A DNA stretch of 63,553 nt, the filler included, from Sphaeroforma arctica JP610 (Eukaryota), in NCBI RefSeq assembly GCF_001186125.1. It is 7 parts of 2 records of this genome, joined end to end, with 100 filler letters (N's around TTAATTAATTAA, not from the genome) between each part and the next. Parts side by side here need not be neighbours in the genome. Positions count along the whole stretch, not along the records: positions 57,570 to 61,146 come from NW_014040521.1; 6 more parts are not named here. The stretch is one strand, 5' to 3'. The position numbers were made by a program, and so were the translations under genes. The number at the start of each line of letters is the position of its first letter. Position 1 is the stretch's first letter. Below the pieces are notes generated by a model, which was given only the letters and a program-made list of their open reading frames with translations, had not been told where the DNA came from and did no database searches. Positions 1 through 63,553 of the stretch are shown one piece after another.

Positions 1-570
1 ATATATTGGCTCGCATTGTATCATGCTTATCAATTTATTGAGCCATGGATCTTTTCTCCGTAATGGGCAACACAACGTGATGGTAGCTTTATGAATATGA
101 GTATAATTTGATAGCTGGGCAATTAACTGCCATGGTGGATTAGCCCACGCATTATGTTTGGAGAGGTCTATTTGAAAGTCGTCTCCCAAAGGATGATTTA
201 AAGTCCTGTAATTCGATAGTTGTGCATTATGATGTGCAGCAAACATATCTATGGTATGTGGCCCAAATATATTTTGAGCCAGTTCAAACCACCTGGGATT
301 ACACTTCCAGTCAGTGGCTAGTAACTCACGTACGGATTTGTTAAAGTTCGATACAAAGCGTGATAACATATCCGGTAAATGGTTATGTATTCTTGGCTTT
401 ATGTCAAAATGAAGCTTTGATATTGTATCATGCCAGCGACTCAGTAATCGTGAGTCGGGTTTCATCTCTTTCATATATTGAAGAGATTTCTGATCACACA
501 TCAGCGTAAATGCTGTTCCGTATAAGTAATCTCGGAAGTGTGTTAGAGCTGCCACTATGGCTAATAGCTC
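1..570 (-). CDS. Pol continuation of element A: RNase H C-terminus, then a Dam-like N6-adenine DNA methyltransferase domain (from ~312 to the window edge)
   Basis: Manual translation gives 190 codons with no stop: ELLAIVAALTHFRDYLYGTAFTLMCDQKSL..HNHLPDMLSRF..TDWKCNPRWFELAQNIFGPHTIDMFAAHHNAQLSNY..DFQIDLSKHNAWANPPWQLIAQLSNYTHIHKATITLCCPLRRKDPWLNKL. IDMFA is at 252..238 and NPPW at 141..130. Confidence 0.85.
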
Positions 571-1991
571 TTGTTAGCAGTTGGATAATTCAACTGTGAA
601 GCATTCATTGCTCGACTAAAGAATTGTATATATCTAGGTTTGATATCTATAACCTGATATAATATTCCTCCTAAGGCTAAGTCGGAGGTGTCCGTTGCTA
701 TCTCATACGGCACGCCATCGACCGGTCCTTGTACAACAAGGGCTTGTTGAACTGCGTGTTTGAGCGCTTTAAATGCGTCATCACATTCTTTATTCCACAA
801 GTCTCCTAGTTTGCCTTTATGACATCTTAAGTGTCCAAAAGGTTTAAGGTACTCAGCTAAATGTAATACTCCATTTGAAAAGAAGTTTACAAACCCACAC
901 ATACTGTTAACATCTCTTCCTGTAGTTGGTGTTTGCCAATCTAACAGGTGTTCTACCTTACCGGGGTCGATTTTAATACCTTCTCCAGATATACGATAGC
1001 CTAAGAGCTGTATTTCGCTCACGGCGAAGTGACGTTTCTTCACGTTAATCTTGTTGAGTCTCTGAAGGACTCGCCTGACTAATGCGGCATGTTCGCCTTT
1101 AGTCCTAGAAAAGACGACTATGTCATCTATATAGACTTGCACGTTAGGCATGTCTGTAAAAATTTCCTCCATTACTTGTTGGAAGAATGCTGGTAAAGAG
1201 TGTAACCCGAAAGGTGCACCTCTGAACCTGTATTGTTTACCTTTCCACGTAAAACTAAAGTATTTACGACTTGGTTCATATACTTGCATTTGATGGTATC
1301 CTTGTGTAAGGTCTAAAGTTGTAAATACTGTAGCACCTTCCATCCTTCGCAGTAGCTCGTTAATACGAGGTAAGTGAAAGCTATGAGTCGGCAATAATTT
1401 ATTTATCGGACTCATATCTAAACACACTCTGACTTTCTTAAATGATCCGTTAGAGTTATGTTGGTCTACGGCTAGCAGTGCCAAGTTAACTGGCGTCTGT
1501 TGATAGATAATTTCTATCACTCTATCTGCTAGCCATTTCTCAATTTGATCTTTTACCACAGCCTCCTGTCTCCAGGATACATAGTTCCTTGAGGGACACT
1601 TTAACTGTGTAAAGTCCACCTTGGGTATGTCAAGGCTGACATACCCGTCGTTAAAACGGAATTTTGCCCAATCTGTGATCTTTATCTTCTTGTTAACTAG
1701 AATCAGATCTATGATTTTGTTCGCAAAGTTAGGTATTAATGCCTTGACTGTGTCTGACGGGGGCTTATTTGGATTCAGACAGTTATCGTCTGACTGATCC
1801 TTTAATGGATCTATGTTATTTGGTAGACCAGTTACGGTTATACCTAGAGTGAATAAATCGCTCATTCCGACTACTATGTCGTACTTCTGTGACATCTCAA
1901 CTATCACAGCTTTGGCAGTGATACTTCTATCATCGGCCAGGGAGATTTTAACATATGTGGCCATGGTATCACACATAAAAAGTTTTATCAT
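561..1991 (-). pseudogene. Pol of element A: aspartic protease, reverse transcriptase and N-terminal RNase H, with a 1-nt frameshift near 571
   Basis: Protease-like CDTMA and DIVVGMSDL. RT motifs LDLTQGYHQ, PFGL and YIDD. Ty3-type RNase H ATDTSDLALGGILYQ..FFSR..NYPTANK. The expected ELLAIV continues in another frame from 570. Confidence 0.9.
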
Positions 1992-3032
1992 CTGTTAAAA
2001 TGAGGTGAGTTGTTTGTGTTCTCCTTTCGATATCTTTCATTAATGCAAAGCGATCAGATATACATGAAATTTCAGAACCAGGATCAATCAACGCAAGGAT
2101 TTTATTTCCATTGCAATATACAGGGATTATTACAAGCTCATCTAAAGAGTCGCTGTATTGTCTGTGTAACGATTGTAATCGGTAGTACCGTCAGTTCAAT
2201 TTACTATCGGGTCTGACGTTACACGATTTAGTGTGGTAGCCATTGGTCTTCTCACATTTATCACATTTTGTATGATAGTGTTTACAAGATTGAGCATGAT
2301 TTCCGTTCCAACAACCGTTAGGTGTTAACTGATACATGTTATAACCGTTAACTGATACATGTTATAACCACATTCCTCATCAGTACATTTCTTAACTTGC
2401 TTGTATGCAGATCCCTTGTGCTACACACTCACCTTCTTAACAGGGCGTGTAAATTGAGTAGATTCACGTGGACGTGTATGTTATGGTCTCTCGTATGAGG
2501 TCTACCTGGATACGTATCCTTGATCGGTCTGCCCCCGCGGTTTCTTAACAACCGCCTTCTCCTGTGAGGTCATTCGCTTCTTAAGAGCGGCTAACTGAGG
2601 TTCTCATTGATCAACTTACTTATGTGCGATGGCTGGTTTGATTCTGATTCGGGTCGGCTCTCTGAGCTTTCCTTCTCATCCTCTCTCTTAAGCGGGTTGT
2701 TTCCTTTATCCGTAATTGGAGTTAGATTCTTCTGAGTGTTCTCATCAGGATTAGTAGGGATCCTCTTAAGCTCTTTCTTCAGGGTACTTCTCTCTTAACG
2801 AAGTATCTTCACCCTTATCTGTTGTATTGTCCTGGTTATTAATACCAGTAGTAATGATTTCGGTTACGGACTGATTGTCCTCTTCTGCGGTCGCGTTAAA
2901 TGCGGCTGTAGCAGCGGCGTCTTTCTCCATCCTTTTCTACGCTTCTTAGAAGGAGTATTGTCTTTCTTGGTCACAATCTTAACTTATGACTGCTAGCTGG
3001 TCTCTTAAGGACTAGCTTGGACCAGAAAATTT

Positions 3033-3599
3033 TGTGGTAGTTATCTACCTTTACGTTCAAGTAGTCTAAGTAGTTAATACCTTTGCAAACTTTAAAATTT
3101 GGAAGATTTGGTCTAACAAGGCGATATTAAAGCCTCTGAATAAATAAACGCGCAGGTCTATCGTCTTGATGTCCTTAGTTATTGTCTTAACCAATAGCTT
3201 GCCACTTATCAAGAATTACCGACTTAGCTTTCATCAGACTGGCACATCTGGCTGGCTGATCGGAGGATCAACTAGGTAACGTTAATAGTCCCTAGAAACC
3301 TATATTCGGTTGAGCCATCTCGCTACCGAAGTATTCAGATATAAATAAAGTTGGAAAGTAAATATAGTTCTATTAATAGAACTAGACCAACTCTTATGTT
3401 TGGTATTTTACTGGGGCCTTTTAATGGCCTCGTCCAAATATCTGATATATAAAATAGTAAAGGTATTAATTAATAAAACCATTAAAAACGATTTAGGAAA
3501 CTTAAGTTCCTCGTGCTGTTAAGAGTACGTTTATAATTTACGTACTGCTTAAGAGTGTGTTTATAACATAGAGTCTAATGTGGAGGCCCGGCTATTACA
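3033..3599 (-). repeat. Possible 5' LTR of element A
   Basis: Imperfect inverted termini TGTGGTAG(3033)..CTATTACA(3599). On the minus strand it is followed within ~8 nt by TGGTCCAAG, a PBS-like start. No second LTR is in the window to confirm. Confidence 0.35.
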
Positions 3600-6365
3600 T
3601 CTCCACGAAAATTTTGTACCAAATTCAACTGATGTTTGGCAATTTCCAACAGGATTGAGAAGAAATTCTACCATTCCTGGATATTAATTGGCACCCGCAT
3701 TTTACATGCAGGTTTTGGACTTGCGGCAGCGTATGGTTATACCGTGTACAAGTACCAAATACCTCTTAACGAAAATATGGCACTGGGTTCAGCTGATGTT
3801 TGGCAATTCCTAACAGGATCAAGAAGATATTTTTAAATTCCTGGACGCTAATTGGTACCTGCATTTTACACTCATGGGTTGGGTCTGCGTTGCAGGACTG
3901 CGTGCGTCCCTCTACCGTGCGTATACATCAAAATACTCTCCACAAAAAATCCAGTAGCGAATCCAATGCCCTCACGACGAAGTTGTATAATTTGAAATCA
4001 GAACGATTTTCAATATTTATGTTTAGATTTCGCGGAACGAATGAGGAAGGAAAAGTAAAAGTAGCGCTCCATTCAGAACAGATGCCGTTAGAAAACCCGA
4101 ATCTGGAAAAATCACCCAATTAAGGAATGGTGCCGAAGGCAAATCTCAAACTGGAACTGGTATGACTTGGACCGCCAGGGACATCGCAGCAGAGGTTTGT
4201 GACAGGGCAAGCGCCGTATACATAAGTGGAACAAAGTCCTACGAGGTACGTCTCTCATACAGATACATTTCTATAATTCAAATTTTGTATCACCTCCCAC
4301 CCACGGCTAAGTTGTATATAAGTCGAAATCAGGAATATTGTCATTATCATGGTGAAACTCTCACAGGACCCACGAGGAAGAAAAATTCAAAAAATTCACC
4401 CCATTAAGGACTGGTGCAGTTGGAGAACCTAAAATTGGACGTAAAGACCTGGACCGCCAGGGACATCGTAGCACGGGATTTGCGATACGACAAGGACCGT
4501 GTAGATAAAAGGGACATAGTTCTACGAAACATATTCTCATACAGATACAACTCTAAACCCAAAATGTAAATCACTCACCCACCCACTCAGGATACAGACA
4601 ATTAGACGGTCGGCCAGACTAGAATATCGCAATAATCTTGTAAACAAATACTAGACTGTCCCATATGTGGTTCAGGCGTTCTCGAGGTACCTGTAGAAGG
4701 GTTTTGGGCGTGTTTGCAGAACAGCACGCCGCTCTACCATAGGGATAATATTATTTATTTCAAAAATGGCAAGTATGTATGATACAATGTATGAACATAT
4801 GGTATGGCTCTCATAGTCGCTGTAGTGGTTCAGGAAAGATTGATGGGAAGAAGTGGTCAGTAAATTCCCGTTCTACCATAGTATATCCATCAGGAAGACC
4901 TTTCAATATTTGTGTAAAATTGAAGCAAACCAATAAAGAAGGATATCTTGAAGTGGTTACATTTAAAAGGGTGATGCCGTTGTAAAACCTTAAACTGGCA
5001 GTAGCAAGACTTGGACCGCTAAAGATATCGCAGCAAGGGATTCGTGAATGGACAGCTATGTATAGATAAAAGGGACAAAGTCCTATGAAGCATATTTCTC
5101 ATACAGATAAAATTTTGAATTCAAATTTTAAATCACCACCCGCCAAAACTACAGCAATATAGCGCGCCGATTTACCGTGTATATACATTGAAAAACTCTC
5201 CACTAAAATGTGATAACAATTCCAAAACTAAGTTTGGAAGTAGCACCCTTTTAAGGACTTGTGCCGTTGGAAAATTCAAAACTAGAAGTAGTAAGATTTG
5301 TACCGCCAGGGACATCGCAGTCAGGGAATTGTGGTAGGACAAGCTTCGTATTGTTATGTGGAAGAAAACACCGTGAAGCATATTCCTTATACCGATACAA
5401 TTTGGAAACCGAAATTTTGATTTACCACCCGCTCACACTAAAGACAATTAGACAATTGGTTAGACTAGTTATCAGAATAGTAGTATAAATAAATACGATA
5501 GGCCCTTCACGCTAAAGACACTAACCCATACTACGGGTTCAGACGTTCGTGAGGGACTGTCCAAATTGGTTTGGGCACGTGTCGCCGAACAGCACGTCGC
5601 TATACTGTTTGCATGCGCAAAAATACTATCCACCATAATCTGATAGCCATTTCAACCGATGTTGGCAGTTTCCACCCGGATCCAGATGATAATATCAAGT
5701 TATACTTTTGCTGAACATTGGTTGACACCGGCATTATACACTCAAGCTTTTATCTCAATCATGTGGTATTGACATCTCAGAACGCATAGAATATATGACT
5801 AGCACATCGGCAGAAAGCCTGTTCAGTGCAACCCTGAGTATGAATGTACGTTTTCGTCTAGTCTATCTTGCGATAATAATATGTGGGACTGTCGTTCAAA
5901 AAATCTTGACTTGTCGGAGGGGCATGGACATCAAATTTTATTTATGTGCAAAGGATCAAGGAAGAATTTGTATTTGAACAGGTATATATGTATTATGCAA
6001 ATCTCATTGTCAACGGGCGAGCGAAGCGAGCGACAGTTTAGGGTTTTAGATGTTGTGGACCATTCTAGTGATGTGTGAAATAGAGACTGAAAGTAACAGC
6101 CTCGAAGGTGGTTCTGATAGTGAGCATAAAAAATGTGGACTATTTTGAGCGGGCGAGCGAAGCGAGCAAACGGTATACGGGGTGTGAATGTGAATATTTG
6201 CAATAAGATCAGCTCGTGAATTAAGCCATACGCAACAGAGTCGCACACGGGCGGGCAAGCGACATGGTATGTGACGAGAATCTGTGACGTTTTACATAAT
6301 GAGAATTAGTCAGGATGTGTACATGGTTCTATAACCCTTTTTACGGGCGAGCAAAGCGAGCGGGT
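3600..6365. repeat. Complex degenerate higher-order repeat of unknown class, possibly TE-derived
   Basis: ACCGCCAGGGACATCG-type block at ~4170, 4452, 5014 and 5302. GATGT(T)TGGCA(A/G)TT block at ~3630, 3795 and 5658. GAACAGCACG block at ~4718 and 5587. CGGGCGAGC(G/A)AAGCGAGC at ~6014, 6150 and 6344. Confidence 0.6.
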
Positions 6366-6682
6366 TATTAGTGTTGAGAATCAGTCAAGACGTGAGTATG
6401 AAGCTGCAAAATTAATCACATCATATGGTCACCCTTACCAAAAAAATGAACATAAACGTATTTTACTTGGGAGATTCTGCCGTTCCATAAGAACATTGAC
6501 CAGATCTGTATCTAGAGCCCGTAGTTGCTTACAGGCCGATGACCACTTGGGATTCAATCAGGTCTAGCCGAACGGTCTACCAAATCAAACAGTATCTAAA
6601 AGAGTAGACTAATAACACATATTTAAATAAATCTCAGATACGACAAAAAAAGAATTTAACTCTTCAATTTTGACCAAGATGT

Positions 6683-7075
6683 GCTCACCCCCTGCGAGTA
6701 ATAATGTTCTACGTTATTTAAATGTTGGAACCCAGAAGGATATTCATAAACTACTACTGTAGTGTAGCAAAACACCATACTCTTCAGATGGGAGATAGAT
6801 CTACCTATGCTGGGCTCACCCCCTGCGAGTAGTAATATTCCACGTTATTTAAATGTTGGAACCCAGAAGGATATTCATAAACTACTACTGTAGTGTAGCA
6901 AAACACCATACTCTTCAGATGGGAGATATATCTACCTATTCTGGGTTCACCCCCTGCGAGTAAATATTCGACGTTATTTAAATGTTGGAACCCAGAAGGA
7001 TATTCATAAACTACTACTGTAGTGTAGCAAAACACCAAACATACTCTTCATATTGGAGACAGATCTACCTTTGCT
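6683..7075. repeat. Tandem repeat, ~131-bp unit, 3 copies
   Basis: Units start at ~6683, 6814 and 6945 (G(C/T)TCACCCCCTGCGAGT..AACCCAGAAGGATATTCATAAACTACTACTGTAGTGTAGC). Confidence 0.9.
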
Positions 7076-7440
7076 GGCCCAAATTTATTACAAAATCAAA
7101 GCAATTATCCGGAAAGAATTCTCACTCTGCCCACTCTGAAAGTTAATAGTGACTCAGTTCACGCTCGAACAACGGCAGCCAGTACTACTAGGCCCCCCAC
7201 TATATTGATCAGACGAGACAGTATTCAAAGCTTGTGCATTAATGTAGTAGAATAGTCAATCACTGACTCCTTCACCGCAATGCATGCAGCGACACTACTG
7301 TATGCCATCGCGGACACGGTCCACTTCGACCTCCCTGCACCAACGGAATGGAGTGATAGTTTATAGTAGGCGTGTGTATTAACCTAATATAAATAGTATA
7401 GTTCAATATGATTCGTTCGGCTGTATACCCGGAGTTTCGA

Positions 7441-7871
7441 TTATTCAATGTACTTTCCAATCACGTGTGGTTGTCTGGAGTAGCGGAGATTCATGAGATC
7501 CGCCACCTCATCCAACGCGGTGAGAGCCTTCACCAGGTCTTCACCTTCAACATAATTGAATCCAAAAGAGAATAGCGATATAATTAGTACATCATACTGT
7601 TAACCGAGCTGAGTGCTATGTGTAAGGACGTACACCCCACATATTTTCTTATAGCTGGCGCCAAGGGTTGCGGGTATTATGGAACACCAGAGATGCAACC
7701 ACTCGGAAACTACACTTCCGCCGTAGAGTATCAATAAGAATCGCCGGGAAAAACGGATTGAACTTGAATATCGATAGTATAATTGTTTCACTTAGGTCGA
7801 TATAAGTCGTCGTGTTACGACAACCTGAGGGCGGCTGTAAGTAGAATATTGCAGAAGGGATGAAGTATGAT

Positions 7872-7958
<87 letters not shown>

Positions 7959-10900
7959 TATATATACGTGACGTATATAGATCAGAATACTGATCCAATG
8001 AGGCAATTCAAAACAATCATATCCATGCCAGCCTTGTTGCTAATACGGCTATGTCTTCATATATAGCTAAGCACTAAAGCAACCCATCACAGTGAATAAG
8101 TACACGCATACATATACCATCAAAGTAAATGCGGGACTTTCACGTATAATAATTCTACAAATGTAATAGAGGTCACATACGTGTATGAGACGACGACATG
8201 CAGAACCTCGCCCGACTGGTGATGATCGGAGTAGCTGGGAAACCCACCACCACCACACCAATCCCTCTGTGGAACATCTCACGACTAAATGCGCTGTTGA
8301 CGGATGGAATGCAAAATGAACGTGTGTGTTAGATGGGTTTTTGCCATAAGAGAGTGTAAATGATAGATGGTATACTGTAAAAGAGTGTATGTGATAGACG
8401 GGATATTGTATAAGAGAGCGGATGTGTTAAATATTATTGTATAAGAGAACGTACGTGTTAAGATGTGTTATTGTATCTTCTGTAATACTTGTGCAATGCC
8501 GAGCCAGCTTTGAAGTGAAGTAGGAGGTAAAAACCATACCTACGCTTCAAGAAAGTGTGAAGATGCGTGTGTTTAGCCAGACATGGGTCGGAACAAAAGC
8601 GTTTTCTTGCGCTTTAAATTCACGCGTGGTTTAAACGAGACGATAAGAGTGAGTGTCACTGCGGTCCCCGGACATAAATCTTAACGTGTCATTGCAGAAA
8701 TAAATGAATATATACAAGCAAGGTATAGCCCGGAAACAATGCCCATCTGAGTGAACAATTGCACAGAAAGCGTAATTAGGGCTATAATAGCTCAGTTCCT
8801 GTTTGTTTGGACTATACTATGTTATAGCCCGTACAAGGCCCATACTACCTACCAAGCTCACTATTGACACTTGCGCAATCGTAGAAGTTGGATATCAACG
8901 CCACCGATCAACAAGACACACGACTAAACGAAACTACCACACGATTTCTGTATGGTAATAAACCTTATCCACATCACATGCGCAGCTTCGTTTGACTTGG
9001 AAAAACAAACAAACTAAACAAACAGTTGCCCGGTATAAAGCAGAGACACAGACGGACAGGCGAGGCAATACCAGCCATTCTACCAGAAAGGCACCAAGGC
9101 TATGCCCGAAGCAGACCAGGCAGGGGTGAACCCGCAAATATACAGGGCAAAATCAGGGGGGCAAAGGGGAATACATAACAAATAAAGTCTGCAGCAAAGT
9201 AGTAGAAATACATAACATACGCGATCTTAGCAGGATAGTATAGAAGCACCGGGATGACAGGTGAATCGTCGCTGCCGTAAACAATCAGTCCCATCTCTAG
9301 GCACTGTGGGTGGAGTGAGGGCATGGTTGAGCCAGGCGTGAGATAACAACCAATGAGAGTTCATTAAACTTTCAGACAGCCAATGAGAGTTCATTTAACA
9401 CTCAGATAGCCCATAGGAGTTCATAAAACATTCAGACAGCCAATGAGAGTTCATAAAACATTCAGATAGAAAATCCAGCACTGCGCGTCAACTAGATGTG
9501 AGCATAGCTGAACACAGTGTGAGAACGAACGAGCTCACAATGACTGGATAAGGCATGGGCAAACAATCTACTAAGGGTTCACAGAACTACTAGGTATAAT
9601 ACCGCCACGCACCGTGGATCAAGTACAAGGGCTGTGATTATATGATGGATTATGCAAACGATTGGAGGATAGGTGGAGCCACCGTATATATATATATATT
9701 TATATAAATATAAATGCAGACCAGACCAATCAGGTTCAGTGTGGAATAGTCAACTTCAGAGGGTCGCGTCGACACTACTCTACGAACCTTTCAGGCGAGG
9801 CCTGACAGCTGCTACTGCATGATAAAGTGTGCTTGAATGACAATGTGTGCTGATGTTCCTGGTTGCTCCATACCTTTTGCCGGAAGTAGCGGGTGTTGTC
9901 CTGGATTTGCTTAATCTTGTCTACACCCTGAGTGCCGCCGATCTGTCCGTCAATCAACTTCAGCGACGACACTATCTGGCCTACAATAGGCGGAGATACA
10001 GAAGTGGCGTACATGGTGCTGTGGATCTTCAGTCGTAACTCATCCATGAGAACCTATTAACAAAGACAAACAGATGGTTACAACAGAAACGCAATGGCTT
10101 CAAAACGGTGTATAATTATGTATTGACATGCACACTATAACATAGTGATAGGCGGATATACATATATATATATACATATACATATACATGCATATACATA
10201 CAGACAGAAGTTGGAACGATCAGATATATGGAGCCACGTGTGTGGATCTACAGGAACATGTCTTGAGGAGTAGAAACTCCCAAGCGCTGACAGTGTGTTA
10301 AACAATACGCCTCATAGTGGTTCTTCATAGCAACTCATCTATTACCATTACATGCGCAGATTTCCAAAAATAAAAATAAAAATGCAATGCCTGACGACAA
10401 ACCCTGTGTGCGGAGCGGATATATTTACTATAGATAAATCTATATCTTTATGTATAGATGAATCTTTATGTATAGATGAATCTATATGTATAGATAAATC
10501 TATATGTATAGATAAATCTATATCTATATGTATAGATAAATCTATATCTTTATCTATAGATACAGATGGACTACAGTCACAACCAACAGACATCAGTCAA
10601 TCGCCAAAGGTTCATATTACTATGACTTGCAGATCATTGGTATCCCCTTACACCCGTCCCTTCCCACACCACTACATGCACAGTACAGCTACCTTGTCAC
10701 CAGCGACTAAACCCTCACCACTACATGCACAGTACAGCTACCTTGTCACCAGCGACTATACCCACACCACTACATGCACAGTACAGCTACCGTGTCACCA
10801 GCGACTAAACCCACACAACTACATGAACAGTGCAGCTACCGTGTCACCAGCGACTAAACCCACACAACTACATGCACAGTACAGCTACCTTGTCTCCAGC

Positions 10901-11757
10901 GACGTAGCCACCGGCAGCCCCAAATGATTTGGTGAATGTGCCCATCATGATGTCAATGTCATCTGGGGACACACCCCAGTACTCACACACTCCTACACAG
11001 AGCAGAGGAGAAGTAACGGAGGAGAGACAAGTTAACAGCGAAGGAGAGGGAAGTTAACAGACCAGAGGAGTTGCAACAGAGAAGAAAAGATTAACCCAAG
11101 TCATACGTCAAAGTGCTGTGCATGTAACCTATGTAGTTTGATAATTTCGATGTCCGAGGGGCCATGGAGTGGCTTTAGACTGCAGCAGACACCTTCGACT
11201 CTGTGACCAGACAGGGCTGCCGAGCCCAGTAGCACCACTCACGGTGTTGGGCCGTTGTAGCCAAACAGATCGAATACGTTATATAATAAATACGTGTCAA
11301 AAACGCGACAGGCGAGGTGACCTCACAGGCGCATATCCACACACTCAAATATCAGGTAGAAGAATTAGAAACACCAAACGAGCACAGGGGATGGACAGTA
11401 ACATACCTCGACCGGTTCTTCCCATAGCACCGATACTGTGGGCCTCGTCTAGATATACATACGCCTGCAGAATGGGGTCAATGGGTGGACAGGTAGGTAA
11501 ATACATGTGTGCGTAGGAATGAATGAAGAAACATGTATCTGCGCAATAACGCCTGCCCTCGGTATACGGATAGGACAGGCCATGGGTTAACACATAACCT
11601 AAAACAAAAAAGGACAGGCATCTGTGTGGACGCTCGCGGCCAATTACCAAGGAAAGGGCCACCAAATATATGCTACAACACACCAATGCGCGCGCAGGAA
11701 GCCTGATATTGGACCATCTTTCTGGCATGTCTGAGAGCGCCGCTGATCCAATGTGGG

Positions 11758-11790
<33 letters not shown>

Positions 11791-12175
11791 GCAGATCATA
11801 CTCCAAAGGGACTGTGTAGTAGGGTTTCTCGACTCAAGTTCAGAAGAGATCGTGTGGTGTATCCATCGAATGTGATGCACAAGACCGACTATACAATGCA
11901 GATCCGTTAAACGTGAATGAAGTAACAGATCAACAGCTTAACGGTATTGTGCCGATACATAAATGTCAGTTTATACAGGTTTATGTACAAAATTAGACGT
12001 GTATAATGATGATAAGAATAAATAAATAAACAAATATAATAATAATATATATGTGAACACACGCACACACACACACATTTTTATATGTGTACACATATGC
12101 ATATTATAAATGAAAAGTAAAAAATAAATGTAAATGTAAATATACATATACATATAAATATATCAATATCAATGT

Positions 12176-12252
<77 letters not shown>

Positions 12253-13969
12253 TATATAGATACAGATATGTATGTATTTAATATAGACATACATAAATAC
12301 AACGATAATAATTGATCTAAGCTGGCATACTTTGTATTTCTTCTTGAGACGCACGATCTCTCGTAGATTGACTATGGCCCCTTCCATGCTATAAATACCT
12401 TCACATAGAATGAGTATCTTCTTCCACGGCCTGTTTTGAAAAAAATAAAAAAATGAATAAGTTCAAAAGCCTCCGTTGTGCGCCTACAGTTTCATGTTTA
12501 ATACTTACCATCGCCTGTGCTATAAACGTTAAAAAAAAACAAATAAAAAAAATTACACTAACAGAGGCACAGATGAATGCGTTCCCTACGAGGTCGGCAC
12601 CGATTAAACGTTGTGTCAACTAGGAACACTTGTGCAAGCAGTTGGTATGCATATATAGTTACACATGTATTATATGTGTTACTAGTATGTATATTTAGAT
12701 ACACATGTTTCATATGTGTTGTTAGTATGTATATATAGTTACACATATATCATGTGTGTTGTTAGTATGCATATATAGTTACACATGTATCATATGTGTT
12801 GTTAGTATGCATATATATTTACACATGTATCATGTGTGTTGTTAGTATGCATATATAGTTACACATGTATCATATGTGTTGTTAGTATGCATATCATGTA
12901 TCATATGTGTTGTTAGTATGCATATATAGTTACAAATGTATCATATGTGCTGCTAGTTTGAGTATATAGTTACTCATGTACCATATATGTTGCTAGTATG
13001 CATATATAGTTACACATGTATCATAAGTGTTGTTAGTATGTATATATATATACACATGTATCATATGTGTTGTTAGTATGCATATATAGTTACACATGTA
13101 TCATATGTGTTGCTTGTATGTATATATAGATACACATGTATCATATGTGTTGCTAGTATGTATATATAGCTACACACGTATCATATGTGTTGATAGTATG
13201 TATATATAGCTACACATGCATCATATATCTTGCTAGTATGTATATATAGTTTAACATGTATCCCATGTGCATCTTAAGATACCTGTGTGTTCTGGGTTGT
13301 CCGTCCACTACGGCTCGTTTTAACAGGAATTCCAGGTTCTCCATATTGTTGTGTTTGAAAACTTGAATCTTCGCGCCGGACATGCGCGCTCCAAGCACCA
13401 ACGAGGCATGGTTCAAGGCATCACTCAATATGAGACAACCCTAAACCCAACGCAAGAAGGTGTCTGTATGTTAGTACACACATAAACAAGCACCAACGAG
13501 GCATGGTTCATAGATCACTTGATATTAGACAACCCTAAACCCAATGCAAGAAGGATCGCTAAAGTGCTGATTTCCAACTACGTGTTCTGCGTTGTTTGTG
13601 CCCACCTTGTCCATCAAACTAGGAATAGTAGTCGAGTTTGTGGCAAATCCCATTCCGATGACAATTGCAGACTCCTTACCCACAAACTCTGCCACCAGTC
13701 TTTCACACTCGAAAAAGGCTGTAGGTATCATGCAAGGCATTGGGTGTGTAATAATATGAGGAAATGCAAATCATGTGTGTATGGTGTGTGTAATAGTATG
13801 AGGAAATGCACATCATTTGAGATACTTGTGTGCAGGAAGCTACTGAGAATATCATGCAAACCGGTCAATGAGGCTTGCAACTCCACATAATACTGGTGAG
13901 TGTGGGATGCATCTGTGCACGCACGCATGCACGATAGATGAGTTCGAGAGATATTTGTTATTTGATATT

Positions 13970-14005
<36 letters not shown>

Positions 14006-14022
14006 CAATATATATATAGTTG

Positions 14023-14058
<36 letters not shown>

Positions 14059-14448
14059 CTGATTATGTGCATGGACACATATCACCAACAAATATAGCAA
14101 TCACGAGGAGAACAGGCGGCAAGTACGAAAAGTATGCCACAGTCTCCACGACTCCCCGGTGAAATCGGATGTGGAAGATTAATTGAATGCACGTACTCAT
14201 CTCCTCCAGGAGTTCAGAGGTTTACAAAACCTTAAAACCCTAAAAATGGCCAAGAAGTGATACGTACACCCTTACAGTTCACGTGCTATCATGTGGCTCG
14301 AGCATACACAAGCACATGCGGTCTGCACGCGCAGGTGCCCAGAGATAGGTTCATCCGTGTGTGTTAGAGTACTACTTCGTCTACTAAAGCTATACCCGCA
14401 AACACAGCAGGGCTTCACAGGCCAATTGTCGCGCTTTGACAGACACTT

Positions 14449-14491
<43 letters not shown>

Positions 14492-15852
14492 AATAGAATC
14501 ACACGAAGTCAAAGTGTATGCCGCACATAAACGTTTTGGTCAAACCTAAACAATGCGCGGCACCAGCCGACAAAACGCATGCACACACAAAATCATGATA
14601 CATCCATGTGGACGTGTATATACAGATTAACAAGCAAGTACAAACACCAGTCACCTACACGCCTACATAAACACTCCTGACACACGTACATACGTCCACG
14701 CGTACACACACGTGCACGTGACCATACCATCGTTCGTGCCCAATTCCATGGCAGGGCTAGCGGAAGCAACTCCGTACTTGTGGAGGTGATCAACGGCCTC
14801 TTCGGCACACACGCCGGTGTTGTTTGCAAAACCTAGGTAGTTGTACGACCCCAGATTCATTACCCGATGAACCTCACCAGTGGTCCTGTGGATGGGTGAT
14901 ATAGTCAGTTGAAGTGCGGATGATGCGTGTCTGCATGATATGTGCTTTGTACATGATGAAGATGCTACACATGGGATGATACCACGTGTGGTTGTTCCTG
15001 TGAATGAGAGTGATAGTAAGTTGAAGTGAAGATTATTATAGAAAACAGATGAACAACACAGTAGACGGGCTCAATACAGATCGTAGGCAGCATCAGGAAG
15101 TATTCTATACCTAGTAATACAGATAGGTGACCCTATGAATGTGTCCTATACCTAGTAATACAGATAGGTGAACCCATGAAAGTGTTCTATACCTAGTAAT
15201 ACAGATAGGTGATCCCATGAACTACTCCCGATCTGCTGGCTCTTGAGTGCATATGCATACACACTCGCCCAGCCTACGGCCGCTCAGTCTTCACACGCAC
15301 ACACAGACAGAAACAGAGACTCGGGAACTACCTACAGCTCCAATGGTTCTCAATAATCAATACTAACAGGTGAATGGGGATGTCCACACTTCATATATAT
15401 ATATATATATATATATATACGTGCACACAAACGATATAATATAATCACACTAAAACATTCACAAATAGTCATGACATGGGAAAGTAACATCCTCAAAGAC
15501 GAACTCAGGAACGCTTGTCAAGCCATCCACTAGGTGCACGAAGCGCTTCAGGCGCCACACAGTACACACGGCCCGCATCGGTCCAGTTATACATGCATAT
15601 ACTTGAATACAAAGTAAACGTACCCCCGGAATCTGCCGACACCACCCACATACACACCGAGACACACTCGTATACATTGGCGTTCAGGTACACCTACTGG
15701 AAATGCCAATTGTAGTCACTAGACACTCGCTCCACCACATCCACATATCCACCCGGGACACTGGAGATGGGCCGATTGAACACATCTCGCAGACGTCGGT
15801 ACAGATTTCGGGTGTAGAAGCTTTCGAAATCCACGAACAAGGGAACAAATCC
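7441..15852 (-). CDS. LCB2: Serine palmitoyltransferase long-chain base subunit 2 (LCB2/SPTLC2), 11 exons visible, 5' exon(s) missing
   Basis: GT-AG exons with consistent phases: 15852-15698, 14885-14728, 13718-13606, 13440-13283, 12430-12331, 11464-11407, 10992-10889, 10053-9874, 9303-9221, 8293-8181, 7544-7441 (TAA). Motifs [53 protein letters not shown], the PLP-lysine motif GTFTKSFG, and VVVGFPATP. Confidence 0.96.
9347..9468. repeat. Intronic minisatellite, ~30 bp x4
   Basis: Repeated CCAATGAGAGTTCAT..ACATTCAGACAG. Confidence 0.8.
10665..10905. repeat. Intronic minisatellite, ~48 bp x5, containing copies of an LCB2 exon end plus splice donor
   Basis: The unit CACTACATGCACAGTACAGCTACCTTGTCACCAGCGACT is the reverse complement of ..GTCGCTGGTGACAAG|GTAGCTGTAC.. 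Confidence 0.85.
12645..13270. repeat. Intronic minisatellite, ~41 bp, about 15 copies
   Basis: Repeated GTATGCATATATAGTTACACATGTATCATATGTGTTGTTA. Confidence 0.9.
15100..15222. repeat. Intronic minisatellite, ~40 bp x3
   Basis: Repeated CTATACCTAGTAATACAGATAGGTGA. Confidence 0.85.
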
Positions 15853-16048
15853 CTGAGAGGGGGTGGGTGCCATGAGATATAACAACGTGAGGAACTCCTT
15901 CCGCTCTGGGGGGTGGCTTGTGTGGAGGTGAAGTATTTGTTTTGCATGTTGTGTTGTTTGTGACATAGTGTTGTGTGAAGTTGTTTGATGCGTGTTCGTA
16001 TGTTGTGTAGTTCGTATATTAGGTTTGAAAGGGAAAGTATGTGTATGC

Positions 16049-16092
<44 letters not shown>

Positions 16093-16123
16093 TAAATATA
16101 TATATATATATACTATATAGATA

Positions 16124-16223
16124 NNNNNNNNNNNNNNNNNNNNNNNNNNNNNNNNNNNNNNNNNNNNTTAATTAATTAANNNNNNNNNNNNNNNNNNNNN
16201 NNNNNNNNNNNNNNNNNNNNNNN
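16124..16223. other. Artificial 100-bp scaffold gap N44-TTAATTAATTAA-N44 (also 31669-31768, 35122-35221, 44772-44871, 57470-57569, 61147-61246)
   Basis: An identical 12-mer with stops in all six frames is centred in each 100-bp gap. Confidence 0.95.
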
Positions 16224-16345
16224 ATATATATGTATGTATACAAATATACACACATTACATATATCTATATATGTATATATATATATATATGGGTGTGTGT
16301 GGGAAATATATATATATATATATATATATATATGGTGTGTGAATG

Positions 16346-16388
<43 letters not shown>

Positions 16389-18419
16389 ATTATTATTATG
16401 ATACATTAGTCGCATCACTTGTCTCGTATTTGAAAGCAGAGTAAAAGTCAATAATTGAACTGCTGTACTGTTTTACTATTTGTAGAGGCGCGCCCGTGAA
16501 AGAACCGTCCCATGTTATTGTTGAGACGTTGGATATTATAGGCCGGCCCCGATTTGATGAAATAGAATTATCTAAGGTATGTATGTATTTTCGTAATATA
16601 ATTAATTTATATACTGTCCTCAAGTACGCGTGCATGTCGCCGTAAGATGATTGGACGTTGGAGTCGGGCAAGGTAGACACAGAACCGAGATACAAGTGTC
16701 TGCTCAATTGCTTCTAAACATCAAATAGACAGCTGATGAGTACCACAGCTGCAGGGTATAAGATAGGTCTGTAGCATGGCAAGGCGATAAGTACATGCGC
16801 ACATGTATATAAATCGATCCATGAGTACATTCACGTTAATGTTGGTAGGTAGGAGTTTGGGTAGCGCTCAGGAGCATGATTCCATGTGCACGGTCTTTAC
16901 GGTGTACAGATGCTCTAGGCGTTTGCAGAGGGACCGCATGTGTGACACCAGAGGGGACTTGTGGGGTAGAATCGCTCAAGAGGCCTGAGTGAGATAGTTG
17001 GCTCGACTGTTATTAGCCTGGCCAGGGCACACAGAGCAATCTCTTATGAGCCTGGCTAAGGTGCGCATGCATAGCTAGAGGCACCTACCGTAATCGACTA
17101 CCGCTTGACGCTATATTCTTGTACTCTCCACAGAGTGTGAGTTGGCCACACTTTGCAAGTTTGGCTATGTATGCCAAGCGTCGAAAGGGCTTAGTTTAAA
17201 GACTCGAACACACTAGGTCTATAGGTTACAATGTCCGTCGTGGTACTAACAGGCTTGCTTTCAGCCGCTCTATTCATATTCTCGAATTCGTAGTGTATCT
17301 GTGCAATTTTCACTCAAACTCTAGTGCCGGAGTATAGTCAAGGTACGTAGAAACTTTGGCACAGGTGAACACACACATTGTACTCAATCCATAGTCTGTA
17401 CTATTACATCAGGTCACGACACCAGACACGGCACGGCCGTTTGTGTCGTTTGCGGATGAGGCCGGGCGACCGATGTTCTGCCACAGAGATGTGCTGTCTG
17501 TCACATACCCGCGCATGGCTAAGAGGCTAGCTAGGAATCAAGACACACCCCCAAACTTATAGCAGTATACATACGGGTTGTAGCAGATGCCGCGTGCTTG
17601 TAGCAGGGCGTACGAACTTGTGGGGGAGGCGTAGGAACGGTGGCGTTTGCGGTGAGTGCGTACTACAGCCGGTGTTAGATAGTCGCGACTTGGCAATCAA
17701 TAAAGCATTGAGCAGGTAGCGCATGCGGTCGTTGAGATGGGGTTCATCGCTAACTGATTCACAATGAAGTTCTCAGGTACACTTGATGCGGTGCATTGTT
17801 ATTCGAAGGCAAAGCTCGAGCTGAGGGTTTTGGTGCTGTTGAGGGTGTTGATTTGGTGTGTTGTTCCTACCTCTGAAAAGCTCAGCTACAGCTGAGCATG
17901 CATGTATGCGCGCGTACAAAGTGGCGCAGAAGATACACAAAGAAATCAAGAGTCTTCTTTAATCTCACTCCCAAATAAACTTTCCTCGGTACATTTTACC
18001 GTCATTGGTTGCTAAGCAACCCACCTAGTCTCGACGCTCATCACCTCCTAGGGTGTACCGTGGCTAGACATCGCACGTGAAATTCCAGGCCCTGCTTTAT
18101 CCTCTAGCGCTGTTACTAACTGATTTAAGCTAAGTGTCATGGCACTAGATTGTGGCCGAAACCTTCTACGCATTATCATCTTCATACACTTGCTACTTAT
18201 CTAGGCGTGTTATAAGGTTTGGAGTTTATGGTTTTGGGATTTTAAAAGCAGATTAATGATGAATTTAAAAGGGTATACGTTTAACTCCATGTAAGGCTTT
18301 GATGAACACGCGCTTTAAACGGGACCTTTCTGGGTTCATTGTTCTCATGCGCAGTTACTATCTTCTGCTAGGCAGTATCAGACACATACGTTGTATGTGG
18401 TATCGGAAGCCTTCTGGCC

Positions 18420-18545
18420 ATACATATACATGATACTAGATACCGTGCACATACACATACATGATACTAGATACCACGCACATACATATACATGATACTA
18501 GATACCATGCACATACATATACATGATACCAGATATCATGCACAA
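18420..18545. repeat. Minisatellite, 30 bp x4
   Basis: Repeated CATACATATACATGATACTAGATACC. Confidence 0.8.
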
Positions 18546-18593
18546 GCCTCGGTCTGAATTCTTCTAAAATTGAATACTATGTTCTCTTACAAA

Positions 18594-21500
18594 CTACCTC
18601 TTGTATTTATCCTGCATATGCGCTGCTACGAACTCGCGCAACTGGTCCGTAAATACTTGCTTCGCCGCCAGATAGGTTTGGCGGTCTTCCGGCGGCACGT
18701 TTTCCTCCACCCACCACTGCTTAGGCCAATCCTGGTCACTGATGTTACACACATGCCAGCCCGCGCTTTTCAGTAGGTAGTCTTTGGCACAGGTTTTGCC
18801 CAGCAGAGTGCTGTACTCATACACTGCCACGGCACTTGTGAGATCGTCAACGTAATGCGATGTGCGCCCGTTCACCTCAAAGCCGATTTTCAACGCCGGT
18901 AGAGCTATGTCTAAGTCAACACCTGCTTGGGCGTCTAAAAACTCGACCACGACCTCCAAGGCACTATTGTTCTTGAGGCGAGTGTGCGACTGTTTCGGCA
19001 CCTCATTGTCGGTATCCGGGGCGTTGGTTGGGTCAGGGAAGTTCTGTACCATCTGCCGCACTATATCCGTCACACTCTGCTGGAAGTTGCCCATAGTAGC
19101 ATCGTCAGAGATACGCGAGAACCCCATGCGACACTCATCCAGCACCCCATGAAGGGCCCGATGTGTGCTCAGAAGATCATCGTACACGTTCCGCTGTGTG
19201 TGCTTGATGATTTGGAACAAGGTGTGGGTCCGAAGTTTGTTTTCTAACGGTAGCTTGCGCGGCATCAACTGCGCTATATGCGGTGCCACTTCTGCGAGCG
19301 TCTGCGCAAACACCTTCTGCCAAGCACGCACACGCTTCTCCTCTCTGAGCCCCTTTTCCTCCTCACCTGTAGGCCTATCTACTCGTACCTCCACCCTACC
19401 ACCCCCATTCCCTACACCCCCATACTCGTCCCTATCCTTACTAACCTCATCCACAGTCACGTGCTCAGACGTGGGCACACTCAGCAGCGCCAGACTGTGC
19501 AACACCGACAGAATCGGCGCTATCCACCTTGCGTCTGTGGCTGTGTGGCTGGGTGGGGTAGCATGAGACCCCACCGATTGAGACAGAGAGTATATTTTAT
19601 GTGTGTGTGCTCGTTGGGGTGCACCCGTTAATTGTATGTAGTACGACACAGTGGGCAGCACTGCGTCTTGCAAGGTGCGTGTGAGCGCACAGGCGCCCCT
19701 GTCCACGTGTGTGTTGAGGTGCGTATGTCCGGGTGCAGACGAGGCAGGGCTGTCGTATTGGGCCAGCGTGAACTGGTCAATCCTCAGCATAGACACCGCT
19801 CTAAGCATATCGTCCAAATAGTACACCGAGAATTCGTGGTTGGGTAGGGGGAGTGTCCGCGGTCCCATAGCCACAGGTGCGGGTACAGGGGGCACGTCAT
19901 TGAGCCACCCGTGCATTCCTACCAAGTTATTTTTAGCCGCGTATCTGTGGGCGTGCGAGGGTTGGTACAGAATGTTCTTGCTATCGTACAGTGTCTCACT
20001 CACCAACTCGCCTATGGCGTTGAATAGTCCCGTGTGCGAGATACGCATGGCGTGGTACGTTCGCATGATACTGATCACATCCACCATGCTAGTGATAGCG
20101 TCTGTGGCTGCCTTGGGGTTTGGCCGAACCCCGCGTGTGTCTGTGTGCACACACTCCCACAGACCCTGTTCCCGATTGCGTGCTGTTCCTGTACGCACCA
20201 GACCTTCAAGAACATCGCCCAGCGTGCGCAGGATGTATCTGTACTCCTCACGGTAGTTATAGCCACTGCGTGCAAATGCTGTCATCGTCAGCAGCGCTGA
20301 GTCCCTATCTAGCAAGTCTACTATGCCTTCAAACGCCTCGCCTTCGTGGTGATCGTCATCTGCCTCAGCACCTCCAGCAATTCCTCTGTGATAGTCCACC
20401 CCCGGATCTGGCTTCGTGGCATTCGCTCGCTCCCTTCGCTCACTATCATCCATGCTACCATCCAATGAACTGGCAGTATGCTTCGGCGTAGGTACAGATA
20501 CACCCACCAAAGGATCCAGACAGCATGTCATGTAGGTATCATTCCGTCCGTTTCCGTACACAATACGGTTGATCCGCACCGCACACTCTCGCAGCAACGT
20601 ATCACACGGGTGCGCAGCCGTACTGGCACACGTCGTCACCGCCGCTAGCTCATACAGCGACATCCGGTGCCTGAGCCCCACGGCGGTGTCGACCAGAGTC
20701 TCCCACACTTTACCTACCAGCTTCTCGGTCGAGTCATTCATGCGGCCCTTGGTCGATGTGAGCAGCACAATGCACGAGTGCACCAGATCGTTGCTGTACA
20801 TGTCGCGTGGATTGATGGCCTGGTGTTTGTATTGCTCTACCACCGCCTTTCTGTAGGGGCTGTACTTCTCCGTCGTCAGCAGCCGCATGGTCAACGGTAC
20901 TGTGTCGGTGCCTCCATTCCTCACAGCCCTGCGACTACCCGGGTGTCGCACCATGGGCATGGTCTGTTGTTGGACGTTGTACCTCGCCAACCCTATCTCT
21001 AGCTGCTTGTTGCGGCTGGCATCGACAAACCCGGGTGCATATGATCCCAACTGTTTGGCCGTTTCTCGGGCTGTGTAGAGCGACAGCCTCTTCGCAATAC
21101 CATACCCGTCATCCCAGCTCCCTTGCAGCCACCATTCATTCGGCTGCTGTCCTTGCTGATAGTACGCTGTAGGTGTGTGCGTGTTGGTAGGTGTATATGT
21201 AGGTGTGTGTGTGTTGGTAGACGTATCTGTACGTGTGTGTGTGTTGGTAGGTGTATATGTAGGTGTGTGTGTACTGGTAGGCGTATCTGTAGAGGTGTGT
21301 GTGTTGGTAGGTGTATCTGTAGTCAATTGATCCTCCCTTCCCTGCCTGCCTGCGGGTGTTTCAGTATGTACAGCCACTTGCGCATGTGAGGAAGGGTCCT
21401 GCATGCGTACTGCAGTGTGCATATCCGCTTGCCAGTGCTTCTCGTGAGTCTCCCCATGCATACACGTGCTCACCTCTGTATCATCCGTAGCCACAGGTAG

Positions 21501-22409
21501 CTCCGTCTCCAACTCCGCCAATTGTCTATCCAACGCCTCTCGCTGGCGCTCCAGCACCGCACGCGCATCGTCTCTGGCGTCTAAGTACCGAACATTCTGT
21601 TCGCGGAACATGTCCTGGCTGATATCGCACCAGTGCACCCTCACCACAGGCTCCTGCAGGATACGCCTCTCCTTCCACGCCTTCATACGCTCATACTTCC
21701 ACCGTTGCCACCGCACACGTTCCTTCTTGTCGATCTGGATACTGTACCAGTCATTCACCCCGCTCTTCAGCCTGCGTGTGCGGTCGTAGTTGGGCGGGGT
21801 CAGCTTGTTGTGTGGTTTGTGTGCCTTTCCAAACGGATTGATCAGTGTCCCGCTCTGTTGTAACTTCTCCTTCTCCGTCCACTCTATCTTGAGCTGCCGT
21901 GCCTTGAGGCTCAGTTTCTCTGCATCTACTATGTACGGTACATCTGCTTGCCCAGTCCTTTTACGCTGTGGATTCGTGTGTGGGGTTCGCGTTGTCGTCT
22001 CTGTGTTGTGCCGTGTTGAGGTGTGTGCGTGTGTGTGATCCTTTGTTGGCTTTGATTGATGTATTGCTGATGTGTGTGTGCCGGTGTGTACTGCATCTGA
22101 TTCATACTGTGATTGTGTGTGCACTTGTTTCTGTTCCCAATTTGGTTGACGTGTGGCTGTATTATATGAGCTATTAAGTATTTTATCTGTCACATGCTGT
22201 GGTGTTGTGTGCGTATGTTTCAGAGTGTCATGTCTTGTACGCTGTGCTGATGTGTGTGCATGTCGCAGCGGTGCAAATGCGCTCGATTGTGATGGACAGT
22301 GTGCAATTGTAAGTGGTGGGCTGCAACTATTCGGGTACGTATAGCTTCCAGCTGTTTTCATGCACCCTTTTATCATGGAGCATCTCCTCAAAGATATATA
22401 ACGTCGCAT
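18594..22409 (-). CDS. Intronless 1271-aa protein with a C-terminal RAP domain (FASTK-like), probably a mitochondrial RNA-binding/processing factor
   Basis: Long ORF. The C-terminal VVEFLDAQAGVDLDIALPALKIGFEVNGRTSHY..KDYLLKSAGWHVCNISDQDW fits the RAP pattern (D-I-A..iEvnGp.Hy..k.rlL...Gw.v..i...eW). The N-terminus is Arg/Ser-rich and acid-poor. A TPTNTH repeat lies at ~21170-21320. Confidence 0.8.
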   Translation of the reverse strand: MRRYISLRRCSMIKGCMKTAGSYTYPNSCSPPLTIAHCPSQSSAFAPLRHAHTSAQRTRHDTLKHTHTTPQHVTDKILNSSYNTATRQPNWEQKQVHTQSQYESDAVHTGTHTSAIHQSKPTKDHTHAHTSTRHNTETTTRTPHTNPQRKRTGQADVPYIVDAEKLSLKARQLKIEWTEKEKLQQSGTLINPFGKAHKPHNKLTPPNYDRTRRLKSGVNDWYSIQIDKKERVRWQRWKYERMKAWKERRILQEPVVRVHWCDISQDMFREQNVRYLDARDDARAVLERQREALDRQLAELETELPVATDDTEVSTCMHGETHEKHWQADMHTAVRMQDPSSHAQVAVHTETPAGRQGREDQLTTDTPTNTHTSTDTPTSTHTPTYTPTNTHTRTDTSTNTHTPTYTPTNTHTPTAYYQQGQQPNEWWLQGSWDDGYGIAKRLSLYTARETAKQLGSYAPGFVDASRNKQLEIGLARYNVQQQTMPMVRHPGSRRAVRNGGTDTVPLTMRLLTTEKYSPYRKAVVEQYKHQAINPRDMYSNDLVHSCIVLLTSTKGRMNDSTEKLVGKVWETLVDTAVGLRHRMSLYELAAVTTCASTAAHPCDTLLRECAVRINRIVYGNGRNDTYMTCCLDPLVGVSVPTPKHTASSLDGSMDDSERRERANATKPDPGVDYHRGIAGGAEADDDHHEGEAFEGIVDLLDRDSALLTMTAFARSGYNYREEYRYILRTLGDVLEGLVRTGTARNREQGLWECVHTDTRGVRPNPKAATDAITSMVDVISIMRTYHAMRISHTGLFNAIGELVSETLYDSKNILYQPSHAHRYAAKNNLVGMHGWLNDVPPVPAPVAMGPRTLPLPNHEFSVYYLDDMLRAVSMLRIDQFTLAQYDSPASSAPGHTHLNTHVDRGACALTRTLQDAVLPTVSYYIQLTGAPQRAHTHKIYSLSQSVGSHATPPSHTATDARWIAPILSVLHSLALLSVPTSEHVTVDEVSKDRDEYGGVGNGGGRVEVRVDRPTGEEEKGLREEKRVRAWQKVFAQTLAEVAPHIAQLMPRKLPLENKLRTHTLFQIIKHTQRNVYDDLLSTHRALHGVLDECRMGFSRISDDATMGNFQQSVTDIVRQMVQNFPDPTNAPDTDNEVPKQSHTRLKNNSALEVVVEFLDAQAGVDLDIALPALKIGFEVNGRTSHYVDDLTSAVAVYEYSTLLGKTCAKDYLLKSAGWHVCNISDQDWPKQWWVEENVPPEDRQTYLAAKQVFTDQLREFVAAHMQDKYKR

Positions 22410-23143
22410 TTTGGCCGTGTATACTATAACTAATAATCCTACTGCCGATTCACCTTAATCCCACGAAGACGCTGATGTCGACGAGAACGGTTTGAATGCG
22501 CTTATCCACATGTACCTATAGCCAGAATAACTAGGTATGAGAAGGTAAACACCAGTTACAGCTATATGCATATCAAATCGAGTAGTTAAATAGCACCACC
22601 GTTATTAGGCTAAGTTTTAATGATCACTGACGCGATATAACACACAGCCACTGTTGAGATGATGTATCGGCTTCTCTGACGTCCGCCTGCTCATTACCGC
22701 GGCATACACTAGTTGCACAATTATGTGTGGTTCGACAATGAAAACACACTACTATGTACACGTATACATATGCATATTTATATTGATGCGTGTGTATGTG
22801 TATGTATGTGTATATATACTACTACATATCTATGTATATACGAATACCACTAAAACAAAATACATTGATAGCATACAAATGATATAGAGTGTAATTGCAC
22901 GAAAGTATGAGCCATGGGCCCGTGGTGAGTCGGTGACTGCGGGTGATCTGAACATGTCATCACTTTTGTGTGCATTGCGCGGGAAAGTACCGAACGTTCT
23001 TTCATAAGTTCGCGTGAAAAGAAAAGTAAAATAAACAAAAACGCAAACGCATATTTTATATATACACACACGGGATAGGCAACCAAAAAGCGTAAGTTGC
23101 GCTGGTATACTCACACACACGTCACACGTAAGTGTATATAGGG
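22410..23143. promoter_or_regulatory. Short divergent intergenic region, putative bidirectional promoter
   Basis: Head-to-head ATGs at 22409 (-) and 23144 (+), about 730 bp apart. No specific elements identified. Confidence 0.4.
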
Positions 23144-26100
23144 ATGTTGGGCCATGTACTGAGTCTAGCTGTGCTAATACTACTGCCTGCATGCACACTT
23201 GCAGACGCACAGTTGGCTATAACCGATGTGAGTACTAAGATAGACCTGCGTTCACAGTTAGTCAAGACTGTACACACCATACGTGTGATTAATAATGGAG
23301 ATGCAGAGGCAACCTACTTCGAGGTACATTTCCCCGAACCTACAAAGGGATCGTATGCCTTTCATAGATGTGTAATGGATAAGACAGCCATGATACTCAG
23401 AGATGTCACGGAGGTGGATGCAAGCCGTACTCCCAGTGCTGACACGAAAGTGGTCAAGCTTAAAACCCCCATCTCTGCGGGACAGGAGGCGACTATTACC
23501 CTCCGCACGGTGGTCACACACGCTTACTTGGCTTTCCCTGCTGAGATCGCACAACAAGCGGATCAGTATATGAAGTACAGTTTCCAGAACTACTTCAGTA
23601 CTCCGTATGAGGTCAATTCACAGACTGTAACGGTGTCGGGTGAGAAGATTATTACGGTGAATGATTCGCCACACAAGGGCAAGAAGGAATCAGAACTCAC
23701 TGTCGGTCCCTACAAAAGTATTTCAGCGGATGCTGAAATGAGGTGAGTGTATGAGAACCTAGTCGTGACTGTGCTTTTATGCGCGTGTTCACAATGCCTC
23801 TGCATTTAATATATTTATATATATATATATATGTGTGTGTGTGTATGTGTGTGTGTGATGTGTGTTTGTGTTTGTGTTTGTGCGTGTATGTATAATATAT
23901 ATATGTATGTATGTATGTATGTGTGTGTGAGTGTTTGTGTGTGTATGTATGTATGTGTGTATATTTGGATAAATACACATACAAATATATATATATATAT
24001 ATATATGTGAGTGTGTGTGTGCATATTATTATTCTTATTCTTATATATATATATCACAATCCCGCATCTCACATCTTTACTTATGTAGTCTTGTTCATTA
24101 TCGGGGATATGTAATTTCATTTACACCTGACTTATCAATTCATTTGTCCTCTCTCAATCGTTTGCTAGAACTATATTTGTTCCTATTAGCTGACGTGTCC
24201 ATGGGCTCTCGACATAATCTGTAACTGGTTTGTGCGTGTGTATGTGTAATGAGATACAACTAGAAACGCACTATTCTTCGTATCTATCTCGGCGTAAGAA
24301 ATATTTGTTTGTTTCATATATTGCGGGTAATCAAATCTTGTGTTTGTTGATACCCAAGTATGTTCGAAACAAGGTAAGCTTTTCTCGTTTTTGAAAAATG
24401 AATTAGGTGTATAGAACGAACGGTAATAGCTATGCCAGTTTATAGGTCCATATTTTATTTTTCACTATGTATATATATATGTGTCTGTGTCTGTGTCTGT
24501 GTCTGTGTGTGTTTGTGTGTGTTTTATATTCTATATTTATATATATATGCATATTTATATACATACATTCATATATTTAAATATACATACATACATGCAT
24601 TTATATATATATGTGTGTGTGTGCGTGTGTGTTCTATATATATGTGTGTGTGCGTGTATGTATGTATGTATATCTACGGTACAGCATATGGCATGCAAGT
24701 GTATAAGTCATTGGTATACTTGGTGATACCGAACACTCTCGAATATGTATTCTTTATTGTATGCATAGGCGATATAAAATGTTATTCGAGAAGTAAAATC
24801 AATTTGATTGCCAAGTTGGGCTTTTCTAGTATCCCAAAGATCTAGGCGCCAATACAATTTCCTTGTGTGAAGCAGCAATCAGATGCATCGATATATAGTC
24901 TAAACAGCAACACGATTGCGGCCTTGGCATTAATTCAAATTATCACAACAAACTCTTCTCAATGCCACATTCTCGAACCACTTTATTGCGATGTACTTTG
25001 ACATTTCCGTCTGTACAGGCTCTTCATTGATAGTATGCTTAATTGCCTTGTAGAGTTTCTACCGTCGTACTCTGACATTCCAACACCACTCCATCTCTTT
25101 AGCTATACCACAGTCATCGTCAAGAACAACGCACCCTTCCTAGTGGCCAAGAAGTTCGTGCGCGAAATCTCTGTATCTCATTGGCAGAGAGTTAAAATCG
25201 ATGACATCCTCAGCTTACACCACGATGGCGCTAAACTACAAGGGCATTTCTCCCGTGTGGATTTCCAGAGGGCTCGTAACCAGGCTCCTGCAGCGATTCA
25301 GGGATGGAAGACCCATCTCCCTGTAGAGGCCAGGGACTTTGACTACAGAGACGAGGTCGGCAACATCTCCACCAGGTGTGTAATGGGCAATGTTGTATCT
25401 GTAGAGAGAGTTACAGAGATCATTTCTCAATACATTGGATAGTTTGATACCTGGGTGAAGTTTTATTTTTATTTTACGAGAGATGTGTTATTTCTTGATA
25501 CATTGAGTAGTTCCAACCGGAGTGGAAGTTTCATTTTGCGAGATATCAGTCTTGGATACGGCCGAAATTTGCTAAGTAGAGTAAAAGTATCGTTCGTTTA
25601 TAGAAAGGGTTGGCATCGTTGGTGCTTGTGATCGAACCTGCGATGTAAGTTAGGCCCATGGTTCTGGGTGTCGCATTGCTATTAAAACCACAGCTATAGG
25701 ACGATAGACCTTTGCATGCTTCAGATTTGTAGTTCCTGGACAGCAGTCGTTTTCTTGTTTACGTGTATATGCATGTATGTCGTTACTTAAAGATAGTAGT
25801 CACTTACCGATGCCGCGCGAAACGTAGTACCATAGGTATCTTGCTATTTTATTGGTCAGTGGTCTATTGTCACCGGTATCTTACACCGCTTCAAGCTGCA
25901 CATTCACACTCCACGAGCACGTTATAACTCAAGTTCATAATATATCCAACGCAGTTCGGTCTCGTCAAGCTTGAGCGGGCACACACTGACACTCATCCCG
26001 CGATTCCCGATCTTCGGAGGGTGGTCCAGTGGATACATGCTTAACTACACGTTGGACAACGCCAATCATCTGGCCTCAGATGGTAACTATGTGTATATGC

Positions 26101-28588
26101 ACGTGTGAGGTTGTTTGTTTACTCATCCATACAGTGTTTCGCAAAAAAAAATAAGTTTGTATATATATATATATATATGAGTTTCGCCGGATCTATACTT
26201 CGGTTCTGAGTGCACGCGTATTCACAACGCTGCAGTCTGACGACCATGGACTACCCAGCAGCAATGTTGCCGTGCGTGTGGCGCATGTTTCTTGAAACAT
26301 TGTGCGTCACAACACGAAGCATCGTCTCACACAAGGCATTCAGTGCTACCGATTTTTTCAAACGTGCCCGTTCCAGTTTCAATCGCTTCACCAACTCATC
26401 CTTCACTCTCATCTACCCGCAGGCAACGGAAACTATCAGTTCAAGGTTCCATTGGTGCCGCATGTGTATGACAACATGATCGTAGACGACCTGGAACTCC
26501 GCGTCGCTCTGCCTGAAGGCGCGACGTAAGTGGTAGTATGGTAATATAACCGTGCTTTCGAATTGATCTGGGTGGTAGTGTGGTACTATAGGCGTGTTGT
26601 CGAGTTGATTTAAGTGGTAGTATGGTACTATATCCGTACTTTCGAATTGGTTTAAGTGGTAGTATAGTACTATAGGCGTGCTGTCGAGTTGATTTTTGTG
26701 GTATTATGGCACTATAACCGTCCTTTCGAATTGGTTTAAGTGGTAGTATGGTACTATAGCCGTGCTTTCAAGTCGATTTGTATTACAGTAATCTCGTGTA
26801 CATAGTTGCTTTGGTATGATTGAGGAGCTTGGCCCATATTCTAGCTTATGCAATAGTTCAGACGGATTCATTACACACCCCAACGCACATGACCACGCAT
26901 GTTAACATATACCTTATGCACCTTTCCCTCTGTGTATGTGTGTATGTGCCTCTCTCTTTCTCTCTAGCGATATCACTGTGAAGAACAAGTTTGGGTTCGA
27001 CGAGCAGACGTTCGATGTCAAGCACACCTACTTGGACGTTGGGGGTCGCCCGGTTGTGGTTCTGACCAAAGCCAATGTTGTCAACGATCACGAGGCTGAC
27101 TTTGAGGTATAGTGTGTGGACGCTTATGTGCATGCATATATGGGACGTATGTCGTTTATTAATACTTGTGTATGTGTGTATGCATTCATGTATAGGACGC
27201 ATGTCGCTTATTGATGCTTGTGTGTGTGTGTGTGTTCATGTACGCAGAACTAGTCCAGCACCCAATTGTACAATTTGAAAAATATGTGATACATGAATTA
27301 TCAACGTATTCTATATCTCCCTATGTATTAAGATACATCTATTTTGGTGTGCATGTGTGCTTGTTGCCTTATCATAACGTGTGCGTGTCTAGATAGGTGC
27401 TATAAGGAGCGAGTCCGTAAACGAGATGCGCATGTTCATATTTGTACTTCAGTCAGCTGCAACGGGCTTATGTCTAGAACACATTCCTCCCTGACACCAC
27501 ATTTCAGATCAAGCACTCTCTACTAAACACAGAACACCTATCCTTCTTCCTACTAAACAAAGAACACCTATCCCTCTTCCTACTAAACAAAGAACACCAA
27601 TCCCTCTTCCTACTAAACACATAACACCTATCTTTCTTCCTACTAAGCACAGAACACCTATCCTTCTTCCTATCAACCACATCTCAGATCAAGCACTCTC
27701 TACTAAACACAGAACACCTATCCTTCTTCCTACTAAACACAAAACACCTATCCTTCTTCCTACTTAACACATGACACCTATCCTTCTTCCTACCAACCAC
27801 ATCTCAGATCAAGTACTCCCTGTCGTCAGGCGCCATCTACCGCCAGCCGTTGGTGTTGATTGCTGCGTATTTCTGCCTGTTTTCGCTATTGATCATCTAC
27901 CTGCGCTCTGACTTCACTATCGAGTCGGTATGAGTGCTGGGCCGTCTATTTGTCCTTCCTGTAGCTTACAGTGTCGTTAAACGTTAAACGCACGCGGGTG
28001 TGTTTATGTGCGTGTGCTGAGGTTTATCGCCAAACAGACATGTCTCACGCAATTGGGGCGAAACGGTTCGTTTATGGTGATTTATGTTTCATAGAGAAAT
28101 ACGTTCGTTCAGAGTGACACATGTTGGGTATGCGCTCTAGTACATCTGGTATTCATTGCATACAGATACGTGGTAGGACCTTACTTGACATAAGAATGCA
28201 CACGCATCCTTGTATAGTTCATTCGCATGGATGCGCTCGCAACCCTGTATTGTAAGTTTGTACATATGTTGTATGCCATTAGTGTACGCACATCGTTGTT
28301 TTGCATCCGTGCTTACGGCATCCTTGTAGTTTAATCTTTCTTTCGCCGTTGAGATTTAACGTGCATTCTTTCTGGTTTATGCGTTTCGATTACATTGGTA
28401 TGATTTGCGCTATCAAGATTTAACGGGTATACTTTCTGATTTATGCATTTCAATTCCATTGGTATGCCTTGCAGCTTTAACGTTTAACGGGTATTCATTC
28501 TGGTTTATGCATTTCGATTCCATTGGAACTACAGAAATCACACGCTGTCGTGCCGAAACAGGAAGTCACTCAGAAGAAGAAGGTCTAG
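23144..28588 (+). CDS. RPN1: Oligosaccharyltransferase subunit 1 / ribophorin I
   Basis: Exons 23144-23742, 25103-25375, 25955-26082, 26423-26525, 26968-27106, 27808-27927 and probably 28535-28588. Signal peptide, PAEIAQ, REISVSHW, FSRVDFQ, YRDEVGNIST, PRFPIFGGW, LPEGA, TYLDVGGRP and a TM helix. The last exon is inferred; the alternative is a stop at 27933. Confidence 0.93.
26528..26778. repeat. Intronic minisatellite, ~42 bp, about 6 copies, starting at the RPN1 donor
   Basis: Repeated AAGTGGTAGTATGGTACTATA..CGTGCTTTCGAATTG. Confidence 0.8.
27495..27815. repeat. Intronic ~30-bp repeat array with duplicated RPN1 splice acceptors
   Basis: CTACTAAACACAGAACACCTATCCTTCTTC units. ACCACAT(T/C)TCAG|ATCAAG occurs at ~27497, ~27676 and the real acceptor at 27807. 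Confidence 0.85.
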
Positions 28589-30566
28589 GAATTGACTTGA
28601 ACTGGAATACGAGTTAGGACTCGATACCGTATAGTTCATATGAGGAACATTATATATATATATGTGTGTGTGTATGTATGTATATGTAGTTTACTGAACC
28701 AAAGAGTGCTCGACTTGGTAGACTTTGCGTACAAAACAAAGCAGCATCTGCGCACGGTATTACACGTGTGCATCTTGCAGGAAACAGAGCGGTTGGGGTG
28801 ACAGACACTGTTCATTTGCGACTTCCACCTTGAACGGTATCTCTGCGTGGATCTGTACCTGTGTAGATTTAGGGCGAAAATTATATAACGATAAAAGAAT
28901 AGTTGGAAGCGTTGTATTTATATACTCGCAGCCTTTACTTTTCGTATTGTCTTTAGGACTCGTGGTTTCCATAGAAACGACATGCAAGTGGACAATAAAA
29001 TTTAATAATGATGTACGCTGGCCTGAGAGACTATAATATCAGCAGCAGACTCATTCCGATGAGATCGTACATTGACTGATACTGCCTCGTCCCGTGACGT
29101 CTCTGACACATCTCGTTAGAATACTTTTTGTCGTCCGTTGCATTTTGTACTTCAATTAGCTAGCCTTGTACACGCCTGGCTATAGCCGCCAATGAAAGCC
29201 GTGGGAGTACCCTAGCTAACCCTTCAAACCATGGTCCAGAGCGGCCGGTAGTGCGCGTGCATCCCGTCGGCAGCTACATCTATTAGGGCTCCGTGAAGCT
29301 CACTGGCAATTGGGTGTTTATACTTTAGTTAGACTCTCTAGGGTGTGGCAGAATTCTCAGTGATACAGACAGATGCTCTATGTCTGGCATGGCGCATGCG
29401 GTGCATTTGGCGTCGTAGTACGGGGTTATATGGCTTTAGTAGGAGTGCCAAGTTGGAGAAGGGTAGGGGCAATGTAGGGGCCTACCCTCACAAGAGCTTC
29501 ATCAGGAACCCCGAAGACAAAGGGCAACCCGGAAAACAGAGCTGAAACAAATCACGCTCTTTAAATATTTTTGACTCGTTCAATTTTCTGTATGATATAA
29601 TCATGATATCAGGAGGTTCAAGCAGCACATGCGAATTGAGCAGCAACCGGGGAAGGCTAGTAGGGCGTTGCATCTAGTGGAATTCTATCATGGACGCTTA
29701 AAGATATATGAACCTCAAGACCCGTGTCAACTACTTGTTTTAATGAGCATTTTCGAACTAAAATGTAGTAGTAAGAGATACTTTCAACTGTGGTTATAAT
29801 TATATCATCTGATAGAACAATATAGGGCAAACGTACACGCTCAGTTGTGATAAACTAACCAGCGATCTTTATATTGAACATATATTTGTCGTAATAATGC
29901 TGTGGGCTTATATAAATAACTTTACAATAAATACATATATCCCTCTAGGTCCTAGGAGACGTTGATGAATAGTTTTCGAGGAGACTCAATCCACAGGATC
30001 TGACATATAGTCTCCTACGACATAGAGCAGATCTGAATCTTATATGTATATGACTTTGGGACATATCATATGTAGCCTCCTGAACAATGAACATCGCCTT
30101 CTTGATAGACATGAATCTCTTTTTTTCAACAGGGGGCTATGAATTTGATACTTCCGACAAACCCTAAAACTCAGGGTTTGTGCTACGCAAACTTATATTT
30201 GTCGCGCAATTTTGGGGGGGGGGGTTTTAAATCATGAAGTGCCATAGTAGTCATACTCTAAATATACACTTAGAGCGTGTTGCTATACTTGCTATCGACT
30301 CTATATTTACATCCGGAAAAGATAAGAAAGATACCTTTATAGGCTTAGCCTCGTTTCAATTGATGCAATTGAGTTTTAGTACGGTTGTGACTACGCAATA
30401 TTCACCGTGCTGTTAAATAGTATACTTAAAGTTACTGATTTACCTTGGCTGCGTTCCAAGTTCCACAAGGTAGACGATCACACAACCCGAGACCAATTCA
30501 AGGCCTGCATTTGTACCAATCCATTAGCATAGAACATGAACACCCACGGCTGAGTCAGAGTCAGAG

Positions 30567-31454
30567 ATGGATGCGCTTGCCGTCAGAAAAGCCCATTGGC
30601 AGAAGATATGGTCTATCCCTAACACACCCTGGACCATCAAAGGGTATTCGCGCAGTGCATACCGTACCGGTTTTATCATCCCGGAATTGAATGTGATGCT
30701 AGACGCAGGTCCGCAACACTTCAGCACGCCGCACACTGTACTGGTCACACACGCACACATTGATCACATTGCCAACCTGCCACTCACTCTTATAGGCGAT
30801 GCGGAAAGTGGACTAGTAACGGATGTGTATGGACCGCAAGCAGCGGAGAAATACATTAGGAACTATATACATGCCATGTTTGAGGCGAACGCGATGCAAG
30901 AGATTGATGAGATTGATTGGTATAGATACAAGGGTGTTAGTGCACGCGATGTGATTCGCATGCCCATCAAGAAGACTCTTTTAGAGATGCAGGTGTTTGA
31001 ATGCGACCACGCAGTACCTACAGTGAGTTATGGGCTGAGCGAAGTGAAGCAGAAGCTCAAGCAGGAATATCTTGGTAAAGATGGCAAGGTTATAGCTCAG
31101 CTTAGAAAGGACGGTGTCAGCATCACTCAGGAGGTGGTGGTGAAACGGCTTGCGTATGTCTGTGATACGAGTATACGTGTATTCGAGATGAATCCGGGTA
31201 TTCTCGAATACCCAGTGATATTCATTGAGTGCACATTCTTGTTCGACGATGAGCTGCAGAACGCCATGGATACTCAGCACATACACTGGCAGCAGTTGAA
31301 GCAGTATGTAGAGACGCATAGTCATATAGAGTTTATGCTGTTCCACTTCTCACTGAGGTACAAGGATAGTGAGATCAACAGCTTCTTCCGCGAGATCACA
31401 GCGAATGGGTTGAGCAATCTCCGGTGGTGGACTAATCAGCCCGATGCGCAATAG
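30567..31454 (+). CDS. Intronless short-form (TM-type) tRNase Z / metallo-beta-lactamase fold nuclease
   Basis: KGYSRSA (EGxSxxG-like), MLDAG, THAHIDH (HxHxDH), DHAVP, KL-motif arm KQKLKQEYLGKDGKVIAQLRKDG, AYVCDT, IECTF, HIH and LFHFSLRY. Confidence 0.88.
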   Translation: MDALAVRKAHWQKIWSIPNTPWTIKGYSRSAYRTGFIIPELNVMLDAGPQHFSTPHTVLVTHAHIDHIANLPLTLIGDAESGLVTDVYGPQAAEKYIRNYIHAMFEANAMQEIDEIDWYRYKGVSARDVIRMPIKKTLLEMQVFECDHAVPTVSYGLSEVKQKLKQEYLGKDGKVIAQLRKDGVSITQEVVVKRLAYVCDTSIRVFEMNPGILEYPVIFIECTFLFDDELQNAMDTQHIHWQQLKQYVETHSHIEFMLFHFSLRYKDSEINSFFREITANGLSNLRWWTNQPDAQ

Positions 31455-32559
31455 CATGCAGTGTAATAGCTTGAATTGCGAAGTCAAGACTATGTCATAA
31501 GATAATAAAGCTATGCTCTCGTACATGTTAATATACAATATATCTTCTTAGGTTTCACCAGATACGTCGATATATCTGAGAAATTCGTACGGAATATCTA
31601 TGCGTACAACTGCAGCAATGAAAAATGCATAATTTCAATTCATTTATAAATCATAATATATATATATANNNNNNNNNNNNNNNNNNNNNNNNNNNNNNNN
31701 NNNNNNNNNNNNTTAATTAATTAANNNNNNNNNNNNNNNNNNNNNNNNNNNNNNNNNNNNNNNNNNNNATATATATTAAGATAGATAGATATATATCCAT
31801 ATCCATATCGATATCAAAATCTATATCTGTCTATTTGTCTATCTAATAATCTATGTATGTATGTACTTATCTTTCTATCAATATATATATATATACACAC
31901 ACGCACAGATACATATAGACATACATACATACCTATACATTTACATATATTTACATACACACACACATATATATATATAAATATACATACATACATACAT
32001 AAATATATATATCAGTATATATAAACGTGTATGTAAATGTATATATATATATAAATAAAAATATGCATATATATATATATATATGTATGTATTTATATAT
32101 ATATATATGATATGTTTGGCGTGATTAAATTGAAATTTAGCATGTGAAGGTTATACCTTGTGATCGCTGTAATCGAACAGGCGCCTTGTTCAACGATTGC
32201 AGTTGAAGTATTGCAAGTGTATCTATTTATATTTATTTATTATATGAGGTCACACATGTCAAAATCAATGTCGTTTTCGATTGTGAATTTTTTTCTTCAG
32301 TTTGAGGATGTAGGTTTAAGTGATAGCTGTCAACTTGACAAGTAAAAACTCACCAGCAGACCCTGATATGGATTGTCGTGATATTTTGGTGGCAATATCA
32401 ACAAGTTCGCAAATCCAAACTCCCAACACCAAGTGAGTCCTAATTTGCCTACTGCCTACGGAGTTTAATAGGACTCCTTAACCCATATGCAAAATCAGTA
32501 TATAAATAGGCCACAGAGCATTCTCATAGCCGCTACAGTCAGAGTGTTGTATACACCTA

Positions 32560-32820
32560 AGTTCACAACAGATAGTATCAAATATGCACACGTAAGTACA
32601 CAGGGGATAGTATTCAATATACACACGCAAGTGTACCACAAATAGTATTCAATACACACACGTAAGTGTACCACAAGTAGAAATAAATATACACACGTAA
32701 GTATACCACAGGTAGTATTATAAATACACACGACGGAAGTGCACAACAGATAGTACCTACTATACACAAGTAAATGTACCACAGATAGTATTAAATATAC
32801 ACACGTAAGTGTACAACAGA
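32560..32820. repeat. Minisatellite, ~37 bp, about 7 copies
   Basis: Repeated TAGTATT..ATATACACACGTAAGTGTACCACA. Confidence 0.75.
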
Positions 32821-33523
32821 CACTCGCACAAGCTACGCATAAGCATATTTACACAATCGACTGACAACACGCTCGGCAGTTCAGGGCACGTATTAAAGCT
32901 TACAGTAGACACACTCACACGATACATACAAGCAAACATACGTATACACATTAACAATCAGTATATCACAGTACTATGGACGTGGCTTTCATTTTCCAAC
33001 CAGTGCTGGAATTCTATCAGCAGGCACCTGTGGAAAGACGTGGAGACGTTACAATCAGTATGTGCAATACTTCACCCGGTATGTTGTGATGGCCATTGCA
33101 TCTATCGTGGGTGAGCGTCACTTGGTCTTATATGGTAATTCAATGCCTTGCAGAATATTCTTCTTTTTTTCATCATTTTTTTCATAGCCTTCTAAATTAG
33201 ACATGTTTATTTTATGCTATTTTTTTTTTACACAAATACGTCATTCCGTCACGTGTATCAAGTCGTATACGTCTGTACGACAAATACGCTCAACGTCACA
33301 CACACTCTCTAGAGTACTATACTGAACCCCGAAAAAAAAACATTTTCAATTTTTCATAGCCTCCTCAATTTTTAAAAATACCCACCCTTTAAAAAAAACA
33401 AAAGCTTTTTGTATGTAGTATTGTAGTTGCACCATAAATATGACCAAAAGGACATATTTTGAGTTTCTTTTTAAAAATAGTATAGTTATTTATGAATTAT
33501 GACAGTATTTGTTTATGTAAATA

Positions 33524-34587
33524 CATTCATACCTCCCCAGGGCCAAAAATTGGACATATATAGAGGTAGACATGTCTGGGTCATGTACTACCTGTGAGGT
33601 GCATAGGACAGATATGGAGCTGATAGTACCCTTTCTCTCACGATATTTCCTTTTTGCATGCACTTCGTTAGACAGACTAATAATTTCCTCTCCAGCGATC
33701 ATAAACCTCTGTATAGTTTTTAATACTTATACCATATGTTGTACGTGCAGCTTGTACGGCTTCTTTAACTTTATCACTCTTATAGTTCTCTCTCCATGGC
33801 TTGCTCAAGTCATATCCAGTCTTTTTGATAGTGCGCACGACGTCACCTTTCTCGTCGTTTGTTAAATTAACTCTCTTTGCTAGAACGGCACACACCTTTG
33901 ATAACACAGTTTGTTTGTACACCTTCTTTTTATTACTATAAGACGTCTCTTCACTATTGTATCTGACGCTTCATTTACCCCAGACGATGCACCTTGCTTA
34001 GACGTAGATTGTGTCGTGTCATCTTCCTGCATTACATCAGAATCAGTAGTTGTCTGATCTAACAGTGATACTGCTGATGCAGGTGGTGTCAATTCGTCTG
34101 ATTGGCTAGCTGTTGATGCATTTGGTGCCTTGCAATTATCTGTAGACAAGCAATAACCGATCGAATTCGATCCAAACCCCTCACCAAGATGCACGCCACA
34201 AAAGGCAAGCATATTACAATCGCAACCAGTACATTTGTGAGCACCTGATGTTAGTTGAGTGATCGTACACTCTTTCGTGCAACAGCGACCTAAGCCAGAA
34301 GTATCCTCCACGAACAAGAAGTAAGTCTTAGTGTACCTATGGCGTATTCACTGTGTGTAGACTACACATATGTATACTTTTTGTATGAAGCCTTACTGAG
34401 ATTGTATCCCGTGGCCCACTCATGGTTGGATCACTAGAAGAAATATTGATGATGAGTAAAAATTTAAACTGAGAGCTTCTGATTAATTAGTTCCAGGGCC
34501 CCAAAAGGGAGCCTGTTCCCTCTAGAGGGGTCGGCCCAGATAAAAAGTGAACACATATAGAGGTAGACACCTAAAGAGGTATGACTG
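33524..34587 (-). mobile_element. Non-autonomous pogo/Tc1-mariner-like DNA transposon remnant
   Basis: TA|CATTCATACCTC at the left end and GAGGTATGACTG|TA at the right (12-bp inverted termini, 1 mismatch, TA duplication). Subterminal TATAGAGGTAGACA near both ends. The broken minus-strand frame KRVNLTNDEKGDVVRTIK resembles the N-terminal HTH of pogo/CENP-B. Confidence 0.55.
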
Positions 34588-34605
34588 TATTTAATTGTTT
34601 TTTAA

Positions 34606-34636
<31 letters not shown>

Positions 34637-34832
34637 TGCGAGTATATGGTTTTGTATGTTTAAAAAACCCCCCCCAAAAAAACAACAAACACAAAACAAA
34701 AACTATATCAATCATAGAGACCTATTATCAAACAGATAATTTATATTTAGATATATGTATGATCAATTGATCATAGGTCGATTTATTTACCATCAATCGT
34801 GTGCAACCCTTCACATCTCGTACAGCTACACC

Positions 34833-35057
34833 ATGGGAAGGCCAGCAAGTGCATTAGCGGCGCCAATGACCGAGGCTGAACCGAGAGGGATGTCCATCTT
34901 TACAATGTTTGTGCTTGGCCTTGCTCTGCTGATGGGCATACATACTTTAGAGGGGCCTGTACTAGATGCTAAAGCCGGAACAGTTCATTTGGCCGCCCAA
35001 GAGGGGTTGTATTCACCAAAAGAAGATCTGAAGTTGGACAGACTCTTCGAGGGACAG
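34833..35057 (+). CDS. First exon of an APMAP/strictosidine-synthase-like type II membrane protein; the rest is lost in the gap
   Basis: A hydrophobic helix, then LEGPVLDAK..GLYSPKEDLKLDRLFEGQ|gtatgt, resembling APMAP LESPIDP..GVLHPNTKL..ERLFENQ as recalled. Confidence 0.5.
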
Positions 35058-35424
35058 GTATGTGAACGAATACTGTGCAGACAATATATTTAATGCTAAA
35101 TACTGACAGATCTATAGTCTANNNNNNNNNNNNNNNNNNNNNNNNNNNNNNNNNNNNNNNNNNNNTTAATTAATTAANNNNNNNNNNNNNNNNNNNNNNN
35201 NNNNNNNNNNNNNNNNNNNNNGTGTGTGTGTGTGCTTTTGTTCCCGTCCTGTTTCAAATATGCGAACATTTGTTATCTAGCAACTTGTCGCATTAGATTT
35301 TTTATCCGTCAATTTTTGAGGAAACTTCATATTGTTCGAAGCTTTATTTAGCAATCGTCTATATTTACTAAATACTATACTAACTTTTATCTAATCCCTT
35401 CAAATCTATGAAAATGGTATGTAG

Positions 35425-41042
<5,618 letters not shown>

Positions 41043-44000
41043 GGGCATATTGGTAGATGACCTTTACTGTGTTTTGGTTACCTCCAATTATATTCGACAG
41101 CGACACGTACATATGACAGAGGCATACATATAACGAAATCTCAAAATGTATAACGCCGCTTCATCGGTCTGGATAGTCAAGAAGCTTTCAGATCTCTTTG
41201 GGTTAAGTAGTTGTTGAATCGTATGGCGAATTGACTATCGACATCATGGCACGCGATACTGAGTCTCGACACACACTTTAAACTCTAGTATGCATGTGAA
41301 TCCTTGGAATCTAAGCTACTTATAGTTAATTATATTTTAAAAGCGACCCCAGGTACCAAAGATAGTTCACTGCCATGATTCGCTTTTAAAATTTACTTGG
41401 ACTCATTTTGTGCTTTGCTTCTGGAATTCTGTTTACGCCGAGATCAGAGCTTGTTAGACAATTATCGCGTTCCGCTTTGTCTGTGGGTACGATTTTACAT
41501 ACCCAACTGAAAAGACGCTTTGGGTTTTAGTACTACTTTATTAGATTGTATGTAGCCCAAATGACACCGTCTGCTTGGGTGACGATAAGTGTAAATCAAC
41601 AACCATCAGAAGAAGAAAAAGCACCAACTGGTAGTGTACATACTGGATGAAGCTAGAGTACTTGTCACTCTGACGGAGGAGATAAGCAAGTCTAGCCGAT
41701 TAAGAGATTGCGCGTAGTAAAGACCCACAAGAGCCACAACTCACAACTTCACGCTCGAGTCTTCTATTTTGTACGAGGCCACATACATAGTACGTTTGTG
41801 ATAGTACGTTTGTACAGAACTAAAATCCAATAATAGCAGCTGTTCCGTAGTATTCAGAGCTTTGATTTCAGCCAAATTGGTTGGGTTTTTAGAAGTTAGA
41901 ATTTGTACCAGATCTGGTACAAATGTACCCATTATTACTAGAGGGGTAAATGTACATTGTCCCACTAAATACATGGTACATACTACTAGACTAGAGAGGC
42001 ACTAATTCTACAAATCCTATCTCGAAAAATTTTCAACCGATTGGTCTGAAATCCAAGAGACGTGCATATTGATGTAGCTTGTAATTAACTCCGATATTGA
42101 AAACTATGAATTTACTGGTTTAAAAACTCAATCATTTCTACAGCTTGTATCATAAACATTAAAAACAGGTGCCTAGATTACTATATAGTAATTGTTCTCA
42201 GTAATCTCACTAACTATTGGACGGCCCTATTAAGCCTTTTTGATGCGTGTTTGCGGTTTGGCTTGTCATTTTTTAGGTGGCTAAATGAAAAGCACTTTTT
42301 TTTCTGGTTTTTTTTTAAAATATAACCCTACAAAACACTGTGACAGTAGAATGGAAGTATGAATCACACTGTTTTGCTTCCTTTATAAAGAAAAACTTGG
42401 TTTGGGAATTTAGGTTGCAAAACTCTTGACTTACGGTCTTTCTCGTGGCTCGCACGGCTGATCTAACCGCTAACGTGTCTTTACATTCACAATAAGACAT
42501 ACAAAGTGCATCTACGGCTTGACACTACTAACTTGTTCTTATATGACCAGTATGGAGCTTGAAAACTCTATCCTGGAATGATCACAAGTCGTTCTAGCTA
42601 ATAGGTGGTGTGTTTATTGTTGTATATGTAAACTGTCTTTTAGCATCTCTGTGTGCTGTTTGACGGTTTATATGTCGGTGTTTTTCACAAGCCTTCTGTG
42701 CACTTACATAACTGCGACGAGAAACCCTTTCCAATATCGTGGTCAGCAGATGATGTTAGAGCATGAATAGACACTTCGTTTGAGCTGTAGGGGTATGTGT
42801 ACGTGTATCTACTGCAAGTATCACATACCACCAGCACTCGCGACTGGGTTGGTGTGTGCGATAATGTATCCAATTGCCCGATGTTAAACGCGTGATGATA
42901 GATTACAGGTACTGCTGACACAGCCAGTGGTTGAGTGATCTGTGGCAAAATGCTCAGGCATTCGGAATTCGTGTTGTTGACTGTATCAGTCCACTCGAGA
43001 CCAATGCCTCGGGTAGCATAGCTCGGGACATTCCCACTCTTTAAGGTTGTGTAGTGATGCACATAATCGTAGCTGATGTTTAATTGTCGTAGCTATACAT
43101 AATATATTCAGCAATGTATACGTAGCATTCGATACTGGTTTAACTTGATACTGTGATTCAAAATCAGCTTCGCGGAGAAGACTACCCCAGAAAACCCCCC
43201 AAACTTGGACGCCAAACTCTGTTACTTTTGTGCACTTAGAACTTGTAGGTTCATGTACACACACTGAATATTCTAGCGATCGTATGATTTCAACACTGTG
43301 GAGCTACAATTAATGGTTCTGCATTATGTCTGAAGTATGCAAACCTACGTACGCAGATCGACCTCTCAGGAACCCAATGTATATTAAATGAGTTGAGAAC
43401 TGTCACAACCAAGACTATCTGTATCCTCGTATGAACACTGTATCCGATTAAATACCTCTGAGCGGTGCTTGCAGTATCTTGCTTTCGCTCCTTTTGTGCA
43501 CATCTGACGCACATAATTAAAGAAAGTGTGAGCACAAGTGGTGGTACACCCATATGTACCGACGCGATCGCCTCCCTATACAACAACACATATCCTCCTA
43601 AATTAAACAAACCACACATGCATAAAATATATTAACCCCTCTCGTCCGTATGGGTGTTTTTGGGCTGTCGCAGTAATTTGCGGTATTCGCATTTGTGTGA
43701 ATTCACTTGATAAATAAAGTATGTAGCAGCCGTAGAACCTCCTTCATCCGGACCGGAAGTGAGGTCATTTTATATTCATACCGATTGTACAGTAGACAAA
43801 ATACGTCCGTTCGTGTTCGTATTCGTAGTACTACCACCTGTGCTGCTATTATACGCAAGTGAACCCTTTCTTCTCAGTTCGTTTTTATACCGTGCTACGA
43901 CTCTCTGAACCACCTTACCAGCGGCGCCCTCCCGCGTACTGATAGGCTTGTACGGCCACACCACCATGCGCAATACCAGACACCTCAGGAGCGTATACCT

Positions 44001-44356
44001 TGATCTCTAATGGATCCTCTCAGCTGACGTGCAGCCACTCGCGCTGAGCGACCATGTCTGGCATGAGACGTACAATTGGGTATAGTCTTGAGAGCATGTA
44101 TATACGTTGTGAGTGCTTGGAGCTGTGTATTGGTCTGTAGGCGCGTGCATGCAAGATGTGTGTATGTTTGTGGGGAGTTCATGCGATAGAGTCTTCGTCA
44201 CAGGGAGATGTGTCCAATGAAAGGGAAGCGTTTCATCTCAACCTGCCAGTTGTTGACCCTAATGTCCATGAAGATCTCGTATATGTGTGTATATATGTGC
44301 ATTAATGGATGTATGGCCCTGGGGCACAATATCTGACACATATCGGACCTATACAC

Positions 44357-44658
44357 CTGGGTATCTCTCTGAGACCAGTGGACTCCGGCACGTACTGGCT
44401 CGCAGATTCGGTGACGTTTTCTGACTCTGGTTCCGTGAACTGCTGTCAACAACTCTGACCAAGTCGATTTTCTGAGATGTAACTGTCTGTCTTTTGAACA
44501 AGGAATACACTCGAAGAGCTTGTATTCCGGTGCGCGCAATCATAAGTAACAGGCCAATTTCTTCTTCTAGCAAGGCTTCATCGTTGTCGCGGGTTAGCAC
44601 ACCATGTGTATAAGTAAAAAGCGCAAGCGTGCACACGACTGTGAAGAATATATCCACC
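44357..44658 (-). CDS. Internal exon of a membrane protein with S3-S4-like helices (stand-alone ion-transport/voltage-sensor-like domain), partial
   Basis: The exon is bounded by cag| and |gt. VDIFFTVVCTLALF..EEEIGLLLMIARTGIQALRVYSLFKRQ shows an S3 aspartate and spaced Arg residues in the next helix. Confidence 0.45.
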
Positions 44659-44990
44659 CTGTGTATTCAGATGGGAGTCAAAGAAAGTCTTAGCGTACAG
44701 ATCACAGATTTCATTTTAGTCAACATCGCAGCCAAGATTCGGACTCACAACGACTGTCCAATATGAATATTNNNNNNNNNNNNNNNNNNNNNNNNNNNNN
44801 NNNNNNNNNNNNNNNTTAATTAATTAANNNNNNNNNNNNNNNNNNNNNNNNNNNNNNNNNNNNNNNNNNNNTATAGTATATATATATNAATATATTGTAA
44901 TATATATGTGTATATATATATATAATAAATAATATATACATATATTATATATAATTATACATGTACATAACAATATACATACGTACATAC

Positions 44991-45027
<37 letters not shown>

Positions 45028-45079
45028 GATCTAATTTAGACTAACCTGGTTCTAAGTTATATTAATATTTATAACTCAC

Positions 45080-45656
45080 CTGAAGAAAAAAATGGAATAA
45101 TTGATAAAGTACTACGATACTTGTACACATACATACGACTATACGTAGGCCAATTGGCACTCACACCACTAATTATTCGTGAAAATATATTGCATTTGTC
45201 ACTTTATCAACTTATTGACTGATATAGCAGTATAAGCGTATGATACGTATACTTAACAAACGACCGTACACACAAGTATCATATCAACTCCTGATACTTA
45301 CATGAACAAGGCGCCCACGATGATGCAGTACAGGTGGATTGAGACCGCGTCCACTATACCGATCACGAACACGGCTAAAAAAACATGACGCGAGAAAGTG
45401 ACGAGATGAAGGAATACGGATGAGATCAAGCTGCGAAAGGGCATTAAAATTTGATTAAAGTGAAAAAAAGATCGGTCATAAAATTGGTGATTTTGACAAT
45501 TTACAGTAACTCATACATTCGACCGCTTGTATTTTGGACAATAGATTATTCAGGCATTGGAACAAGCACAGAGACAGTCATACCAATAGCAACAATGCTA
45601 GCCCATATGTTTACGACCCAGGTGCTAGTCGTTTGTGGGGGAGCTTCGCCTGCCAT
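45080..45656 (-). CDS. Small multi-pass membrane protein, Flower/TVP18-like; first three exons, 3' end lost in the gap
   Basis: In-phase exons 45656-45584, 45374-45302 and 45111-45080 give MAGEAPPQTTSTWVVNIWASIVAIAVFVIGIVDAVSIHLYCIIVGALFITLSIIPFFSS. Confidence 0.5.
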
Positions 45657-46139
45657 GGTGAACTACAATTAACTCTTCGGTAGAGATAGTCTAGATTGAA
45701 TGTGGTCTGTGATCAGCATTCAGAGATAATAGCCTTCTCTCTCGGAGGCTATTAAAAAATATATAAAAATACAAATATTCTTTTGAAGCATTTCTACACT
45801 GATATTTATGATGTCTCCTTTTACCGATACAGCGGAATCCATTCGCAGATATAAATAGTTTTAAATCTGTTGATGAATGCCAGTTGCCACTTGCCAGTTT
45901 GCCACAGTAATATAGAAATAAAGTTCCACATTCCTCACCAGTTTCCACAAGTTTTTTATATATAGATTTTGTTTATATTTTGTTTTACAAAAAACAAAAA
46001 CAATAAAAAAAGATCACAACCTTCTCTCTGACTCTGGTCTGAGTCTCTCTCTCTCGCTCTGTATAGCGACAATAAAAATAGGAAAAGAAATTTTGAAGTA
46101 TGTATAGCTAAAAAAACTGAATCTGATGACAATATTTAA

Positions 46140-46310
46140 GTGGGTACTGTAACTGAACTACTGGACTGTGGCCAGTGGGTACTGTACTACTGGACTGTGG
46201 CCAGTGGGTACTGTACTACTGGACTGTCGCCAGTGGGTACTGTACTACTGGACAGTGGCCAGTGGGTACTGTACTTCTGGACAGTGGGTACTGTACGCAG
46301 TGGCCAGTGT
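46140..46310. repeat. Minisatellite, ~29 bp, about 5 copies
   Basis: Repeated GGCCAGTGGGTACTGTACTACTGGACTGT. Confidence 0.85.
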
Positions 46311-46532
46311 GTTGTGGAGTCATGGACTCGTAGTCTCATAGTCGTGAGTCGTGGCCCCACTGGCCTTGTAGGTATCTGACGACTGACATGGCCTTCTCTG
46401 CGGACATATTGCACCTTCATGCAGACATGATACTGCTCGAAGGATTCAATCCAGAGGGCCATGTGAGTTTAGATTTTATAATATATCTCTACTTACTACA
46501 ACACTACTAGTAGTGAAAGAGCGAAAGGAAGA

Positions 46533-46563
<31 letters not shown>

Positions 46564-46648
46564 TGTGTGTGTGTGTACACGCATGTGTGTGCGTGTGTGT
46601 ATATATATATATGTGTGTGTGTACACGCATGTGTGTGCGTGTTTGTAT

Positions 46649-46687
<39 letters not shown>

Positions 46688-47449
46688 TATGTGTACACAT
46701 ATGTGTGCGTGAGAGAGAGAGAGAGTATTTGTACACGTATGTGTGCGTGAGAGAGAGTGAGAGTGAAAGAGGATTCTGGACTCTGGAGAGAGAGTATATA
46801 TAGTACAAACGATGTCTGCCGATATGCTTCAGGCATAGTACGACCCCTTGGAAGTCTATCCCAATAAACATGAGAACCACAATACGTTCCCGGGGAATCT
46901 GTGCTATACAGATTTCTTGAGATCTAATTACAGGGGGTCGCATTTATTCAGACAATATTCATTTTTCTATATCGAGAGTTCGAGACGGAAGGAGAGAGAT
47001 ATATAGCTCGTGACTAAGACATGGGTGACGTAGCCATGACAATTTGTGCTGCTTTAGTATCAGCGAGCTTAAATCAAGCTTCTTGTGTTGGTATTTAGTA
47101 TCATCTGTAGTTATAGACTCAAAGTCATAGTTTTGGTCCTAGCGACCCAGCGTTATTGTCGCGAGGCTAGTGTTTACATTATCCGATGGAGTATATCCGT
47201 TGCCGTAGGTGTATTCCCATTCGACATGTGAATACACTAGAATAAATACATTTTTCATCATACATAGCCTCCTAAATTATTGTTTTTTTTAACTTGTTAT
47301 GAAATTATACACATTTTTGTCCTGTTCATTTCTATGACCATGCCCCTCAGGATGGCGAGCCGGCCTGCCTGGCCAGTGGCCAGCCTGACCTCTGCCGGTC
47401 TGCCCAATCTCTTCTGTGAGAGAGAGTTGAGAATTTGAGAAGTGGGGCG

Positions 47450-47630
47450 CTGAGACTCTTCAGAGTCCTAATTGAGACTCTTGAGAGTTGAGACCCTCTT
47501 GTAAATATTGTGAGCTGTGAGTCTGACGTTCTGAACTTGAGAGTCTGAACTCTGAAGTCTGAACTTTGAATTTCTGAACTTTGAATTTCTGAACTTCTGA
47601 ACTCTGAAGTCTAAACTCTAAACTCTACAC
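47450..47630. repeat. Short-period (7-nt) repeat tract
   Basis: TCTGAAC/TTTGAAT/TCTAAAC units, preceded by GAGACTCTT units. Confidence 0.6.
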
Positions 47631-48391
47631 AAGCCCACTTCCTACTTCAGTTTTCCTCTCTCTCGTTTCTCCACTTCTCTCTCTTCATGTTGTGGTTCAG
47701 AAGTTATCCTCTCTCGATCTCGATCTCTCCACTTCTCTCTTGTTGTTCAGAACTTCAAATACGTATTTACAAATTTTACACGAGATAACTATATAAGTAT
47801 ATATGTACTGTGTTATTTGATTTTTGTTTTAAAACAAAACATGTTCCATTTAGGAGAAAAAAATCATGAGCGAGCAAAATATGCCAGGGTGGCGCAGCTG
47901 GCGCCACTTGTTGGATCAGGGTTTCTGACTCCTGTGGTTCAGACCGGTTGACGATGAATGCCGATGTTAGGCATTACCAAGCACCAATAGAAATGGAGAA
48001 AGGATTAAAAAATGTCCGAAAGCCACGAGAGCTTTTGCTTTCCATTGAAAGTGAAAATTTCTCATGTTTTTTTTTGAAGCCGACGGCGCAGCGTTCGCCG
48101 TTCAGCACAGTCGCATTACTCGCATAGTGTTCGAAGTTCGAACGCGGACTTCTGGATTTATCAAATATATTGTAGTATGTAGCATATCTATTTTTTTGAT
48201 CTATGCAGTGGAAGTACGTAGCCATAATTTTAATATTTATATATATACAGCCGGATATCTATACCTACGCAGCAGATGCAAGTCAAATTGCATTTTATAA
48301 TACAACGATCGAGATAACTAGAGGGCCGAAATTTTCGACTATACCACATAAATAACTACCTGTCATCCACTTCCCAGCTGCGACATTCGAC

Positions 48392-48835
48392 ATGACGACT
48401 TTTGAGAACTTGACCCCATATGAGCAACAAAACGTAGTGTGGCCCACGAGCGGCGTAATGTTCGAGTCTGTCGAGTTCCCCGACGTTTATCCCTGCAGAT
48501 CTAGGCCCACGGAAGCACAGAGTGTCAGTAGCGTCAGTGAAGCGCAAACGGAAGCAGCACGCTTCAAGCGACAGCAAGCACGCGAAATACAGCAGCGGTT
48601 AGACGTGGAGCAACATCAACAGCAGCAGGGGCTATGGGAGCAACACGAACAGGACCACTGCTATATTCCGAGCATGAACATGGCAGCGAAACAGGCTGTA
48701 GTGAACAAACTTTATCCTGAAGGAAGAAAAGATTCGGGGTTCTCGGACTGCGGGATCTATTCTCACGAATTTCACACATTAGACATCAGTGGAGTGCCAG
48801 CCAGTGGAAGCATCGACGAGCATTGTGAGCGATAG
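48392..48835 (+). CDS. Hypothetical intronless 147-aa protein with a Q/E-rich coiled-coil segment
   Basis: ATG-to-TAG ORF of coding-like composition within AT-rich flanks. No family recognised. Confidence 0.5.
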   Translation: MTTFENLTPYEQQNVVWPTSGVMFESVEFPDVYPCRSRPTEAQSVSSVSEAQTEAARFKRQQAREIQQRLDVEQHQQQQGLWEQHEQDHCYIPSMNMAAKQAVVNKLYPEGRKDSGFSDCGIYSHEFHTLDISGVPASGSIDEHCER

Positions 48836-49338
48836 ATATGTGCTTATAGAGATGAATCTTATAATGTTGTGGCTCATGTAGCCGTCATACAAAGACCAAG
48901 CAGACCACACAAACAGGCGAGTTTCACTCGCAAAACTGCACATGAGAGGTAAATATGAACGGAGTTTTCTACAGCTATTAGATCCGCACAGGTGTGTGTT
49001 CTAAATTATACTTGGAGACCCGAAAGGAACAGGTCAAAGAATCGGGCCTACTAGAGAAGTGAATATTATGACGATCGACTGTACGAGTACTAAAAACAAC
49101 CGGAGTTTGTTCTGCGTCTACTCGTGAAGATCGCAAATACACCATTAAAAAAATAGATATGTAGTGGACCTTACACTGTTCACTTGGTTTTCAATTATTC
49201 GTTTCGATGCATATTTCAGTGTCCTTCTACGATTTTGAATCTACCTGTCGAGACTCACCTCTGTAGACAAAGGCACCGTTTAAAAGGAAGCACGACATGC
49301 GACTAGTTGCTGGTAAACCTATTTTATTTCACCATCTT

Positions 49339-52300
49339 TCACGGCTTGTCTCGTGTGAGTATCGAATCGTCTACTTCAGCAGATACTTGGGTTAAAGTTT
49401 GCACTCGTTCTTTCGGACTCATGAGGAAGATCCGATTATTATCTACCCTCCCAACCATCCAGTGCTCATTCTCCATCATCATTATCTCATTAATTTCAGC
49501 TGTTGCAATTCAAATTGACGTGGTATAGGTAGATTAAAGCAACCAGGGATGTTGTAACAAACAGTGATTGAGATTCTCAACAAAAAAATCAGACAAATTA
49601 AGATAAGTCAATCAAAACAACAATGATAGATAAACGAGAGTGCAGACAGTCAGGACACTTGTATATATATATATATATATGAATATATACATAAATATAT
49701 ATATATATATCGATATAAAAATATTACGCACATATATATGTATGTATGCATGTATGTATATATATTTATATACCTTATACGTATTTATATAAATTTAGAT
49801 GTATAATATACATATATATATGCATATATATAAAAATATATATATATATATTTATATATATATTCATATAGTACATTTGCATGTTATATATATATTCATA
49901 TTGTACATTTGCGTGTGTCGGTTTGCATGCAAATAAATGATAATGACATGACAACTACATTTACATTGACATATATTCGCATAACAATACATATACACAT
50001 ACTAATACACAATGGAAATGTGTCTGCGAATGTAGAATATGAAGTAGCTGTATGCTGTGCATCTATGCAACGTACAGATTGTGATGCAGACTGACGTGTA
50101 TGTGATTTCATGTTCACTTGGATACAATGAAATATAAAGAACACAGCCACAGGGATGATATATGAATACAAGTAGATACTTATTATCATGTGTTTTGCAA
50201 AAAAGGCACTACATGTATACACGTACCAAGTTGTAAAATTGCTGTGAATGTGTATAATTTAGAAGGCGATTCGGTTCGTATATATTTCACTTTCCATCAG
50301 CGCATGTGATTAAATATCTTCACATTCATTCTAACCTTGATGTTGCATCTGCTGAGAACATATATACGCCTCGATATTTATGTACTCGTACTGTGAGGTA
50401 AAGCCATTTGAATTTAAAAACAAATAAAAGCTAAATTTTTTCAATAAGAGCCAACATATTATTCACTTAATATGATTCTCAACTTACAATTGCATTTATC
50501 AACGTGCAATAGCTCAAACAAGTCCTGGAACAGTCGCAGAGACTTCACTAAACCAGCGGCCACTCTACGTCTAGCTGCCGAGCGCGTGGTTGGAGGCAGA
50601 TCAGGCAGCGTGCTTTCCACATGCATGGTATCCTGTTGTGTATATAGATCCGGCCAATAAAGAAATGTTGTATAAAGCCGACATAGCTCCTTGACGGGTA
50701 AGAGGTACAGTCGTACGATAAGACAAACAGTCGTACTGGTGCGCAAACTAGGAAGTGGATACACGAGTTCTAACATGAAACGTGCAAATATCAAAAACTC
50801 ATGGGCTATGAATAGTAGATACCTGATAGTACAGTAAATCCTTTCCGGCCATCAGACTGCTGGAATTCGTGCTTGGAGGTGCTAGAGAGCCTTTGCTGGT
50901 ATAGGCTGATAAACCGTCTAGAAACTTCTCAGAAATTGCCGCCAAATGAATATAGAAATCGTATTCAAAAGCAAGGTCCTCCGGTATCAAGAGCGCCAGC
51001 CGTATATGGGTTTTCTGCAGTACCACAAGATACACCTCTATATCATCCGTACTTGCACGCCGGCTGTGCACATCGGAATCCTCTGCTGCGTTTTTAATGT
51101 CTTCTTCGCAGTAACTATCATCCCGAACGTCCGCACTGACGTACAATTTCAACGGATTTAATGCAGCGTCACTCGATATGAGATCCGAAGGCCCTGTTAC
51201 AAAGTTGTAAAGATTAAAATAGGCATTTCAAACCACATGTGAATCCGAAATAATCACAGCCATGTCCACAACCTATTCAAAAAAATGAAATAAACCTCTC
51301 ATATCGATGATAAGATAACTAGGAAAATTTTCGAATATTCAAAATATATGGGAGGGAAAAGGAGCTGAAATAATAGAGTACAAGACTATGATTTGGAAAC
51401 CTGTTATCGCGTGCCTAGTATATAGCGCCAGGTGCGCGAGTTGTCATTTGCGGTTGTCACCGGCATGCCTACTTGATTTGATGTGAGGAGATCGTAAATC
51501 AATGCTGTGACTTCAGCGGGGAGACTGGTTTCCAGTAGCGTGTTCTACGGGTGAGAAAAATATGAACAAAAGAAAAAATCAGCTACAGATTTTGTTGATA
51601 TTTACAGCCGAGCGTTGTCACTTCACAGCTTTAGGATGAAAACGAGCGGAATAAGAAAAATCAGGGGATGTATCAGACTTTGGGGTGTATCTAGAAAGCT
51701 TGTCGATGTCTCAGTCCGATCCAATTGCGAAAATACTGATGGTAACTTAATATCACGCTACGGAAGGTCTACAACTTACGCACTTGCTTTCTTCTAGCAA
51801 TTGTCGCAAGTTAGACCATATAAATGTGGTATATTTATGCATGCCAAAGATTGTAATGGAGAATATGTAGCAGCCTGAATCTTCAAAGCCGACACACCTC
51901 AGACATGATCATCAAGCCGTACACATCCGGAAACTCTGCCTCGATCTCGCTGCCCATTGTGATACAGTCCATATGCAGCCATGAAGGTAGGCTTAAAATC
52001 TGTCAACACGGAGTGGTGAGGATGTATTTGAGTGAACTATCCTGTTCTGATTGTCGTCTAATAACTACCAGCACCAAGGACGCTCGTGCAAACATGCTCG
52101 CAGTCAGAACCATGTGTCATCACGCATAACAATCGTATTAGAACGAAGAATAGCAATAAGATATGATGCATCACGTACGCACCTCTACGCCACCAAAGCA
52201 CTTGGTGCCAGAAGTGTCATCAAGCGCGTTGTTTCGTACATACGTAAGATAAAAAGACTTAAGCACCGCTCGCAAGCCAGGCAACCCATCCCTCGCACAC

Positions 52301-53356
52301 AGATCATCCATATTCCCGTGCAATAGTCTGAGATTTGGGTATCGGTGAGATCAAAATTGGCGATCAGAAGAACAAAGCGTTTTATTAGATCGTCCCATTG
52401 ATACGGATCGAGGTAATGGTAGGTTCCGTATCTCAAAGTTTTTGATTTACTGGTGCGAAGTGCAACTAGACCACTTCATACGATTTCCATTGTAAGCATA
52501 CTTAGCAAAGCACATGGGTGTATGCACCGGCGTATTGCCAACTTCTCAGAAGTACAATCACCAGACAAACTCTCTTAGACAAAAACGAAATATTCGTTTA
52601 CCTGAACATATCCCGTCCTTCCGTAAGGAATCTTCGCAGTCGGGCATTTGACATACACTCCACAACTTGTGGGCTTGGTGAGTCATTGTCAGGTGCTGGA
52701 GTTTGTAGTGTATTCTGTGATTCTGCTATTGACTGATCTGCTTCACTGATAAGCACAGACACGCCCCACCAGTAACCCTCTTCATTGTGAATGAGAGCCA
52801 TCAGACCATGGTCAGTCTCTACGAACGATACTGGCCTGTGTGAACAAACGGGTAGGATGAGAAAAAAATAAACCNNNNNNNNNNNNNNNNNNNNATATAT
52901 ATGGTATTGTGTAGGTATATGTGTACCTTTTCTATACACGAATAAACCAATTCCCAATTCTTGGAATTGACCAACGCACATACCTTGGGATACTATATAG
53001 ACATAGATATGTGTATTTAGCCTGCAAATCATGGTGTAGGCTAGCAATCAACTGTGTCCAACATGCAATACAATACCTATATGGCCATATATATAACACA
53101 CTTTGACAAGGTTTTGTATACCGCTGTTCGCTATATATAAAATACTGCCCTTCCCAACATACTCAGCAGGATGGAATGTCTCTGCGAACTGCACTATGCC
53201 TTGACATAACCCTATATTAGTTAATTGATCAGACAAAGCCGTTGTCGCTGGGTAGTAAAACAGTATCTTCTCATGCTCGGAGTCCTCATGGGGTCCAAAC
53301 TTTTCATTAAACAGGAAGAAATTGTTGATGATTCGCTCTTGCTTCTCGCCTGCCAT
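49339..53356 (-). CDS. CCZ1: Vacuolar fusion protein CCZ1 (Mon1-Ccz1 Rab7 GEF subunit)
   Basis: Exon 53356-53163 reads FFLFNEKFGPHEDSEHEKILFYYP..NIGLCQGIVQFAETF. Exon 52835-52602 includes EEGYWW. Middle exons near 52450-52310, 52000-51900, 51190-50823 and 50635-50490 are approximate. The last exon (~49499-49339) reads ENEHWMVGRVDNNRIFLM..TGA. Confidence 0.85.
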
Positions 53357-53976
53357 TATGTACACTCACGTACTTTTTCAACGAAAGGCCAGTAGTTGCT
53401 TAAAAATGCCTGACAAAATAGAGTACTTATGCACGCTATCTGATAATGTGGTAATCCGGGTGACCTTAACAGAGTTCAGAATATATTTAAATAGCCCTAT
53501 CATGCATTCCTGGATGTACACCCTTGGTCATTGCAGGAGGCCGGTGAAGGACACCATTGGCAGAAGACCAACTCAATCAAAGCTGTGAAACTTGAGAAGT
53601 CTCAAACTACTTCGCTGCAGTTACATGTGCGCTATGATGCGCTCTTCTATTATTAATTGCTACTATAAACTACTGCAATAATGGTACAAATACCATTGCA
53701 AATAGCAATAAGTATATTAAATATATGTATTGCTATAAATATACATAAATTGTTAGCATAGCCTCCTGGTTGAATTTTTAGTACAGACTTTTTTAGTACA
53801 GACTACAGACTCACAGAGACCACACTCTAAAATACGAACAGATTCGTTTGGTTTTGTGATTTGTCGTCAACTCGTCATTGTTTACACAATGTAGCCGCCA
53901 TTGTCGGGCATTGCCCATATAAGGATACTTTTCTATACGTAAGGCTATAGCCTGAAGCAAGAGACCTACTAAAGAA

Positions 53977-54306
53977 CACTTTAGGATCGCTTGGCCTGCA
54001 GAGTCCAATTGTCCACTTACAGTCTTTACACTGCGTATTTTAAAGTACAACACTTTTAGGATCTCTTGGCCTACAGCCTACAGTATTACAGTCCTATTGT
54101 CCACTTACAGTCCTTACACTGAGTATTTTAAAGTACAACACTTTTAGGATCTCTTGGCCTACAGCCTACAGTATTACAGTCCTATTGTCCACTTACAGTC
54201 CTTACACTGAGTATTTTAAAGTACAACACTTTTAGGATCTCTTGGCCTACAGCCTACAGTATTACAGTCCTATTGTCCACTTACAGTCCTTACACTGAGT
54301 ATTTTA
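53977..54306. repeat. Tandem repeat, 88-bp unit, about 3.7 copies
   Basis: Near-identical units start at 54051, 54139 and 54227, with a diverged copy from ~53977. Confidence 0.92.
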
Positions 54307-55213
54307 ACGATGTGTGGCCTACGGCCTGACAAATTACAAGGAGACACGGATTATTTATCAAGTTATCAAGTTGTCAGTGAGTAGCATACATAAGTTGTCA
54401 GTAGCATACATAGCTTACCAGTAGCATATGTACGTGCCATCAGTATACATACGTCAGCAACATACACACGTTGTCAATGGTATACATAAGTTGTCAGTGG
54501 CGTCATGGGGATTGTGCGTTTAGGAGCGAATGCAGAGTTTTATGTCTATTAGGCAACATATTGTTTTGTTTGACCTATTCGAATAGCACATATTTTCTGT
54601 TCTGAAACACAAAATATCGTTATACTTGAACTGTTCAACCGTACATTGTATTGTTCTGCCATGCAATGTATCGTCCTGTTCGGCCCATCTAAACACGTAT
54701 TCGTTCTGTCCTGTAGTGAACCTGTGTAGAAGAGGGAAGTGTATTTATATAGCTGCTGCTGTCTGCAACGCTGATACAGCCCTTTTTTCTTCTTCTTAAA
54801 TGTGTGTTTAAGACTACAAGTGCACGTAATTCTGAAGATGGCAACTTCAAAGCTTTCAAAATAACCCCGAGTAGCCAGTAGATCTTTGTTGTCGTAGTAC
54901 CTGTATATACTAAAGAACTCTAAGGTGGTAACTTCGATGAGTACACTTTAAGGCTCTTAAAGTAAACCAATCAGCCAGTAGATATGTATTTGACGTAGTA
55001 CGTTTATAAATTGAAGCTGTGAGGCGATAGCTTTCGGCTGGTGCGTGGAATAATTCTGGGGGTGGTTTTCACATGCGGATATTCACTCTTTCGTGGGCAG
55101 TCGAAGGTGCAGGCTTAAGTGTTGACTAGAGTGATACTAAATGCTACAAATAGTTCGTTGCTATGCCGCGGGACAGCCGTTCTCAAATGAACATATCTTT
55201 ATAATGATGTATA

Positions 55214-56617
55214 CTACATGTACTGAGATTTCAGACTGGATATAACTTGCTTAACCGCCGTGTAATCCCAGGTTTGTAATCGGTTCTGCAGCAGGAATCG
55301 TGGGTCGCCGGTCGCTACGTCCTTCGCCTTCTCGCCACTGTCCAATCACGCGGATATAAATCATAGTAAGTAAGCAGGCGCAATCGAATATTGTGTGGCA
55401 ACTTTGCAATATATACCTCAATCACCCTTAACCCTATCCAAAAAAAAACCCCAGCATCGATATTATAGTAGCTCGCGATCTAAAACTGTACGTACCTGTT
55501 ACTTTTCATGTCTATGTCTGCGCCAGCTTCAAGTAAGTAGCGCATCGCTTTTGTGTGTCCGTTAATTGCTGCCGTGTGAAGCGGTGTGAGACCCTGTGAC
55601 AGCAACAAGAGGATCAATGCACATTTCATGCGCTCTTATGCTCGGTAATTATTCAATCACAAAGAATTAATGTGCAAAAGTTGTGTGCGAGGGCTGCCGA
55701 TGCCTATAATGCCGACAACTAGCATATACGGCTTTTGTCATGTCGGTGGGACTTACTCCGTGTGATTGTGCGTTCGGATTTGCACCAGTGGCCAACAGGT
55801 CTTTGATCGATTTGCAGTTGTTGTTTTTAGCAGCCCAGTGTAGCAGCGTATATCCCCTGCGATATAAAAATGGTAGGGCATGTGTATCCGGTGAGAAATC
55901 AAAGGACAATTTCCACCAACTATCGCACCAAGCACATGTATAGTAGCATACTGATCACAGATCAAATCTGTTTAATTGATTCGACATTGAAGCACGATTT
56001 GAAGTATACGGAACGGCTTACCAGAAAAAATCACGTCGTTGCGACAAATTGGCGTCCTCGAACAGCATGCGACGAAGAGCTTTTGGATCATTCTTTGCTG
56101 CATTTATCTCCGCCTGAAATCAGAACGGCATTCACAAAACTATTAGCTGAATCACCTACCATGTGCCGATGTCATTCATGTATACACTGAAACACTACTT
56201 GGTGCTAGATTTTGCATTGAAACAACGGAGTGCAATCGAAAGGCCTGATAGCTAGAATGATAATGTTGTGCGAGTCGAATCACTGTGTATAAATAAACAG
56301 CTGCCACGTGCATACATGACTGTTCAATGCTCATCCACAATGAACCTCTGAGCGAAAGCAAGACTTTATGGGTATCAACATCATTTTCCTACTGCTGAAG
56401 ATATAGCAGCTGTCACTGTCTCGATTGGACTTACCGCAAGCAACATATTCACATCCATTTTCTTCCTTAACCTCTCTTCTTGTCTGACATTTTTATCTTG
56501 TTGCACCTCAGACACATCGCTTGTGATGGAATCTGGAAACCTTTCCTTCTTTACATTGTCTATAACAGTCAAAGCGTCGTCCAAGACGACTTTGAACATT
56601 TCTCGGTTAAGTGACCC
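55214..56617 (-). CDS. Ankyrin-repeat protein, SOWAH-like, partial
   Basis: Exons 56113-56022, 55856-55757, 55593-55496 and 55337-55214 splice in phase to RRDFFWGYTLLHWAAKNN..NPNAQSHGGLTPLHTAAINGH..DMKSNSGEKAKD. A probable upstream exon is at ~56617-56393. Both ends are uncertain. Confidence 0.7.
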
Positions 56618-57120
56618 TAAGATAGAGTGAGAGAATCTAATTAGAATGCAACAGTGATTTGGGAGTGTAGGTTTTCCGAGGGTGTACATGAAGACATCGG
56701 AGACAGATCATCGCACTCGTGTATTGAACTGCACTAGTATTTACTAGAAGACATCGACAATCTCATAGCACTTAGCTGCAAGCCTCACTATTAAAATAGT
56801 GGATTTATAACTTGTTGCACCTCAGACTCGTCGTTTGTGATAGAATCCGGAAATATTCCCTTCTTTACCTTGTCTATTGTTTATGAGAGTCAAGGTATCG
56901 TCCAAGACGACTTAATATATTTCTCGGTTAAGTAACTCTTTGATAGAGTGAGGAAAAGCTAATCAAAACGCTAGAGTGATCTGGGATCATAATTTTTCAG
57001 AGACCGTACATTAAGACGTCAGAGACAGTGTGTCGCACTCGTATTTCAATTGCAATAGTATTTACTATAGATATATAGAACCTTGCACCGCATAGCTGCA
57101 AACCTCACTACTGAAATAAT
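56498..57120. repeat. Diverged ~310-bp tandem duplication containing a pseudo-exon
   Basis: 56498-56800 matches 56811-57120. The second copy has an in-frame TAA (LNREIY*) where the first reads LNREMFK. Confidence 0.8.
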
Positions 57121-60100
57121 CAAATTGCAAAGTGCTGAGCGACTCACCAAAAGATGTCATACGAGTATGAGCTGAATGAATTAGGAACTATGATACAAAA
57201 CAGATTGCGCAACTCGTGCATAGCCAGCACAGAGGACAGTAGACATCTCACATATACTAAATAACAAACAATGAGCGCAAACACTCTGAAGTAAACAACG
57301 ACAAGTATCACAACCAGACGCGTCCCATACAAGCACTATGAATGAATGATAACTCAGCTCAGAATTGCATTTCCAATGAGCAAAAAAAAACTAGCTATAT
57401 CAACACTTGGACAAAGGAAGAATATAACTGCAAACAGAACGTCAAAATGTCACAAATATACAAATACTTNNNNNNNNNNNNNNNNNNNNNNNNNNNNNNN
57501 NNNNNNNNNNNNNTTAATTAATTAANNNNNNNNNNNNNNNNNNNNNNNNNNNNNNNNNNNNNNNNNNNNGTCGACTAGTTTCCTATCTATTTCCGTCTCG
57601 TCCAGGGCATTCCACTGGTCATACCACACCGCGAGGACATGTATCTACACCGTGGCAAGCGTATAGTTGGTATCCAGCCTTGGCCATACACGCTCGTCGC
57701 CCACCTCAGGGGCGCCCAACAGCTATTTATCGTCCCTAACGCCTTTTTGTAAGACAAAGGGCCAATACATGTGCAACTTCTCTCTAAGTATCGATATACA
57801 AGGCACTCATGTACTTTGGTCAACGAGACAAGGTAGATGCAATCATTAAAGCAGATAAATTGCCTGATAGAAGTGATGGTCACTTATCAGATATGACACA
57901 AAACGTGTTGTTCTCTACGGAAGCATCTATAAGAGCAGCAGCCAAAGTACAGGCAGACCGTATGTACAGAGAGCGTAAAAGATACAACTCAAACACGGCC
58001 ACTCATAGCCAAACACAGAACGCCACTATTGCTGCACCCAAGCGTCACAAACCAGGCAGTGGCACACCAAGACAGACCCATCCAACGAGACAGCCCCAAG
58101 AGAAGAAAAGGGCGCGCGAAATACGCGCATGTTCTTATTGTAAGGTGTCAGCAGCCCAATATCGATTTTGCCAATGCCTTACGAAGACATTAAGTCAGAA
58201 CAAGAAGGCTGATGAGCATGCCAAGAACGATGTGCAAGTAGCAAGACTATCCACTACCTCACATGACCTCAGGTAAAGTAGAAAAGATAACAAGTAGCGA
58301 TGAGTCCCGAAACAACTGACGGGTGGAAGGATTGACCTCGCTGGCAGGCTAAATGTAAATACAGATAAAGAACCGTTGTTGATAAATGCGGACGATATAA
58401 ATTATCAATCATTATCATAGCTTCCCGCACCACGAGACGAAATATTACACATCGAGGTACAAATTAATGACAATACATACAGGGCACTTGTATACTAAGG
58501 TGCACAACGACCGTGTATGGACAACAGTATAGTAGCTGAAATATATCTCTCAGACAGAGCGCAACCGGGCTACATACAATTCGCACAAACAGATGCGAGA
58601 ATACAAATAACAGGGTCAACCCAAGTTTGTGACATCAACTATGGAGGAAGGAAAGCCTCTCTGTTTTTCGAATTGTTGGACCTACCAGACAAGAAGAAAC
58701 AAATACTTCTAGGTATGGACATACTTCCATACATAGGCATATACATATCAGGATCAATAAATTCACCTACACCAACAGATGCAAAATGAAAATCACTACT
58801 CACACCACACGAGGAAGACCCAGAGCACGAACAAGAAGGTTGTAGATATTCGCTTGCAGACCTCCTACAGACTAAAGCGAATATACTTCCTGACGTACAT
58901 TGCAACCTACCAGGCACTAGAGTCACTGTATCTGAAAATGAGATCAATGTCAGACAAATGAGGCACGCCAAGGTAAATTTTGGACCACATAAGTATATTC
59001 CATAAACGTTTTTAAAACATAAATGTGAAGAGGTGGCTTTCATACAGATGGTCATAGTTACAAACGAACGACACCAACAGCCGTGAACTTACCGTTGTTA
59101 TCTACTGGGGAACATGACCAAGCAGGTCTCCTCAAGAAAGTGAGAATTTTTTTTGGACTTACGGAGATCAATTATCAATTCGAGCAAGATAAGTTCGTGC
59201 TACCAAAAACAAAGAAAGTGATACATAACCTAGAAAAGCCAAAATTATTCATATTCTCGTGGAGAGGAGCGCAATAGTCGTTCAAGTCAGCGCCGTTCGG
59301 CTTACACTCACTCACAGCACAATTCCACAGAGTCATGGTCATAAACATCAAAAGAGTGCAAGTGTATGTAGATGACATAGTCATTGCAAGTCTCACAGAT
59401 GAAGAATATCGCAAGACAGTTCGTGGAGTAACCAAACGGTTGAACGGAGCGAACATCTGACTCAATCCCAACAAATATGTCTTCGCGGTCAAGTGGTCAA
59501 CATTCTAGGTGTGAAAGTAGCTACACAAGGATTTAGAGCTGATCCTCAAAAACTAAATCGAATGATGGGCTGGCCACTACCCAGAACAAAAAGAGATCTG
59601 CACGGAGCGGTGGGACTCGCAAACAATATGCGTGACAAAATCCTCAACTTTGCCCACACAACTAAACACTTCCGCAACCTAATGAAGGCAAAATGAACCA
59701 AAATATATCTATGTTACAGACACCGGAACTCAAAGAAATAGGAAGAACTCAAAGAAGCCATCACGTGTTCGGCGACACTAGCATACCCAGTCGATGGGTA
59801 CCGTTTTAGATCATGAACAAGGTCATCGATGGAGTCAGGAGAGATATTCTCTACTTCTCTAAAGACCCGAATCCAGTCCGACAACGCTATGGTACAAACA
59901 CAACTGAGCTGTTAGCACTGGTATACAATCTGGGTCATTTCTTTGAAAATATCAAAGAAGGAGACATAACACTATGGACAGATCATAAGGCGCTCACGCA
60001 AATGAACAACAAACAGAAGTTACACTCAATACTAGCCAAATGAATAGCTAAAACATTCGACCACCATTTTTTTATCATACATGTCCCAGGCAAGGACAAT

Positions 60101-60242
60101 TAGATGGCAGATATGTTGTCGCGTCTACACGAAGACACATTTAATACCAAAAAGACGCGAACAAAACAACTCACAGCAGCCAAGAGTACATCACATTGGG
60201 AACAAAAATGCCTATAACCAGATCAGCGATAGACTGCATGTA

Positions 60243-60632
60243 ATGTTACACCCCATATTCTATAAAAAAAAGCTGAAAGACAGTTTGGGAAGTTCACAAT
60301 AGATCTGTTGGCATCGGCACACAATGCATATACAGATAAATACTACACACACAAAACCAGAATGCGCTCCTATATACGTGAGCATAGGAAGTAAATACAA
60401 AACTCACCATGGGAACTCATACCCGATGTCCCTGACAAAGTCATTGAAGAGGCAACTCGCATCACGATATGTATTCCATACTACCCCAATGCAACAAACG
60501 TGGTTTCCAAAATTCCTGTCTTTATTAGAAGAAGATCCGATGCTAGTGGAAGACAAAAACAACACGCTCCTCAAAGAAGGCACGAAAACACGTGGCAAGA
60601 CCCTATGGGGTGTCACATTGGTAGCAAAGATT
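60243..60632 (+). pseudogene. Frameshifted Dam-like N6-adenine DNA methyltransferase domain in pol of element B
   Basis: Across frames: MLHPIFYKK / ERQFGKFTIDLLASAHNAYTDKYYT (ID at 60299) / QNALLYT* / NSPWELIPDVPDKVIEEATRITICIPYYPNAT (NSPW at 60401-60412) / TWFPKFLSLLEEDP. Colinear with the element A domain. Confidence 0.75.
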
Positions 60633-62172
60633 CCATACTTTGATACAACGCGGGAACAACCTGCCCTACACGTCTCAGCATTACAAACAGTTAGCCCTGG
60701 AGATGCATCAAATGTGACTAACTACGAGACACGTATCAACATCATCGAGCAATACCAAAACTTGGGACATTACACACCTGCAAAATGGTAGATAAATTGC
60801 AAGCAGATGGACACGATTGGCCACAACTCCAGCAATATGTTGTACATAGATACATTGAAGGATGCTACCGTGTCTCAAAAATAAGATTCACAAAAAGGGA
60901 GCTTATCCCTTACAGTCAATCACAGCCGCATTACCAGGCGACAAAATCCAAGTGGACACTATTGACCCACTACTGGACTAAAACAGAGGACACACATATG
61001 TGCCAGTATGGCTAGATGTGCACTCATCATATGTCATACTCAGACCAATGATGGACAAATCAGCAGCAACTGTAGCACGAACGCTGGTACCAATAGTGTG
61101 TGAACATGTGTTCTGCCACTTATCATACAAACAGATGTAAACTTCGNNNNNNNNNNNNNNNNNNNNNNNNNNNNNNNNNNNNNNNNNNNNTTAATTAATT
61201 AANNNNNNNNNNNNNNNNNNNNNNNNNNNNNNNNNNNNNNNNNNNNCTACAAGCAAACATGCGCGCAGTATGTGACCGAAAATACCAAAAGAAGTATGTA
61301 CACTTCCAGGAACGGGACATTTCATGGTCCGTTGCCAAGGTGGAATGAACAAGATGACAGCACCACATGGCGGACCATATTGAATGGTATACAGGGAGGG
61401 CATCGGGTATTTTGTCTTAACCTTGATGGGGATTATGAAGCGCAAATATCCTAACTCGGTCAGTGATGAGCTAATTGGACTCGTAAAAAAGGCCAATACT
61501 CCGCATGAATTTAATTCCAACAGCCAAGTACAACCATCCGAGAAGACTCAGTTCTCCTCGATACTCGACCATAGGCCATTTATCCAAGGTGACGGCTTGC
61601 AGGAGTACCTACTGCAATGGACAGATAGAGAGCGTACCTGGACACACGAATCAGACATCGCATATTTTGATGTTCTTACACTATACCGTCAACGCACTCG
61701 ACGCAAACGAAGGCAATCAACACCGAAGAAATCAACAGCAACGAGCACTGATGAAAGATCGGCGAGGAACAGAAAGCGCACGAGACGGGGGGACTTGACC
61801 AAGTCACTTTAATACCGAGGGACACTCCCACTCTTCTTGCCTTGAAGCAGGCTCCGCCCACACGCCAGAGGGATAAGGACTAAAGACTTGATTGTAGAGT
61901 CACTGGTGATATGCTTTTTCCCAAGCCAAGTTGATATCAACCGAGAGCAACGATCCAAACTGAATTTGATGAGCACGGCTGAGAACCCCCGTCACAGTAT
62001 ATTTATTCAATATGGTAATATGTAAGAATAGATAATAGTGGCAGGTTTTTCATCTTAAGCCCCTAAGGGACAAGTTTTTCCTTTTGCAAAAACACCAATC
62101 TTTAGATAGTCTAGAACTGTAAGATATCGCTTTCTACTTCTACGCCGGCTAAGTAGCATAAAGTTGGGAGGC

Positions 62173-62547
62173 TGTAGCATCTAGGAATCAGATTATCAAC
62201 CGAATCCAAAACCCAAAACCTTAGAATATTTAAGTATTGAGTTTTGGAAATAATATTTAAATATTCTTGATATCAGAGTCATCAGCGATATTAGCAGTAG
62301 AACGGGTAAGTTATACCGGGACTCCGCGTGTGAGAAAAACACTCAAGTAGAAACGTGAGTCCAGTGAACTAAAAAACACAAATAAAGACTCAGTTCGGTT
62401 CTCTCAGACTAGGGACTTTTCCTAGCAGAAATACCCATACTTGAGAAGAAGTCTATTGAATCCTTTGACTCGTACCTTTCAGCTACTTTTTATACTCTAC
62501 GACTGTCGTGTCGGGTTATACTGCCTTCTCTAAGGCTGTATGCTACA
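62173..62547 (+). repeat. 3' LTR of element B (375 bp)
   Basis: Perfect 8-bp inverted termini TGTAGCAT..ATGCTACA, preceded by a purine-rich tract (AAGTTGGGAGGC), with internal AATAAA at ~62381. Confidence 0.7.
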
Positions 62548-62641
62548 TTCTATGTGAAGTAGCATTTCATTCATCGTGCTATATGAATGAATTGTTCGTT
62601 AGCTCTAGAGCAGGACTTGGTATACCATTTAACATATTAAT

Positions 62642-63469
62642 TGTAGCGTTTGTTCTGTATTATGTAACAATCGCTAAGTTTCAATGTGCGTTATTATGAT
62701 TCCACGGGATCTATTCAAGGATCTATTCAGACACCTATGGTAGTCCCTTAAGTCGTAAGCTTTCTGCCCTACGATACTTGTACACGTCCTTCATCCATAC
62801 CATATGTGCATCAGCATCCCAGAACGAACAGCCTGAGCGGGTAACAACGACAAATGGTAGAATACCCCTAATATAAGCGAAACTTTGACCCACTCCCCTG
62901 GTTCACAGCATTGTACTATTAAAAGGCCATTACATTCGCCCAAATAGTTATATATAAATATCAAAGCTGGATGTCTCAACTGAAAATAGATTTCTAGGAA
63001 CTACTGGCGTTGCCAAGTTTATTGTCCGAGAAGCCAACTATGCTGTCAGTCTGATGTGGACAAGCCGGTAAATCATGATGAGCGATTAGGAATCGGCTAA
63101 AAAATACAAACGTGGCTAGAGGCGACAGGAACTTTTTCGTTTCTTCTAAAAATCGGATTTTGTATCTTCCCGCGACGAAAAGAAAAGTTTCGTTAATCGC
63201 GGAAATGAAATTGTAAACAAAAATCCGTTCGACAAATTCAGTACTGAGAAGATAATGTATAGGTAATGTATCGGCCTTTAAAACCCCCATTGTATTGCTG
63301 ATACAAGAGACAAACATAGCTTTAATGATTGACTACTTTCGCAAAAAATCTAATAAACAGACTTACAAAATACGAGTATGTAACAACTTAAGCCCTTAAT
63401 ATTTTCTCGTCAGATCAAGTCTACATTAATGCGGTACCAGTGAATACCCCGGGGGTCGTGAACGCTACA
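62642..63469. mobile_element. Possible solo LTR or terminal-inverted-repeat element (828 bp)
   Basis: Perfect 9-bp inverted termini TGTAGCGTT..AACGCTACA. No target-site duplication seen. Confidence 0.4.
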
Positions 63470-63553
63470 TCCTGGGACTTAGTTTACAACCTTATCGCCA
63501 ATATATATAAAATGTTAACCATATGTTGTACCTATATATACATACATACATAC

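Follow-up and report, generated by a model that had tools for sequence, protein, structure and literature searches.

Introduction

In the parts of Muszewska et al. (2013; PMC3783388) that deal with their layout, DIRS elements are described as carrying a Dam domain (PF05869) directly after RNase H and inverted terminal repeats, and as having neither a protease nor a DDE integrase. DAM is also mentioned in DIRS polyproteins in an excerpt from PMC6338049, and in the relevant section of Iyer et al. (2016; PMC4738411) related DIRS1 domains were placed in the PCIF1 clade and considered likely inactive. An ichthyosporean DAM-LTR lineage was described in May 2026 from Pirum gemmata and Abeoforma whisleri as well as Sphaeroforma arctica (Fernandez-Moreno et al., bioRxiv 10.64898/2026.05.21.726589). 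According to this preprint, DAM-LTR insertions in S. arctica and A. whisleri showed more 6mA and more expression than other LTRs, the lineage is said to lack chromodomains, and no rise in 6mA resulted when DAMs from DIRS, DAM-LTR elements, and adintoviruses were expressed in E. coli. Methylation of the hybrid with maintenance by AMT1, as a mimicry of 6mA, was already proposed there. The architecture, the lineage and the idea of 6mA mimicry are thus already known.

The window analyzed here is the whole stretch of 63,553 nucleotides (filler included) from S. arctica JP610, and an element on its minus strand (1..3599) was compared with these systems. Like the ichthyosporean DAM-LTR lineage, it contains a Ty3/Gypsy RT, a Dam domain (PF05869) inside Pol and a preserved NPP motif. 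Both its RT and its Dam domain grouped with A. whisleri proteins, as expected of that lineage, and its two closest relatives were without a chromodomain, as is the lineage according to the preprint. No difference from the lineage as presented in the main text of the preprint was found; the window copy is inactivated. Judged from these sequence features, the element likely belongs to the described lineage. Its value as a sequence find is small, since DAM-LTR elements are already in the preprint and the copy is dead.

Organization of the Gypsy Element

The element showed the domain order LTR-gag-PR-RT-RH-Dam on the minus strand. A likely 5′ LTR of about 270 bp (3331..3599), which begins with TG and whose inner end is approximate, was delimited by contig departures. 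At 3599, 48, 42, and 46 contigs from runs X1, X5, and X14, respectively, were found to depart from the window sequence, their flanks being mutually unlike (agreement 0.35-0.40), and contig depth past this position dropped to single-contig level. This is the picture of the end of a dispersed repeat. A PBS-like sequence, recognized by position and sequence just inside the LTR (3315..3328, minus strand), presumably resembles the 3′ end of initiator tRNA-Met; no tRNA gene was found in the whole 63,553-nt stretch. By-eye reading of the three-frame translation revealed a decayed gag region with many stops (2200..3060, minus strand), which includes a zinc-knuckle-like C-X2-C-X6-H-X3-C at about 2265-2221.

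The N-terminal part of an aspartic protease (1981..2142, minus strand; ALIDPG) showed 50% identity to amino acids 20-73 of P0003, a region that corresponds to Asp_protease_2 in Pfam. A 477-aa ORF (561..1994, minus strand) was shown by Pfam to comprise the protease tail, the RT (YIDD; about 1559-960) and the N-terminal half of RNase H (RVT_1, E 1.9e-22; RT_RNaseH_2, E 3e-16). Its best PDB matches were 4ol8, which we take to be the Ty3 RT/RNase H chain, and the Ty3-G Gag-Pol 7q5b (E about 1e-40), and it was 61-63% identical to P0003/P0002. The next ORF on the same strand (573..1) is open at position 1, the edge of the stretch. It starts with the C-terminal half of a Ty3-type RNase H (ELLA..CDQKSL..DMLSR), followed by a linker of 15 aa (313..573; Pfam RT_RNaseH at aa 1-51, E 1.9e-11), with a 2-codon deletion near 397 relative to P0002 and P0003, and it continues into the Dam-type domain. 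The aspartic protease and the Ty3-type RNase H that the initial annotation had reported were thus both recovered, the former as the remnant at 2142-1981.

The element is inserted into a region of degenerate dispersed repeats that adjoins the LTR (3596-5700). Within this region, 3596-3700 matches 3760-3864 at 76%, and more repeated motifs were noticed by eye.

Inactivation of the Window Copy and Repetitiveness of the Family

The initial annotation had rested on a stop-free minus-strand frame at 570..1. Translation showed this frame to be 190 aa long and indeed stop-free, but the decay upstream of it (two frameshifts, deletions, and stops) had been missed. A one-base frameshift near 570-573 separates the RT ORF (1994..561) from the RNase H-Dam frame, and a second one near 1980 lies between the protease part and the RT ORF. 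In addition, the RT ORF has a 4-codon deletion near 1050 compared to intact relatives, in-frame deletions and stops were found further upstream, and gag contains stops. With these frameshifts, deletions, and stops the copy is unable to make Pol, and it is a dead pseudogene.

The family was shown to be highly repeated, as 28,387 contigs of run X1 matched a 4.2-kb stretch; the summed contig depth does not amount to a copy number. Of these assembled sequences, 46 contigs of run X1 ran over the edge of the stretch, and RNase H and Dam were bridged by contigs (pieces 239-397 and 158-379).

Closest Relatives and Predicted Order Beyond Dam

Two proteins among 46 candidates, P0002 and P0003, were the closest found, with 68% and 65% identity, respectively, to the window copy in the Dam domain. 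Each consists of one ORF of about 1400 aa that shows the Pfam order RT-RH-Dam-rve and contains HHCC and DDE integrase motifs. P0003 also has a protease, and both have the 15-aa RNase H-Dam linker in common with the window copy. No chromodomain was found in either at E up to 0.1. Among 44 scanned relatives, which were top or long matches from 150 listed, 15 carried Dam together with rve and none matched Phage_integrase. Besides, the 20 best relatives after P0002 all had a Ty3-type RNase H or rve. In the window element a DDE integrase therefore likely follows Dam, as predicted from the order in these intact relatives. In P0003, an apparently intact 1400-aa Pol, NPPW is replaced by CPPW although the domain is otherwise conserved, which makes it a natural variant of the catalytic site.

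Weak chromodomain matches (E 1e-3 to 0.08, below the Pfam cut-off) were seen in P0161, P0015, and P0172, which are members of the Dam/RT clade or their cluster-mates. The lineage of the preprint, in contrast, is said to be free of chromodomains; the clade may extend to other hosts. No match was obtained when proteins of comparable length were sought. Metagenome scanning yielded 80 loci, nearly all of which were 21-39% identical; the loci examined were mostly DIRS-like and included no close family member. In seven DIRS-like loci (L002, L003, L009, L014, L019, L024, and L066) the RT-RH-Dam ORF is overlapped over its full length by an ORF of >1000 codons in a different frame, and L014 and L024 showed a tyrosine-recombinase match.

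Phylogenetic Placement

The initial annotation had proposed that a Gypsy lineage, and not a DIRS element, carries the methyltransferase domain, and had suggested RT and methyltransferase trees. The RT tree comprised 64 rows, with the Ty3 rows labeled by their own Pfam domains and the DIRS side anchored by six metagenome loci that had a recombinase-family Pfam match (6 of 16 candidate ORFs scanned). In it, the window RT was found on the Ty3 side (support 100/100), where it belonged to a clade (99/95) of 11 Dam-bearing rows, one of them an A. whisleri protein. In the Dam tree (59 rows), which is unrooted and was sampled by similarity to the window element, both Dam copies of the window fell into a 16-row LTR clade (99/96) with three A. 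whisleri proteins. Both trees thus place the element with the Dam-bearing LTR clade, and its nearest named relatives are from Abeoforma. AU tests rejected a placement of the window RT, together with its two relatives, inside one or the other DIRS subgroup (p-AU 2e-7 and 2e-74); the groups for these tests were picked after the RT tree had been seen. A looser AU test, joining all DIRS and the window element against other Ty3, was left unrejected (p 0.197) and is badly posed because it only re-attaches one long branch.

The Pfam matches to RNase H and Dam in one frame and the Ty3-side RT support the proposed Gypsy LTR lineage in which RNase H is followed by a Dam-type methyltransferase domain. 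As an alternative, a tyrosine-recombinase element of the DIRS type, or a DIRS fragment nested by chance in a Gypsy copy, could be suspected because DIRS elements likewise have Dam behind RNase H, because the sequence read ends at position 1 inside Dam, and because the AU test that moves the long DIRS branch beside the element was unrejected. However, a protease, an LTR-like end and a Ty3-type RT/RNase H are all present, and nesting in either DIRS subgroup was rejected. Its closest relatives have a DDE integrase, unlike DIRS. The in-frame RNase H-Dam fusion, again with the 15-aa linker, occurs in two independent relatives that continue to the integrase, and the bridging contigs also argue against a chimera. 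A DIRS or chimeric origin is thus largely refuted, and we regard it as extremely improbable.

Motifs and Constraint of the Dam-Type Domain

The N-terminal ~104 aa of a putative Dam-type (PF05869) N6-adenine methyltransferase domain were identified at 1..312 on the minus strand by Pfam, PHROG, motifs, alignment, and the fold of a relative. The domain is cut at the window edge and is about 35 aa short compared to P0002. Pfam Dam matched aa 75-150 (E 8e-6) with 26.1 bits, which is just below the cut-off of 28.1 bits, on a domain truncated by the edge, and PHROG 111 ("DNA methyltransferase") matched with E 3e-4. The SAM-binding motif and the NPP-aromatic catalytic motif that had been read in the initial annotation are both present. 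They were located as a motif I-like IDMFA (252-238) and a motif IV NPPW (141-130), downstream of DWKC (312-301), all on the minus strand. A pattern with both motifs had only two occurrences across all six reading frames of the window, one here and the other in a second, decayed element. The initial annotation had left N4-cytosine as an alternative specificity; the NPPW motif and best matches annotated as adenine enzymes give no support to it.

NPP[W/F] was found in 14 of the 15 Dam-clade members that include the motif region, in agreement with the expectation that the motif is conserved among other copies, and 15 of 16 members had D-x-[F/M]-A. The RTs of the Dam-bearing clade differ by as much as about 1 change per site. 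Among contigs of the same family, the NPPW codons showed no variant (40 of 47 variant rows). P0002 and P0003 were 66% identical in Dam and 61% in RT, compared to 24% in the linker between Dam and integrase. Variants segregating among the family contigs were synonymous in 10 of 17 cases vs. 20% expected (p 6e-4), and changes private to the window copy in 31-393 in 2 of 11, as under neutral decay; the two shares differ at p 0.054. This count covers 28 of 40 rows, those at ≥5% in run X1, out of 47 in total, and the test is rough, as contigs rather than reads were used and adjacent changes were taken singly. From these sequence comparisons, the Dam domain of the family looks constrained.

These data bear on the possibility that Dam is a non-catalytic module of Pol, either nucleic-acid-binding or structural, and that 6mA is laid by the host AMT1 since the copies are transcribed. 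The negative heterologous assay, the view of DIRS domains as likely inactive in the relevant section of Iyer et al. (PMC4738411), and the CPPW of P0003 with the remaining domain conserved are in line with such a role. The retention of NPP[W/F] and D-x-[F/M]-A across RTs that far apart argues against it, as a module for binding only would not obviously require both motifs. We regard a non-catalytic Dam as quite unlikely.

Predicted Fold and Possible Substrate

The complete Dam domain of P0002 (149 aa) was modeled with a pLDDT of 93.8. Its best matches in a viral library of predicted structures were phage DNA N6-adenine methyltransferases (E 7e-9, TM 0.74). Among solved folds, PCIF1/CAPAM, a cap-specific adenosine RNA methyltransferase, ranked first both in Foldseek (E 7e-5, TM 0.65) and in VIA (Z 10.2, rmsd 3.2, 138 aligned). 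The next were rRNA adenine methyltransferases with Z about 8; T4 Dam showed Z 7.9, rmsd 3.1, and 108 aligned. Together with the Pfam match to Dam, these structural matches to PCIF1 and phage methyltransferases bear out the methyltransferase fold that had been anticipated. PDB sequence searches with the Dam part gave no significant match, and a profile found PCIF1 only at E 0.6-0.7, so that PCIF1 may be merely the nearest solved fold. According to the model, the phage DNA N6-adenine methyltransferases (PF05869, PHROG 111) and PCIF1/CAPAM appear to have the same compact fold as the retrotransposon domain, with D-x-F-A and NPP-aromatic motifs. They are stand-alone enzymes, 12-23% identical to the modeled domain, whereas the retrotransposon Dam is embedded in a polyprotein.

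The alignment with the 478-aa RT/RNase H chain 4ol8 extended as far as its residue 476, where the D-x-x-S-R motif lies, and in the Dam-bearing clade Dam starts 15-94 residues past this motif. Since the match ends there and Dam begins after it, the usual cut may leave Dam on the side of the integrase. Its size of 149 aa suggests that a separate target-recognition domain is absent.

The fold also raises the possibility that Dam methylates RNA in a PCIF1-like manner, at cap-adjacent or internal adenines of the genomic RNA or on the RNA strand of the hybrid, and thereby aids stability, translation, or packaging. PCIF1/CAPAM as the top solved fold in both structure searches, with rRNA adenine methyltransferases next, is consistent with this, as is the placement of DIRS domains in the PCIF1 clade in the section of Iyer et al. 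(PMC4738411) on these domains, and action on RNA would account for the negative DNA assay in E. coli. On the other side, phage DNA N6-adenine methyltransferases outscore the viral PCIF1-like proteins (TM 0.69-0.76 vs. about 0.65), and DNA copies of DAM-LTR elements are enriched for 6mA. Methylation of RNA seems to us unlikely, though not strongly so. The same low probability is given to Dam being a tethered writer, free of a target domain, that acts on the RNA or RNA:DNA hybrid of the element in the particle, PCIF1-like and not a dsDNA methylase. If true, action on RNA or hybrids would be a new use of this fold, and the element would encode a writer that acts on a replication intermediate of a retroelement.

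Proposed Role of the Dam Domain

In the explanation that we prefer, the copy in the window is a dead member of a highly repeated Ty3/Gypsy family with Dam after RNase H, likely before a DDE integrase, and intact copies likely mark their own reverse-transcription product with 6mA. As a whole we consider it fairly probable; the part on the identity of the element is close to certain, and the part on the mechanism is tentative, falling slightly short of an even chance.

In the proposed mechanism, Dam would be a bare 149-aa catalytic core without a target-recognition domain, and such a core would be expected to act in cis. As its start lies just past the end of the mature Ty3-type RT, Dam may stay attached to the integrase half. 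Dam would be tethered inside the virus-like particle, beside the RNA:DNA hybrid or the new cDNA, where the Dam of intact copies would add N6-methyladenine to their own reverse-transcription product. After integration, the host AMT1 would maintain 6mA, as in the model of the preprint, and the mark might help new insertions to remain in transcription-permissive chromatin. The negative assay in E. coli, the likely inactivity of related DIRS1 domains according to Iyer et al. (PMC4738411), PCIF1 as the nearest solved fold, and the CPPW of P0003 count against methylation of DNA. Besides, the enrichment of 6mA on DAM-LTR copies is correlative and might be a consequence of transcription. If Dam does methylate the cDNA of its own element, a transposon would forge the "active" chromatin mark of its host. 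The intact-looking P0002 (NPPW) and P0003 (natural CPPW) form a convenient pair for substrate testing.

Second DAM-LTR Element and Other Features of the Window

On the plus strand, tblastn, Pfam, and the Dam tree revealed a second DAM-LTR element (57788..61137), which is far more decayed and represents another subfamily. It comprises a gag-like ORF (57788-58276), RT (59074-59490), RNase H and Dam (59810-60660), and an integrase core (60853-61137), with Pfam matches to RT_RNaseH (6e-10), Dam (2.3e-6), and rve (6e-4). This element was 27-34% identical to P0002/P0003, and its Dam was sister to P0014 in the Dam tree. Since it is of a different subfamily, a minimum of two old DAM-LTR subfamilies are present in the host.

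Two genes of the window have entries in NCBI, UniRef, and EukProt. An intronless RNase Z-like gene (PF12706) was found at 30567-31454 on the plus strand. Its best relatives were at most 60% identical and included metagenomic sequences and one uncultured virus (1.6-Mb contig); the gene was possibly acquired by lateral transfer from a giant virus. On the minus strand, 18594-22454 contains a long uninterrupted ORF, the product of which is 1271 aa from the first Met and is present in NCBI, UniRef, and EukProt.

What the first reader, a model, noticed from the sequence alone, without database searches (positions are those of the whole stretch)
60243..60632. A second, diverged Gypsy element carries the same methyltransferase between RNase H and integrase, plus a chromodomain
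Seen: in element B, about 130 codons between MADMLSR and the integrase GH motif reconstruct across frameshifts to MLHPIFY..FGKFTIDLLASAHNA..NAL..NSPWELIP..ITICIPYYPNATWFPKFLSLL. This is colinear with element A, with NSPW probably a mutated NPPW. Here the downstream integrase, chromodomain, PPT and TG..CA LTR are all visible, which fixes the architecture as PR-RT-RH-MTase-IN-CHD. A and B are far apart in sequence yet share unusual RT features (NLALLAVDQH..KKVRV versus NLPLLSTGEH..KKVRI; APFGLHSL). Inference: an old clade of methyltransferase-bearing chromoviruses that pairs a DNA-mark writer with a chromatin reader, rather than a one-off capture.
Basis: partly seen in the sequence, partly recalled or inferred. 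Interest (0 to 1): 0.88.

Follow-up and report, generated by a model that had tools for sequence, protein, structure and literature searches.

The report
Methyltransferase Gypsy element with hidden chromodomain
This is a broken copy of a jumping gene, likely from a single-celled relative of animals, whose intact sisters carry an adenine-methyltransferase-like domain and a diverged chromodomain; a 2026 preprint already described this family but reported no chromodomain in it, and the enzyme's activity is still unproven.

Summary
60243-60632 is a frameshifted Pfam-Dam-type (DIRS/PCIF1-like) adenine-methyltransferase domain between RNase H and integrase of a dead Ty3/Gypsy copy. Elements A and B fall in one clade in both the RT and the MTase tree, with Abeoforma proteins (and, in the MTase tree, a Sphaeroforma arctica protein): an old, vertically inherited lineage. 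This is the ichthyosporean DAM-LTR lineage of a May 2026 preprint, so the architecture is known; the scan also met DAM-LTRs in other genomes. Two additions: the preprint says this lineage lacks chromodomains, yet it has a sub-threshold one (profile versus HP1, E 4e-10) with an incomplete aromatic cage; and the predicted methyltransferase fold is closest to the RNA-cap enzyme PCIF1, so the substrate may not be duplex DNA. The 'writer plus reader' function is unproven.

The parts
57579..57722 (+). C-terminal third of a Dam-like MTase from a third, different family (not part of element B)
   Evidence: HMM 17.5 bits, E 1.3e-6; best match 48% over 42 aa to P0028
57788..58276 (+). Probable 3' part of gag of element B (inferred from position and a Cys cluster)
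   Evidence: ORF; no Pfam match; multi-copy depth starts near 57810
58331..58996 (+). Start of pol with aspartic protease, broken by stops
   Evidence: 61% to P0014 residues 5-228; P0014 has gag-asp_proteas E 3.9e-11
59047..59493 (+). Reverse transcriptase, dead: stops, frameshifts and a 22-codon deletion that removes the SKLDL motif
59740..60124 (+). RNase H (Gypsy type), broken
   Evidence: RT_RNaseH E 1.2e-10 for 59810-60040
60243..60632 (+). Dam-like (PF05869, DIRS/PCIF1-type) N6-adenine methyltransferase domain, pseudogenised; motif I IDLLA, motif IV NSPW; frameshifts near 60245, 60268, 60500 and a compensating pair between about 60350 and 60400, with stops
   Evidence: 63% (81 of 128) to the intact P0170 domain
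60730..61146 (+). Integrase zinc-binding region and first half of the catalytic core, cut off by the spacer
   Evidence: 80% to P0014 residues 891-972; rve E 0.016
61147..61246 (.). Assembly spacer (N44-TTAATTAATTAA-N44) standing for about 410 missing bases
61250..61500 (+). Integrase C-terminal helix and GPY-type module
   Evidence: P0014 residues 1110-1287; GPY motif read
61537..61710 (+). Diverged chromodomain with one of three aromatic-cage residues (W)
   Evidence: Pfam Chromo E 0.0021, below cut-off; profile A2 versus HP1 E 3.9e-10; model pLDDT 83, Foldseek rows are chromodomains
61782..61793 (+). Polypurine tract
   Evidence: sequence
61796..62501 (+). Likely 3' LTR (TG start; family boundary behind 62500; terminal CA altered in this copy)
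   Evidence: multi-copy depth and loose ends at 62500; no second copy in the window
1..2142 (-). Element A: PR-RT-RH-MTase of a second family of the same clade, cut by the window start inside the MTase; NPPW intact

Best explanation
Element B is a dead copy of a multi-copy Ty3/Gypsy family of the ichthyosporean DAM-LTR lineage, whose intact members encode protease, RT, RNase H, a DIRS-type adenine-methyltransferase domain, integrase and a diverged chromodomain in one protein, and likely use the methyltransferase inside the particle to put 6mA on their own new cDNA or RNA-DNA intermediate. Shown here: domain identity and order, clade membership, retention of NPP(W/F), and death of copy B. Inferred: the host is a Sphaeroforma-like ichthyosporean; the domain came from a DIRS-like donor once at or before the base of this clade; after integration the host AMT1 system would keep the 6mA and hold the insertion in open chromatin (the preprint's model); the chromodomain would tether integrase to chromatin without canonical methyl-lysine reading. 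My odds: identity about 0.9, mechanism about 0.5.
For: Intact sisters P0014, P0170 (1288 aa) and P0171 (995 aa, begins within RT) carry Dam between RNase H and rve in one ORF. The 4 best RT-RH hits of 120 listed all carry PF05869 and none of the other 116 does. RT-RH tree: 13 of 13 chosen rows incl. A, B and Abeoforma P0007 form one group at 98/97. MTase tree: 20 rows form one group at 100/99, with sub-groups that mirror the RT tree. 18 of those 20 keep NPP(W/F); the exceptions are B (NSPW) and P0004 (CPPW). The MTase is conserved above the adjoining MTase-IN linker: P0014 vs P0170 79% vs 41%; vs P0171 59% vs 32%. The AlphaFold model (pLDDT 93.6) has a class I SAM-dependent fold whose best hits are N6-adenine methyltransferases. 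The nearest named MTase relative of B is S. arctica SARC_09892, 70 of 117 identical. The only metagenome locus found (1 of 241 pattern matches) is DIRS-like, with the domain right after RNase H. The preprint (whole text read) reports more 6mA and more expression for DAM-LTRs than for other LTRs in S. arctica and A. whisleri.
Against: No activity is shown. The preprint's E. coli expression of such domains gave no rise in 6mA. Iyer et al. (PMC4738411, passages) judged DIRS MTase domains likely inactive and derived from PCIF1. The best structural match is the RNA-cap enzyme PCIF1/CAPAM (Z 10.8, rmsd 2.9, 132 aligned), followed by rRNA methyltransferases (Z 9.9-8.3), ahead of T4 Dam (Z 8.1) and E. 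coli Dam (Z 7.9). The 6mA enrichment could follow from transcription and host AMT1 alone. The host name is inferred from relatives; no genome was held.
Confidence: 0.6

Rival explanations
1. The domain acts on RNA, as its structural relative PCIF1/CAPAM does: it N6-methylates the cap-adjacent or internal adenosines of the element's genomic RNA, or of the RNA strand in the hybrid, to favour stability, packaging or reverse transcription.
For: PCIF1 is the top hit in both fold searches (Foldseek E 1.2e-4, TM 0.70; VIA Z 10.8). Two relatives (P0020, P0116) also match Pfam PCIF1_WW. Iyer et al. place DIRS MTases in the PCIF1 clade. The negative result on E. coli DNA fits a non-DNA substrate. The domain is fused right after RNase H, where RNA is handled.
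Against: Z 10.8 is tied (within 1) with DIMT1 at 9.9, identity is 14%, and a shared fold shows no substrate. The 140-residue model covers only part of PCIF1 (482 residues). DAM-LTR insertions carry more DNA 6mA than other LTRs. The preprint's tree derives these domains from prokaryotic DNA methyltransferases.
Confidence: 0.22
2. The domain is a non-catalytic nucleic-acid- or SAM-binding module kept for a structural role in the particle or the integration complex.
For: Iyer et al. call DIRS copies likely inactive. The heterologous assay was negative. P0004 is an intact ORF with CPPW, and several DIRS-like rows vary at the motif.
Against: 18 of 20 clade members keep NPP(W/F), and the motif-I acidic residue is kept in the alignment, across families only 36-41% identical in RT-RH.
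Confidence: 0.15
3. The MTase segment in B is a separate nested insertion, or the chromodomain beyond the spacer belongs to another element.
For: A 100-nt spacer cuts the integrase. No listed contig piece spans a whole laid stretch, and the two sides were laid separately. A piece of a third family's MTase sits just upstream, so the locus is a graveyard of fragments.
Against: P0014, P0170 and P0171 hold both parts in one ORF, and P0014 aligns collinearly to both sides of the spacer. A 927-nt contig identical to 60108-61034 joins RH end, MTase and IN. Even if the two sides were two copies, both are of the same family.
Confidence: 0.03

Closest known systems
Ichthyosporean DAM-LTR lineage (Fernandez-Moreno et al., bioRxiv 10.64898/2026.05.21.726589; whole text read, supplements closed)
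   Same: Ty3/Gypsy pol with a DIRS-type Dam domain; the clade here contains Abeoforma whisleri proteins and S. arctica SARC_09892; NPP triplet kept.
   Different: The preprint says the lineage lacks chromodomains. Here all 7 scanned members match Pfam Chromo weakly (best E 2.9e-5, weaker than the preprint's 1e-5 cut), and their profile finds HP1 at E 4e-10.
Chlorophyta DAM-chromovirus-like clade and EpiLTRs (same preprint)
   Same: Dam domain plus C-terminal chromodomain in a Gypsy pol.
   Different: Different hosts; chromodomains called by Pfam screening there; EpiLTRs add a cytosine DNMT, which no Pfam scan of P0003, P0004 or P0014 showed.
DIRS tyrosine-recombinase retrotransposons with RT-RH-MT pol
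   Same: Same methyltransferase family at the same place, right after RNase H (L001).
   Different: This element has an aspartic protease, a DDE integrase, a PPT and Gypsy-type RT; the eight DIRS-like RTs are split off at 100.
Plant group II chromoviral chromodomains (PMC3605345, passages read)
   Same: First and third cage aromatics missing in the B family.
   Different: That paper says group II was found only in plants; here the RT lies outside the plant/fungal/fish chromovirus group, so the loss is likely convergent.
PCIF1/CAPAM cap-specific adenosine N6-methyltransferase
   Same: Nearest solved fold; same clade according to Iyer et al.
   Different: 14% identity, a much smaller domain, embedded in a retroelement polyprotein; substrate untested.

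Membership tests
Ty3/Gypsy LTR retrotransposon | pol order PR-RT-RH-IN with a DDE (rve) integrase | tested here: met
   P0014 Pfam order and collinear alignment to B
Ty3/Gypsy LTR retrotransposon | RT groups with Gypsy, not DIRS | tested here: met
   61 Gypsy rows vs 8 DIRS-like rows split at SH-aLRT 100
Ty3/Gypsy LTR retrotransposon | Paired TG..CA LTRs, PBS, TSD | tested here: inconclusive
   Only a likely 3' LTR and a PPT; 5' end missing; no second LTR copy in the window
Ichthyosporean DAM-LTR lineage | Dam (PF05869) domain in pol between RNase H and integrase | tested here: met
Ichthyosporean DAM-LTR lineage | Dam domain groups with Abeoforma/Sphaeroforma/Pirum DAM-LTRs | tested here: met
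Ichthyosporean DAM-LTR lineage | Lacks a chromodomain (descriptive trait in the preprint) | tested here: not met
   A diverged chromodomain is present, also in Abeoforma P0007, so the trait looks like a threshold effect rather than a different family
Ichthyosporean DAM-LTR lineage | Insertions enriched in 6mA and expressed | not testable with these tools
   No methylome; no holder on record as RNA
N6-adenine methyltransferase (Dam PF05869 / PCIF1 clade) | Class I SAM-dependent fold with motif I and an NPP(Y/W/F) catalytic motif | tested here: met
   Met for the family (model of P0170; 18 of 20 motifs); copy B has NSPW, frameshifts and stops
N6-adenine methyltransferase (Dam PF05869 / PCIF1 clade) | Methylates adenine in DNA | not testable with these tools
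   The preprint's heterologous assay was negative
Chromoviruses (canonical Tf2-like/plant/fish group) | Chromodomain at the integrase C-terminus after a GPY/F module | tested here: met
Chromoviruses (canonical Tf2-like/plant/fish group) | RT inside the chromovirus clade | tested here: not met
   Not nested in the 10-row group (100/99); exclusive union rejected, AU p 3.6e-5; a wider union with five neighbours not rejected, p 0.34; groups were named after a first tree was seen
Group I (HP1-like) methyl-lysine-reading chromodomain | Three-residue aromatic cage (Y, W, Y) | tested here: not met
   B family: T/S/H at the first site, W kept, the GY loop with the third site deleted; A family has F in place of W (cage definition from PMC3605345)

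The most novel reading that the evidence does not exclude
The ichthyosporean DAM-LTRs are an old chromodomain-bearing Gypsy lineage of their own, outside canonical chromoviruses, and their 'Dam' domain is a mobile PCIF1-like enzyme that methylates the element's own RNA or RNA-DNA hybrid rather than duplex DNA. That would explain the failed E. coli assay and give retrotransposons a self-encoded RNA-marking step.
Probability: 0.2. Interest if true: 0.7.

Novelty: new member of a known kind. Interest (0 to 1): 0.3.

Why it matters
The architecture itself is already in a May 2026 preprint, so the headline is not new. Two points add to it. First, the lineage described as chromodomain-free has a chromodomain below the Pfam threshold, so the Dam-plus-chromodomain pairing is more general than reported, and the cage-less form gives a case outside plants for asking what such domains bind. 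Second, the predicted fold points to PCIF1 and rRNA methyltransferases before DNA Dam enzymes, which names a concrete substrate panel (capped RNA, hybrid, ssDNA) for the open question of what retroelement 'Dam' domains do.

Tried and rejected
No whole genome was held, so no genome-wide copy count was made. Word-indexed searches with the A-family MTase found only P0003 and P0004; the HMM search of cluster representatives was needed (2387 hits at E 0.001, 150 listed), and I Pfam-scanned 28 of those 150. Sequence search of the MTase profile against PDB found nothing meaningful (2 rows, E 2.5). The chromodomain model had no Foldseek match at E 0.001 or better (best 0.014, probability 1.00). An HMM of five Pfam-passing outgroup chromodomains hit 9 of 12 in-clade C-termini (5.7-18.8 bits; reversed control max 0.7) and missed P0003, P0004 and P0014, so the A-family domain stays doubtful (5.2 and 9.9 bits with the in-clade profile, reversed max 4.5). 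The protein atlas did not answer. No RNA holder listed. Dinucleotide ratios of A, B and a host gene showed no clear ApT or GATC signal. P0024 was dropped from the RT tree (no alignable envelope), and the upstream fragment from the MTase tree. 'DIRS-like' labels in the MTase tree are mine, from length and position; only 5 of 27 were Pfam-scanned, 8 were placed by RT, and P0095 is a dUTPase-Dam fusion. Literature searches; the search Sphaeroforma + chromodomain + LTR gave 3 papers, and in the two I opened I saw no report of a chromodomain in these elements. The preprint's supplements are closed and could bear on that point. PMC12695648 and PMC4007536 (passages) added nothing on this element.

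Full report
Setting. The window is a scaffold-like sequence with six 100-nt spacers (N44-TTAATTAATTAA-N44) and several plain N runs. No whole genome was held. A window protein lies on a public record of 207,750 nt, much longer than the piece between its flanking spacers, so the spacers are likely gaps within a scaffold. Element B occupies the piece 57570-61146 and continues after the spacer at 61247. Element A lies at 1-2142 on the minus strand and is cut by the window start.

Observation. A search with A's methyltransferase segment found two unbroken polyproteins, P0003 and P0004, with RT, RNase H, Dam, H2C2 and rve in that order. Aligning the P0003 domain to 60150-60700 with frameshifts allowed gave a score of 162 against a shuffle mean of 30.6 and maximum of 42 in 60 shuffles. 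One stop-free piece of B matches Pfam Dam alone at E 1.5e-4. The domain is real and spans 60243-60632.

Copy B is dead. Against its closest intact sister P0170 it is 76% identical over RT-RH (285 of 375), with 6 frameshifts, 7 stops and a 22-codon deletion in RT, and it has several more breaks in and after the MTase. It belongs to a multi-copy family: 768-1350 contigs per run lay on 57570-61146 in four runs, with summed depth over the MTase in the same range as over RT and integrase (depth is not a copy number). A 927-nt contig identical to 60108-61034 in three of the four runs confirms the RH-MTase-IN join in this copy.

The spacer. The gap is closed at family level: an HMM search of 1.84 billion representatives returned P0014, which aligns collinearly to B on both sides and shows about 137 codons missing. 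P0170 and P0171 are further unbroken sisters. A purine tract at 61782-61793 is followed by TG at 61796, and sister contigs diverge behind 62500, which gives a likely 3' LTR of about 700 nt. No 5' LTR or TSD is available.

Clade. A and B are 36% identical over RT-RH (125 of 343). In a careful RT-RH tree of 38 rows, 13 Dam-bearing rows including A, B and Abeoforma P0007 form one group at 98/97 (a 69-row quick tree gave 16 rows at SH-aLRT 94). In a 55-row MTase tree the same set, plus S. arctica SARC_09892, forms a 20-row group at 100/99, and its sub-groups (A family, B family, P0009/P0012/P0013, P0006/P0007, P0028/P0071) mirror the RT tree. This supports one old, vertically inherited lineage. 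Other Gypsy-Dam proteins do not follow it: P0040, P0044 and P0124 fall among DIRS-like domains, and P0033 has a canonical chromovirus RT, in line with repeated capture. The single metagenome locus found was DIRS-like, with the domain at the same place after RNase H. The host is inferred to be a Sphaeroforma-like ichthyosporean from these named relatives.

Prior art. bioRxiv 10.64898/2026.05.21.726589 (found; whole text read; supplements closed) describes DAM-LTRs, with five lineages, among them an ichthyosporean one from Pirum, Abeoforma and S. arctica that 'lacks chromodomains', and an algal DAM-chromovirus-like clade that has them. It reports more 6mA and more expression for DAM-LTRs in S. 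arctica and A. whisleri, a negative E. coli assay, and the model of 6mA laid on replication intermediates and kept by host AMT1. PMC5890265 (passages) covers Dam in DIRS and cytosine methyltransferases in Gypsy. Three earlier notes of this scan report DAM-LTRs in other genomes; I did not check them.

Chromodomain. B's C-terminal segment matches Pfam Chromo at E 0.0021, below the cut-off; its 11 PDB hits at E up to 10 are all chromodomain proteins, best E 0.075. All 7 in-clade segments scanned match Chromo, best E 2.9e-5, and their profile finds HP1 at E 3.9e-10, with chromodomain proteins filling the 60 rows shown of 85. The model (pLDDT 83.4; three strands and a helix) matches chromodomains at TM 0.6-0.74. 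An independent outgroup HMM hit 9 of 12 in-clade C-termini and missed P0003, P0004 and P0014. The preprint's 1e-5 cut likely explains its negative call (inference). By the HP1 alignment, the B family keeps the central W, lacks the first aromatic and has lost the GY loop with the third; the A family has lost the W as well. That resembles plant group II chromodomains (PMC3605345, passages), so canonical methyl-lysine reading is unlikely. By RT the clade is not nested in the Tf2-like/plant/fish chromovirus group; an exclusive union is rejected (AU p 3.6e-5), a wider union with five neighbours is not (p 0.34). These groups were named after a first tree was seen.

Methyltransferase. NPP(W/F) is kept in 18 of 20 clade members, and the domain is better conserved than the linker that follows it. 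The P0170 model (pLDDT 93.6) matches PCIF1/CAPAM best (Foldseek E 1.2e-4; VIA Z 10.8, rmsd 2.9, 132 aligned), then rRNA adenine methyltransferases, then T4 and E. coli Dam (Z 8.1, 7.9). Iyer et al. (PMC4738411, passages) already put DIRS domains in the PCIF1 clade and thought them inactive. The fold supports N6-adenine chemistry but leaves the substrate open.

Mechanism and verdict. Most likely the intact elements package the domain as part of Pol and mark their own cDNA or hybrid with 6mA, which host AMT1 would then maintain, while the chromodomain tethers integrase by a non-canonical contact. Domain content, order, clade and decay are shown; catalysis, substrate and targeting are inferred. 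The finding is a real but decayed member of a described lineage. What it adds is the overlooked chromodomain and a sharper substrate question. Interest 0.3.

Noticed in passing
window 57579-57722 (+): C-terminal third of a Dam-like MTase from a third family, directly upstream of element B's gag at a contig start; best match 48% over 42 aa to P0028.
   Followed up: partly
window 16124, 31669, 35122, 44772, 57470, 61147: Six 100-nt spacers N44-TTAATTAATTAA-N44 (stops in all frames); anything read across them is not contiguous sequence.
   Followed up: partly
window 30543-31451 (+): Intronless 303-codon ORF with a metallo-beta-lactamase fold (Lactamase_B_2 E 2.4e-7), RNase Z-like by my reading, in a genome whose other genes look intron-rich; could be virus-derived.
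   Followed up: no
window 18594-22454 (-): Intronless 1271-aa ORF (P0005), a public singleton on a 207,750-nt record; its C-terminus looks RAP-domain-like by recall, not tested.
   Followed up: no
window 62970-63082 and 3205-3319: 116-nt inverted match at 74% between the sequence after B's LTR and the region upstream of element A's pol; a further repeat with raised depth lies at about 62630-63020.
   Followed up: no
proteins P0023, P0068: Gypsy-like polyproteins with an Exo_endo_phos domain followed by Dam upstream of RT, a different order from DAM-LTRs here, on a very long RT branch.
   Followed up: no
protein P0095: dUTPase fused to a Dam domain of the same family.
   Followed up: no
protein P0033: RT inside the canonical chromovirus group but Dam domain next to the ichthyosporean clade, suggesting a domain swap between Gypsy lineages.
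   Followed up: partly
window 53900-54307, 56489-57118, 12565-13379: Tandem or direct repeats: 88-nt units, a 318-nt pair at 76%, and 40-nt units.
   Followed up: no
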